Shown: in pieces, positions 1-64,000 of the stretch
Layout of the letters: each line of letters opens with the position of its first letter
How positions within the stretch are numbered: position 1 is the first letter of the stretch
Assembly: GCA_048013815.1 (NCBI GenBank)
Contig: CM106586.1
Span: 2,852,001-2,916,000 of the forward strand
Length of the DNA: 64,000 nucleotides
Source: Setoptus koraiensis
Lineage: Eukaryota > Animalia > Arthropoda
Direction of reading: 5' to 3'
Translations under genes and position numbers: made by a program
Notes under the pieces: generated by a model
What the model was told of the DNA's origin: nothing
Database searches by the model: none
Seen by the model: only the letters and a program-made list of their open reading frames with translations

Positions 1-1826
1 GGTTCAACACGAAAACAAATTCAGGTACGAATAGAGAGACAGTCAAGAGAGTACGGAGTTCGAGGGTTCTACTCAATGAATAGAATCTTTATTTATGTAG
101 CAAGATAGGCTGACAAAATGGAAAATGAACTGCAGTTCAATATTATACTGATTTGAGTGACTGTTGAAGGTTCCAGAATTCGGTGTTCCAAATTGAGTAG
201 CTGTTTGCGCTGGTGGGTGGCTGCGGAAAATTTGGGAGAAAAAGAAGAGGTAACAAAACCATAAGTAATCTAGAATCCTATGATGATATGATATGGTTAA
301 TATGAGTAATCTCGTGGATAGCATTTATCAGCTGAAGAAATTTTAGAACTCAACATGTGGAATGGAATGAGTTTTCAGTTGTCCCTATCTATGTATTTGT
401 CATCATTCTACCCTTGAAACGAGACACATGGAATGAAGTATGTCTGCTTTGTTTCCCAAATACTTACATTAGGGAACTGTCCAAGCGTGATACGATATTT
501 GTGTCTAACTGTGAATTTTGAGCAGCTCCTAATAAAATGGGGGATAAAATTGAATTAGTGACTGAGTGGAAACTGGAGATGATGGACCAATAGTAGTATT
601 TGTCATCAGTGAATTAAAGCAGTAATCATTGAGATCAGAGATCTTGGTGATTTTTTTCATCATGTTACAGAATTGGTCAGTAAAAATGGTCTGATATAAA
701 AAGGTTTCTTACCTGAATTATGTTTGTGAATTCAGTTCCTTTTGCGACTTTTTAGACGACACTTGCCTTTTAATAGCAATGATAATTTGTCATTAATATG
801 ATAGACAGTTAACAAATACTATTGAAGATTACTAGCCGAGTAGTCATGCTCGAAAGAAGCTCGAACAGTGAATGTAGGCATGAAGATGGCAATTGTAGGT
901 CAGCAAACTCAGCATGGACCGATGTGGCATTCGTGAACCGGAAAGTTGTGTGCCCTGCGCGCAGCATGCCCAAATGGAGGTGCACTGAGCACGCCTGTTG
1001 CCGGAGACGGTTCGCTCAATGTGCTGGCGTGCATCTGTGCTTGTGCTTTGTGAAAAGAGGTGTTTTCGAGCTTGAAAATTTGTATTTTCCTTTTCCCTAT
1101 TGGGAGGCGTGGTAGAGGGAATCGTTTTTCCGCCTGACCGGAAATGTATGCCACAATACCGGCTCTTTAATTCTGTAATTTTTTACGCTGTTTTCTCGAC
1201 TCTGCTTCTGGCATAAACTATCTAAATACCACAAATAGATCTAAATTATCCATTCATAAACTTGATAGAAATTGAGATAAAACATGGCCGCTATGCTCGG
1301 AAGCGCCCGGAAAAATACCCTAGCCGGTATCCCGCTAAACAAATACAGCGGCAGGTCGTTGTATCAGCCGCGATAATCTTATAATTCGCAAGTTGTGAAG
1401 CGATGTGTTAGAAAGGTTAATCCTATTTTTACTGTGTGAGCTCCTCACAATGCACCAGAGCCAGTTTATGAAAAAGTCCGCTAGAGACGCTGATATCGCT
1501 CAAAATATAGACAGCCAAGCGTAGGCTGTTTCGATAAATGTTTCTTCTTTTTTATTGCGTGTCTAATATAGTGAATTGAATCAAATAAATGTACGCGCTC
1601 TCCAACGCAAGGGGTGCGTTGCACTCTGCTTGATGGGGATTCTGCATAGCCCCAGCTTATGGAAAGGTGAGCAGCGCCGCCCTCTCGGAATTTTTCTTAA
1701 ACCGGTGTAGATTAAATGAAAACAGCTCACACAATACCGAGTAATGGAATGGTCATCGCGTAACCATTTGGCCATAAAAAAATAAAATTATTTAATCAAC
1801 ATTCACCCAGACATATCACCTCCACA

Positions 1827-2225
1827 ATGTCCTCGGAGAATGGCGTTGATTGCCATCTTAGCGTGGAACATTTTCGGACAATATTAAGCCAAAAAACAAG
1901 TCAACTAACACAACTATGTAATCACTGGTCAAAGATAGCCATAGTTATTGAGAGCGATAACGATGATGTCGCTGGCTCAATTAGATCAACAGTTGGACAA
2001 GCCAAACTTCTCATGTCACAGCGATTCAAACAATTCTCAGATCTTATAGATAATTGTGAATTCAACAAGGGACCACAGCCAACCAGACTTGATGATCTAC
2101 TAGGATTCTGGGAGATGATCGAATATCAAGTGGAGGATGTATTTAAAAAATTTCGATCCTTAGATGTAGAAACAAAAGCAACCATAGGTGAAATCCCTGG
2201 AGAGCTTCATCTACAGTCAGCTTAG
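1827..2225 (+). CDS. Stand-alone GKAP (guanylate-kinase-associated protein) domain protein, DLGAP/HURP/Mars family, 132 aa, intronless
   Basis: Translation contains GSIRSTVGQAKLLMSQRFKQFSDLIDNC...PTRLDDLLGFWEMIEYQVEDVFKKF, matching the conserved GKAP core (IRsavGkAqLLmsqkfkQF...DLaGFWd). Confidence 0.78.
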   Translation: MSSENGVDCHLSVEHFRTILSQKTSQLTQLCNHWSKIAIVIESDNDDVAGSIRSTVGQAKLLMSQRFKQFSDLIDNCEFNKGPQPTRLDDLLGFWEMIEYQVEDVFKKFRSLDVETKATIGEIPGELHLQSA

Positions 2226-4498
2226 ATAATTATCGCTGGTGTTTGTTTGTTTGATATTGATGATAATTACATATAAATGTAAACATATAAATCAGCATCA
2301 TCATTGCGGTCTCTCGCTCTCTTTCTCTGACTCTTCAAATATCATTAATAAAGTTGGATACTAAAACTAGGTAGTCTATATAATTTATATACTATGATAC
2401 ACCAGTCATAACATATGCCTCAGATATAACGATTTATATTATTACATTGATCGCATTATCAACGCCTAGATCAACGTCTCTCTGTCCTTAACTATAAACA
2501 GCTAGTTTTCGCTATGACTTGTTAGAACAGAATCAAACGGCCAGTTGGAACATATCAAACACATTCTTTTGTTCTCTGATGAGCCTTATTGGTTTTAATT
2601 TTTATAGCTACTTCTTTTGTTGTTTGTTATATACTGTATATAGTATCGTTTGTTTCAATGGAACATATAATACATTTATAATATCTCTACATTTATTTAT
2701 ATATGCTGCAAAGTATGTATATATGTATCTATACACTTGTTAGATATACATCAGATCAACAGAGAGAACGTAAATCAACAAACATAGTTTCAAACATGGT
2801 GGGTAGCTCAGTAAAGTAGGAATAGCCAACGCTGGCTTCCAACACATTTATTGCATTACATAACACTTGTTGCATGGTATCCGTCAGTTAGAAAGCAACA
2901 ACATTTGTAACTATTATTACTTATATACCCATAGTATATTGGCATTGTTCGCATAGTAATTCTGTAATACAAAAGAACAAAAACGCTGATGTCACTGCTA
3001 ATAACATAAGCAACAACAAAAAAATCATCGGTGTCATTCCAACAGCAACAATACCGCCACCATCACAAACCATCACTACATGTTCCATCATGGCTCCACA
3101 TTGATGGCTACACTTGACTCATTCACTGCAGAATGTATATTGATTAATTCTAATTGTTGGATATAGTCCCCATTTTTGATGCTGTTGCAGGTGTTCGCAC
3201 CCGCTTCATTTATTTTGAACGCTCAGAGACTGCAAGCTAGCAAAAGATGAGCAAACTATCGAGTTCCACAATCAACCATGAAAGATCGCACATCATTTAA
3301 CAGTCATCATAGTTGAATAGTGTTCACTTCTTCCAATCTCGCTGGTCCGTTTCATTTCAGTGTTGGCATTTTCAATCAATGAGCAACAACGATCAAGATT
3401 TAATGAAAATGACATCAAGCTAAAGTTTCTGAAAACAATATTACATTGAAACCTTGAGGACATCTTTTTTCTCTTACAAAAAAAATCATATTGAAGGTTT
3501 GTATACCAGAGCTATCGTGCACGACTCATCCCTTAAGAGAGCTTTTTTCATGAACGGTTTTGATTTTGAAAAGTTACTGTCATGGAAAGCTCTTTTGGAG
3601 GAGAGTTGATTCAAGGCAACAAGACTACAAAGACGGCCGTTGTGCAAGATGGCCATGCAACCACTACAGTGATAAATTGAAAGTAATAATCGATTACAGT
3701 CAAGAGACCTGAATTGCGAATATCTGAAATGCGACAATTTTTCTTCTGCGAGCATGCGTATTAAGTTGAAGTCTATTTAGACGGTGAATAAAACTGAAAC
3801 CAATGATACAGATTTTAGAATATGCGCCGCTTTCATTGGAACGAGATTCGCAATCCAGGTCTTTATACTGTAATTGAAACAGATAGTTTATTGTTATGTT
3901 TTGCTTAGCTCTTCCGCGCTATTACTTGATATGCATGATTAGCGAAAAGTACGAAAGAAGCTCGTGGAAGTTCTTTGATCAGGGGACCGAAGAGCTTATG
4001 CGATTCACCTTACGCGATTTGTCTCCGTGAAAGCCGTTGCTGTGCAGGGTTAAAATTTAGATGGTTCCACAAAATGAACAAGAAAAATGAGTATTTTCCA
4101 TGCAGCGTTCAGGACGGTAGGTAAATTTCTCCGATAGCGGGAGATGAGGGAGGCGGCTCTTCGTGTCAACCGTGGGAGGAGCAATGATGAAGTGGGATAC
4201 AGTGTTGGGGAGTCTCCCCCGAACACAATTTCATCGTTGACAAAAACGGCGCGCAAATCCTCTTTGTGTGCTCTCTATTGTTTGCTGTTTACTTTTACAT
4301 CAATGCTTCCCCTTACCTTTAAATGTCTTTTTACTTATACTCCATAGCAATTTATTTAGAAAGTCTCATATTTTTCAGCTTCTACCATCATCATTATAAC
4401 TTTGTTTTTAAAAAGATACCACATCAGACATCACAAATCATTCTAAACAATTAATTTCTAAATATTCAACAGAGGGAATTATTTAGCGAAGGTTCAAA

Positions 4499-6003
4499 AT
4501 GCAGTCAACAAATGATGAACATTCAGTTGGGCCAAGATCCGCCAGCAGTATCCATAGTATGCGATCTAATGTTAGCAAAGTTCGGACCAACAGTTATTTA
4601 TTTCAGTCTAGTGGTGGCGTCAGATATGCGTCGCAACAGGCTTCGGCTCCAAATGAAAATGATGTCGGCGAAACAGGTCCACCTAATTTAGTCATCTGGG
4701 GCACTGATGTCAGCGTCGAAACTTGTAAGCGACAGTTTATGGAATTTCTCAAATCTCCAAAATTCACTATCGATGAGGCCGAAATGGATGAAGTTCAAGC
4801 CGACACAAGTGGCTACGGTCAAACACCAAGAACCCAAAGTCTACCATTATATCTAACCAAACTTGAGGAAATCCTTACTGTCAATGAGCCATTCCTCACT
4901 GTAAACTGTGCTCACCTGAAAGAGTTTGACGCAAGTCTATACCGTCAGTTGGTGAATTATCCTCAAGAGGTAATTCCAATATTCGACATTGGTGCCAATG
5001 AGGTGTTCACAGATCTTTATCCTGAGCATGAATTAGAACACCCAATCAACGTCAGACCTTTCAACATCGATCAAACATCAACTATACGTGATCTCAATCC
5101 CCAAGATGTTGGCAAACTCATAACAATTAGCGGAATGGTGACCCGTACGTCGACTTTGATACCGGAGATGGTCTCCGCCTTCTTTAGGTGCACTGTCTGT
5201 TTGTTCTCCAAAGAAGTAGCGGTTGAGGCTGGCAGAATAACGGAGCCTCATGTTTGTACATCATGTAATAGTAAATTCTGCTTTGATCTTATCCACAATA
5301 GATCAAAATTCATCGACCGCCAATTGGTCAAACTTCAAGAATCTCCAGATGACATGCCTGCTGGTCAAACACCAAGCACAGTCTCCCTAGTGGCATGTGC
5401 TGACCTAGTTGATAAAATAAGTGCTGGAGATCGTGTATTCGTCACTGGAGTGTTCAGAGCCAGCCCTGTAAGATGCATGCCCAGGCAAAGGAGACTCAAA
5501 ACATCGTACAGAACAACCATTGACGTTATACATTATCGTAAACTTGGATCCAAGAGACTTTATGATGAGGCCACAGATCTCCATTTTGCTCCAGACAAAG
5601 TAGATCGCATGAAAGCACTGGCCAACTCTCCCGATATATACGAAAGACTCTCCAACTCTTTAGCCCCTAGTATATTTGGTCATATAGATGTCAAAAAGGG
5701 TGTGTTATTGCAGTTATTCGGAGGCAGTCGCAAGGAAGCGCCAGGTCGGGCCAGTGACCCAAAACTGAGGCACTTTAGAGCTGAAATCAACATACTCCTG
5801 TGTGGAGATCCCGGAACTAGTAAGTCTCAAATTTTGCAGTATGTGTATCAGCTGGTTCCCAGAGGTCAATATACATCCGGTAAAGGATCGTCGGCTGTTG
5901 GTCTGACTGCTTACGTCACTAAAGATGCTGACACGAAGCAAATGGTTCTGCAGACTGGAGCATTAGTACTTTGCGATGGTGGTATATGTTGCATTGATGA
6001 ATT
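4499..6003 (+). CDS. MCM4: DNA replication licensing factor MCM4, 5' part, intronless, truncated by assembly gap
   Basis: MCM4-typical [25 protein letters not shown], zinc finger C-x2-C...C-x2-[14 protein letters not shown], Walker [46 protein letters not shown] immediately before the Ns. Confidence 0.97.
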
Positions 6004-6503
6004 NNNNNNNNNNNNNNNNNNNNNNNNNNNNNNNNNNNNNNNNNNNNNNNNNNNNNNNNNNNNNNNNNNNNNNNNNNNNNNNNNNNNNNNNNNNNNNNNN
6101 NNNNNNNNNNNNNNNNNNNNNNNNNNNNNNNNNNNNNNNNNNNNNNNNNNNNNNNNNNNNNNNNNNNNNNNNNNNNNNNNNNNNNNNNNNNNNNNNNNNN
6201 NNNNNNNNNNNNNNNNNNNNNNNNNNNNNNNNNNNNNNNNNNNNNNNNNNNNNNNNNNNNNNNNNNNNNNNNNNNNNNNNNNNNNNNNNNNNNNNNNNNN
6301 NNNNNNNNNNNNNNNNNNNNNNNNNNNNNNNNNNNNNNNNNNNNNNNNNNNNNNNNNNNNNNNNNNNNNNNNNNNNNNNNNNNNNNNNNNNNNNNNNNNN
6401 NNNNNNNNNNNNNNNNNNNNNNNNNNNNNNNNNNNNNNNNNNNNNNNNNNNNNNNNNNNNNNNNNNNNNNNNNNNNNNNNNNNNNNNNNNNNNNNNNNNN
6501 NNN
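6004..6503. other. Assembly gap (500 N placeholder)
   Basis: Run of N; round length suggests unknown true size; MCM4 does not resume after it. Confidence 0.99.
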
Positions 6504-6821
6504 TCCAGATTGCCCGACATCGCGATCCATCCAGCCAGCTACCTCAAGTGTTGAGACATCCGTGCCCATTGTTTTCGATATAGGAGTGATTTTGTTCTCT
6601 CTAGTTCGTTGCGAGGCAACGATCGTCAAGTCTTTAAGCGAGTGGTCATCTGTGATCATTAGGGCCATCATAAAGATGGGTGAAAATATTTGCTTCAGAA
6701 TGATTCATCTCAATGCATCTGCACGGTCAGTTTCAAAAAGTTTTCAATGAGGCGTTCGCCAATTGAACATTGGGCTTTGTAACGGCACCATATAAAAAGG
6801 TATCAAAAAGTGATCCATTGG

Positions 6822-6903
6822 TATAGTGCATTACAGTCGTTCGGCAATCACCCCTTTTCTTTAAAATCTAGGATCACAATTCACACGACTGTAATGCACT
6901 ATA
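6822..6903. repeat. Perfect 19-bp inverted repeat with 44-nt spacer
   Basis: TATAGTGCATTACAGTCGT (6822-6840) and its exact reverse complement ACGACTGTAATGCACTATA (6885-6903). Confidence 0.9.
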
Positions 6904-7104
6904 GCAATCGATTTAAGGTCAACCAATAAAGTTGATAGAATCTATAAGCAATTTCTCGAATGTTACATGGTCATGTGTAAACAAGAATTGTTTATCGTTC
7001 AAAATTATTATTTTCATGTTCCTTAATCGATTTTAGCACGATATTTACTATTAAAGGTGATCCTCGCTGCTCATTTGATCCCTACGATGGACCTCTACTC
7101 CACC

Positions 7105-7111
7105 TATAAAA
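7105..7111 (+). promoter_or_regulatory. Candidate TATA box of the receptor gene
   Basis: CTATAAAAG about 200 nt upstream of the ATG at 7314; motif match only. Confidence 0.35.
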
Positions 7112-7313
7112 GCAGTCTTTGTTTACATTCAAGTATCTAGACGCTGTCTAGACCATATCAGGTTTTGTGCACTAGAATGGGAGACAAAGATAACCTGCTG
7201 TCGAATGTGGTCCGAGTTTTTCGTCAAATAGAACCAGAGGTGATCAGCAAAAAATATGAATGTTCCTTCTAGATTTTGTTACAAGCATCTTATAGTCATA
7301 AGAAAGTCATAAA

Positions 7314-9343
7314 ATGGAAAATGTTATGGAAAAAGCGTCTAGCGTTGATTCTGAGGCAGGCCTCATCGACAGAAAGTTCGCCGGGCCAAGATTTAATATT
7401 TTCTCTGCCGTTCATACAGGATTCAGCTATTGTAACCTGTCCACGGCGCTCTTCTGCTACCCCAAACCTGACCAAAGAACTAGACAAAGAATATTTACAG
7501 TGATGTACAAAGAGTATAAACTGAGATTGTTTGTATATTTTATCAAATTGCTCTATCTCATCCTTGGTTTTGCCCAAGCCTTCTATAATGGCTTCGTGTT
7601 AGAATGGCAAATAGAACACCAACAACAACGCAAAGATTACGACAATCATAAACTCGTTAGCTGCAATCAGTTAAATGTTAGTTGTGCAAAAAATGACATC
7701 CACAACAATTCAATTTTGCCATCATTGTCTAATAATTTCGAAGAAACATCAATGGTCTGGTTTGTCGTGATAAAATTGATCTCACACAATCGTTGGATGA
7801 GCAAAACATCTTATACTAGAAAATTAGATCTGATAACGTGTTTGTTTATCGCTAACAATATTATTAAGACACTATTTTACCTATTCAGATTACAGCAGCC
7901 AATCATAAACGAAAATATGCTAACCATCAGGGGACATTCTAAGGGATATATTGGCTTGTTGAATGCCTATTACGATCTCCGGTACAGAGAATTTCTAGTG
8001 GCGCCCAAAATGACTGTCAAAGAACATTTTATCTATTGCTTCTCATCCAAACATCGTCTCAGTGCTGCCTTGATCAAAAAATATCCTATTTTGGGGCCAG
8101 CAACACATAAAGATCATCGTAAAATTGATCTCATGTCCATACGATACAAAAGCGATGTGTTGTGTTCGGCAAGAATCTACAAATTTATGACATCATTTTG
8201 TTTCGCCGGCCTTACGATTGGCGTCATTTCAACAGCTATTGCGATACCGAATTTGTCTTCAAAGAGCGATAGATTTATAATAACATTACTGATAATATCT
8301 GATAATTATCTATTGGTTACACTCAATGCTATTGCATTCGCTGACTTTTCTATCACCCTTATGAATGCAGTGGTTCTGTGTGGCAGATTAGATATTCTCA
8401 ATGATCAATTGATACAACTCACCGAGAAATGTCGCTCAGAGTCGAGAACACTGGCCACCAACTATAATTATAGATTCAGACAGTATCTCTCTCTCATAGA
8501 TTATCAAATTCGAGGACAAACACCCAATTACAATAATTTATATCGACAAATGTATCACAATGCTAAGCCAGACTGGTATAGTGACGAATGTGTCAAGATG
8601 GTGACAACTCTGCATCAATTACTGCTCGAATTGAAACGATTGACTTCCAGATTTACGGATAACACAAATGTGGAATTATTTTTTTTGTTGTGTTCAGCAA
8701 CTTGGCTTATATGTTTATATATTATCATGCAAAACAATAATGTATTTGCCATTACTCCCCTTCTAGCTGTTTTTCTGTCGTTTGTCATATTCTCAGTCTT
8801 TGCAAGTGTGGTCACGCAAATATTTTTTCTTGCTCGAATACCTTCTCATGTAAGCTAATATTTTAGACAGCCGCTATGCACATAGCTAAAGTTATAAACT
8901 CATCTGACATATTGGTAGATAATGACATCCTGCTTTCATTCTTCCTATCACCCAATCGCAATACAATATATGCCTACAAACAGTTCCAGCGGATCAATGG
9001 TAACTTGATGTTTCTCCTAGCACAAGAGCAAATGTTAGAGCCAAAGGTTCGCTCGTTGATCATAGAAACATCGAAGCACCTTTTAGAGGGCAACGAGACC
9101 TCATTTTTGTTGTTCTACCTGGTACCTCTAACTCAAAATCATTTCTTAACAGTGAGTAGTTGCAAAAAGCATTTGCCCGCTAACGCGGCACACCAGTTGA
9201 ATGTGTGTTCTTATGGTATTCGATTATGTTATTTGATTAATTGATTGCGTCACCACAAAAAACGATCCCATTTCCAGGTGACCGTATGGATTACGACAGC
9301 AGTTTACACGTTGATTCAATTCTTTCAGATGATCATTTACTGA
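7314..9343 (+). CDS. Divergent gustatory-receptor-like 7TM ion-channel chemoreceptor (paralog 1); exons approx 7314-8805, 8871-9151, 9278-9343
   Basis: Multi-TM ORF continued by ORF 8876; phase-0 intron 9152-9277 (ACA|GTGAGT...TTTCCAG|GTG) before a 66-nt last exon encoding VTVWITTAVYTLIQFFQMIIY*, resembling the GR TM7 motif TYhhhhhQF. A late phase-0 intron before TM7 is typical of the GR superfamily. Position of the first intron is ambiguous. Confidence 0.7.
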
Positions 9344-9660
9344 CAAGTGTGCAAATGCAAATGGATTGATCAACCGATTAGAAAAAGATGCCATGCAAAT
9401 AATTTGTTCTGTCCAACGGATTTTCTGGATGAAATTTTCTTGGAGTTCGGGCCGGCAACAAAGTTGCCGTGCCGTGCATACTTGGCACGTTCATTAGTGA
9501 AACAATTAGCGAAATGAACTAATTTGTGGCCCATTGTTTGCTGTTGGCGCTCCATTGTTGATGGTAAATATTTGTGTTGTTGTTGTTGATGCGTTGCGTA
9601 TCTATATCAAGTAATGTCCGCTTGCAATAACAATAAAAACAACAAAATCAAGGTTACCAC

Positions 9661-9680
9661 TCTCTCTCTCTCTCTCTCTC
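9661..9680. repeat. (TC)10 microsatellite
   Basis: Direct reading. Confidence 0.95.
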
Positions 9681-11238
9681 CGTCCATTTGGTTGCCGCTC
9701 AACGTCAGGTGGCGCACGACTGGAGTTGCCCATGCCGGGGTTATATAATAGCGATGATGATAATGATTGCGAACAATATCAAATGTTTGTGTTTGTGCCG
9801 TCGGACGGACAACGACGCCGCCGACCACCATCAACGACGCAATGTCAGTCCGTTTGAGCATGGTCATGCCTATTACATCGCAATAAATCTCTCATTTTGA
9901 CTACCGCCTCCGTATGGTATTTTGAATGGTGTCGCTGTTGTTGTTATTTCGCAATTGATAACTACCGACGCGCTCCGTCAAGATTGAATGACGCAGACAT
10001 TGTTATGAGCGCCACTTGGAGGGTCCTGTTCGCGCCGCCGAAATCATTGTTTGTGTCCGCATTTCGGCTTTATTTGGCTCTGTTTGGCTCCGTTCGGCTG
10101 CATGTCGGGGGCACGAGTCGCTGTTGGTTGTCTGAGCGAGAGTGACAGCCACCTTTTGTGTTGCACTCTGTCCGACTCTGTAATGGTCGGTCCATACAAA
10201 GGCACTTGTCACACTCACCGACCGGCTGACCACGTCCATTTCATTCGTGCAGTTTGCTGTTTCGCCGATCCGATCTGGACCGGCCGATCCGCATTGCCGA
10301 TGCGGCCAGTTCGAAGCGAGGCGGCCTCGTCCGAAATTTCTCGACTCTGCGCCCGTTTCGATCGAACGCAGTCGGTGTTTCATTAGGCCACAATGAACGC
10401 CACATATCGCTGCTGTTGCGCTAATTGACAAATCCCTGGCGCGCAACGCCATTTGATTCACCAAAGCAAGCGTCTCGCATGCGGCCACAACAACTTTTAA
10501 CGAACCGGCCCAAAAGCCCGACGGCGCGTCTGTGGCTGTGGCGATGATGACGATTCAGTAATTCACTCATCTCTGGTCATCATTAATATTTTTATTGATG
10601 CTAAATAGCTAAATAGTTGCTGTTTGCACTGTCACTAATCATGTATCTCGGCGACAAAACAAGTGCTGCCCAACAGCACAATACAAGCGACAACAATTTC
10701 GCCATAATTGATGCCACCCTAACAACCAACAGCCGAGGACGCGATAAACGGCTCGACTTAATTAGACTAAACTGGACATTATTAATTGTGTGGACACTAT
10801 TCAAGCTGTCAAGCGCTTTTATTGGAGATTATAGCATCATTAGTTGTTGTTCGCGAACGCCAAACATCTAGCTGTCGTCGTAGTTAAGTCGTTAAGTTCA
10901 TTTGCATTATCACTGTACATGTGGCCGACCTACTACTAAATGCACAAACTATTTTTGTTTGTCTGATATGACAACAACAATAATTAACATTAATTCTGTT
11001 TCATGTTCTTTCGCTCACTCTGTTTGCCGTTTATTCGAGCAGAGACGACACATTCTCTCTGCAACATGCTACTCGTGCTCGTACAAATACTTTGATTGTC
11101 ACTTGTTAACACCCTTGTCGGAAGCACATCCAACTGATTAATTGAAATGTGACTGACCAACTGACGACCAGTGTGCCAATAGCCGCACGGTCGACCGTCG
11201 GTCAGTCGCGTTCTAGCCGCTAGAATCTAGCGGGCAGT

Positions 11239-11278
11239 CCGGGATACCATCGAAATGTTGGTTTCGATGGTATCCCGG
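11239..11278. repeat. Perfect 17-bp hairpin with 6-nt loop
   Basis: CCGGGATACCATCGAAA-tgttgg-TTTCGATGGTATCCCGG. Confidence 0.9.
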
Positions 11279-13000
11279 TTGGTTCATCAATTTCGCGACT
11301 TGCACCAACACTGACGTCGCTCATTTTCTCGAACAATCGGTCGCACATTTCGAGTTTGCGCCACGACGAAAAGTTTTCATCTGACTCGATTGCTCGAAGC
11401 TTGTTGTTGGCGATCTAGCCACTCTCATAGAGATATCGATCTAATTCTGGCCGATTCCGATTCGCCTGATAATATCAGGCTGATATCGTGATCCACACTG
11501 CGGTGCCGCTGCCTCAATCCGCCACTGAAGCCGCCATATCTATCGCTAGACTAGTCGATACTGTTCGTACCGGGATACGCTTGTTTCACAGTTTGTATCA
11601 GCGTGCATTTTGTTTTCGTGCGCTTCCTCGAGACACAGTCCAAAGAACGGGCATTGCGTAGAAAACGGGTATTTCACGGTCGTACCGTGTTTGAGATGGC
11701 TCCATTCGTCAACACGAGAGAACATGTTCAGTTTCGCCAATAATCATATCGTGAAAAATGCGTGGAAACGATCTGTTGCGCTCATGGTGGAAAAAGGCGA
11801 ATTTGGTTGGAAACGAGAAAAATTTGGCTGAAAAACGGGAATTGGGGTCGATGAAAACAGGTCTCGAGAGATCGTTGTTCGCAGTTCGCTCGAATGCAGA
11901 GTTTTCACGGCCAATTGTACAGGTCTGCTGCACAGGAGCGCTTAGCTCATTCACAGATATTAGCTGGCTCGAGATTACAATTGTCGGATTACATACGCCA
12001 CACACGCCATAATCGGTTGTTGGCAAGATTAGCATTTGTGGTGCAATATGAGCGACATTGAAAAAAAAACAAGTAACAGAATTGGCCACAAATTCTATTA
12101 CTAGTGAAGTGTGTGCGCGTTGTGTACATGTTGTTCGCAATGCAAAAAAGAAGCTTCGAAAAAGAAGCTGCGAAATGCAAAGCTCTAATTTCGGACATAA
12201 TGCGCTCTCTCTGTTGTGTTATGTAATGGATCATTAGGATCATCATGACAAACAGTGCTGCTTGCGAGTGCGCTTGCAAATGGCCTAAACGTGTGCCAGT
12301 CGTACGACCGGAAGACAATCATTGTATTAGCTGTGCTGTTTGATGTAATTACATCAGCAGTGCTGGCAGGCTTATGGATTGAAATCGAAATGCAGCGCGC
12401 GATGCGATCAGCTTATCTGACGGCGACGCAAATACTGCTGTATTTGAAATACATGAGCTGCAAAAATTTTGGCATTCGCAGAGGCAAATTCGCGGCCATT
12501 GAGGGCTACGATCATCAAATTGCATCTCCATTCTCTCATTAATGTCGTCATCTATCTTGGCCGAGCGGACCGGGCGAGATCGCGGGCCACGCATCAACCG
12601 AGCGGCTATTTAGCGGATGGATGCAGTGCGCTTGTCTCCACTTGACTTTTATCTCATCTCATTCTGTGGCGTTGTGGTGCGATGCGATGGTCAGCTATAG
12701 GCCAGCTTATAAATAACAACGAAACTCAATGTCATATCGTGATTCATGCCCATGCTGTCCACTAAAAGGCCATTCTCTCAATTTGTGTGTGTTGGCCTTG
12801 CAATTGCGGCTCGGTTGCTGCCGAAATGGTCAAGTTGGCCCTGCTGCTGCGTACAAACAATTGAAAGTGCGATCTGCCAGTTTCTGGCTCGTTTCTGGCT
12901 CGTTTCTGGCCAGAGTGAGCATCATGGGCAGCCAACTGACAGCGCCAATGACAACAAGTCAACGGCATGGAGAATTCTTCGAATCTTCCAAAACAGCGAC

Positions 13001-13020
13001 AGAGAGAGAGAGAGAGAGAG
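13001..13020. repeat. (AG)10 microsatellite
   Basis: Direct reading. Confidence 0.95.
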
Positions 13021-14008
13021 CGAGACATAGGGAGGCGCCCTGTTCGTTCTTGTCTAATGAGCTTTAGTTATTGTTCGCTTGTGTATGTGTGCGCTTTCAG
13101 TTTGCGAGGCAGCAGACTGAAAATGCAACAAAATGCAATTATTATGTAATTATCAGGGTAGGGCAAATCGGTTCCGAGCCGAACTATTCCTGTGCATGGC
13201 AAAACCCTAAAAATTTTCTAGCCATTCATTCTTATCATAAGGATGATTTTGAGACGTATTTGTAGTGACTAAAAGACCGAAATTCAACCCATTTTCCTCA
13301 TAATCACCGATTTTCATCAACTTGCACAGAAAATAAAATAAATAAAGAATAGGGGTGGTTTTCATGGAAAAGAGTGGAAATTTAGCCCAAATTATAAAGA
13401 AAAGCTGCCCTGTTGGGGTTTCCGAGAGTCGGTTGCTGGGCACTCAATCACTGATCACTTGTGATATCTGTTGACTTGGGTCAGCCTAACAAAGTCGCGC
13501 TGATATTATGCTCTCTGTCGGAAAACGCAACAAAACCATCGATTCTCGAAGCACCCTGTACCCACTGTATATGGTGTTTCAAAAGTATCGAGACTCCAAA
13601 AAACCGAAAAAACGCTGTATTTCCTCCCATAAGACCCACCGATTTTGGTGGAGATGGGAGCGACAGGTAAACAGCATTGCAACAATGTTGCCGCAAACGG
13701 TCAAGTTGAGACAGAGGCGTTGCATTGGACGCATCCGGCGTGCGGCGCCAGCGCCGCTTGGGGCTCCAAATAACGGAACTATCACGCGCGATCATGTCAG
13801 TGACAAATGTGTGTGAATGTAGGTAGCCCCTCCGTTCAGCAGAGTGTATTGGCCGGCTAGGAGTAGTTGTATAAGCACACATTGTATCACATTGATCACT
13901 GGTCAGTATGCTGGTTGGCGCACACAATGTTTGTTTGTGACAGCAGGAAGTGACAGGATATGGAGGAAAATGGCGCTGGCACACTTGTAGTGCCACTGCT
14001 GCTTTTAC

Positions 14009-14116
14009 TTGTTGTTGTTGTTGTTGCTGTTGTCGCTGGCGCTGTTGTCGTTGCCGTTGTTGCTGTTGCTGTTGCTGCTGTCGTTGTTGCTGCTGTTGTT
14101 GCTGTTGTTGTTGCTG
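14009..14116. repeat. Compound GTT/GCT/GTC trinucleotide tract
   Basis: Generates poly-Q, poly-C, poly-V and poly-T ORFs in different frames. Confidence 0.9.
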
Positions 14117-16271
14117 GTGCCGCTTCTGTGGTGCTTGTGGTGGCACTGGTGTCGCCATTACTGGTGTGGCTATTAGTATGCAAACACACCATTAATCGGA
14201 AACGAACTCAACCAACGGAACCGAATTGAACCAAACCGATTCTGGGCCTGCTACCGCCGCTCAGCCGACTGACACAAATCGTGGGCGACGCAAACAGAAA
14301 ACGCCCAACGCAACCAGAAGCCGATACAGCTGAATGCTGATGCACTGCAACATCGCACGTATCATACGTGACGCATAACAGCAAGTTGAGTTGCTGACAA
14401 AACTACTGGCACCGATGCGTCGTCACGCAAGTGTCGGGCCGGTCGCCGGGCAACAGCGCCAGAGATAGTGGCTGCACTTGCAACGTTGGCCACCAGTTGC
14501 CACAAACAGTCAATGACAATTGTCGCCACTAACGAACTTGTCGGCCGATTGTCGGCCCGAGCAACATCATACAATAATATTGCATTGTGGAATCGCACAT
14601 TTGATTGTTGCATTCGAAGCCATTCGACGCAAATGCGAGCCCCTGTCGCCTAACGCCGCTCGTGCTGGCATCATCTATCGTTGATGATCAACGAGCCAAC
14701 GTGCAACGCCGCTCACGGCCAGGTGAACACGACCGAAGGTGAGCACCAATGTCAACATTGGCCGTGTTGTTGGCCAGTTTGTTTCGTATGCAAATTATTT
14801 TTTTTCTCTCTATGATATTGTGCGATGTTGCCTATGTCCATTATTGTGTGTGTCCATTATTTGTTGTTATTAGGTGCGCTTATCACTTTGCGACCATTAC
14901 GCCCACGCACACAAGCAGCCACCATGGGAACCATTGTGTGCGCTCGTTGGCAGTCAGCCGCAGTGTTGCTTGGCGCAGGCTGCAAAAACTGATCGTCGAT
15001 CGGCCTTTTCGCCATTCATTACGACTGACACATTTATTTACACATTGCACTTGCCTGAAAATGTTCAGCAGCGCTCAGCTTGGCGGCGCTGAGCGATACC
15101 CGCGGCCGCACCTGAGCGGTACCGGCGGTCCGATCCGAAGCTGCCGCTCGACACGCGAAAACAAAACATCGCCGGCCAGCAATATTCCGCAATATTCGGG
15201 CCAGCAATGCCCAGACCGTCAATACTCGAACCAGGAAGTGGGCGCAGCCGGCGCCGCGTCCTTGTCAGTCCGCAGCAAATCAAATGTTTATAGAAAATGT
15301 TTTTCGGCGGCGGCTGCTGTGGCCCGTTTATTTTGGCATTGAATTTCGCCATGTTGAAAAATGTTGTCCACTTACGCGCTCATGAATGCGCCAATCACAA
15401 TTTGCATAAACGTGTGACATCTTTTTTCGTGCTCCTCTCAAATTTGCGAATTTGTTTGCGATCGGCCTAAACGGAGCTGTCAGTTGCATAAATGCGGGCT
15501 GCAAATGGCCAAGGTTGCAACGGCAAGGCGCCGGCTCGGGGCTGACAATCAATCGATTATGCGCAACTCGAAGCGATCGCTCGCAGTGTTGGCACGAATC
15601 AGGCCAAATAATGGTGACAATAGATTGTGGCCAGCGCAATCTCGAATTCATTTCTATTCATTGTCGAATTCATTGTCGCCCAGTGGCACAAACGGGCTAT
15701 TTGAATGCGACATTTGAATGCCGTGTTTTGCGAGTAATTTGGCTGGCCAATGCGACGCGGACGCACATTGACGCGATCGTGTCGATCACGTCGACATAAT
15801 CGCCCATCGAGCCGTGCGCGACGGGCCAATTTCGGACACAAGTCCGTCCAAATTTGCACTGCAAACTTTGCAGTGCAAAGTCGCCACCGTGATACAGTCA
15901 CTGTATTACAGTGTGTGTGTGCGGGGGCGCACAGACGGTGCTTTGGAGCGAGTCGTCGCAAGAGTCCGTCGCAAGAGTGCGTCCAAATAAGACAATCGCG
16001 GCGAAAAAGCAGCGGTCAGCTGGCGGTCAGTCGGGCCGGCCGCGAAAAATGATGAATGGACAGGCAGGCCAACTGGCTGGCTTGTGCCGTATGGTTTGGC
16101 TGTTGGTGAGTGCGCCGAGCGGCCACACACTATTGAGCCACCGGGCAACGGCGAGCGCACGACAGCGACAACGAAATGAATTTGCATATTGACGACGACA
16201 AACAATGCGCATACTTGTTACATTGTCGTCAATGTGAGTGGCAGCCGTGAAGCGCCGCCCGCCTGTAGGTG

Positions 16272-16306
16272 TGCATTTCCGACACTAGGTACTTGTCGGA
16301 AATGCA
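16272..16306. repeat. 13-bp hairpin with 9-nt loop
   Basis: TGCATTTCCGACA-ctaggtact-TGTCGGAAATGCA. Confidence 0.85.
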
Positions 16307-19300
16307 TGCGGGCCACTCCAGTTGCTCTAGTCAATTCAAATGGTTGAACTCTTTCTGTCGGTCACAGCGGACACTGCTGATTGTCAAGTCACGATCTTGA
16401 CAGTGACATTGGACGCTGGCCACTCGGCAGCCGCAGCCCAGTCGATTGGTGAGTGGTCAGCCGAGCCACACTGACCACTGACCAATCCTAACTGACCACT
16501 GACCAATCGCCAGCCAGCCGAGCCAAACTGACCACTGGCCGACCGATCGGTCGGCTTCGAGCGTCGAGCGTCGAGCGTCGATGGCGCATCGATGCGGCCC
16601 GATCGACGCCTAAACGCCAATCAGCCGCTGGGTGACGCTTCGTTGCAAACATGCTGCCGCTGCCCGATGTGCCACCACCGAACAGCTGTTGCCCGTTTAA
16701 ATGTCATGTGGGCCGCGAGCATGCGGCCAACTGGCGCCCGAAACGGAGCCAAGATGAACTAAATGGCGAATAAATGATGCTGCCACGCCGATCAGCGGCC
16801 GCATCACCCTCTCTGAAATTCTGATTGAGAGCGACAGTCGCCCACTCGGCCCAATAAGTCAACACCATGTGCGACTTGTCACTGCGTCGCCCAGCACCAA
16901 TCATGTGCGCTCTAGCACGATATGTATCGCCGCCGATCGATCACTGCCTTCCGGTCATCGCGGCCATCGCCGAGCGGCGACACATCGCTGTCCGCAGAGC
17001 GACGGTCACTTGTGGCGCGTCGCTCGCGGTCGCCAACTGCCATTCGGCTGCAGTGATTGGGCCGGCGCTGAGCCAGCGCCGGGCAGTGGCCGGGCGCCCC
17101 CTCAAGCGGCGGCCGGCGGGCGCGCCCGACGATCGGGCAATCTCATTACTGCACAATCGCAATCAAGCTGTTGATTCAAGATGCTGCTGATGCGCGCTCA
17201 ATGACCGATGGCGACGATTAGCCCAGATTAGCGCAGATCGCTCTAGATTGTCCGCCGGCCGCCAGAACGCGGCCGAACGCGAGCCAACGGAGGCAGCGAC
17301 CGAACGCGAGCCAATGGAGGCAGCGACACTAGCGATGCCAGCCTCAGATTGCCAGCGACTAGATTAGGCCCATTTCGAGTTTAAATGGACGCTCGATTGC
17401 CAAACACAATGGCCGGCGATGCTGTTGCGGCCAACGGGCGCTCAATTGTCTCTGCTGGCCGGCTCACTGGCCGGCCATTAATGTGAGGAGCGATAATGTT
17501 CGTTGGCAGCGGAGAGGCGCTCCGCGGCCGACATGGCGAGATTGCCAGCGGACTGGGATGCATTCTTGACTTGTCGAGCACTTGCGAATCACTTTTACTC
17601 GTTGGCCGGCGACGCGTCGGCGAGCCTCGCAGCGCCGCGGCCAGCGGTCAGTGGCTGCGCCGATGGCCGCGCCGATGGTTGTTAACGCCGCGCTTTTTGG
17701 CCAGTCGATACGAGCGGCCAGATAACGACCTACAAGATGTCGGCGTCTCTCGCCGAGCAGATGTTGCCCGCGACACCAGCAGCGCCACCAACAACAGCGC
17801 CAGCGACAACAACAACAGCAGCAACAACAACAGCACCAACCACTAAGGCAGCACCGCGACTGCGACAGCCACCGGGCCGGCGACGCTGCTAACTGGTGGC
17901 CGGCGGTCAGCGGCGCAAGCTGACCGCTGTCGCAACGCCACCGGCGACCCGAGCAGCACATGCAAATGCAGCGTCGCCGCCAGTCGTCCAGTCGTCCGCT
18001 CGCCCTGTTGTCCAGTTGTCACCGGCCGGTGGTTGCATATCGGCAAAAGTCGGGGGCGGACCCGACACACTGTGCTCCGCCGTGTGCTGCCGAAAGTTTC
18101 GGCCCGAAACTGAAGCGAACGCGCCGGCTTGCGTGCCCGAGCGGCGACCCAGCGGGCGACAGATGCGGCCCGTTTGACCCGGCCCGGCGGCCGCAACGTG
18201 CTCGCGAGCCCGCGCCCGGCCACGCGGCTAACCGGCAAAACACGCGACAAACAGCAGAGCCAAACAAACACGCTCTTGGGATGCCCGAGTTGGGAACTGG
18301 CACCGCGCGCATGGTGCTCGCAGTATATCTATCAGTGTGTGTATTGACGGTGCGCCTCGAGCCAGCTCAGCGGCTCGCTTGGCGCACCGGCCGGATATCG
18401 GGAGCCAGCGCGACACTTTGGCCACATTTTGGTCGCCTTTGTTTTGGCTGATCCGTCGTCGGGCCGAGCAGCCGGCCGGCCGGTCAGCGGACACCGGTGG
18501 CCGATGGTGCGCTCGCTTGTGCGCCAGTGAGCAGCGACTGGTGGCGGTGCATGACCGACTTGCAGCCGACACTGAAGAGGCGACAGCGGTGCGGATGGTG
18601 TTGTGGGCAGTATTGTGAATGGTGCTGTTGTCGCGCCGGTGCCAGGGCCGGCCGCAAGCGGTGCCGACCGGTGCCGAGCAGCCGAACACGACCGGTGGTG
18701 GACAACACGTGCAACAAATATGAGCAGGCTGGACTCAAATTGGAACGCGGCCGCTTGTCACACAATACAGCTGCCACTTTGGCAGCATGTGCACGATTGT
18801 TTTGTTGCGCCCTTTAAATGCTGGACACACCAAAACAATCGCGAGCACGGCGCTGTCCAGTGCCCGTCCTCTGGCCCGTTTTGGGTTCTTGTGCGCCCTG
18901 TCTTCTGGGCTCCTCTGGGTTCTGCGGGCTCTCGTGGTTGCTGTCGGGCTGCCACAGTTTCGGTCGGGCCGCCACGATTTCTGTCGGGCCGCTGTGGTGG
19001 CTTCCGTGGTGGCTACCATGGAAACAATCGCCGACTGCAAGGGTCACGCAAGCAAGTGGCCACGCTGCCACAACAGCGACACCCGCAGCAGCGCCGACTC
19101 GGCCGGCAGCGACCCGAGCGACGGCAACCCAAGCGGCCGCAGCCGAGCCAACAACCAGGGGAAGTGCAACTTTAAACCTGGGCGTTGTTGGCAGCCCCGG
19201 CGCACAGGACAATTGTTGCTGGCCGACACAAGCACGCTCCCGATTCACGTGACAATTTTTGTGCCCTTTAAATGCGCTGCGTATGCTGCGCACACCGACA

Positions 19301-19420
19301 CACACGACTCACAGTGACACGGGAGCGCAGGTTAAAGGTGCTGCTCCCGCTTGGCCGGCAGCGGATGTGACGGTGCCCGTGGCGCATTCACGTGCGAAAG
19401 TACGAGCTGCCGGCAGAGCT

Positions 19421-19492
19421 GCCAGAGCCGACGGAGCGGCCAGAGCCGACGGAGCAGCCAGAGCCGACGGAGCGGCCAGAGCTGGCGGAGCG
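19421..19492 (+). repeat. 18-bp minisatellite x4
   Basis: GCCAGAGCCGACGGAGCG, four near-identical units. Confidence 0.9.
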
Positions 19493-20957
19493 GACAGGGC
19501 GCCGGGGCGCACAGGGGAAGCGCAAGCACATGGCCCTCGGATTACAGCGGCCGGCCGCTGCATTGTTTTGGCCGGGGTCGGCGGCCAGCCGCGTGCACTG
19601 TTGCCACTTGCGCGTTGCAGTCGCCACTGGCAGCCAATCCCGGCAACGAAATTTCGCCGGACCGACCGTTTCGGCGAGGGCCTGGCCGCCGGCAGCGGAC
19701 GCGCCGCGCCGCGCAATATATTTACAGCGTGCATTGGCACGTTGTTGCATTAGGTGGCGAATGGCGACACCATCAGTTTTGCATTTCAGTGCAACATGCC
19801 CATTGTGTGATATATTGGATATGCTTTCATCGGCCCTCACGTCGCACCAGGGCGCGAATCACACGCCAGCCGCGTCAGAGACGCGGGGAAAGTTGAGACC
19901 ACTCGCGACTCCAATCACAGCACCCCAAACTAGAGCATTTGCGTGAATGGCCGCAAGGCGTCGTCGAGGCGCCTGCAGTCGGCCTAGTTGTCCATTGGAT
20001 CAAATCAGCTGTCCTGTGGTCACACTGTCAATGTTGCCGCCTTGCCGCTTTGCCGCAGAACCAGCCATCGTCCGATGACATGACAACAGAATGTTAGATT
20101 TCGGATCGACCGACGTCATTTCCAGCATTTGCAACATCGAATTTCAATTCTTGCGAGAGAAGCCTCGCCAAGTCAGCAATAAATTGGAACGATTTCTAGC
20201 CTGTACAATGTATCCAGCTCAGTTTGTTATCAGAGTTTGTATCAGAGTGACTGTACCGCTCGGCGTTTCAATGTCGAAGTAACGATCACTGTGAATTTGG
20301 CCACTCTGAATTCGGAAAACATTGTGGCTAGCCCAGGGATACAATCGATCGCGGGCACAGTGCTAGCGTCAGTGCGTTCAAAGCATCATTTCAATATCCT
20401 TATCATCATGCGGCATTATTGCATATATGCTTGGAAATTAATTTGAAAAAATGCCCCGACGGAGCGCGGGCATCCGCTTCGTTTTTGATATTGTTTGTTG
20501 GCTGCAAAGTTTTGCTGTAACCTCTCGCAAATGCCTCCCGCATCGGGCACTGTCGGCCCGTACTGCGGCCTCTCGCATCGGGCTGCTCCCGATCGCGGAC
20601 TGCGATAGGTTACAGTGGCGCTGACTGGTAGTTGTCGCAATGCCAGACAGTTGTGCAGTTGTCGCAATGTTGGCCAGTTGTGCAGTTGTGCAGTTGGGTG
20701 CCACAAACAAACAACAATATCAATGGTGCCGTTCAATGTGTGACACATTGTCAACCGCCGGTGACAGCATCATCGGTGCTGTTTGCCACTGCACGCCTCA
20801 CCTACTCCGACCATAAATAGGGCAGGTGACAAGCGAGAGCGTTGTTAGCGTTGCAAACAATGCGACCACTGTCGTCGACATTGTTCTCGTCAGCGCGCAC
20901 CTTTGGCCGTCGACCAGCAGTCGACAATTACAGTCTGGTAACTAGACTCTGGTTGCC

Positions 20958-21035
20958 GCAGTGCATCAACCAGGTGAGTTGCAGCAGTGCGCCAACAAGG
21001 TGAGTTGCAACAGTGCATCAGCCGGGTGATCACGC
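20958..21035 (+). repeat. 26-bp tandem repeat x3; two units carry AG|GTGAGT
   Basis: GCAGTGCATCAACCAGGTGAGTTGCA / GCAGTGCGCCAACAAGGTGAGTTGCA / degenerate third unit. Confidence 0.8.
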
Positions 21036-21714
21036 GAACGGCGTTATCAGTGTTGCCATTTACAAGTTGCCAGTGGACAGCGGCGGCCCGGCGAGCAGCC
21101 ACTGTGCCCAATTGCGGCAAAATGGAGAAGCTTGCCGGCCCGGCTTGGCCCGGCCCACAGCTCAGGCAACAAGTGCCGACGAGTCCATGATCGCATTACG
21201 CACAGGCACACGACACACGGCCGATAATTAGTGAGCCTGTCGCGGCGACAACAAGTGTCAGATCAGCGACAGCAATTGTTAGATTAGTGACTGGCAGCGA
21301 CAGCAGCTAGTTATGTAACCGGCTGTGCAGACAGGAAGCGCAACAGCAAACAAAGTCGAGCGCACGGTGCAGGAATTTAATGGCCAGTGGTCAAACACAA
21401 TAAAGTGGCTCGCTGGTCCAATAAAAGCAACGAGCCACTTTATTGTGATTCGGCCAAGGTAAACAGCGCAACGACAAGTTGTCTCGTTGGTCACGAGCCA
21501 GCGATCCGGCGAGCCACCGACCAACTGTTGACTGTCGGGCGGCCGCCGTGTCCGGCACGGGCCGCCGCGGCGCCTGCGCTCACCGGTCAGCTTGCGCACG
21601 AAACTGCTGGCGCAACACCGCTGGCCCAATACCGTTGGCGCAATAGTGCACCGTTTGTGCGCAGGTCAGCTCGGCTCCGCGGACCGGGCGCACCGAGCGG
21701 CCCGAGTGTGGCTC

Positions 21715-21778
21715 GCGCTCCCGACTTGAGGCGCTCCCGACTTGAGGCGCTCCCGACGTGCGGCGCTGCGGACTTGCG
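21715..21778 (+). repeat. 16-bp minisatellite x4
   Basis: GCGCTCCCGACTTGAG x2 plus two degenerate units. Confidence 0.85.
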
Positions 21779-22187
21779 GCGCGCAACACTTGTCGGCGGT
21801 CGCGCACCGCGTCGCAATCTGGCGCCCGATCTGGTGGCGCACGATCGACGGGCTGCGGCCGTCGTGTCTGCGCTAGGCAGAGGCACGCGCCACCAGGCAC
21901 GCTGGCCGCCGCGCATCACAAGCTGCGATTCGCAACTGCGTTCGGTGGCCGTGCCAACCGTCGCAATGCGACCGTCGCATTGGGCGGCTGTCGTCGGCCC
22001 GACCAACAGGTCGGCGGTGCACCGAGGCGCCGGTGCACGGCCCATTGGAGCTCGTTGCGTCACTGTCGGCGAGCGGGGCAGCAGCAGCGACAACAATGCG
22101 GCCGCTTGTTTGCAAAGCGACACGGGCCAACAGCAGCGCTGGCTTTCAGGTGGCCGCCAGCGTTTGTTGTGACGCAAGCCGCTGCCT

Positions 22188-22243
22188 ATGGTGCGCCGCA
22201 AATGGTGCGCTGCGAACGGTGCGCTGCAAATGGTGCGCTGCAA
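22188..22243 (+). repeat. 14-bp minisatellite x4
   Basis: ATGGTGCGCTGCAA units. Confidence 0.85.
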
Positions 22244-24261
22244 ATTGGCGCAAGTGAACATGAGCACGGTCACTGGCGGCACCGTCGGTAGCGCGATCCA
22301 TTATGCGCCGGCCGCCACTCTGTCGGCGCACGGCTGGCATCAGTGGTGCAGTGGTGCAGCGGTGCGTTGGACATGCCGACGCAATCGTGCAATGGTCGGA
22401 CGGCCGCGGCGGCTGCCGGATTTGCGCTGTTTGTGCTGTGCCAAATTGAATTTGCGACCATTCGGCGATCCATTGATTGGCCGCTGCAAAGTGGCCATAA
22501 TCGCGCGCCAGTGTCCGCTGGCCGCGCCAGCGCGATATGGAGCGCCAGAGCGGCTGACGCATATCCTGCCGCGGCGACTTGCTCCATATATGCGGACACA
22601 CAACATGTAAAATGGATACAAGTAGCCACGGCAGGTACGGCCTGCACTGCGCATATATCACACGGCGACGGTAGTCACAACAAGGACGCATCGTGCGCAA
22701 CAGTTGTTGCGTGGTTGCGCCGGCCAGCGCGCTAGATTGATCGATCAAAATCGATCGGCCAGCGCCGAGTGACAGGCGCATGTTGCACCGGCGCCGTCGC
22801 CATTGTTGCACGAATGGCCCAAATGGCACTGGCCGGCACGAATTTCTTAATACGGATATCGGCACCGGGGCTACCGTTGACCAGCGCGCGTCTTGTGTGC
22901 ACTATGGGCAGCCAAAGTTATGGGCGGCCAAAGTTATGGGCGATTGTCGCGGGCTAACAGAGCGGCCGACGGATGCCTAAGGACGCCAATCGACGCCGAT
23001 GGACGCAACATCGGACGTCGATGGCGCTAATACCCGGCTGCAGCAACAGGCCACAGCCACAGGCTGCAGCAACAGGCTACAGCGACAGGCTACAACAACA
23101 GGCCCTAAGCGCCTATTAAGGCCAAAGGGCGCCCGGGCTTAGGGGCCGCCGGCCTTAATGGGCCGACTAAAAACGCTGACCTGGATGGGGCCGCAAGCTG
23201 GAGTGTGGCCCCATCGAGAGCGGCTACGCTTGTCGACGGAGCATCACTCGACAGTGTCGAGTCGACACAGTGGAGAGTTGGCGACATTAAATTGCACAAT
23301 GGGCACTCGCATGCGTCCAATGCAACGCGCAACAACGACACTGCAGAGGAAGTGGGGTGAATGGCGCCACCAGCGACAGCTAAGTTGCAGCGCAAACAAG
23401 CTTTGGTTCAGGTTACGCGGCGTTGCGTTGCGCAAATGGCGCTAATGATGCCCATCACTTGTCGGTTGCATGCAAATCAGTGGCGAGCAAGGGCGACACA
23501 ATCGCGCTGCCAACAGTAACTTGTTGCCAGCGCGCAGTCATTGTTGCTTCGTTTGCTGCTGGCTTCCATTTGCTACTGTTTTACACACAGTGTGTAATGT
23601 GTGTGTGTGTTGTCGCCAGGTAAGTAAGCCGATGCGCGTACGTGCAGTGCGTACGTGCAGGACGCGCAGGACGCACAGGAAAGCGAACTAGTTGTTGCAT
23701 CGCGTTGTGTTGCGCTGCCGCGTTGCGCTCCGGCGTTGTGTCGCTTTGTTGTGGCCCCAGCAGCCGGGCAGGCTGCAGCCTAATTCGCTGCCGCTGGCAC
23801 GCGGATCAGGTCAATTGCACCAGTTGCAGCGCACCAACCGGTGACAGTTTGCAGCGCGGCCAACAGAAGGAGCACGTACGCTCAGGTTGGCTCAGGTTCG
23901 CGGCCCAGGTAGCAGCGGGCCAGATTAAGAAGCGGATGATGATAAGAGAATAATGGCGGCCAGGGCAATAGTTTGTTGAACCATGGGCAGGCAAATCTTG
24001 GCTCGTGCTAAACTTGTCTCCAGCTTGCAGTGCCGGCACGGTTGCCAACTGCAAGCTGCATTGTTGCCAACTGCGGCAGCGACAGCGGCCAACAACAACA
24101 ACAGCGACAGCAACAACAACAAACGCACCCCAAGAAATATAATAGCCGCAGCAAGTGATACTGCAGCAGCAGCGGCAGCAGCGCTGGTTCAGAGGCGGCC
24201 AACTGCACGACAACGAGGCCAGATCGAACATCTGCCGCAACACAATCTTGGCCCTCGGCTC

Positions 24262-24338
24262 GTGCACTAAGAATGGTGCACTAAGAATGGTGCACTAAGA
24301 ATGGTGCATGCAAGATGGTGCATGCAAAGATGGTGCAC
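24262..24338 (+). repeat. 14-bp minisatellite (3 near-exact plus degenerate units)
   Basis: GTGCACTAAGAATG x3 followed by GTGCATGCAAGATG-like units. Confidence 0.85.
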
Positions 24339-25418
24339 ACGAGTGCTGGCTGCGCCGGTGCTGGCCGCGACAGGGGCAGCACCAGCAGCAGCGCGAGCGA
24401 TGCACCATAAGAGAGCAAGTGATGGAAAGAGAGCGCTTACAAGTTCGCAATGTGCCAGCGGCGGCGCTAACGAGACGACGCCAGATGAACATCTGCCGTT
24501 TTTTAGTCGCGTTGCCACTAGCAACAACAGCCGCTCTTTTTGTCAGCGCAGGCTTGTGGCAGCGGCGCGCACGCACACGATATTGTTGCGCCCATTGTTG
24601 TTGCTGCTGGCCGACGCTATCCCGTGCGGCCCGACCGACAGCAACCGGTGCCGCCGGTCACCGGCCATCTGATTCAATCTGATCCAATCGATTCAAGCGC
24701 TTGTATTTGTGTCAGCGGCGGTAGCAGCTTATTTGAACAGGCGCACCAGTCGCACCGGGCACCGGCTCGTGCAGGGCACTTCCACTGGTGCGGCCGCGGC
24801 CGCCGCTGCTTGTCGCGCGGCCAGCAGTGGCATCGACGTTGCACTAGCGCAGTGACAGTATAGGCCGGCACTACCACACTGGCACTGGCACTGTGGCGCT
24901 GGCATTATGCTCGGCAGCGGCGACAAAATATGTCCCTGTGTTCGCCCATTGTGTTCGTCCGCCAATAATTGGGCCGACACGGGGGTCGCGCAACTGCCAG
25001 GCAGGCAGGCAGGCAGCGGCCAGTTGCGCAGTTCGATGAATGAGGGGAGGCGCCCGCCGAACAAAAAATGCCTTGCGCGACAGATGAGCGTTGCACGCGA
25101 ATGCGTCTGGTAGCGCGCGTGCTGCAGCCCGGCAGCATCGGGCAGCTTGCAGGGGGCGAAATTGCGAATGGGTCGCTGAATGCGGCATGTGGCCTGTGTT
25201 GTGCCAGCGCTGCATGTGCATGTGGAGCACGAGGCACCGTGATCACTTTCGAGTGTTGCCGTTCGTGTGCCTTCCCCCGGCTCGCGAGCGCTGGCGTTGC
25301 AGCAGCGCATGATGCCGCGGCAGCCCATTAGTGGTCGTTGGGCAGCTTTTTTCGTTCATTCGACGTTTGCCACTCACAGCGCGCGCACGCATTTCGAGAC
25401 GACGATAACAGCGCAACA

Positions 25419-25522
25419 TTCGACACAGCGAAATAGTTCGACACAGCGAAATAGTTCGACACAGCGAAATAGTTCGACACAGCGAAATAGTTCGACAGCG
25501 AAATAGTTCGATGCAACGATAG
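25419..25522 (+). repeat. 18-bp minisatellite about 220 nt upstream of the sDscam ATG
   Basis: TTCGACACAGCGAAATAG x4 exact plus two shortened units. Confidence 0.92.
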
Positions 25523-25739
25523 TTCGATCGGCGGAACAGTGCAGCAAGCAGCAAGACGAGCGAGCATCTAATGAGTGACAAATCCGCATCGTGTTTTACC
25601 AGCGCCCGCAACAGGCCCCACACACACCAGAATCAAGCATCCGAAGCCCACGAAGCTCACGACGAAACGCCGAAAATATCCACCCAAAACAAGATATAAT
25701 CCGCCGCAAGTTAGTTAGTGCGTGTTACACTGCAGCAAC

Positions 25740-28700
25740 ATGGCCCCAAGCAACTCTCACAGCCAGCTCTGCTCAATTGGGCTCCCGTTGGCCCTGCTGG
25801 CCGCCCTACTAGTGGCCGCCCGCAACCCGAGCGTGTCCGCCAGCAACTACATGCAAACCACCGACCACAATCAACAATCATTCAGATATATCAACAATGT
25901 TAACAACAGACAAGCAGCCAGCAAGCCCCAGTCACAACAGCAACAACAACAACAAATATCCCTGTCCTCGCATAATTCGCAACAGCAGCAGCAGCAACAA
26001 GCACCCATTATAGAGCATTTTTCATTTAATTCAAATGTGCAAGAAAATCAACGCCAATCATTACAATGTACAGTGTCCAGCGGTGATCTGCCCATCAAGC
26101 TTGTCTGGTACAAAGATGGCCTGTTGCTTACAAGAGAACTGGCACAGGCGAACGGCATTAAAATTAATCTTGTCGCAGACTATTTATCTACCATTTTGTT
26201 CCAAAGTATGAAATTAGAACATTCGGGCAACTACACATGCACGGCCCAAAACAAAGTGGGCACTGTGGCCCATTCAACGCAGCTTGTGGTGCACGGCGAG
26301 CCAAGATGGCTCAAGGAACCGCAACGCGATAGCATAACGCTCAGAGGACAAACAGTTGTTGTCGATTGTCAGACAATCGGCTATCCGAAGCCAACGCAAA
26401 CGTGGCTCTCTTCAAAATGTAAGTATTCAACCAACTTAATGATTCTGGTGCCAGCATCACGCAAGCCAACTACAGATATCATCTCGACAGCCAAACCATA
26501 GCGCCATATCCGATTCTATTGCTAATCTTTTCTTCAAATCTCGACGTCAACGACACTTCTGTGCAAACAACACAGTAGCTCACACAGAATATGAGCCCAT
26601 TGTTGCTAATGATCGTATTCACATTGCCACTAATGGATCTTTGATAATCAAACATGCCGATAAGAATGACGAGGCCAATTATCTGTGCAAATCAGTTAAT
26701 GGTATTGGTCAAGGATTGAGCGCTACCACAAAACTGCGAGTTAATGGTAAGTTTCTCCATCACAACATGCAATGCAATAAGCATAATTATCTATAATCTG
26801 ACTGACGAGCGGACAAGTTGTAAAAAGAGACTCTCATAATTAATCTTGTTGTTACAATATTGACTTGTTTCCACCACACGCACGTTCATACTTCACTATT
26901 CATTCATTAGTTCCAGCACATTTCAAATCTAAGTCGTCATCCATTGTGGTCCGAAAGCAAACAGATATTCAGCTGCGCTGCGATGTCATTGGTGATCAAC
27001 CAATCACAATTGAATGGTTCAAAAACAAACAAAAGTTACAACTTGACAGCGAACAAAGATATTCCGTCCATGAAACACAAACACCCAGTGGCCTGATATC
27101 TCTTTTGATCATTCGACAAGCTCAACGACAAGACAATTCAGTGTATGAATGTCACACACAAAATTTGGTTGGACGAGATGAACTTCTCATTGATTTGGCC
27201 GTGCAAGAGGAGCCTGATAGTATACAAGAGATACAAGCCACACAAATAGGCTCTAGGTCAATAACAATCGCTTGGACGTTACCTTACGACGGCAAGAGTC
27301 CCATACAAAGTTACTTGTTCCAGTACAAAGAGATCGCCGAACCAACTACAAATGATCCTACTGTTCTCGACTCTTATGTTGTTCACCAACCAGCTGTTGA
27401 TGATTGGATGAATGCTCAACGCGTTGTTGTGAGTTCAAATCAATCAAATTCATGCACAATCGACAAACTAGATCCATCAACTAAATATCTCATTAGAGCA
27501 TTGGCCATTAACGCCATCGGACAAAGCAAATTCAGTCATCCTATGGAGTTTCAAACTGATGAAGAAGCACCCGAATCTGGACCAACGTTCATACAAGCAA
27601 CTGCCTTGAATTCTACAAGTATCCTAGTTTCATGGCAAGAGGTGCCTAAAAGCAAACAGTTGGGTCGCATAAGCGGCTACTACATAGGTCACAAGGTTGC
27701 TAACACCTCACAAGCGTTCTTGTGGAACTCATTCATCATCAATGAGCTCCTGGTGAGTCAACAGCAGCATGAATCCATTAGTAATGGACACCAACAAATG
27801 GTTAATCAACAGAAGCTAGGCAGACGTCTGGATACTGTCATTAGTGATCTTAAGCGCGATACGACATATGAAATAACTGTTGTGGCTTTCAATTCACAAG
27901 GTAGCGGACCTTCTTCAGAATATGTGACATGTAAAACCAACGAAATGGATCCCCCAAAACCAGTCAAGATACAGATAAAACGATACACAAATGAGACAAT
28001 ATTTGTTGAGTGGCAACGCGATCCTACCGACCAAAATCCAGTCGATGACTATGTCTTGTTTCAAGAAAAAAATTCCGCCTCACAAGAGTGGCTACAAATT
28101 CGACTCCCTGGAAATCAAACTCAATATAAGGTAAGTTTCTCTAAACAATTCACCGCATATATCATGCCTGACAAATATTCCCAACGAACCCTTCCACTAA
28201 TACTCTGATTGCTTCTACGTTTGAATTTGTGATTACAGGCTCCAGGACTGAAGTGTGGCACAAGATATCAATTCTATATCATTGCATACAACAAGGTTGG
28301 AAAAAGCGCTCAAAGTGATGTAGTCAGCGCATCCACTAGTGGTGCCTTACCAATTGTACCTTCTAAGATGGCTTTAATCAAGATGGTCAACTCTACCTGC
28401 CTCAGTATCAATTTGAATTCCTTCCAAGATAGCGGTTGCAGAATCCGAAATGTGGCTCTCAGATACAAAATAGAAAAGACATCTACATTAGATGGCATGA
28501 ATTCAAACCAACAGCAAGCACAATCAAAAAGTATACCTTCGTCTTCTCAATCATCAGACTGGATAACAATCAGACAAAAAAGTAAACCATTCCAAAATCA
28601 GGAGGATCGAATTGAATATCTATGCAATTTGAGCCCAACTGGAGAATATACAATTCATGCCTCTGCTGGAAATGATGTCGGTCGATCCGAAATTGAACAT

Positions 28701-29546
28701 TCTGTTGTTATGTCATCGGACGAATGGCGTCAAGCCAATTTGATGCAAGTACTGTCTGAGAATATTGATGGCTGGTTCAATCTGCCCCTGTCCTACGTCA
28801 TATCTAGAGTTTCGCCAGTGCTCACTGTTATTGTGGCAGTTCTGCTAGTTAGCTTCATTTTCCTTTTGGCTTTTGTTGTATCAATGAGATGCTACAGATA
28901 CCTAAGTGAGGCAATCAAGATCAAGATAGCTCAGAGAAGAGCCGCAAGAAGAGTGAAAAAGGAGGCTGCAAGAAACAATATTAATAATGCCAATATCAAT
29001 GGCGAAACTGACATCGATGATGGCAATCTCGATGATGATGACGATGATGAGTTTGGTATGAACGGTATCGGTATGGATGGTGGACATTACATATCGAATT
29101 TGGCAAATTCAGGCTTCGAGACTTCCTCTACTGATAGCCGAGAAGTTGGATACGGTACTACACGTGGACTACACAAGAAGAGGAAACAGCAGCTAATGAG
29201 GCGCCAGCAAATGAGGAAATGCAGCAGTGCGGGTGCAACATTGAGTAATCGATACAACATGAAGACAAATCTCAGCCTCAATGATGCTGCTTTCATCATT
29301 GGCTCTTCACCTGATTTGATCAAAACACAAAATGACTCAAATAACAGACTGAAGAAGCAACAAGCCAAAAATTGTAACCACAAAATATCATCCGCCTCGT
29401 CGGCTTCAACTGATATTTGCTCATCAGGCTTTTTCATGTCATCATCCGCAGAGTCCATACCCAAGTTTCAATACTTGTCGGGTAAGAGAGATACTTGTGT
29501 CAAGATGAATGAATACACACCACTTCCTTACGATTATAGACAACAG

Positions 29547-29583
<37 letters not shown>

Positions 29584-30149
29584 TTCAACATCAGCACCAT
29601 CAGCAACAGCAGCAAACTCAAGACATCTACCGATCTGTTGCCTCCAATATGGAACCTACTTATTACTCCACTTTACGCCGTACTAGTATGCAATCATACG
29701 TGCCTGACAATCATCATAGGCATAATGAGAGCGCTGCGGAAATTTACGGCTACCACCACTACATGCCCACAGATGACGAAGCCAATCAAGCCAATAGTAT
29801 ATTAGTACCACCTCAAAATAATTCGGCTCAATACTCTTCACCACCAAGTATATCTTCAGTTACAGCAACTGCTGCCGCTCTTGGTTACCATCATCTACCA
29901 CCACCGATACCAACAGTAATGACTGGACCTCAACACATCGAGCCTACTTACGGCACATATACAACTGCAGCGCCTGGTCTGAATAATTCAAATCAATCGC
30001 ATTACCTGACAATGGATATGAGAACTAACGGACCAAGTCAGATGATGCATGCACCGATAGCATGCAGCCGATCACCATCGATGAATCATTCTAACTATTC
30101 TTCTCCTAGAATTCACTATGCTGACAAACCAGCACAGGCCTACCTATAA
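25740..30149 (+). CDS. Dscam: Shortened Dscam (sDscam-type): signal peptide, 3 Ig, 4 FNIII-like, TM, low-complexity cytoplasmic tail; join(25740-26418,26576-26746,26911-28130,28239-30149), about 1326 aa
   Basis: Signal peptide (IGLPLALLAALLVAA) precedes an Ig7-like domain (APIIEHFSF...LQCTVSSGDLPIKLVWYKDG...HSGNYTCTAQN), then Ig8-like (EPRWLKEP...DCQTIGYPKPTQTW / NGSLIIK...NYLCKSVNGIGQGLS), Ig9-like (VPAHF...LRCDVIGDQPITIEW), FNIII repeats and TM VLTVIVAVLLVSFIFLLAFVV. All three introns are GT-AG with compatible phases; summed exon length 3981 nt. Confidence 0.93.
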
Positions 30150-30509
30150 ACGATCTCCTCAAAATTGTCGACTAAACATTACTTCCTAACTGTGATCAAC
30201 AAGTCACTCTATTCAAACGAGAAAAAGTATATTCATTTTTAAGATTACTGTGCTGTTTGAACGGAATATAGCTTCGTCCTGCAATAATGTTAAACTCATC
30301 ACCTACATAATGTATTTTCTATGTATTAAATAAATAAATGAAAACAATAGCAACAATCCTCTCACACTAATCATCATCATTATGGTGATACCATCATTCT
30401 TTTGATACGCTCGATGACTGCCTGAATCGAATATCTACACTGGACATCTAAACGCATCTTTATTCAGAAGCCTATTTTTAAGAGCTTTCATGAGACCGTC
30501 AGACCGAGT

Positions 30510-31430
30510 GAAATAAGAATAGAATTGGTCACAAATTCGCAGCATTCGGTGGTGCGTGTGTGTGAAGCAATGCGAGAAAGAAGCTCTGAAATGTAATTCT
30601 CTTGTATTATGTAATGGATCATTAGGATCATTATGACAAACAAAGCTGTTTGCGAGTGCGCTTGGAACTGTCCGTTAACGTGTGCCAGTCGTACGACCGG
30701 AAAAGTGTGCAATGCTGATGTAATGTGCAAATCTGGCTGCAACGTGATGCGGTCAGCTTATCTGGCTAGCACAAATAGATGAGAGGAAAAAATTATGACA
30801 TTGCAGACGCAAATCCGATGATCAACAAATTGCATCTCTATTGCAATTGATGTTGTCATGCCCATCGGCCAAGATAGCTGACGACAATAATGAATGTGTG
30901 CTGAATAGTTGGGCAAGGACGCATACATACACACACATCGATGACTGGTCACTATACTGGTTGCTACAACAATGTTTGTTCGTGACAACAGGAAGTGACA
31001 GGATGTGGAGAAAAATGGCGGTGGCACACTTGTACTACTTCTGCTGCTTTTACTTGTTGTTGGTGTCGCTGTTGTTGTTGTTGTGCTACTAGTACCACTA
31101 CTAGTACCACTGCTATCGCCATTACTGGTGCAATTAGTGTACAAACACAACATTATTCGGGAATAAAAAAAACTCAACCAACGGAACGGAATAGAAAACG
31201 CCCTTTCAAAAAGCTCTACCAGAAGCATGTACTGATGGAAACAAACAACGGCAAGTTGAGCAGACCAACTCTGCCCAAAACTGCTACCACCGACGCATCA
31301 CATGAGTGTCAAAGCGGTTGCCAGGCAACGGCCCCATGCCAGAGATAGTTGTACTTGCAATGCAACAATTGCCGCAAATGGTTAGGCCTATGGTCCAGTG
31401 ACGACGGGCTCTGTGGCCGATCGCTGCTGA
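30510..31430 (+). repeat. Copy B of the diverged direct repeat (internally deleted relative to copy A)
   Basis: Collinear with about 12070-12560, 13800-14230 and 14370-14560; lacks the ~1.25 kb of copy A between about 12570 and 13800. Confidence 0.85.
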
Positions 31431-31921
31431 TCGATCATCGCCTTTCCGGTCCGGGCCATCATCGAGCGGGGGCTATAATGCCTATAACACCTCGGCACGT
31501 ACACGGGTTGAACACTGGCCGTCCTATGTATGCAGCCTTCTCTCCTTTTACTCCTAGAAATTCAAAATTATTTTCATGACTAACCCGTCGATTCCGATGA
31601 CATTAAATGAGGCCTCGATAAGGCCCAATATATGTAGATATTCTACGTGATACTCCGATTGAGAATACTGGCGAATTCTATTCATGTTAGTGTGGCACAG
31701 AATAGAAAAATTATCGTGAATAGCGTAAATACATATTCATGAACATATGCATTTTGAGGCATTTTTCTGCAGAAAAAAATTCAAATTTCGCACCATTGCT
31801 GTAGTGCACAAAGAAGCACATGTTTCTTCCAACATTGTTTTGAAAGAATCAAGCATCACGTTTTTTGTAACAAATATAACAATTGAGCAATAACATTAGG
31901 AAGATTCGAAATATCTTTATC

Positions 31922-32857
31922 ATGGAATCCAATTTGGAAATAGTGGTTGGCACCTACGAGGATTTCGTTGTGGGTTACAAGCTTGAATCGGGTAACCTGA
32001 TTCAATCGTTTTCGGACAGAGCACATTCCGGTAGTGTTAGGAGTATTGATTCATCATTCGATGGTCGTCTAATGGCCTCAGCTGGCATCGATGAAAGTAT
32101 CCATGTGTTCGATTTAAAGAAACGAACTGAAATAAGCCAGATCAGATCGGACAATGATGGCGCAATTAACTGTGTTAAATTTTTTGACAAATCTCACCTA
32201 TTTGCTGGCTCAGAGGATGGAAATATTTACATTTACGACTGTAGGCAGGCGTTCAAATTAGTCAAGACATTGCAGGGTCACAAGCAGGCTGTCACATGGC
32301 TAAGTGTGCACCCTTCTGGCAAGATTTTACTTTCTGTATCAAAAGATGGAACACTCAGAACATGGAATCTAATCAAGGGCCGGTGTGCATATGTAACAAA
32401 TCTCAAGTTGACCTCACATTTCGTCAGTTGGTCCATATCTGGTGGTTACTTTTTGATAGCTGTTAATAACACCATAGATGTTTATAACGTTTCAGATGGC
32501 TCGGTATCTCACACGGTTACCTTCGATAAGAGGGTCAATCATGTAGAATTTTTAACCGAGCACATTGTGGCCGTAGCGAAGGATTCACCGTTGTTGGTCT
32601 TTTACGACGTTGCTGCCAAGAAGACCCTGCTTGAGTGTGAAGCTCACAGTAACCGCATAAAAGCTTTGAAAATTGTTCACGACGAGGACGACGAAGACGC
32701 ATCGAAAAAGAAATTAATCACAATATCCAGTGACTCCAGCATAAAGCTATGGAATGTGTGTATTGGAGAAAATATTGAAATGCCCCAATTGTTAGCTTCA
32801 GTGGACACTGGTGCACGGCTCACCTGTCTCACATACAGCCTTTTGAAACTGGGTTAG
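31922..32857 (+). CDS. PAK1IP1: PAK1-interacting protein 1 / Mak11-like WD40 60S biogenesis factor, intronless
   Basis: MESNLEIVVGTYE, AHSGSVRS, SAGIDESIHVFD, LSVHPSGKILLSVSKDGTLRTWNLIKGRCAYVTNL, C-terminal GARLTCL. Confidence 0.92.
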   Translation: MESNLEIVVGTYEDFVVGYKLESGNLIQSFSDRAHSGSVRSIDSSFDGRLMASAGIDESIHVFDLKKRTEISQIRSDNDGAINCVKFFDKSHLFAGSEDGNIYIYDCRQAFKLVKTLQGHKQAVTWLSVHPSGKILLSVSKDGTLRTWNLIKGRCAYVTNLKLTSHFVSWSISGGYFLIAVNNTIDVYNVSDGSVSHTVTFDKRVNHVEFLTEHIVAVAKDSPLLVFYDVAAKKTLLECEAHSNRIKALKIVHDEDDEDASKKKLITISSDSSIKLWNVCIGENIEMPQLLASVDTGARLTCLTYSLLKLG

Positions 32858-32935
32858 TCGAAATAAAATCTATCAAATCAAATTTATTTATCATATTTAC
32901 AGCTATATTACACTTATGTTGTTGCCTGTATTGTG

Positions 32936-35900
32936 CTACTTAAAGCCGAAGGCAGCCGCTATGCCACCCGCCTCCTCTTGCCAGGCTGTCAGATCTAGAT
33001 CGGGCACCTGAGAGCAGGGTACGCGCGGATTATAGATTGGGTGGGGCAGTCGGAGCACTTGAGGTTGAATTGTTGTCAAAAAGTCCGAATTATAACAGAA
33101 CAGACGCGCCTGTGTGGCCTTGCGAATTTCGGCCAATTGTGCAACAGTGAACGAGGCTGGCGTGTTGGAATTCTCAAACCAGAAGCGGTCGCCACGCCGG
33201 ATATTGGAGAACTGACGTGCAATGATGCAGGCAAATGTGGGCCCCACTTGCGAACCTGGCAAGCGTCGTTCTGAGATACCGCCGGACCAGAGATCAATGT
33301 CGTCCACGTGCTTATAGAGACGCGAATAATAATAGGCAGTTCTGTTGTTGAGATAGGGCTCCAAATCATCAAATGTTTTTGCCCTAGGCAAACCGCACCA
33401 CTCGCGGTAATAGTTGTAGCCGGGCGTTCCTTGTTCTCGGCCGCGCGCCAAATTAATAGCGGGCAAATCCATGCCAACGTGCTCGCCGGGCTCCTGAAAC
33501 AAGTGGCCCGCTATCTCTTCTGTTATGAAAGGATCGTAGGTTTGCGCGGGCGTGTTCAGCACACCAGTCAGTATTTCGTCCATTCTACCTGGCTGATAAT
33601 AATGGAATGGTCGCTTGAACATGGTTCGCAATTGTTCCGATCCCAAGAATTCGTGATTCCTGTTGTAGCGTCTCACCTTGCCTTGAATAAACGTGTGACC
33701 CTGTCTGAATGCGGCCGTTGTGAAGCCTTGCGATATAGACGGCGTCACGTTGGGATCGTAACCGTCCCAATATCCTTGCGACTCTGTCAAATTATACAAT
33801 CGCATCATGTCGTGGCCCACAAGCAATGGTAGATATTCATTGAGCAGTATGTGCTGCACAGTGGCGGCCTGGATATGACGCGTCTCATGGTACAACTTGT
33901 CGTCGTCCCAATGGGGATTTATTTGAGCCAAATCACGGGCCATCCTATTGTGATCCCTGACATACAAGGTGTGCATCATTGTTAGTGTTGGTTGTTCGTT
34001 GACGCGCTCATCGCCACCGAAAAAACAATAAGTGTTAGCGGGCCGACCAAAACAATCTAAATCGGGCTTATCCAACTGTTGTGGCATCAGTGGTTTAAGA
34101 TTCAAATGATCAAAAACATTTTGCACCTTCAGCTGGCCACCCTGAAACAATCGCAACTTGTCGGCAATGTCCTTCGTCGATCCGTAGATGGTGTTGGCGT
34201 CTATTGTGGCCGTGATTGTGTTGATGTGCACTCTCGGACCTATCGCGTTTCGTTTTGTATCATACGGGGATGAAGAGAGTTCAGAGTTAAAAGTTAGTTT
34301 TCGCAAGTTCAATTGTTGTTGAAATCGCCCGCTTAGTTTTGCGTATATTTCCCGGAAGTTTAGCGCCCTCATAAGCGCTGGCAAGAACAACTAACTAATT
34401 GGGGTAATTAATACATTGTTCCGGCAGCAACAGTTCTAAGCCATGGTCTGGACCACCCAAAGTCCCAGCCGACTTCGTCCAACGGTCGAAATGGTCGGAA
34501 GTGGTTTAACCATTGAGTTTCTACCGGCACGCTAGACACATCTGACTAGATGATGTGAAAAAATGGACAGATGCCCATAATTCAACAGGACTTGCTAAGG
34601 AGCTGGACTATTGTGCAATACAAGTGCGCGTTCGTTAACATCGTCTGACCGGACAATAATAACGTTCTCGATAAATTACCTTCGCCACGCTAATATCTCG
34701 ATGTTAATTACATTAATGAATCAAATTGACTGAGTCTCGACTGGCACACAACCTCGACTTAGCTTACCTAGAGCACAATTGGGTCTAATGCCTGCTAGTG
34801 ATCGCTTGAAATCCATACATTTCATATTGTAACGACTGTACAGGGGATCGTTGTCCGGTATCTCGATTGGTTTGCAATTGGGATGTTGACGCTTACAACA
34901 ATTGAAGTCCATGCCGTGCTCATCTTAATTGTTACATCAGGGAGAATTATAGTGATAGAGCGAGAACGTAATTGTGAGATTGATCGTTACGCAAAAATGA
35001 AATTGTTGATTCATTTGTTGTATCGGACACACATAAATCAGCTTGCATGACAGGTTATGTAAATAAGCAAATGCGAACTGACAGACCGTTAATTGCAAAA
35101 CGGGATACTCTAACACATCGTAGAGCTGCATGCCCAATCATACTTGATGTTGACGCAAAGCCACTTCATTTCACTTCAATTTGAATTTTTTCAACATTTT
35201 TCAAAATTGTGACGATCGCACACAACCGACAAACTGTGTGCCGAGTGAGCCTTCGACAAGTGTCTGTCAGCCTGTTGATGGGCTGGCCAGACAGTCGGTA
35301 GGACACGCACAACTGAATGTAACCATCAGGCCACAGGTGAAACTGGCTGCTTGTCAAACTTGTGGTCCGACAGAGACGCTGAAAGCAATTTGCTAGCCAG
35401 TGCCGTTGTTTGCTTACCTCTTGGAGGTGCCGCCAATGCGACATCGTGATCAATTATCTGACCCCAGCTCATGATTAGCAGCGACAAATCGCTCGAAGGT
35501 TGATCGTGATCCCTATGAACAATAGAGGTTACCAGACGGGGCGAGGGAAGCGGCGCTCCGCCAACCACGGACACCCGTTCCGCTTGTATGCCGTCCGGAT
35601 GCATGGGAGGCAGATAGCGCACGAAGGGAGTTTGTGCCGCGCCCCAGGCAGGATATTTCAAATTGTTGCAATGGCCCGTGAAGGATCTGTAGCGCGTTAG
35701 TTTGCATTCTATTGGTTTCACCATGAGCGGACATATTGGCCAGAACATGGTTTTTGACATGTCTATCAGTGGTAGGCCATTGAGTATTTCGTCGTTGGAC
35801 AAATCAAATCTATTGGCCAATATGCGCGTCACCTCCTGATTGAGTTCGCCTATTGCCGCTATGCTGACCACGGCCGGCTCAATGCTGTTGACGGCCTCAC

Positions 35901-36909
35901 TGTGAGCATAGTCGTCGAATTGCAGCCTGTATTTAGCCTCTTGAATGGCCTTGTTGACGTCGTTGTAGGTGATGCAGAGTCGTTCGCGCTTCTTATTGTT
36001 TGAGTTTGTCACCTTGTTCAAATTGAATGCAGAGCGCGCACTCTGACCGATGGCCAGAATATTGTCGAATAAGTTGGCGAATGTTGCGCCCCCGTTGGAG
36101 GTGGTAGCCGACGTGTCGATATTGTTAGTTGGATCGTCATTGTCGGTGATGTTAATTAAATCGTCGGCCACCTTCTTCACATAGGTTCGTTGCAAAATGA
36201 GAGCGCATTTAGTTGACTGTTGCTGTCTGCTGCCTGTTGCCGTTAATTGTTGCGCAATATTGGCCAGTTTAAGCGGAACACTGTTACCGTTGTTGCCCGT
36301 CAGAGCCAACGCCTGTGGCTGAACTTGACCGTTGACCGCTTGCAAGTTGCCGCTGTGGTAGTCGCTGTTTACCTGTCGCCCGTATCGCAGCTGCTGCTGC
36401 TGCTGTTGCTGCTGGCCCACTGCTTTGCTGTTTACGTGGGCCGCGGGACTCTTCAGCGTCTTAACTGCACTTCCGGCCGCGCCGCCTTTCACCTGTCCGG
36501 CCATGAAGCTCTTGTAGGCCGGCTTGCTTTGCATGTCGGCGTCTGCCGACGCGAATACGGCCGACAGAAGGGGATTCTTTTTGGCTGGCGTTGCGTAAAT
36601 CAAATTGTGACTCGAGGGTGACTGAAGGTGGCTGTCGAATAGTTGCTGTTGGTCGTTGTGAACAGTGGTGGTTGAGCTCATCATCAGCGGTTGTGGGTAG
36701 TGTTGATTGTAATTGGGCTCGTTTAAATTATGGTAGATCACATGATGTTGTTGGCTGATGGTGGTCGGCGGCGCTGCTGCTGCTGTCTCACTGTTTAAGC
36801 TGCCATCAGCGACACTGAATGCCAGCACCACCTTTTGACTATGGTGTGTAGTTAACAGTAACAAAGTGACCATTACAGTGACAAAGTTAGTGCAAAAGTA
36901 TGTCCACAT
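32936..36909 (-). CDS. Secreted animal heme peroxidase (chorion peroxidase/curly-Su-like); complement join(35418-36909,34768-34923,32936-34239), about 983 aa (alternative upstream ATG at 37053)
   Basis: RYRSFTGHCNNLKYPAWGAAQTPFVRYLPP, distal WGQIIDHD, DANTIYGS, GDERVNEQP, proximal AAFRQGH, DLPAINLARGRE, VGPTFACIIARQFSNIRRGDRFWFEN; two phase-1 GT-AG introns; hydrophobic N-terminus (VTVMVTLLLLT). Confidence 0.93.
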
Positions 36910-38813
36910 TGTGTAGAGATTGTAGTGAGCAATTGTGACGCTATTGTTGTTGCTGTTGTTGTTGCTGTTTTGTTGCACCGTTGTCTTGTGCTTCCTCTTT
37001 CTCTTGTACATGAGATCGGTGGCCGGATCGGTTTGTTTGTCCGGGAGCCTCATCTTGAGTTTGTTGCGCACACAATTGATTAATCGATCGATTAATTATC
37101 TAATTATCCGACTGCTGGAGTGTGTTACTAGAAGTGTGTTGATTGGGGTGCGTTAATTGGGGTGCGTTAATTGGAGTGTGTGTGTGTGTGTGTGTGTAAG
37201 TGCGGGGCCAGGGCAAAACTGGGTCAGTTGGGGTTCATCACCGTCAGCGAATTCGCATTCTCAGTGGACGCGCTTTCTACATGGTCCGCGACTCTCTACA
37301 CGGTCACTCGGCACGATATACATGACGATATACATGCCAGCCGAAATCGCAAGCGGATAGTGCCAGCCCGGCGGCGACCTTGTTGCTCGCTGGCCACTGC
37401 GTCTACACTTTTCACGGCCGACGGTCGACGGTGCGACAATCGTGCAATTTTGCAAAATTTAATTGAAATTGCAAGAATGCAAGAATGCAAAATTGCAAAA
37501 TTGCAAAATTTCATTCAAAATTTGCATGCAATTTCAATCATTAAACTATCCGGCGAATTAGCATGCTGGCCATCGGAGCTGCTGTTGCAACAACTGTATC
37601 AACTTACCTTTGTAGTTTGTAGTTGCAGCGCTCACCAATTGTGCTGCCAGTTGCTGCTGGCGATATTTCAGTATTAGTGTATCAGTTATTGTGGCGCTAG
37701 TGGCAGTTGCTGAAATTCACTTAATTAAACTTCCTCTCGCTAATCTGATACCAAATTACAAGTGGCTGAATGCTTACATTTTGTTGGCCGCGGCGTTGTT
37801 TCGTTGTTGGTGCCATTTGTCACTTGACAACTGCAACTGGCGCCTTACTAACAGCGATTTGTAACAATAATAATAGTCTGATAATTGTCGCCTTCTTGCT
37901 GCCGACTCACTAACGTTGTTGTTGTTGTTGTTGTGTGCATTCAAGATGCAGACTGGTCGGCCAATACTTGATACAAGGACAAGGTTGCGCGGCGCCCGAT
38001 ATTGTCGGCTCACACGAGATGTGCGAGCAAACGGTGACACTTGTTGCACTAATTAATTAGCGTAAAACACTGCCGATGGATGAGCGCTGGACAGTGGAGA
38101 CAGGTAACTACTAATTAGTGACTAATAAACGAATAACTAAGTCAATAACTGTTAGCGACCAACTGATGGATGGATCTGTTGTGAGTCGTTGGCTGCTGCT
38201 ACTGCTCTAATTGTAATGCCGTTATCGCTGTCAATTTGCGCTGTCAAATAGTTATTATTATTGATTGCTGTTGGTTGTTTACTTTTTTGCAGCCGCAACT
38301 TGTAGCGCTGTAGCGTGTATGTAATGTTATGATCTGGACATCACGTTGCGCGATGTTTCAATGACACGTCGATAGGTCGTTTCCTCTATGAGTATAGACA
38401 AATGACTTTTGTCAATACAACGAGACTTGTAAAACAACAACAACGACAACACCAACTGTTGCAATTTGTGAATAAACAAACATCTATCGGCTGGCCAAGA
38501 TAACACAGCCAGAGAATAAAGAAGGCAAAAGCAAAGTTTTTTTTTTCACATGATTTATCGATTGTCGAGCTCGTGCTCTAATGAGCGCCATTCATTCGAT
38601 AGATTATTATTCTGGGTGGTTCCCTACCAGGCCGTTGCAATCTCTGCGTTCCCCATAACGGCTGGTAATAATGATAATTTCGCCAGATAGACGCGACACA
38701 GACCGCCTCCCCCTCCTCGTCTGAGCGACACATTGCTGGCTTGGCTGACATGACACAGCCAGACGCTGGCTAGCCAGCCAGACAGCCAGCCAGCGTGCAT
38801 GTATATATATCCT

Positions 38814-38918
38814 TGTTGTTGTTGTCGTTGTTGTTGTTGCTGTTGTTGCTGTTGTCGTTGCTGTTGCTGTTGTTGCTGTTGTTGCTGTCGTTGCTGTCGT
38901 TGCTGTTGTTGCTGTTGT
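38814..38918. repeat. Compound GTT/GCT/GTC trinucleotide tract
   Basis: Direct reading; yields poly-Q and poly-T ORFs on the minus strand. Confidence 0.9.
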
Positions 38919-41612
38919 AGAGTCAAACAATTCATAGTTCAACTTTCACGTTGCCACTTGTTATGCTAAATGGCAGCCAGTCTGGCTGTGTTGTAGTTGC
39001 AACAACAACGGCAACAACAGAGGCAACGACAACGACAACGACAACGACAATAGCGGTGTGCTGATATGTTGATAGAACAGATCAAGTGCGAAGGTTGCCT
39101 GACACTCGGTGGATATTGATTAACCCTCCACGGCTGACTCCAACAACAACAGCAACTGCAACTGCAACTGCAACTCCAAATGTCTGCTCACTTAAATAAC
39201 TGGCGTCTGGCCAGTTATTTGCACCAACCAACTGCCAGACGCTGTCTCAATCTCACAGGGTGCAGCTAACTAGCTGCAGCCATTGAAAACATTCTCATCC
39301 GATTGTTTTAGTTGCTTCACTTCTAACAACGGCAATGGCTCACTGTGAGACTGGCTGAGATTGGCGGTGGCATTGACCACGTTGTTTCTGTCCGAACTTG
39401 GTCTCTATGAATATTTGAATGGAGTTAAATGGGAGCTCAGTGAACTCTCATGCTGCACACGCATAATCGTAACAGCGACCACTTGTCGGCCAGCTCACTC
39501 TCGTTCTCTTCAATACGTAACAGTTTGCCATTATCATAACAACAACAACAGCGACGGCGCCAGCAAATCAACTCTGCTCTTCCTTGAATGTGCAGTAAGG
39601 TCGAAAGTGATCGCAAACACAAGAACATCGAAATAAATTGATAAATGCAACAGGTGAAGAGCTCAGCTGTCCCGTGTGAATTATAATACTGTGAATAGCA
39701 GTCGGTGGTAGTGGTCAGAAAAGTTTTCTCGATCGAACGCCCGATCCAACTTGAGCAATCGCCTTCTCTCTCTCTCTCTCTCTCTTGTGCCTTGTCTCTT
39801 GTGCCTTCGCCCTCTCGTATGACGCTCTGCTGGCCACTGATTACGAGTGTAACTCTTTGCAATGTGGACACTTGATACCCGCTGCAGTTGCGCAATCTCG
39901 CTCGTTGCAATCCTTTTGTTGTTTGAATATGTTGCTCACTGCAAATCGCTATTCTCTGGTCTGGTTAGACTCGCTGCCATTCATAGATTGTCGGACCAGA
40001 CGGACTAACGGAGGCACAGAAAGCGGCCAACAACAAAACAAAGGCAACCGTTGGCGATAAGCACTCAATCTCATCCACTGGTCTCACAACCCTGCACCGC
40101 TAGGCCGTCAATAGTGTTTAGCACCCTGTCTAAGAACTGAACTAATTTAATGTCTATACGTCATGTACCTGTTGATTTAGTATCTTATTATGCATTATCA
40201 TTATGCATTATTATTATTATGCATTAATTTGCGCCAACTACACTGTTGAGGGCGCTGGTGGAGTGGCGCTGGTCATTTGTATCATTAATTTTGCGAATGA
40301 GAAAATAGAATCGCAATAATAAATAAAAAAAAATATTGCCTGATTAACTGATACTAACAAGGTACGTGTTGTCGCGGTCGCGTCAATTATCTTATCGTTG
40401 TGTTTAATGTTAACCTAATCTGAACAAATTCGCTAGTAAAAGTGATTCTGTTTAGAGATAAATAATAATAATATTAATCATTGGATCACGATTAGCTAAT
40501 ATCCATTCATTATATCGCTTATATTATTCTACTTCTGTCATTGATGAAAGATAAGATTGCTAGTGCCACCTCAACACTCTAATGAGGAGGCACTAAATTG
40601 AGTTTGTGTCTGATGGGAAGGTTAAGCCCCACATCCATTTTAACAGCCACAATTTCATCCATTTTTGGACCCTGCCAATGCCATTAAATGGATAAGTCCA
40701 ATTAGAGATAGCTTTGTGTTCGGCGTAAACCGATTGTTCGTGTGTTCATCAATTTTCGATTAACATGATAAAAAATGTACAAGTAATAATAGCTTTTTAA
40801 TCGGTTATGGCCGGTTATTACATTACATACACTTTTCACATACCAATGCTATCACATACAACTATCTCATTGTTGCAAACATAAATGTTGACCCAACTCC
40901 TTAGTGAGACTGCGTTTCGTTCATTTATTGAATATTATAATCGCGTCAGATATTGATTTAGCCAGCATCGTTGCAGTCGTTTGATTGCACAAAATTGTTA
41001 GATACAATCAACCAGACAACAGCTTCCTGAACATGGCAAAGATAATGGTTGCTTGTTTATTAAATACGGTGCGTTTCTCCTCCAGATACCTGCAACGCAA
41101 CGCGTTAATCAAATTTTGTAACGTTATGAGATAAAAACTTTAGTTCAACATTGGAGTGATCTCGACCGGAACAAATCGTAACTTGTGTATGTTCTGTTAC
41201 ATGATACAGTCAGGCAGGTGAATGCTTTTTGTCATTATAAAATAAGTTACTCACCTGAGCGAAACTAGCTACTAAAACAGTCATGACGTCAATAAAAAGA
41301 TTATATAGCCAAAGTAGGCACAGTTCCAAGGAACATCGTCGAAACACGAACTCACTAGCTATATCGAAAACGACATTTCACTGAGGACTGATGATTTTGT
41401 CGCATTACTGTTCTCGTCATAATATTCATTACATGGCTCACTTGAGACACACAAACAAAACAACAAGTACAAGATATCCCAAGCCAATATGACAAAACTG
41501 TTAAGACACGTAACTAAAGCATTGTAATGGTTGATGTTAACTCATCGTCTAACCGATTGTGTGTCATGCCTGCATTCAAATGTTATATTTTATTGATTCA
41601 TGATCACTATTG

Positions 41613-42989
41613 TCAATTTTTCTTTAACCTGGCTTGTCGTTCTCGTCGTTTTTTAACGTGCTTGGGTATCTTATTTGTCTCGCGCTTTATTCTCTGCGCT
41701 TGTTTCACTTCTTTCTTGCGCGACTTTTTAGATTCAGGATCCTCGTTTCTTGGCCTGGCGCTACTGACAAACTTTTTCCGCTCATCACCACCCTGCTGAG
41801 ACCCATCAACTGATCCGCTAGAGCTGTCAGAATTATCATCATTTGAATCTTCAGATTCCTGCGAATCCCCTGAACTGTTTGAATCTGTTCCATCATCGGC
41901 AGCGTCTTCAAGAAGTTCTGGCTTGAGCCTGGCCCCTCTCAAATCGGATCTCATTCCCGTCAGGGTACGATAGAATATCTCTGAATCGTTGCCAGATTTG
42001 GCGAACCGAACATCCTTCTCGAAGTCGATAACATCGTCAAGCCTTTGTGGAATGTAGGCACTCTTGAACACCTCATCATCGATTTTCTCTTGTTCGGTTA
42101 GTGCCTCTAATGTCCTGCTAGAAGCAATATTGTTCAGCCTGTTGAGATATTCATCGATGTTATTCTCATTGATACTAATATCAGTGATAAAGTCAAACAA
42201 TTCGCGCGTCGTAAGTGTTGCCACTTCTTTTTTCCTAAAAAAATCATTTACATTGAAACAGTCCTTCCTGAGAAACTCAAATGCCATAACGTGGTCTTTC
42301 TCAACAGACTGGGACACGTCAATGATGTATATGTCGCCATTTAGGTAAAGGGTGTTGAATTCGCTTAGGTCAGCGTGAACTAATTTACATTCATGATACA
42401 TCTTCCTCATGATAACAACTAATTTGAGGTACAAGGCACAGTATGTGGCATTGTCTTTGATATTGGCACTCTTCAATAGGGGCGCAGGCAGGCCGTCCTC
42501 GCCAATCATATCCATTACAAGAATGTGACTCTTGAGAAGATGTGGCTTTGGGCACAATATTCCAGCCGAATGAAGACGGTGCAAATTTCTCATCTCTTTC
42601 TCGGCCCATGTTTGCACCATTTTGCGTGGATTGCTCTTACAGTAGCCCCGTCTGAAGCGGAACTCTCCATTGACGTACTTGTCCCTATCCTTGAACACTA
42701 AGATAGACGTTTTATAGATTTTAATTACGCAGTCTCGACCATCGAGGGTGGTTGCATGGTAAACGTTGGCCTCTTTGCCCGTGGAAATACAACCGTGTAT
42801 ATCCGCCAAATGTCCTTGGTTGACTATTTTCGATAGAATGCGTATGGTTCGAGGATCGAGTACCTGATCGGTTGTGGCTCGATCCGACTTATCCTTGACC
42901 CTGATTCTCAGACCTTCCAATTTTTTCTCTGTTCGTTGCAATTGATTAGAGACCTTATTGTTCACCACAATATCCGAATTGGGTTCCAT
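41613..42989 (-). CDS. RIOK1: Serine/threonine kinase RIO1, intronless
   Basis: KDKSDRATTDQVLDPRT, GCISTGKEANVYHA, IKIYKTSILVFKDRDKYVNGEFRFRRGYCKSNPRKMV, LVHADLSEFN, IIDVSQSVE, C-terminal KIPKHVKKR. Confidence 0.97.
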   Translation of the reverse strand: MEPNSDIVVNNKVSNQLQRTEKKLEGLRIRVKDKSDRATTDQVLDPRTIRILSKIVNQGHLADIHGCISTGKEANVYHATTLDGRDCVIKIYKTSILVFKDRDKYVNGEFRFRRGYCKSNPRKMVQTWAEKEMRNLHRLHSAGILCPKPHLLKSHILVMDMIGEDGLPAPLLKSANIKDNATYCALYLKLVVIMRKMYHECKLVHADLSEFNTLYLNGDIYIIDVSQSVEKDHVMAFEFLRKDCFNVNDFFRKKEVATLTTRELFDFITDISINENNIDEYLNRLNNIASSRTLEALTEQEKIDDEVFKSAYIPQRLDDVIDFEKDVRFAKSGNDSEIFYRTLTGMRSDLRGARLKPELLEDAADDGTDSNSSGDSQESEDSNDDNSDSSSGSVDGSQQGGDERKKFVSSARPRNEDPESKKSRKKEVKQAQRIKRETNKIPKHVKKRRERQARLKKN

Positions 42990-43414
42990 GATGGTCGGAG
43001 AATATGTTTTGATTGGTAATGTCCAATTATTGATATGATTTTAATGAAAAAAATGCGATGATTGATTTTTTCAAAACAATGCCGAAAACATGTGCTTCTC
43101 TGTGCATTATGGTGCGAAATACAAATTTTTCTCTCAGAAAAATGCCTCAAAATGCACATATTCATGAATATTTATTTTTGCTATTCACAAGGATTTCAAA
43201 TTTCGTGCCACACTAACATGAATAGAATCCACGTGTATTTGCACATAAATCTCAATCATGTGATTCGCGGTGGTCTATCCGAATTTTGATCGAAGTATCG
43301 CTGAAAATCTCTAAAAAGAGTCCTCATATATATGTTTGGCCCATCTTATTAGATCACCTTCATTTGTTATTCAGCAAGACTAAAGTAGCGGGTAAAGATA
43401 TAGCCTTGCCCATT
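42990..43414. promoter_or_regulatory. Probable bidirectional promoter between RIOK1 and OLA1
   Basis: Head-to-head start codons 425 nt apart. Confidence 0.6.
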
Positions 43415-44611
43415 ATGCCACCCAAAGCCAAAAATGCCGACCATGACCAAAAATCTCTGTTGTTAGGGAGACTAGGAACCAATCTCAGGGTGGGAATTGT
43501 TGGTGTACCAAACGTGGGCAAATCAACCTTCTTCAATGTACTCACCGCCAGTCAAGCGGCGGCTGAAAATTTCCCCTTTTGTACTATTGACCCAAACGAA
43601 AGCCGTGTTCCTGTGCCCGACGAACGGTTCGATTACCTTTGCAAGTACCATAAACCGGCAAGTAAAGTGCCAGCCTTCTTGAATGTCGTCGATATCGCCG
43701 GATTAGTCAAGGGTGCAAGCGAGGGCCAAGGATTAGGAAATGCCTTTTTGTCGCATATCAAAGCTTGCGACGCAATATTTCATTTATGTCGAGCGTTCGA
43801 AAATGAGGATGTTATCCATGTGGAGGGGGACGTCAATCCAGTTAGGGACATTGAAATCATTAACGAGGAATTGCGCAAAAAAGACGAGGAGTACATTGAT
43901 CAGAACGTTGAAAAGTTGGGCCGCTTTGTTCTCAGGGGCGAAAAGAAGGACAAACCTGAGTACGATGTCTTAGTCAAAGTTCAAGATCTTATTTGCAAAC
44001 AAAAGAAACAGGCCCGTTTCGGAGAATGGTCTGCGGCCGATATTGAGGTCCTAAATAAACATTTATTATTGACGGCCAAACCCATGATATACTTGATAAA
44101 TCTGTCTGAAACTGATTACATAAAAAAGAAGAACAAGTGGCTTCCTAAGATAAAAGAATGGATCGATGCCAATGACCCGGGCGCTGTCGTTATACCATTC
44201 AGTGGATGCTTGGAGGCCAAATTAATAGAGATGCCTGATGATGAGCGCGAGGTGTATTTGAAAGAAAACAAGACCACTAGCGCCTTGGCCAAAATAATAG
44301 TGACAGGATACAAGGCACTAAATTTGTGCTATTTCTTCACAGCCGGAGCGGACGAAGTTAAAGCATGGACCATCCAGAAGGGAACAAAAGCACCTCAGGC
44401 GGCTGGCAGAATTCACACCGATTTCGAGAAAGGATTTATCATGGCCGATGTAATGAAATTCGATGATTTCAAGGCGGAAGGAAGTGAGAATGCTGTCAAA
44501 GCCGCAGGAAAATATAGGCAACAGGGTAAAACTTACGTCTGTGAAGACGGTGACATAATACACTTCAAATTCAACGCGGGTGCCGGACTAACAGGTGGAA
44601 AGAAGAAGTGA
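43415..44611 (+). CDS. OLA1: Obg-like ATPase 1 (YchF family), intronless; true start MPPKAK at 43415
   Basis: [101 protein letters not shown]. Confidence 0.98.
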
Positions 44612-44893
44612 TGTCGATGATGTGAAAATTCAAATCAAATTCAGATTCAGTTCGAATCTATAATATTTAATTAAACTCTTACCTATCTCTACAGTGATTT
44701 AATGATAAATTCAAATTGAGTTTTTATCGATAGGCTACTATTTTATTATAAGAACATGGTTACATATAAAAGTATATTCGTGTCGTCAGAAATATTATCA
44801 CTAACTCAACGAAAGTTATCGATAACGATAATGTCGGTTAATTTTTCGGTGATCGTGATTAGTCATGGCAAGAGTTGTTAGAGAGTTTGTGCG

Positions 44894-47678
44894 TCACATG
44901 CCCGTTGTCTTGTTTCTACTGGGCTCCCCATTCGCTTCAGAGGACTGTAAATTTAGCTTGGGGGCATGGAGACCGCTTAGTTGCAAAATGGCCTTCTCGA
45001 TTAGGCTGGTGCATGATCTTAGAGGAGCCTCGAAGGTGACATAGACTATGAAGGCGCAAAAATAGATTATCAAAGATAGCGCTAGCATGATAGTGATACG
45101 CATGTCAATATCTAGTATCATTGTTCGTCGATGACGAAGTAAATATACAAGAACAATAATCGTATCTATCAGCATGAATGACAGACTTATTCGCGACAAT
45201 GGCAACCATCCTGACCAATTGAAGAATTTTCTCATCGCAACACTATTGGCAAGGGAGCCAGTTGACAATTGTATCAGGATGATTGGCACAATGAATGAGT
45301 AGAGGATTCCTGTTATAAACAATAGAATATGACCTATGTAGATGTTGGAGAATAGCACCAAATATGATTCGGATATGTACGATAGTGACCAAATAGGAAT
45401 GTATATAAATGTGAACGACAATGCAACGGTGATCCAATTAGAAACAACGGGTCTTCTTAGAAGTTCCACTAGACGACAAAATAAATTCTTGCTATCTTTA
45501 GATTGGGCATCGTTCATCTCGTAGTTGTGCAACAAGAAGCCAGTGGTAATACCCATTGAATAATATATAGCTCTAGGCACTGTGGCGGTGTAGAGCTTGG
45601 CTTGTTCGTGGAAAATTCTTCATAGGTGAGTGACACAGATAGACACAAATTAGAGATTCTGGCAGCTCTCGATATTGTTGGATAAAGGAAGTAATTATAT
45701 TGACAACTTACAGAGCGATTGAGGCTAGTGAATTGGGCTGATATCTGGTAAATTTTCTTATTACATCAGGAATGAACGCTTCCGTCGCGAAAAACTGAAT
45801 TGCATATAAGATCCATGGGAGTACCAGACTGACGAAGAAAGTCAATCGCGGCGCTCTGGCGTCAACAATAGTTTGTTGAATAGGAATTGTACATGCTTGA
45901 TTAGACCTTAGTCTCATCTTTAAAAAAGTCGCGAGAAAATAACTGAGTCAAGTAATCGTAGTTATGCTCTCAAATTTGACTTACCTGATATACGCCATAA
46001 TCAATAGCGGTGTCACTATAATGGCACATTGCAAATCGATAGCCACATACCACGACGAAGGAATACAGAGCTCGTAGACCAGTCTATAATTCATCAAGCC
46101 AAACAACGTGTTTAACCAACTGCCTTGCCTACACGTATGTGAATTTGTGCCCGTCGATGTTCCATAGTCCCACATAGGGCCATGGTTTAAATACTTGGCC
46201 AAATATTTCATGACTAGAGTCAACACAACCACTAGTGGCATGAGGCGGAGATACCGATTAGTACAAAATAACATCCAAACGGCGGGTCTCATTAGAGTGT
46301 GAGGACGACTTTGAATAAGTTGATGTGGTTTTCCGTTTACACTTGTTCCGCTTCCGTTGAATGATCGCAGTCTGTCTGACGTGCCGAGGGGAAATCTTCT
46401 AAACAAAGTATAGGCTGTTATTGCACCGGTTATCATGAAGAATATATTAACTGCCATTGAGGAGAAACCCAAATGATATTTGTCAAAAGCATCAAAAGAA
46501 ACGGATATATCGTAAATTCTGCCAACTTGTGATGTCAATAAGAAAAAGTGTGTCCTCATTATGATGAATAAACAGATTACTTTGACACAATGTACATATT
46601 TCAAATCTATCAACGCTTTAGTGGGGCCCGTGCCGTCGCATGAATTTCCATTGGTCTGATAAATCGTCACCAGTGGATATTGCGGTTCTCCAGTCTTACT
46701 ATTATGTTGCCCCGTTGAAGCTGAGCTTGTGTCAAACAATTTTCTTGTATTCCTTATCACAGAAAAGGTATCGACCAATTTTGAATTGGCCACGTAGTGA
46801 GCCTTATATAGATCTAATAATGTACATAAAGCAACCATCGATAGCCAAATTGTGAAGAGTATGACGCAACAAGTTGCAGGCACATCGCGCCACCATTGTG
46901 TTAGGGGTGATTCCCGGTCTGGCAGGCAATAAATGTTGCCAATTTGATAATCCTTGTAGGCCGACCCAAATTGCACTCCCATTAATTGACTGATTATGCG
47001 TTTATTGTCTTCTTGTTCTGCGCCAATAGAGTCACACTCTATAGGTAGACAAACCGCACTCTTAATAGTGGCATAACTCCATTCTTTGAAGCCGTCGGTG
47101 TGTCTCCATTTTGGCCATCTCACATGAGCTAAACAGTATCTTGATGGCGTTGTAGTGACAGTGTCTGAATCGTGGTAATTATATGTGGCTTTGATGCACT
47201 GGTCGTAGTCGCCCAACCAAATGATATCACCCCGTAGAAATGATGCACTTGGTCTACCAAATGAGTCCAACAAATTGAACAGTCTGTAATCGTTTGATAG
47301 ACCAATCAACGATGATTCGTTCGTTTGCTCCGACTGGACCTTGTCAGATAGAAACGTTAACTTTCGTTTACATTCCGACAAACTGGCTCTTGGTCCGCCT
47401 GAGATGAGTTTGTCTTGGTCAGAGTCATACCGATGCATGGTGGTTATATCAAACAATGGCAATCGCCAAATTAATAAAAATAATTGTCTTATGTACACTT
47501 GTAGATTGATCTTGTCACTTGTAAAATCTCTCATAGAGTCAACCAAATCATAGAGATCATTGTTTAGTTGAGTCCTATTTAAACGAGATATATCCTCTGG
47601 AACTCCCTCTAGATTGTTGGCCTGTGACGCGGATGTAAGAAACACAAGAGAAAAAACCAAAGTAATGATGCGATTCAT
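44894..47678 (-). CDS. Nose-resistant-to-fluoxetine-6 / O-acyltransferase-like protein; complement join(45985-47678,45712-45855,44894-45617), about 853 aa
   Basis: Signal peptide; NRF domain LDSFGRPSASFLRGDIIWLGDYDQC; acyltransferase-3 motifs (AVNIFFMITG, NRYLRLMP, SWYVAIDLQC, LYTATVPRAIYYSMG, WLPLSRISLSFML); two phase-2 GT-AG introns restore the frame. Confidence 0.85.
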
Positions 47679-47911
47679 TTTCGATGATGTTTTTAGTCGG
47701 TTGGTATTGTTGAAATATTGTCAGCGGGGCACTTCAGAGAAATACAATTCAAGCAATTTCTAACCAATTAAATTTCATTGTGGATTTCTTTTAACAGGAC
47801 TAACATGACGATCTGTAATTAAAATCATCATTTCTAGCTCATTCTAGTTGGCGGGGAGTGGATGCATATCACAACTGAAGAGCGTTTCAAGCTAAGCGAT
47901 ACAAATGCACT

Positions 47912-48410
47912 NNNNNNNNNNNNNNNNNNNNNNNNNNNNNNNNNNNNNNNNNNNNNNNNNNNNNNNNNNNNNNNNNNNNNNNNNNNNNNNNNNNNNNNNN
48001 NNNNNNNNNNNNNNNNNNNNNNNNNNNNNNNNNNNNNNNNNNNNNNNNNNNNNNNNNNNNNNNNNNNNNNNNNNNNNNNNNNNNNNNNNNNNNNNNNNNN
48101 NNNNNNNNNNNNNNNNNNNNNNNNNNNNNNNNNNNNNNNNNNNNNNNNNNNNNNNNNNNNNNNNNNNNNNNNNNNNNNNNNNNNNNNNNNNNNNNNNNNN
48201 NNNNNNNNNNNNNNNNNNNNNNNNNNNNNNNNNNNNNNNNNNNNNNNNNNNNNNNNNNNNNNNNNNNNNNNNNNNNNNNNNNNNNNNNNNNNNNNNNNNN
48301 NNNNNNNNNNNNNNNNNNNNNNNNNNNNNNNNNNNNNNNNNNNNNNNNNNNNNNNNNNNNNNNNNNNNNNNNNNNNNNNNNNNNNNNNNNNNNNNNNNNN
48401 NNNNNNNNNN
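47912..48410. other. Assembly gap (about 500 N)
   Basis: Run of N. Confidence 0.99.
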
Positions 48411-48560
48411 NAAATGTTGACGAAAAAAAAAGGACAACCCTGATTGAGATTTTTACGGGACTCTTGATTGAGAATGGTGATTGTGTATTTATTGTGGCAG
48501 TACTAAGATCTGAAATAAATCAGCAGTGTCCATATCAGTGTATGGCGAGTAGCGATTCGT

Positions 48561-50786
48561 TCATTGATCGCTAAATATGGAAAATTGAATCAGTGTGTAG
48601 ACCGCTGTGGTGACCCATACAATAATCTGTTCGTATCAAAGGAAAAATTGTTGCAATTGATCAGAAATAAATTGTTTGGAATTTCAGTTGATATGATATA
48701 GCCGAACTAGAGGTCTACTCACATGCAGCAGGGCTATTACGTGTCAAAACCCCCTATGGACTCCTGTAACCCATACGCCACATGCATTACTCCGCCCAAA
48801 CACACCACAACCCGCTGTTTCACCCTGCGCCTTCAAACCACCGCAACCTTGGTACGCGATGACCTCTAGAGCACTCAAGAAGTTGCCCAACATGCCAATG
48901 CTAACGATTTCCCCATCAAACCCCTAAGGTCTTAGCACTCCCCCGCCCGCCCCTTAGGTACCGTCGACCAAGAAGCGTAACTCTAGTGTCACCCCCTCCC
49001 CCACCCATTCAATAAAATTTGCCCCCCCTCCGCCCGCCCCACGCTCCCCTTACCCTACCAAAAAGACCGACACAATCGCTCGCCCCCCACAATCCAGCTC
49101 CCTCCCAGCCCGCCTCCCAAACGCCATCCTAACACTCTACAACCACTCCAACCCAATGCTCACCCAAAGCCCCCCCACGTACCAATCCCCACTCCCCTAC
49201 AGCACCACCCCTGTTTATGCGAGCGCCCCCAATCCCATCTACCATACCTCTCAAACACCCGATATGTCACTTGCCCTATACCCCACTATGACCACAGCCA
49301 TTCTCAGAAAGCAATTGAACCTCACAACGAGCAACCCCATAGTCAACAATACCGCCTTAATAACCAATACACCACTGACTCCCCTTAATCCAAGAGCTAG
49401 TCTGAATATCCTAGCGTGACAAATATGATCGTAATTGTCCAAGGCAGCAGTATCCGATGGCTGGCTGCTGCAGCAGTTTGGATTATAAAATTGATAATGA
49501 TATATGGTATTGCTAGAATGATTATGATTGTTGTGAGCGAATCGTTGGGCGCATTGACGACAATCGTTGGTGAAACGTATTAGTTGGGTGTTGTAAATCA
49601 TCAATCTATCCGCCAAGATGACCGCACAAAACATAAAAGTGTATGTTTCCATGAATGACGAGACGTTCAGACAAACTAGTAAAAACGTATCCACAGTTTG
49701 AAACAGTATAGACAAAATTCTCAAAAAGCTCATGCTAAAGCAAGGCAGCTCTGTATAAATTTTGTAACATAGAAATAAACCGGTAGTAATAATATGGACC
49801 AGAATCAGGAAAGCAGCAGCAGTGGTCATCGCCCTGTAGAGTTTAGCTGTACAGATTAATTCGGTTTTGTTCTTGCTTGTTATTGCCATCAAATCCAACT
49901 CTACTATATCATTATTGGTCATCTGTTTCAAGATAGCATGCTCTTCGATTAAATGTTTCGGTAGTTGACCTGTGAAACAGTATGTCATATGTTCTCTCAA
50001 GGACAATTTTGGCGCTAGCAGTAATTCTTTGTATCTAAAAACGGTACTGAAAAACGATTGTTGTTGTGTCTCGTCATCGGTGCTACCTCGTTGTTCCATG
50101 ATACTCAAGCATCGACTTGTTCGGGATCTATTCCCAGGTGACGCTCTCATGGGGTGCTGAAATCTGAAAAGACTAATTAATCTCTGAGCTAGATTGTTAA
50201 ATGTGTACATCAGTGTTATCATATGTAATATTGCAGCGTTAAGACCGGAAGTGAAAGACCAACGATCAAAACTGACCAGCTTCAAACTTAAATACCAATA
50301 CAGTCTTGCCAGATAAGTCGCACCATTAATGTCTCTAATGTCTAGTTCTTTTCCAATTTCGCACGTTTGATTACGGTAGTGCTCACTGCTATTGTTGCCA
50401 TCTTTATATTTTGATTTAGCATCCTCATGAATCGTCACGTTGTAATAGGACTGAATTGTGCAAAAACTAAGAAAAATTAACTGGTAGCCATGCAATAATA
50501 ACCTCCATTTGCATTCGCGATAGAGAACAGTGATTATCCTGTGTCTTTTATCAGCGTCACTAGTGTAAAGGTAAGGTGTGATGCAGATGTTGCAATAATT
50601 GGATACTGCGTAGATAAAAGAAAAAACATTGAATCTTCTTGAAGTGCTAGATATTCTTTTTGATGGTTCAGAGTTGCCGTGAGCGCCATCAGCGAGATCT
50701 GATGATGATATTCGTTCGGTTATTTCATAGGGTGCGACTGGGTTCGAGAGAGATAGAGTCTGAGCTCGCTTGATCAGCATGTTCAT
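48561..50786 (-). CDS. Divergent gustatory-receptor-like gene (paralog 2); middle disrupted by a C-rich island; last exon 48561-48626
   Basis: N-terminal part aligns with paralog 1 (RFNVFS..YCN, RIITVLYRECKWRL, RYKELLLAPKLSLREHMTYCF, LDLMAI...ICTAKLYRAMT). Last intron donor GTGAGTAG at 48722 is the same as in paralog 1, and a 66-nt last exon encodes IIVWVTTAVYTLIQFSIFSDQ*. Confidence 0.68.
48730..49420. other. C/A-rich (minus strand G/T-rich) compositional island inside the receptor gene
   Basis: 33 of 60 bases in 49021-49080 are C; the reading frame is lost, but homology persists at both edges. Confidence 0.85.
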
Positions 50787-51051
50787 TTTTAATCGATCAC
50801 TATTATCATAGATTGACTTAATTTTCCAATCTATAGTAGAGTTTAGATGATTATTGTTACATGAGAGATGAGCATACTAATTGATACTCATAAAAATAGC
50901 GCACATAAAATTAAAGAAAGTTTGAAGAAATTCTCACCAATGTTAGGAGTCCCTTAACGCATGATCGAACACTGTCAATAGGACTCGCGAACACAAGCAC
51001 CAAAGTTTGTTTCTATAAGGTTCCGTGTCTGGAGTCTAGACACGGATCCTA

Positions 51052-51081
51052 GACTCTAGAATATGTACATATTCTAGAGTC
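51052..51081. repeat. Perfect 30-bp palindrome
   Basis: GACTCTAGAATATGT|ACATATTCTAGAGTC, with no spacer. Confidence 0.95.
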
Positions 51082-52150
51082 ATGATCAGAAGTGGACCAT
51101 ATCTACATAGTAGATTCTATTGTGTGGACAAAAAAAATTGTCCCGGTGTGCTAAAAGTAATGGATCTCCTATTTACTTTGTGCGAAGTAGGAAAAAAGTT
51201 GCGAAAAAAGGCAAAAAGAGCCAAAATTTGAAATTTCGATGACATCTACCAGATGGGAGAATGAGAAAATGTCTGATTGTCCTAAACAGATATGAAGTAT
51301 AGTTGTGTGAGATCGTGCGAAAGTCGAGAGGCTACCTCGTTGCGCCTCCAAACTAGTGGATCTTACTGCTGCAAGAAAATCTTATGTAACGTTGCTTGTT
51401 TTTTTATTGTTGCACGAACTAAAGATTCGACCTTAGACTATTCTCCATTTCGATTTTCTGTGTACTGGTACAAAGTACAACTGACTCATCGCTTGGTCCT
51501 TCGTAAAACGCAATCTGCATAATTCACGCGAAAATTTCCCGACTGATTGCACAAGATGATAAAATGCCTTCTGAACATATTCGTTATTCGCTGCCTGGCA
51601 TGCCAGACCAGTGAACTTGGAATCAATTTATTGTCGTTCGGATTGTTTTTTGTCATTATTTGTAAGATTTTTCATTGACACGCATCTCAAACGATGCGAT
51701 ACATGTTTTAGAGGCGTGCACATTTCGATCTCGTGCCATGTCTCTCAGTTGATCGCATCTTTCATTCGGAAATTCTATTTTTACGGAATCACTCCATCAG
51801 CAGTCCGTGTGATTCATCTTTCCATTCGTGCCATCAGACACCTGATATTGGAAATGAATAGAATCATTATGGCGTGCAAGTAATCTATTTTCAGAGAGAA
51901 ACAAAAACTTTCTGATCTCTTCGAATAGTTGGCTTAAGTCAACCAGAAATATTTAGTGACTTTTTAGCTGACAAAATTTTTTCTGTTGGTTACTAAATAA
52001 GATAAGCTGCTTTTCCACAGCACAATCAGTAGTTTACATTGTATATTTATGTATCCGCTTATCAATATTGGCTAGATGAAGTGATAGTGCGCATATTTCG
52101 CATGCATCTTCTTTTTGGATTAGGCGCAAACGGAACCCGAAAAATTAATC

Positions 52151-53326
52151 ATGGCTAAAATAAAAGTATTATTCCTATTAGCATGCATCATTAAAGTTTT
52201 AATGGCCGAGCAAGATGATGTCAAGGAATGTACTAAAATGATTGAAAATGCCCGCTCAATAGAAGAAGTCTTGAAAATATTTGCTGCGAAACTCACTGTC
52301 GTTTCAGCGAGCCAGAAAGGACTCGGCGTCTGCCTGAGAACTACCGATGCATTTCCCTATGACAGTATGAAGGATCTTGAAAACATTATCGAGCTTGGCA
52401 AAACTCGTGATGTCTGTAACTATGAAAATTACGTAACGAAACAACTTGGTCGTTATCATACAATGAAGATGATCCGGGAACCGAACAATCGTCTGAGCCA
52501 AATTTTCAGACAGTATGTCGAAAAAGTTATTGCCAGTTGCACAGAGGCACTAGCAGTGAGAATTCGCGAAGCTGAACAAGCAGAGGATCTCCAAACTGGC
52601 ATGGCTATCATCAAAGATCTCCTAGAGAAAACAAGCGCAACAAGAAATAGTAACAACATTCTTATGGGTCTATTTGTAGAGAAGTTATCGAACGCTCAAA
52701 AACTCGCCACTCATAGAATCGAATTATTGATGGAAAGTGATCAGATTTATGATCCAGACAGCGAAGTACCACCAATTGTCAAAGCCTATTCACCTGTTAT
52801 CATAATTAATCTTTTGAAACTCCGCCACGCATGTAGACTTACATACAAGTATCATCGCGACACTATCTACAGTATTCAGTATCTTGCCCGCCGGAATTAC
52901 ATCGTAACAGACATCGACAACGACTCGATCGATATCAGCCCTCAACTGGTTGTGGCACAAATGTGTGAAATCATGAAACTAATTCAGGTGGAAACATTAA
53001 ACTATGATAAAGATATTCGTTTCAAGATGTCTATTCGGTCATTCAACAGTGACCGTGTTAACCCTGTCGCTAAACTTGTTGAATGGCCTCCATTTCTGAG
53101 AGCCAATGAGTTTAGCGAAGAAGTGCACGTAGTGGATTTGAGCGACAGTATCAGAAATGATCCACCCAGTTTGATATTGACTCAATTTCCATCTTTATGT
53201 TCCTTTTTTCCACTGAGCAAACTATGCGGCAGAAAAGAGAGGCTCGATTCCATACGAAAAACTTTCCTAACCGCCCAATTCTTGCAAGCTTTTGTCCACT
53301 ATTTGACAACGAATGAGCTCCAGTGA
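52151..53326 (+). CDS. Hypothetical secreted protein, 391 aa, intronless
   Basis: Long clean ORF with signal-peptide-like start MAKIKVLFLLACIIKVLMA and scattered Cys; no family recognised. Confidence 0.75.
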   Translation: MAKIKVLFLLACIIKVLMAEQDDVKECTKMIENARSIEEVLKIFAAKLTVVSASQKGLGVCLRTTDAFPYDSMKDLENIIELGKTRDVCNYENYVTKQLGRYHTMKMIREPNNRLSQIFRQYVEKVIASCTEALAVRIREAEQAEDLQTGMAIIKDLLEKTSATRNSNNILMGLFVEKLSNAQKLATHRIELLMESDQIYDPDSEVPPIVKAYSPVIIINLLKLRHACRLTYKYHRDTIYSIQYLARRNYIVTDIDNDSIDISPQLVVAQMCEIMKLIQVETLNYDKDIRFKMSIRSFNSDRVNPVAKLVEWPPFLRANEFSEEVHVVDLSDSIRNDPPSLILTQFPSLCSFFPLSKLCGRKERLDSIRKTFLTAQFLQAFVHYLTTNELQ

Positions 53327-54192
53327 CTGGTCTAAAGTAATTATAGTCGAAAGTGCATAATATGAAATCATATCTGTGATATGATAACTAGCCGATAGTA
53401 ACTATTGAATGACGACTGTAACACAAACCCTCCGCAGTTAATCTATTAGGAAATGACCCAATGTCAGCCTAATGCATAATCGAGAGACATCTCGCTACTT
53501 CCTTCGCCGCTTGCATAATAGAAACGGGGATCTCTCCCGTCACGCGACATCAGCAAGACAGACGATGGCACACCAATTACGACCTAATAAATAACATAAT
53601 AAAGTACCACAATGAACGCCAAGAATCTAGGTTTGTTCAAAAGCAAATCTTGTTTCAAATACGGCTAACAATTGTGAGATGCAGCTACTCCCATCACCGA
53701 CAACTTTTTGTGATTCAAACCTCGCGCCAACTAACAGTACTCTTGAAAGGTAAACACGGTGGATGAAGTATCTGAAGTGCAAAAATGTAACAAACATGTC
53801 AAGTCTAACTTGATGTATTGTGTTTGATATATTGTTATAAACTGTTAATACATTATTATTAAATCAATAATATCTTGTGTTATTTGTATCTGTATTCGTC
53901 GGAACGAAACATATCGGAACTGGCATACAAGCCTGGCCATCTGCTGACAATTTCATCACATGTCGTCATCTTATTATTAAATTATTATATTTTATTATAA
54001 ATTATCTGTTTGTACTTACAGGATAGTCTCGTTTGTTTTGTTGCTAGTCCGCCAAACAAATGCTTGACAAATGATTCTACGCAACTGAATTCTAGATTGG
54101 AATTGGTCCACCAAATACTGAACCTAGTAACTTGTGACAGTATTACTCTTCAACTATTAGCTAATAACCATTCAAGTTACAATCAGAAAAGT

Positions 54193-54600
54193 ATGGAAAC
54201 AATCAATTTAGAATCACTCAATCTGCGTAAGATATTTATACAACGAGATTTCACTAAAGGAACAAAAATAAAATTTGAAACAACATTTCCCAATGAGCTC
54301 AATGGATTAGTCACTCAAGAATCCTTTGTCCAATTTATGGAATCCTTGAACGAGATATACAATGATTCTGAGAGATTGACAATTTGTGAAAGCTGTCTAG
54401 CTTGTCTCACTGCCTACTTATTGTATCTATGTATAGAGACTTATAAAGAAAAGTGTATGAAAAAAGCGCTCGAGCTTATAGATAAACAAAACGAAATATG
54501 GAGAGATCGTGGCGTTGTTGTATTGGATCCCATATCTAGAGGTTACAGAGTGATGGAAATACAAATTTACACAAATAATCAGACAAGACCTTTACAATAA
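54193..54600 (+). CDS. GOLGA7: Golgin A7 / Erf4 (DHHC9 palmitoyltransferase partner), intronless; true start METINL at 54193
   Basis: KIFIQRDFTKGTKIKFETTFPNEL, ESCLACLTAYLLYLCIETY, LDPISRGYRVMEI match the Erf4/GOLGA7 family. Confidence 0.92.
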   Translation: METINLESLNLRKIFIQRDFTKGTKIKFETTFPNELNGLVTQESFVQFMESLNEIYNDSERLTICESCLACLTAYLLYLCIETYKEKCMKKALELIDKQNEIWRDRGVVVLDPISRGYRVMEIQIYTNNQTRPLQ

Positions 54601-54706
54601 TAATAATAAAAAAAAGCTAAAAAATATTGCGAAACTTGAAATGGATGAAGGAATTTATTCTTTTTAACGAAGTAACTGGAATCGGATTTCATCCAACTGG
54701 ATCGGT

Positions 54707-56293
54707 CTACTTTTTTTTCTTTGCTCGGTGGCCATCCCAAGATGGGTCCACTGGCGCAAGGGGGTCCTCCTCTTCATCGATCTTTCTACCAATGGCTGTC
54801 TCAGCATCGGCACTGCCAAATATGTCTGTTCGGCGTTCGGCGAATTGTTTCAAACTACTCTCGACTTGAGCCCCAGACGCGTATACGTCCTCCTGGTTAG
54901 CTCTTTCTTGCATAACACGATTCTTTAGTTCTATGCTGCGCGAGTCTATCAAGCTATACTTGACGTGACTTTGTAGTTTGTCGGCAGGCACAAGCTCGTT
55001 TGTAATTGAGGATACAAAATAACTGTCCGGTTTCGGTGCAATCCTCTCCTTTTGTTTGGGATCGTAGTCTTTCTTGATGAGCACTGCCTCTGGTTTTGGT
55101 GGCAAAAATTCAACCAATGCTGGTGGTACAAGATCCTCTCGGCCATCATCAGATTGTTGATCTTCGTCAGATTCGACATCCATGTCTATTTCCATTTCCT
55201 CTGGGACATTCTGCTCCTCCAAGCGCTGTTGCAGTAAGACTCTCGATCCCACTTGATCGGCGGTGGTTGGTGCTGGGTAGGGACCTCGTTCGCCCGGCTG
55301 ATAGTCGACAGTTTCAACTACAACAAAATCGTGCCAATCAATTTGTGCGTACTGAAGACGTTCCAATTCCTCTTCTTCTTCTTTTCGCTGACGTTCTGCT
55401 TCTTGTAATTTTGACCATTCTGATCTCATTCGCACCTTGTTGATAACATGTTGCAGATTGGTTGCGTCTTTCATCAATGAATCAACAATCTGATTGTTGT
55501 GATTTAATATTTTAGAATACTGTTCAATGAGCAATGTGAAATAATTGAACTGGCCATGTTGCGGCCTGAGAAAGTCAAATTGGGCATTATTCTGTTCCCT
55601 ATTAAGAAGCTCAGTTAAGAAATTTCTTCCATGCATAGCCACAAATTGGGCCGTTAATTTTATAATCTCTAAATCTAATACTGTCATAGACGATGGTGGA
55701 TCGGCTAGGTATTCGAATTCCGGGGGCGGCTCTCGGGGAGTGGAGGGTACTGAGAAGAGTTCTCTAAGTTTTTTGATGACCGGCTTGTTGGCCAAAATAT
55801 CTTTTTGGTTATCGTGTTTCGCATGCTCCCTATCCGCCGCATCATCTAGCTTAAGTTTATGTACATCGACTGAATCTAGAGATACGCCAGAATCTCCTTT
55901 ATTTAGAACACTCTTAGTGCCATGATTGTCCACTATTGTCTGGTCAGTGCCTACACCATTTGATGATTTGTCATGATCGTGATCCGATGTCGCCGGCAAC
56001 ACCTTATCATCATCCTCTGTTGACGCTTGGTCATGTCTACTGTCGCCAGTGGTTACGGCTGGTTCTGGAACTGCCGGTTTGTTACTTTGCTCTAGTGACT
56101 CTCTTATCTTGTGTTCATAATAGGCATGATATGGATCGCCAGCATTGAGAAAATTAAATCTTGGATTATTCTGTTCATTTTGTCTAATTCGTGATTCAAA
56201 CTCTCTTCCATTGCGAGCAACAAAATTGGCCGCAGTGTCCACTATTGTTCGCAAATCCGGTGGCGGATAAATAATACCCAAGGGCTCGGCCAT
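54707..56293 (-). CDS. SF3A1: Splicing factor 3A subunit 1 (Prp21), 528 aa, intronless, C-terminally shortened
   Basis: GIIYPPPDLRTIVDTAANFVARNGREFE (SURP1), IIKLTAQFVAMHGRNFL...FDFLRPQH (SURP2), YAQIDWHDFVVVETV, LKQFAERRTDIFG, WDGH. Confidence 0.95.
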   Translation of the reverse strand: MAEPLGIIYPPPDLRTIVDTAANFVARNGREFESRIRQNEQNNPRFNFLNAGDPYHAYYEHKIRESLEQSNKPAVPEPAVTTGDSRHDQASTEDDDKVLPATSDHDHDKSSNGVGTDQTIVDNHGTKSVLNKGDSGVSLDSVDVHKLKLDDAADREHAKHDNQKDILANKPVIKKLRELFSVPSTPREPPPEFEYLADPPSSMTVLDLEIIKLTAQFVAMHGRNFLTELLNREQNNAQFDFLRPQHGQFNYFTLLIEQYSKILNHNNQIVDSLMKDATNLQHVINKVRMRSEWSKLQEAERQRKEEEEELERLQYAQIDWHDFVVVETVDYQPGERGPYPAPTTADQVGSRVLLQQRLEEQNVPEEMEIDMDVESDEDQQSDDGREDLVPPALVEFLPPKPEAVLIKKDYDPKQKERIAPKPDSYFVSSITNELVPADKLQSHVKYSLIDSRSIELKNRVMQERANQEDVYASGAQVESSLKQFAERRTDIFGSADAETAIGRKIDEEEDPLAPVDPSWDGHRAKKKK

Positions 56294-57452
56294 GTTGTAT
56301 AGTGTTCAAGTATGTAAATGGTCCAACTTGTCTTGTATCCGACAACATTATGTATATACAAAAATATTTCAATAGTTTAACGTGTTTCTAGTGCACTGTT
56401 TTCTTTTGTTTATTTCAGAAACACATGTTTTACGGTCGAACAGGCAGCGCCACAGCGGCAGTATACTGAATCATAATTTTCTGTCAGGATCGCTCCAACT
56501 TAAAAGTGACACTAGCCACACTCCGGCATTGCTCAGCATTCGAAGCGTGCTTTTTATCTTGGAAAATTTTCTCTTTGAATTAGGAATAGATATTACGTAA
56601 ACGGAAAACCATTTGAAATGAGGCATCAACTTATAACTACTGTAGCTTATGAAGTGTCAATTCTGATGTTTGTGTATTTGGTTATAATTTTGCAACTTTT
56701 CACACATCATAACTTCACACATCTCCAGTCTTTCTTCTATCCAATGCACTTGCATTAAATTGAGCTGATTGACATTTTATGCCCAAACTGTTTGTCTCTC
56801 TTATATCATGTATAACTTAACGATGATATTAGCAAACTCAGCGAATTCATCAATATAAAATAGATCTATTTTGCACTAAAACTCACATAACATCGAAAAT
56901 TAGATATGACGCTTAATAGGGATGTCTGATAATAATGTTGGGACAGAGAGTTGCGATCTTTTTGTCATGTTGGCGTCCCTATTTTCTTGCCGATATCTCA
57001 CGGCATCCAACTAAATCCAAATCATCTCAAGCCAACTTCGTTTATTCGTTAGTTGTTGTTGTGAGTTATACAAGATTAATTGACTTGCCACCGAACATGA
57101 TTATAGCTGAAGGGCCGATTGCATAATGGTACTATAATTGTTGCTACAGTGCGGTTCAAGAGTTTTTCTAGGTAGCTGGAGACTCATTGACATTTCCGAT
57201 TTAACATTTGTATCTTTCATATATGGTTGTTTGTATGACCAATAGATGTAAGTGCAAGTTTCCATTGCAAGTTGATTTGGCGTCTCTTATAACATTTTCT
57301 CTTAGTGATCTTGATCAGATCAACCTACTTGTTATTATTGGAACAATGGTAGGTTCCTCGAATTAATTCACTCTGCATATCAAATTGTTGTCGATTTGTT
57401 CTCGTATAGAGATTATAATAAAAATTGAAACAGAATCAGCAAAAACAAAACG

Positions 57453-60400
57453 ATGAAGTTCTTTGTGCCTTCAAACAAGAGGTAAGTGTAGTTCTACGGG
57501 CTGGATAAGTGCAACGCGAATTCCTTAGAAGTCCATTAATATAGTGATAATAAGTAACAAGTGACAATAGTCAACATAATAATAATGATTGCGACTTCAA
57601 AATTGTTCCATCATCTCTAGCTTCATCTTGCTCTTGGCTATTGTCGGCACTCTTCTAGTTACTGGACTTTCGCCAGTCCTATCTAAAGAGTCAGACGTAA
57701 GTAAACCTATAGATACTATTAGATGATTACTATTAAATGAGCAAAACAAACAGAGAGCGATCACTCTGATCTGTCAGTAATTCGAAATCTCTCTGATTCG
57801 TATGATCCTCACAATGTTGCAACAATCAATACATGTATCGTATAGAAATCTGTCCAGACGGTCGAAGTTGAATCAGACGAGGTATACGACTCAGAATCGG
57901 CTGAAGAAACCTATGAAAACAACAACAAAGAAACAACTTACAGCGAGTCCACCGGAAGTGAATCATATCCCCCGCCTCCACCACCGCCGGCCTACTTCAA
58001 TGGACCTTACGGACCACCAGCCTATGAGGCCGGTGTTTACCCACAACCAGAGGCACCGCCTGGTTATTATGAAAGTCCCAAATATCCAGTAGCGGCAAAT
58101 TACTCATCCAGCTACGGGCCAGCTTATCCACCACCAAGTTACCCGGCACCTAGCTACCCAGCACCTGTGTACCCAGCTCCAAGTTACCCTGCTCCGAGCT
58201 ACCCAGCTGCAAGTTACTACGAAGCGCCCAAGTATCAAGCACTAGACAACTACTCGGTCAGCTACTCAGAGACAACTAAATACTCTGCTCCAAGCTATGT
58301 AGCGATAACCAGTTACTCAGCGCCAACAGCGAGCTATCCGGAGACACCTAGCTACACGGCACCAGCAACAAGCTACCCAGCACCAACAGCAAGCTACTCT
58401 GCACCAGCAACAAGCTACTCGGCACCAGCAACAAGCTACACAGCATCAAGCCCTAGCTACTCGGCACCGACGGCGAGCTACCCAGAGGCACCAAGCTACA
58501 CGGCACCAGCAACAAGCTATCCAGCACCAACAGCAAGCTACCCAGCACCAACAACAAGCTACTCTGCACCAGCCAGTTATTCTGCACCAGCAGCAAGCTA
58601 CTCTGCACCAGCTTCCTACTCCGCACCATCATACTCAGCCCCATCAAGCTACTCGGCACCAAGCTACTCTGCACCAGCCAACTACTCCAGCAGCTACTCT
58701 GCCCCAGCCAGCTACTCTGCACCAGCAACAAGCTACACAGCATCAACAACTAGCTACACATCCCCAATAACAAGCTACCCAGCACCGACAACAAGCTACC
58801 CATCAACACCCAGCTACCCAGAGCCAGCCCCGAGCAGCTACTCGGCACCCGCTACAAGCTACTCGGCACCCGCTACAAGCTACTCGGCACCCACCACAAG
58901 CTACTCGGCACCCGCTACAAGCTACTCGGCACCCGCTACAAGCTACTCGGCACCAGCAACAAGCTACTCGGCACCCACTACAAGCTACTCGGCACCCACT
59001 ACGAGCTACTCAAGCTCAAGCTATTCAGCACCAACACCAAGCTACTCGGCCCCTGCTGCAAGCTATCCAGAGGCCCCGAAATACTCTGCACCAGTTCCGA
59101 GCTACAATTCAGCGCCCAGAGAATATAGCCCAGCGCCGGCCTCGGCACCCAGCTACTCGGCTCCGGCTGCAACCTCGTCGGCAAGCTATTCATCGTCATC
59201 GACTAGCTATGCGGCGCCAGCGACCACTTATACCGCGCCAGCGGCCACCTATACCGCGCCAGCGACCACCTATACCGCGCCAGCGACTAGCTATACCGCG
59301 CCAGCGGCCAGCTACTCGGCCGCGCCAGCCAAGAGTTACCCGAGCGCCGCTTACAAGAGTCCGGCGCCGACATACCGATCGTCCTATCCGGTGGTGACAC
59401 TGCAATATCCGCAGCACTTGGTCAGCGCCAGCTACCCGGCCAAGCAGGCCGCCAGCAATTACACCCGCTACATGCCCGTCTACGATTCCAACGATTCGCC
59501 TTGGGGCGACGACGCCCTGCCGCCCTACTGGTGGGTGTATCAGGTGCCCGTGGGCGGCTACACCGGCGACATAAACTATCGTCTGCCGCTGAACAGAAAC
59601 TATCGTCACAACTACAACACGGCCCATCCGATGTTGAGCTATTACGCAACGGCTCCCTATCGGGTGTGTCCGCGCGAAGCTTACAAGCGTCCGCCGAGCG
59701 ACCAAGATTACCGTGCAGCGTTCACGTACGCCGTGGACAAATTGCGCCAACAAAACTATGCCTCGGTGTCCTATTTGAACCAGAGCACGCCCAGCTACGC
59801 GGCCCGGCATCAGATTTTCAGCTCGTGGGCAACAGGTAACAGTCGCGCCGACGAACAGGGTCTGCTGGTGGAGTACGCAAGCCATTATTTGGCACAGAGG
59901 ATCTGTTTGACCAAATGGGACAAGCAGCGTTATTTGCCAACGCTGACACTGGGCGCCACAAACGGCGTTTACCCGGCCGGCCATTCGTGCCAGCAGTACG
60001 GGCAACAGAAGCGCTCCGCCGAGGGCTGGAACCTAATGGAAGCGACCAAGTCGCGCTACCGCACCGTGGACGGCTTCGGCAACAACCCGTACCACCCGTA
60101 CTGGGGCAAGGCCAACGTGTGCCACATCCGGTTGCTGACGCCCGACTATGCGGACGGCATTTCGGAGCCGCGCGCCTCGTACTTGCCGCACGCGCCGCTG
60201 CCCAACGCGCGCGCCGTCTCCAACTACATCCATAAGGACGTGCACTTACAGGGCCCCTATAACATGCTCAAGATGCAATGGGGCCAGTTCATAAATCACG
60301 ACATCACTAACACTCAGTTGAGCTCGTACGAGGGCCTCGTGGACTGTTGTAAGACGCCCAACGTGCGCGGCTGCTACCCAATTTACGTGCAACCGGGCGA

Positions 60401-61760
60401 CAAGCACTACCAAAAGTACAATGTTACCTGTTTGAACTTTGTCCGGTCGGGCGTGTGCCCGTTGTGCCAGTTCGGCCCGCGCCAACAGATCAACAAGAAC
60501 ACCGCCTATTTGGACGCAAGTCAGGTGTACGGTAATGATGCGGAAACCGCGCGCCAATTGCGCCTGTTCAAGGACGGTCAATTGCGCTACAGCGTCAACA
60601 GCCGCGGCGAAATGCTACTGCCCCTGGTGGGCGCCACCAAGGACGGCCAATGCCAGGGCAACTGTTACGTGGCGGGCGATTCGCGCGTCAATCAACATCC
60701 GGCGCTCACCGCATTGCACGTGTTGCTGTTGCGCAGACATAATCAGCACGCGCGCGGCCTCGCTCAGGTGCACAGAAACTGGAACGACGAAACGCTGTAT
60801 CAAGAGGCCCGAAGGATCGTGGTGGCCGAATACCAAATGATCACATACAACGAGTATCTGCCCATTGTGTTCGGGCCCATCCTGTCCGAATATTACCATT
60901 TGACGCCCGGCAAGGGCTACCAGCACAACGACTACACCCACTACAACAAAGACGTGGATCCCACCACGTGGAACGAGTACATAACGGCGGCGTGTCGCTT
61001 TGGGCACTCGCAAATTCAGAATTTGTTCGGATTGTATCCGCGCATACTGAGCCTGTACGACCAAAAGCAACCGAATAGGGCCAAATACCTCAACGCCACA
61101 ACCAGTACCTTCCGCCTGAAGGATTGGTTCATGAACCCGTCCCAGTTGAGCGAGGGACTGACGCAACAGATCGTCAACGGTCTTGTGTCGCGACCGTCGG
61201 CCGCGGTCGACCCGTGGGTAGCGAACGACGTCAGAAACTATTTGTACAAGTCGCGCCACGAGCGAACCGGCGGCGATTTGGCCGCCACAAACATTCAGCG
61301 CGGTCGCGATCACGGTCTGCCCTCATACACCCACTACCTGGAATATTGCTTCAATCACAAGGTGAAATCGTGGCAAGACCTCAGTCTATACATACCAAAC
61401 GATGTGCTGGATCAGCTGAAACGATTGTATGTTGTGCCGGAAAACGTTGATTTGTTCACGGGCGGCATGAGCGAGCGTCATTTCCCCGAGGCGGACATTG
61501 GGCCCACCTTTGCCTGCATCAACGGCATCCAATATTATCATTTGAAATTTGGAGATCGTTACTACTTTGAGCACAGGGGCCAAGCGGGCTCCTTCACCCC
61601 GGAACAACTGTACGAAATCAAAAAGTCCACCCTGGCCCGTCTGCTGTGCCGAACAGCGTATCTGCCCTCGTCGCCGCCGTACGCCTTCTTTTATCCATCG
61701 CAACACAATCAATTGGTGGATTGTGCCCGATACGGCGAGATCGACTACAGAGCGTTCTAG
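57453..61760 (+). CDS. Secreted heme peroxidase with a large N-terminal Tyr/Pro/Ala/Ser repeat domain; join(57453-57481,57621-57696,57846-61760), about 1339 aa
   Basis: Two small GT-AG exons give the signal peptide MKFFVPSNKSFILLLAIVGTLLVTGLSPVLS; about 500 aa of SYxAP repeats follow; then RYRTVDGFGNN, WGQFINHD, LDASQVYG, GDSRVNQHP, AACRFGH, DLAATNIQRGRDHG, IGPTFACI, FGDRYYFE. Confidence 0.93.
58836..59003 (+). repeat. Coding 21-bp minisatellite (SYSAP[A/T]T x8)
   Basis: AGCTACTCGGCACCCGCTACA units in frame, within a longer degenerate repeat region (about 58100-59350). Confidence 0.92.
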
Positions 61761-62489
61761 ATGGCAACAGATAATTAATTGATTATCCGCCGATCATCCG
61801 CCAATGAGCGCTTGTCGACCGCATCAAGCAAAGCAACGACAATGACAACCACGATAAATAAACTACTGCTGTGAAAAACAGAGGCACCATCATAAGAATC
61901 TCGAGACACTTTATTTTGCTGACTTTCAGTTGGTCTGTTGTTTTTAGCTGATCCTTTATTGTGATTGGTTGTTGTGCCTCGGGCCCGGAGAACAAAAATA
62001 ATCTATCAGTGTGTTGTTTCTTCGTGGCAACCATCGGTATCGTTGCGTAATCGATTGATCAATAGTTGACGAGTTAAGTTAATCATAGTTAAATAATAAG
62101 GCCGATGCTGTTTGACGGGCCGGAAAAGGCCGGCCGCGTCGCCAACACCGTTATGTGGTGCAGCCGTCCTACAACGCGCCAAAACGTGTATAACGTAGTA
62201 TAAATAACAATTAATTAGTAACATTATGTTTCTTTGAGAGTCTCATTGGACTCCAATGATTGGAGCCTCGATAGGTAACGGTAATGGTAGCGCCATTGAC
62301 TCTCGCATGACATCGACAAATATATTTGTGCTATTCGCGTGTGAATATTGCCTGACAAGGTAATGTCTGCCGACGATGATTGTGAGCTGTGATGAAAATT
62401 GTCCAGCAAACAATCGCCGGTTTGATATTGTAAGCTACACATATAATGCTTATATGATATAAGGCTATATAACAGCAGATATTCAGCAG

Positions 62490-63383
62490 TCATACGTCGG
62501 TGTGGAGATCGGGGTTGAAGTCTTCGGTAGGGGCGGATATCGTTGAGCTGGAGCTGAATCCATTTCCGGCCTTTGTGGGCATCATCGCTGATTTAAGCTG
62601 ACTGGCGTTCTTTGTGGCGATTGTGCCACTGGACACAACGGAGCTGGTTGTTGTATCGGGATAATTGTTGTTGTTTGTCATCAGTTGATTGTCTCGCGTA
62701 TGATCGTGATTAATGACCGTTGTAGGCTGTTGTGGATTGTCGTTGAAACGAACCGCTTGTGGCCTGTGTGCCGATGATATAACTCGAACCTTCTTGGGAT
62801 ATTGCAATGTATGAAATTGTTGCTGATTCTGCTTGTTCGGGCTACTGCTCATAGTATCACCGGCTCGCGTTTTTGCGTAATCGAGCATCACAGCCGGATA
62901 GTCGGCGTGCTGATGCAAATAGTTATTGTCGTAGGAACTGAGCTTTATTGATTGACTGTATTTCGGCTCATTTGGCGGCCTCGCTAACACGTACTGCTGA
63001 TTTTGGTGAGCTTGATTGGCGCGTCTCGCCGACGGTGCGCCCAAAGTGTTGTATTTGTGGCCACGATTGCCAAAACCGTTGCTAGACGCGGGCTGTTTGG
63101 CCAACAGCAATCCCGACGACGATTGGCCAGTCGGCTGGTTTGTGTCGCCAACATAATCCAGGATGTAAGCGTTGGCGTTTGCAATTATTGTCGACGGCGA
63201 GCTCATGTGATCAAAGTCGATTGCGTTGCTGGTGCCGTTCGTTCGAGCTGCCTCCATCAAGGTGGGATACATCAATTGCTGGCTGCTGGTGTCCGGCGAA
63301 GAAATCGAGTCGGCGTTGGGCGAGGCCGAATCCGAGGTTTTGCCGGTGTCGCCGCTATCCGTTGCGTCGCTCACATACTGGCC
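62490..63383 (-). CDS. Probable terminal exon of an unidentified gene (low-complexity S/N/Q-rich tail ending HTDV*)
   Basis: Stop-free for about 297 codons; candidate acceptors ACACAG| (63384) or GGCCAG| (63378) with an in-frame stop just upstream; upstream exons not seen in the window. Confidence 0.6.
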   Translation of the reverse strand, partial: GQYVSDATDSGDTGKTSDSASPNADSISSPDTSSQQLMYPTLMEAARTNGTSNAIDFDHMSSPSTIIANANAYILDYVGDTNQPTGQSSSGLLLAKQPASSNGFGNRGHKYNTLGAPSARRANQAHQNQQYVLARPPNEPKYSQSIKLSSYDNNYLHQHADYPAVMLDYAKTRAGDTMSSSPNKQNQQQFHTLQYPKKVRVISSAHRPQAVRFNDNPQQPTTVINHDHTRDNQLMTNNNNYPDTTTSSVVSSGTIATKNASQLKSAMMPTKAGNGFSSSSTISAPTEDFNPDLHTDV

Positions 63384-64000
63384 CTGTGTTGTGGGGATAC
63401 ATTTCGGTTCGTTTTAGATAGATTCTCATTTAGATAAACTCTTATATATTGTTTGCGATAACATTTATATAGTGTATATTTTTCAGATGAACGCCCGTTC
63501 ATATTCACACATGTAAGCATTTGACAAGTTGTCAACTAATGATTGGTTAGGCAGTAGCAAGGTGAAGCTGTAGCAAATAATTGAATATGTAAAAGCAAAA
63601 TAAAATTGGTGACCGGGATGGCGTTGATTAGACGCGATGATCCTGCACATCAGTTGTCTGCGAAAGGCATTGTTTTTGTTTCAACGAAACAGCAAGTGGC
63701 GGGCCGGAAACAGATTGTGCAAATAAATAAAGCGGCAATAATTGGGCGATGTTGAGGCATTTTGGGGTCGCGAGAACGTGATGAGAAGGGAAAAATTAGC
63801 ATTAAATAAGAGCTTGGTTTGAGCGCAATTTATTATATTCAACAAAAGAATAGCTGATGCGGCCGATGTTTAGCGACGCAAAACTCTCTCCCGACGGAAG
63901 TTTCTCTTTCTTTCACAATTAATTGTATCAGTCATAAGTTAGCGAGCGAGCGGCCAAAATGAGCGGGCTAATTTGCATGAGAATGGCACCCTTTACTTAC

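What the first reader, a model, noticed from the sequence alone, without database searches (positions are those of the whole stretch)
57453..61760. Peroxidase carrying its own tyrosine-rich structural substrate (candidate self-cross-linking cuticle or eggshell protein)
Seen: signal peptide, then about 500 aa of YPAP/SYSAP(A/T)T repeats with Tyr roughly every 5-7 residues, a Tyr-rich Cys-containing linker, a dibasic site QQKR|SAE at about 60003-60020, then a complete animal heme peroxidase domain. Established: arthropod chorion and cuticle peroxidases harden matrices by dityrosine cross-linking, and YxAP/APA-type repeats are typical of cuticular and vitelline-membrane proteins. Inference: a single gene encodes both enzyme and substrate, either self-polymerising or split by a proprotein convertase into a matrix protein plus its cross-linker.
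Basis: partly seen in the sequence, partly recalled or inferred. Interest (0 to 1): 0.75.

Follow-up and report, generated by a model that had tools for sequence, protein, structure and literature searches.

The report
Mite peroxidase with resilin-like tyrosine tail
A gall-mite gene really does fuse a secreted haem peroxidase to a 466-residue tyrosine-rich, resilin-like repeat tail, and the same genome has a separate secreted protein built from that repeat, so the enzyme probably cross-links itself into the matrix it hardens.

Summary
A three-exon gene (57453-61760, +) encodes these parts:
- a signal peptide and an acidic stretch;
- 466 aa of SYSAP/SYPAP repeats (16% Tyr, spaced 5-7 residues apart);
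- a Tyr-rich linker that ends in a folded helical pro-domain;
- a complete animal haem peroxidase domain.

The genome is a 48.8-Mb, two-chromosome eriophyoid mite. By size it matches Setoptus koraiensis.

The fusion is not an artefact. About 20 related species carry a Tyr/Pro-rich tail and the peroxidase in one open frame. In one relative, 3.4-kb transcript-like contigs from seven runs span the whole protein.

The Tyr-rich tail marks an acariform-mite orthogroup. That group has also lost both haem-ester residues (Asp to Asn, Glu to Gln). This predicts an enzyme that oxidises phenols or tyrosine rather than halides.

A single-copy gene elsewhere in the genome encodes a secreted protein made of about 700 aa of the same SYSAP repeat. 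SYSAP is a natural variant of resilin's SYGAP motif.

My reading is a matrix-hardening peroxidase whose tail tethers it as a co-substrate. The function is inferred. The proposed KR cleavage site is at chance level and is not conserved. I class this as a new variant of a known kind, of moderate to high interest.

The parts
57453..57481 (+). Exon 1: start codon and the positively charged n-region of the signal peptide (MKFFVPSNK plus 2 nt), followed by donor gtaagt at 57482.
   Evidence: Read directly from the sequence. Orthologues P0007 and P0010 start with comparable signal peptides.
57621..57696 (+). Exon 2: hydrophobic core and c-region of the signal peptide. It is flanked by acceptor ag (57619-57620) and donor gtaagt (57697).
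   Evidence: Translation of 57622-57696 gives FILLLAIVGTLLVTGLSPVLSKESD. A similar upstream signal-like mini-exon is seen in relative L038.
57846..61760 (+). Exon 3: a single 1304-codon open frame plus stop. It carries the acidic stretch, the repeats, the linker/pro-domain and the peroxidase.
   Evidence: no stop codon. Its GC content is 0.55-0.58, against about 0.38 in the flanks.
57846..57974 (+). Acidic Glu/Ser-rich stretch (aa 1-43 of exon 3).
   Evidence: Composition. A comparable acidic stretch follows the signal peptide in orthologues.
57975..59372 (+). Tyr-rich repeat tail of 466 aa: SYSAP(A/T)T, SYPAP and TYTAPA units, 74 Tyr, no Cys, three NYS sequons.
   Evidence: In the 90%-identical relative the tail is 72% identical with about 30% gap columns.
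59373..59624 (+). Disordered, Tyr-rich, non-repetitive segment (aa 510-593).
   Evidence: AlphaFold2 pLDDT is about 30 over model residues 1-84.
59625..60056 (+). Folded helical pro-domain (aa 594-737) with three Cys, conserved across the chelicerate relatives.
   Evidence: Model helices H110-128, 142-151, 156-176, 181-194 and 205-226, with pLDDT 77-94. Conserved columns in alignment A1.
60009..60014 (+). The Lys-Arg pair in QQKR|SAE, the proposed cleavage site.
   Evidence: Position. It lies in the lowest-confidence stretch of the pro-domain (pLDDT 57). It is present only in the query and P0001.
60057..61661 (+). Animal haem peroxidase domain (aa 738-1272).
   Evidence: Pfam E 1.3e-174. Lactoperoxidase E 2.4e-76. 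Model pLDDT mostly above 90, and Foldseek matches MPO/LPO with target-normalised TM 0.83-0.86.
60285..60302 (+). Distal motif G-Q-F-I-N-H-D. Gln, His and the Ca-binding Asp are kept, but the ester-forming Asp (LPO Asp108) is Asn (codon 60294-60296).
   Evidence: Superfamily signature -G-Q-x-x-D-H-D- from PMC4420034.
60684..60695 (+). Motif R-V-N-Q. The catalytic Arg is kept, but the ester-forming Glu (LPO Glu258) is Gln (codon 60693-60695).
   Evidence: Signature -R-x-x-E- from PMC4420034.
61005..61007 (+). Proximal His (LPO His351). Its Asn/Arg partners lie at 61290 and 61299.

Best explanation
This is a real single gene of an eriophyoid mite. It encodes a secreted haem peroxidase that carries its own cross-linkable, resilin-like tail.

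Proposed mechanism:
1. The signal peptide sends the protein into the secretory pathway.
2. The 466-aa disordered tail (Tyr every 5-7 residues, S-Y-x-A-P grammar) mixes with a Tyr-rich extracellular matrix. That matrix is built at least partly from the genome's standalone SYSAP-repeat protein.
3. H2O2 is supplied, plausibly by the genome's Duox. The peroxidase then oxidises tyrosines to radicals that couple into di- and tri-tyrosine.
4. This hardens or elasticises the matrix and covalently fixes the enzyme in it through its own tail.

The loss of both haem-ester residues predicts a low-potential enzyme suited to one-electron oxidation of phenols and tyrosine rather than halide oxidation.

Shown here: the gene architecture, its conservation, the catalytic-residue pattern, the shared repeat and the presence of Duox.

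Inferred: secretion, peroxidase activity, dityrosine formation, the partnership with the standalone protein, and which matrix is involved (eggshell, cuticle, spermatophore or glue).
For: Architecture:
- Continuous 1304-codon exon preceded by two signal-peptide mini-exons.
- Full-length PF03098 match and an MPO/LPO fold.

Conservation:
- 21 unnamed proteins are 60-90% identical over the linker plus peroxidase. All those with a complete N-terminus carry long Y/P-rich tails.
- On the tree, the tail-bearing proteins form one acariform clade (support 97-100). Their tails are 90-600 aa, with Tyr mostly 5-19%. Other chelicerate peroxidases have tails mostly 20-50 aa long with 0-4% Tyr.
- The Y-x-x-P grammar is enriched in many tails, for example 24 against 7.1 +/- 2.4 in P0017.

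One mRNA:
- P0010 lies complete on 3.4-kb contigs in seven SRA runs. These have 70-116-nt leaders and an AATAAA close to the 3' end.

Substrate-like tail:
- The single-copy gene at C2:18.14 Mb encodes a signal peptide, about 700 aa of SYSAPA/ANYSSSYSAP repeats and a C-terminal domain. It is 70-97% identical at protein level to tail segments.
- SYSAP is a natural variant of resilin's SYGAP motif (PMC12082076). Resilin is cross-linked through dityrosine (PMC7794388).
- Peroxidase-driven dityrosine hardening of eggshells is established (PMC13409908).

Catalysis:
- Distal Gln/His/Arg, the proximal His-Asn-Arg triad and the Ca-binding Asp are kept.
- Fewer haem ester bonds go with a lower redox potential and poorer halide oxidation (PMC5787809).

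H2O2 source:
- A Duox gene is present at C2:23.95 Mb, with a second match of equal score in the opposite orientation at 23.96 Mb that I did not examine.
Against: - There are no expression, localisation or biochemical data for this species.
- With both haem-ester residues gone, activity is assumed rather than shown.
- The tail is also rich in Ser, Thr and Pro, so it could be mainly a glycosylated spacer.
- The repeats of the two genes are only about 77% identical at DNA level. A shared peptide repeat plus shared codon preference could produce that without any functional coupling.
- The only other species pair I could examine is anecdotal: P0008 with P0211 from the same SRA samples, both with Q/P/Y-rich low-complexity parts.
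- Some members of the orthogroup (Panonychus, P0119) have tails poor in Tyr.
Confidence: 0.55

Rival explanations
1. Precursor model. A proprotein convertase cuts at QQKR|SAE and releases a free Tyr-rich matrix protein and a separate mature peroxidase.
For: - The KR pair lies 11 residues upstream of the KSRYR start of the catalytic core, in the least confident stretch of the modelled pro-domain (pLDDT 57).
- This is about where the mature lactoperoxidase chain begins in the alignment.
- The standalone SYSAP protein has a true furin-type R-Y-K-R|N between its repeats and its C-terminal domain.
Against: - QQKR has no P4 Arg, and there is no R-x-[KR]-R anywhere in the protein.
- There are five dibasic pairs in all, about the number expected by chance.
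- The site exists only in this species and its 90%-identical relative. The other orthologues have a second Cys there instead.
- A cut at this site would leave the folded helical pro-domain attached to the tail.
Confidence: 0.12
2. The tail is a glycosylated, mucin-like or condensate-forming domain for localisation or solubility. It positions or concentrates the enzyme but is not itself a cross-linking substrate.
For: - The tail is 54% Ser, Thr and Pro, has no Cys and carries NYS sequons.
- The stretch directly after it (aa 510-593) is predicted disordered. The repeat tail itself was not modelled, so its disorder is inferred from composition.
- Tail sequence turns over fast while composition is kept.
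Against: - Tyr enrichment (16%, regular spacing, Y-x-x-P grammar) is the conserved feature across tails whose other residues differ. A plain spacer does not need that.
- A tethered Tyr-rich chain next to an active peroxidase would be oxidised anyway.
Confidence: 0.2
3. The peroxidase domain is catalytically dead or weak, and the protein is purely structural or adhesive (peroxinectin-like).
For: Both haem-linking residues are replaced, Asp to Asn and Glu to Gln.
Against: - All residues needed for compound I formation and haem ligation are invariant across the clade.
- The domain is 92% identical to that of the close relative, against 72% for the tail.
- There is no KGD or RGD motif.
- Haem peroxidases without covalent haem links are active in other superfamilies (my own knowledge).
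Confidence: 0.08
4. Gene-model artefact: the repeat is an intron, a separate gene or non-coding satellite that happens to be open in frame.
For: - Repetitive DNA is open in several frames.
- There is no RNA evidence for this species.
Against: - The frame runs unbroken for 1304 codons into the peroxidase.
- The same layout is seen in genomic contigs of other species (L031, L038) and in transcript-like contigs.
- The repeat region shares the exon's high GC content (0.58, against about 0.38 in the flanks).
Confidence: 0.03

Closest known systems
Arthropod secreted haem peroxidases of the Pxd/Pxt ('peroxidase' / 'chorion peroxidase') group, family 3 of the peroxidase-cyclooxygenase superfamily
   Same: - Single PF03098 domain behind a signal peptide and a helical pro-region.
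- 37-44% identity to chelicerate, insect and crustacean proteins carrying these automatic names.
- Chorion peroxidases harden eggshells by di- and tri-tyrosine cross-links (PMC13409908).
   Different: - The insect sequences fall outside the chelicerate clade that holds the query.
- They keep the ester-forming Asp and Glu and have N-terminal regions with 0-2% Tyr.
- None of those examined carries a structural-protein-like repeat tail.
Peroxidasin
   Same: The concept of a haem peroxidase fused to matrix-type modules, so that the cross-linker sits inside the matrix (PMC3533774 listed; my own knowledge for the 'enzyme-matrix protein' idea).
   Different: - No LRR, Ig or vWC domains.
- Peroxidasin keeps both ester bonds and works through hypobromous acid and sulfilimine bonds (abstract of PMC5377774, listed). 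This enzyme has lost both ester residues, and its appended module is a disordered Tyr-rich repeat.
Pro-resilin
   Same: - A repetitive, disordered, Tyr-bearing elastomer precursor with an S-Y-G-A-P core, of which SYSAP is a natural variant.
- It is cross-linked through dityrosine.
- The Y-x-x-P grammar is shared.
   Different: - The tail is Gly-poor (about 2%) and rich in Ala, Ser and Thr.
- No R&R chitin-binding domain is found in the tail or in the standalone protein.
- Here the repeat is attached to the enzyme.
Dictyostelium peroxidase A (DdPoxA, PDB 6ERC)
   Same: A member of the superfamily with reduced haem-protein linkage. It has one ester bond, a lower redox potential and poor bromide and chloride oxidation. 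It matches by sequence and by structure.
   Different: DdPoxA keeps the Glu link, whereas the mite clade has lost both Asp and Glu. DdPoxA has no repeat tail.

Membership tests
Animal haem peroxidase (PF03098; peroxidase-cyclooxygenase superfamily) | Full-length match to the domain profile | tested here: met
   E 1.3e-174, 582 bits, profile positions 1-520 of 530.
Animal haem peroxidase (PF03098; peroxidase-cyclooxygenase superfamily) | MPO/LPO-type alpha-helical fold | tested here: met
   AlphaFold2 mean pLDDT 83 and pTM 0.85. Foldseek matches MPO/LPO with E about 1e-38 and target-normalised TM 0.83-0.86.
Animal haem peroxidase (PF03098; peroxidase-cyclooxygenase superfamily) | Distal Gln-His-Arg, proximal His-Asn-Arg, Ca-binding Asp | tested here: met
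   Q814, H818, D819, R947, H1054, N1149 and R1152 of the exon-3 protein. The pattern is conserved across the clade.
Animal haem peroxidase (PF03098; peroxidase-cyclooxygenase superfamily) | Ester-forming Asp and Glu (signatures G-Q-x-x-D-H-D and R-x-x-E; PMC4420034) | tested here: not met
   Asn817 and Gln950 stand in their place. Position 258 is not Glu in any of the 46 tail-bearing acariform sequences (Gln in 45, Met in one), and position 108 is N, Q, I or V.
Insect chorion peroxidase (Pxt/Pxd) orthologue | Groups with the insect sequences on a tree | tested here: not met
   The query lies in an acariform-only clade nested among chelicerate sequences. The five hemipteran, thysanopteran and orthopteran sequences form a separate clade (quick tree, SH-aLRT only). 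No Drosophila or Aedes reference sequences were in the set.
Insect chorion peroxidase (Pxt/Pxd) orthologue | Located in the eggshell and makes dityrosine | not testable with these tools
   No expression or proteomic data for this species.
Peroxidasin | LRR, Ig-C2 and vWC domains flanking the peroxidase | tested here: not met
   Pfam finds only PF03098 in the whole exon-3 protein and nothing in aa 1-735.
Peroxinectin | Integrin-binding KGD (or RGD) motif | tested here: not met
   No KGD, RGD or LDV in the protein.
Pro-resilin | Tandem S-Y-G-A-P-type repeats with regularly spaced Tyr | tested here: met
   SYSAP x24 and Y[ST]AP x32. Pro at Tyr+3 for 52 of 91 Tyr, against 15.9 +/- 3.4 expected. 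The SYSAP variant is documented in PMC12082076.
Pro-resilin | Gly-rich repeats and an R&R chitin-binding domain | tested here: not met
   Gly is about 2% of the tail. There is no Pfam domain in the tail or in the standalone protein.
Insect vitelline membrane proteins | Conserved VM domain (a Pfam family) | tested here: not met
   No Pfam hit at E <= 0.1 for the tail plus linker or for the standalone SYSAP protein. The resemblance of their YSAPA-type repeats is my recollection only.

The most novel reading that the evidence does not exclude
The peroxidase tail and the matrix protein it acts on evolve as a matched pair. In this lineage both carry SYSAP arrays. In another eriophyoid the peroxidase (P0008) and the homologue of the matrix protein (P0211), found in the same samples, are both Q/P/Y-rich. 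On this reading the enzyme is recruited by like-with-like repeat association and then welds itself and its partner together. That would be a natural one-component-plus-catalyst, self-curing resilin-like material, run by a haem peroxidase that has given up covalent haem linkage to specialise in tyrosine.
Probability: 0.3. Interest if true: 0.8.

Novelty: new variant of a known kind. Interest (0 to 1): 0.6.

Why it matters
Dityrosine cross-linking by haem peroxidases hardens eggshells, cuticles and resilin. Normally the enzyme and the Tyr-rich substrates are separate gene products.

Here a whole mite orthogroup has the substrate-like module built into the enzyme. In eriophyoids it has grown to hundreds of residues, and a standalone protein uses the same repeat. 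This gives a directly testable model of how a cross-linker is targeted to its matrix and immobilised there. It may also show how an animal with about 6,000 genes builds its flexible cuticle or egg coat.

The clade is also a natural experiment in removing both haem ester bonds from an MPO/LPO-type peroxidase.

For biomaterials work, it is a ready-made design for a self-cross-linking resilin-like polypeptide.

Tried and rejected
- **Word-index search, standalone protein:** searching with its C-terminal domain (candidate lengths 0.55-1.75x) found nothing. The full HMMER scan of representatives gave a single homologue, P0211.
- **JGI metagenome scan:** a scan for that domain found no relatives. 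The co-variation test therefore rests on one extra species pair.
- **DNA gap lengths:** I tried to use them to test frame conservation in the repeat between the query and the 90%-identical relative. The result was uninformative, because alignments of repeats give arbitrary gaps. I rely instead on the unbroken frame in both species.
- **blastn between the two SYSAP arrays:** it gives 77% identity over 659 nt. I do not treat this as proof of common descent, because both genes use the same preferred codons.
- **Pfam on the tail, linker and standalone protein:** no families found.
- **Literature searches:** I looked for a peroxidase with a Tyr-rich tail and for eriophyoid peroxidases and found no prior description. 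This library is incomplete, so that is weak evidence of novelty.
- **C1:22.864 Mb hit:** this match to the repeat is a simple SYQLPVT-coding tandem repeat and is unrelated.
- the joined three-exon protein was not searched or folded.
Full report
**What is in the sequence**

On the + strand, an ATG at 57453 opens a 29-nt exon that ends at a consensus donor (AG|gtaagt). A 76-nt second exon (57621-57696) encodes FILLLAIVGTLLVTGLSPVLSKESD and is again followed by gtaagt. After a gtatag acceptor, a third exon (57846-61760) runs for 1304 codons without a stop. Exons 1 and 2 together read as a classical signal peptide: a basic n-region, a 13-residue hydrophobic core and a small-residue c-region. I did not search or fold the joined model. 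Exon 3 was used by reference.

Exon 3 has these parts:
- An acidic stretch, aa 1-43.
- A 466-aa repeat region, aa 44-509. Its composition is S 23%, A 22%, P 20%, Y 16% and T 11%, with no Cys. It holds 74 Tyr, and 62 of 73 Tyr-Tyr gaps are 5-7 residues. SYSAP occurs 24 times and SYPAP 7 times.
- A 228-aa Tyr-rich segment with three Cys.
- A complete An_peroxidase domain at aa 738-1272 (E 1.3e-174).

Tandem Repeats Finder sees the 21-nt periodicity.

**The organism**

The window lies on contig 2 of a 48.76-Mb assembly of two contigs, of 24,221,962 and 24,533,333 bp. The closest named peroxidases come from acariform mites, with Dinothrombium at 46-49% identity. The published chromosome-level genome of the eriophyoid mite Setoptus koraiensis has two chromosomes and an N50 of 24.53 Mb (PMC11920263). 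That is the size of contig 2. I take the genome to be that species or a very close one. This is an inference from size only.

**Is the fusion real?**

Three lines of evidence say it is.

First, twenty-one unnamed proteins from public assemblies are 60-90% identical over the linker plus peroxidase. Every one with a complete N-terminus has a long Tyr/Pro-rich low-complexity region in the same open frame.

Second, the 1073-aa orthologue P0010 has a signal peptide, a 384-aa tail and the peroxidase. It lies complete on 3.4-kb contigs in seven separate SRA runs. These contigs have 70-116-nt leaders and an AATAAA about 30 nt before the end of the longest one. That is what mRNA assemblies look like.

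Third, genomic contigs of two other species repeat the layout. In L031 (90% identical) the frame runs on upstream through SYSAP-type repeats to the end of the contig. In L038 the frame extends upstream through an acidic stretch, and a signal-like mini-exon lies further upstream in another frame.

Between the query and L031, identity is 92% in the peroxidase, 85% in the linker and 72% in the tail. The tail alignment has about 30% gap columns. The tail therefore turns over quickly by gain and loss of units while staying in frame and keeping its composition.

**Where it sits among peroxidases**

On a maximum-likelihood tree of 81 sequences (quick search):
- The query falls in a 24-sequence clade with support 100.
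- That clade is sister to a 20-sequence clade holding Dinothrombium, Leptotrombidium, Dermatophagoides and Panonychus (support 97).
- Oppia and Brevipalpus join next (support 99).

All 46 of these have N-terminal regions of about 90-600 aa, and in most of them Tyr is 5-19%. Neighbouring chelicerate peroxidases mostly have regions of 20-50 aa with 0-4% Tyr. The insect sequences group apart.

The tails share a grammar even though their residues differ: Pro stands three positions after Tyr far more often than in shuffles. Examples are 52 against 15.9 +/- 3.4 in the query, 24 against 7.1 in P0017 and 22 against 9.2 in P0013.

The Tyr-rich tail is therefore an old feature of one acariform orthogroup, and it is much expanded in the eriophyoid-like clade.

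**The catalytic domain**

The AlphaFold2 model of aa 510-1304 (mean pLDDT 83, pTM 0.85) has three zones. The first 84 residues are disordered. A helical pro-domain of about 140 residues follows. The core is confident and superposes on myeloperoxidase and lactoperoxidase (target-normalised TM 0.83-0.86, E about 1e-38).

Distal Gln, His and Arg are present, as are the Ca-binding Asp and the proximal His-Asn-Arg triad. The two residues that define the superfamily's covalent haem are replaced: G-Q-F-I-N-H-D stands for G-Q-x-x-D-H-D, and R-V-N-Q stands for R-x-x-E (signatures from PMC4420034).

Position 258 is Gln in 45 of the 46 tail-bearing sequences and Met in one. Position 108 is N, Q, I or V. 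Sister chelicerate groups mostly keep the Asp, with a few exceptions. Ticks, insects and crustaceans keep both.

In this superfamily, fewer ester bonds go with a lower redox potential and weaker halide oxidation (PMC5787809). I therefore infer an enzyme that works through the ordinary peroxidase cycle on phenolic donors such as tyrosine. This is a prediction, not a result.

**A standalone protein made of the same repeat**

Searching the genome with the tail found one other locus, at C2 about 18.144-18.146 Mb on the minus strand. It is an 898-aa open frame with four parts:
- a signal peptide (MANFKLNAIVLAILVASC...);
- a short Gln/Ala- and Thr-rich start;
- about 700 aa of SYSAPA and ANYSSSYSAP units (S 36%, A 26%, P 17%, Y 17%);
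- a furin-type R-Y-K-R|N followed by a non-repetitive C-terminal domain of about 140 aa.

Segments are 70-97% identical to the peroxidase tail at protein level, and about 77% identical over 659 nt at DNA level.

The gene is single-copy and has no Pfam family. Its C-terminal domain has one detectable relative among 1.84 billion representatives. This is P0211, a 209-aa secreted protein that shares LDTQPEFTQAWADFPY (E 4e-14).

P0211 comes from the same SRA samples as peroxidase P0008. The low-complexity parts of both are Q/P/V/Y-rich rather than S/A/P/Y-rich. This is a single anecdote of co-variation between tail and partner. Attempts to find more pairs failed.

**Comparison with known materials**

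- S-Y-G-A-P is the core of resilin repeats, and SYSAP is a documented natural variant (PMC12082076).
- Resilin is cross-linked by di- and tri-tyrosine (PMC7794388).
- Peroxidase-driven dityrosine formation hardens insect eggshells, with Duox supplying H2O2 in Rhodnius (PMC13409908).
- This genome has a Duox gene with peroxidase-like, EF-hand and ferric-reductase domains at C2:23.95 Mb. A second match of equal score lies in the opposite orientation at 23.96 Mb and was not examined.

The mite proteins are not resilin. They are Gly-poor and lack the R&R chitin-binding domain.

**The proposed cleavage site**

I do not find the KR site convincing, for four reasons.
- QQKR lacks the P4 Arg, and no R-x-[KR]-R occurs in the protein.
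- The five dibasic pairs in the protein are about what chance predicts.
- The site is present only in the query and its 90%-identical relative. All other orthologues have a second Cys there.
- Cutting there would leave the folded pro-domain attached to the tail.

In its favour, it lies in the least confident stretch of the pro-domain model. It is also near the point where the mature lactoperoxidase chain starts in the alignment. I keep it as a minor rival.

**Verdict**

Its central idea is well supported at the level of gene architecture and comparative evidence: one gene encodes both the enzyme and a substrate-like Tyr-rich domain. The function remains inferred.

My best reading (0.55) is a secreted matrix-hardening peroxidase whose resilin-like tail acts as tether and co-substrate in a matrix built with the standalone SYSAP protein. 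The main rival (0.2) is that the tail is a glycosylated spacer or condensate-forming domain.

I found no earlier description in the paper library. I class it as a new variant of a known kind, and the earlier notes of this scan that I looked at did not mention it.

Noticed in passing
G000:C2:18143739-18146432, minus strand (L025:4740-7433:-): Single-copy gene for a secreted 898-aa protein. It consists of about 700 aa of SYSAPA/ANYSSSYSAP repeats, a furin-type RYKR|N site and a novel C-terminal domain (motif LDTQPEFTQAWADFPY). It has no Pfam family and one remote homologue, P0211.
   Followed up: yes
window 32936-37071, minus strand: A second haem peroxidase gene 22 kb upstream, in two large open frames. 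The N-terminal frame (35326-37071) is Gln/Asn-rich rather than Tyr-rich and holds the first 93 profile positions. The frame at 32936-34390 holds the rest (37% identity to the query).
   Followed up: partly
G000:C2:23950070-23951035 (-) and 23963396-23964361 (+); L036:1174-5598:-: A dual oxidase (Duox) gene with An_peroxidase, EF-hand and ferric-reductase domains at the first locus (Pfam-checked). The second locus gives a match of equal score in the opposite orientation, about 13 kb away, but was not examined. Together they look like an inverted duplicate.
   Followed up: partly
exon-3 protein positions 817 and 950 (window 60294-60296 and 60693-60695) and their alignment columns: The tail-bearing acariform peroxidase orthogroup lacks both haem-ester residues. 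Sister chelicerate groups mostly lack only the Glu. Ticks, insects and crustaceans keep both. This is a stepwise loss of covalent haem linkage.
   Followed up: yes
window 16000-26000: A 10-kb stretch with GC 0.57-0.64, against about 0.38-0.46 elsewhere. It has only a few long open frames, all with GTG starts. I did not examine it.
   Followed up: no
G000:C1:22864213-22864457 (L026:4974-5581): A perfect tandem repeat that reads SYQLPVT in one frame, at least 11 units long, in DNA that does not look coding. It matched the tail only through composition.
   Followed up: partly
L037, L038 and L040 (contigs of related species): Downstream of the peroxidase orthologue lie a DUF1168 gene and then a protein kinase gene, both on the opposite strand, in two species. 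I did not check whether this gene order also holds in the window (ORF 62490-63374, minus strand).
   Followed up: no
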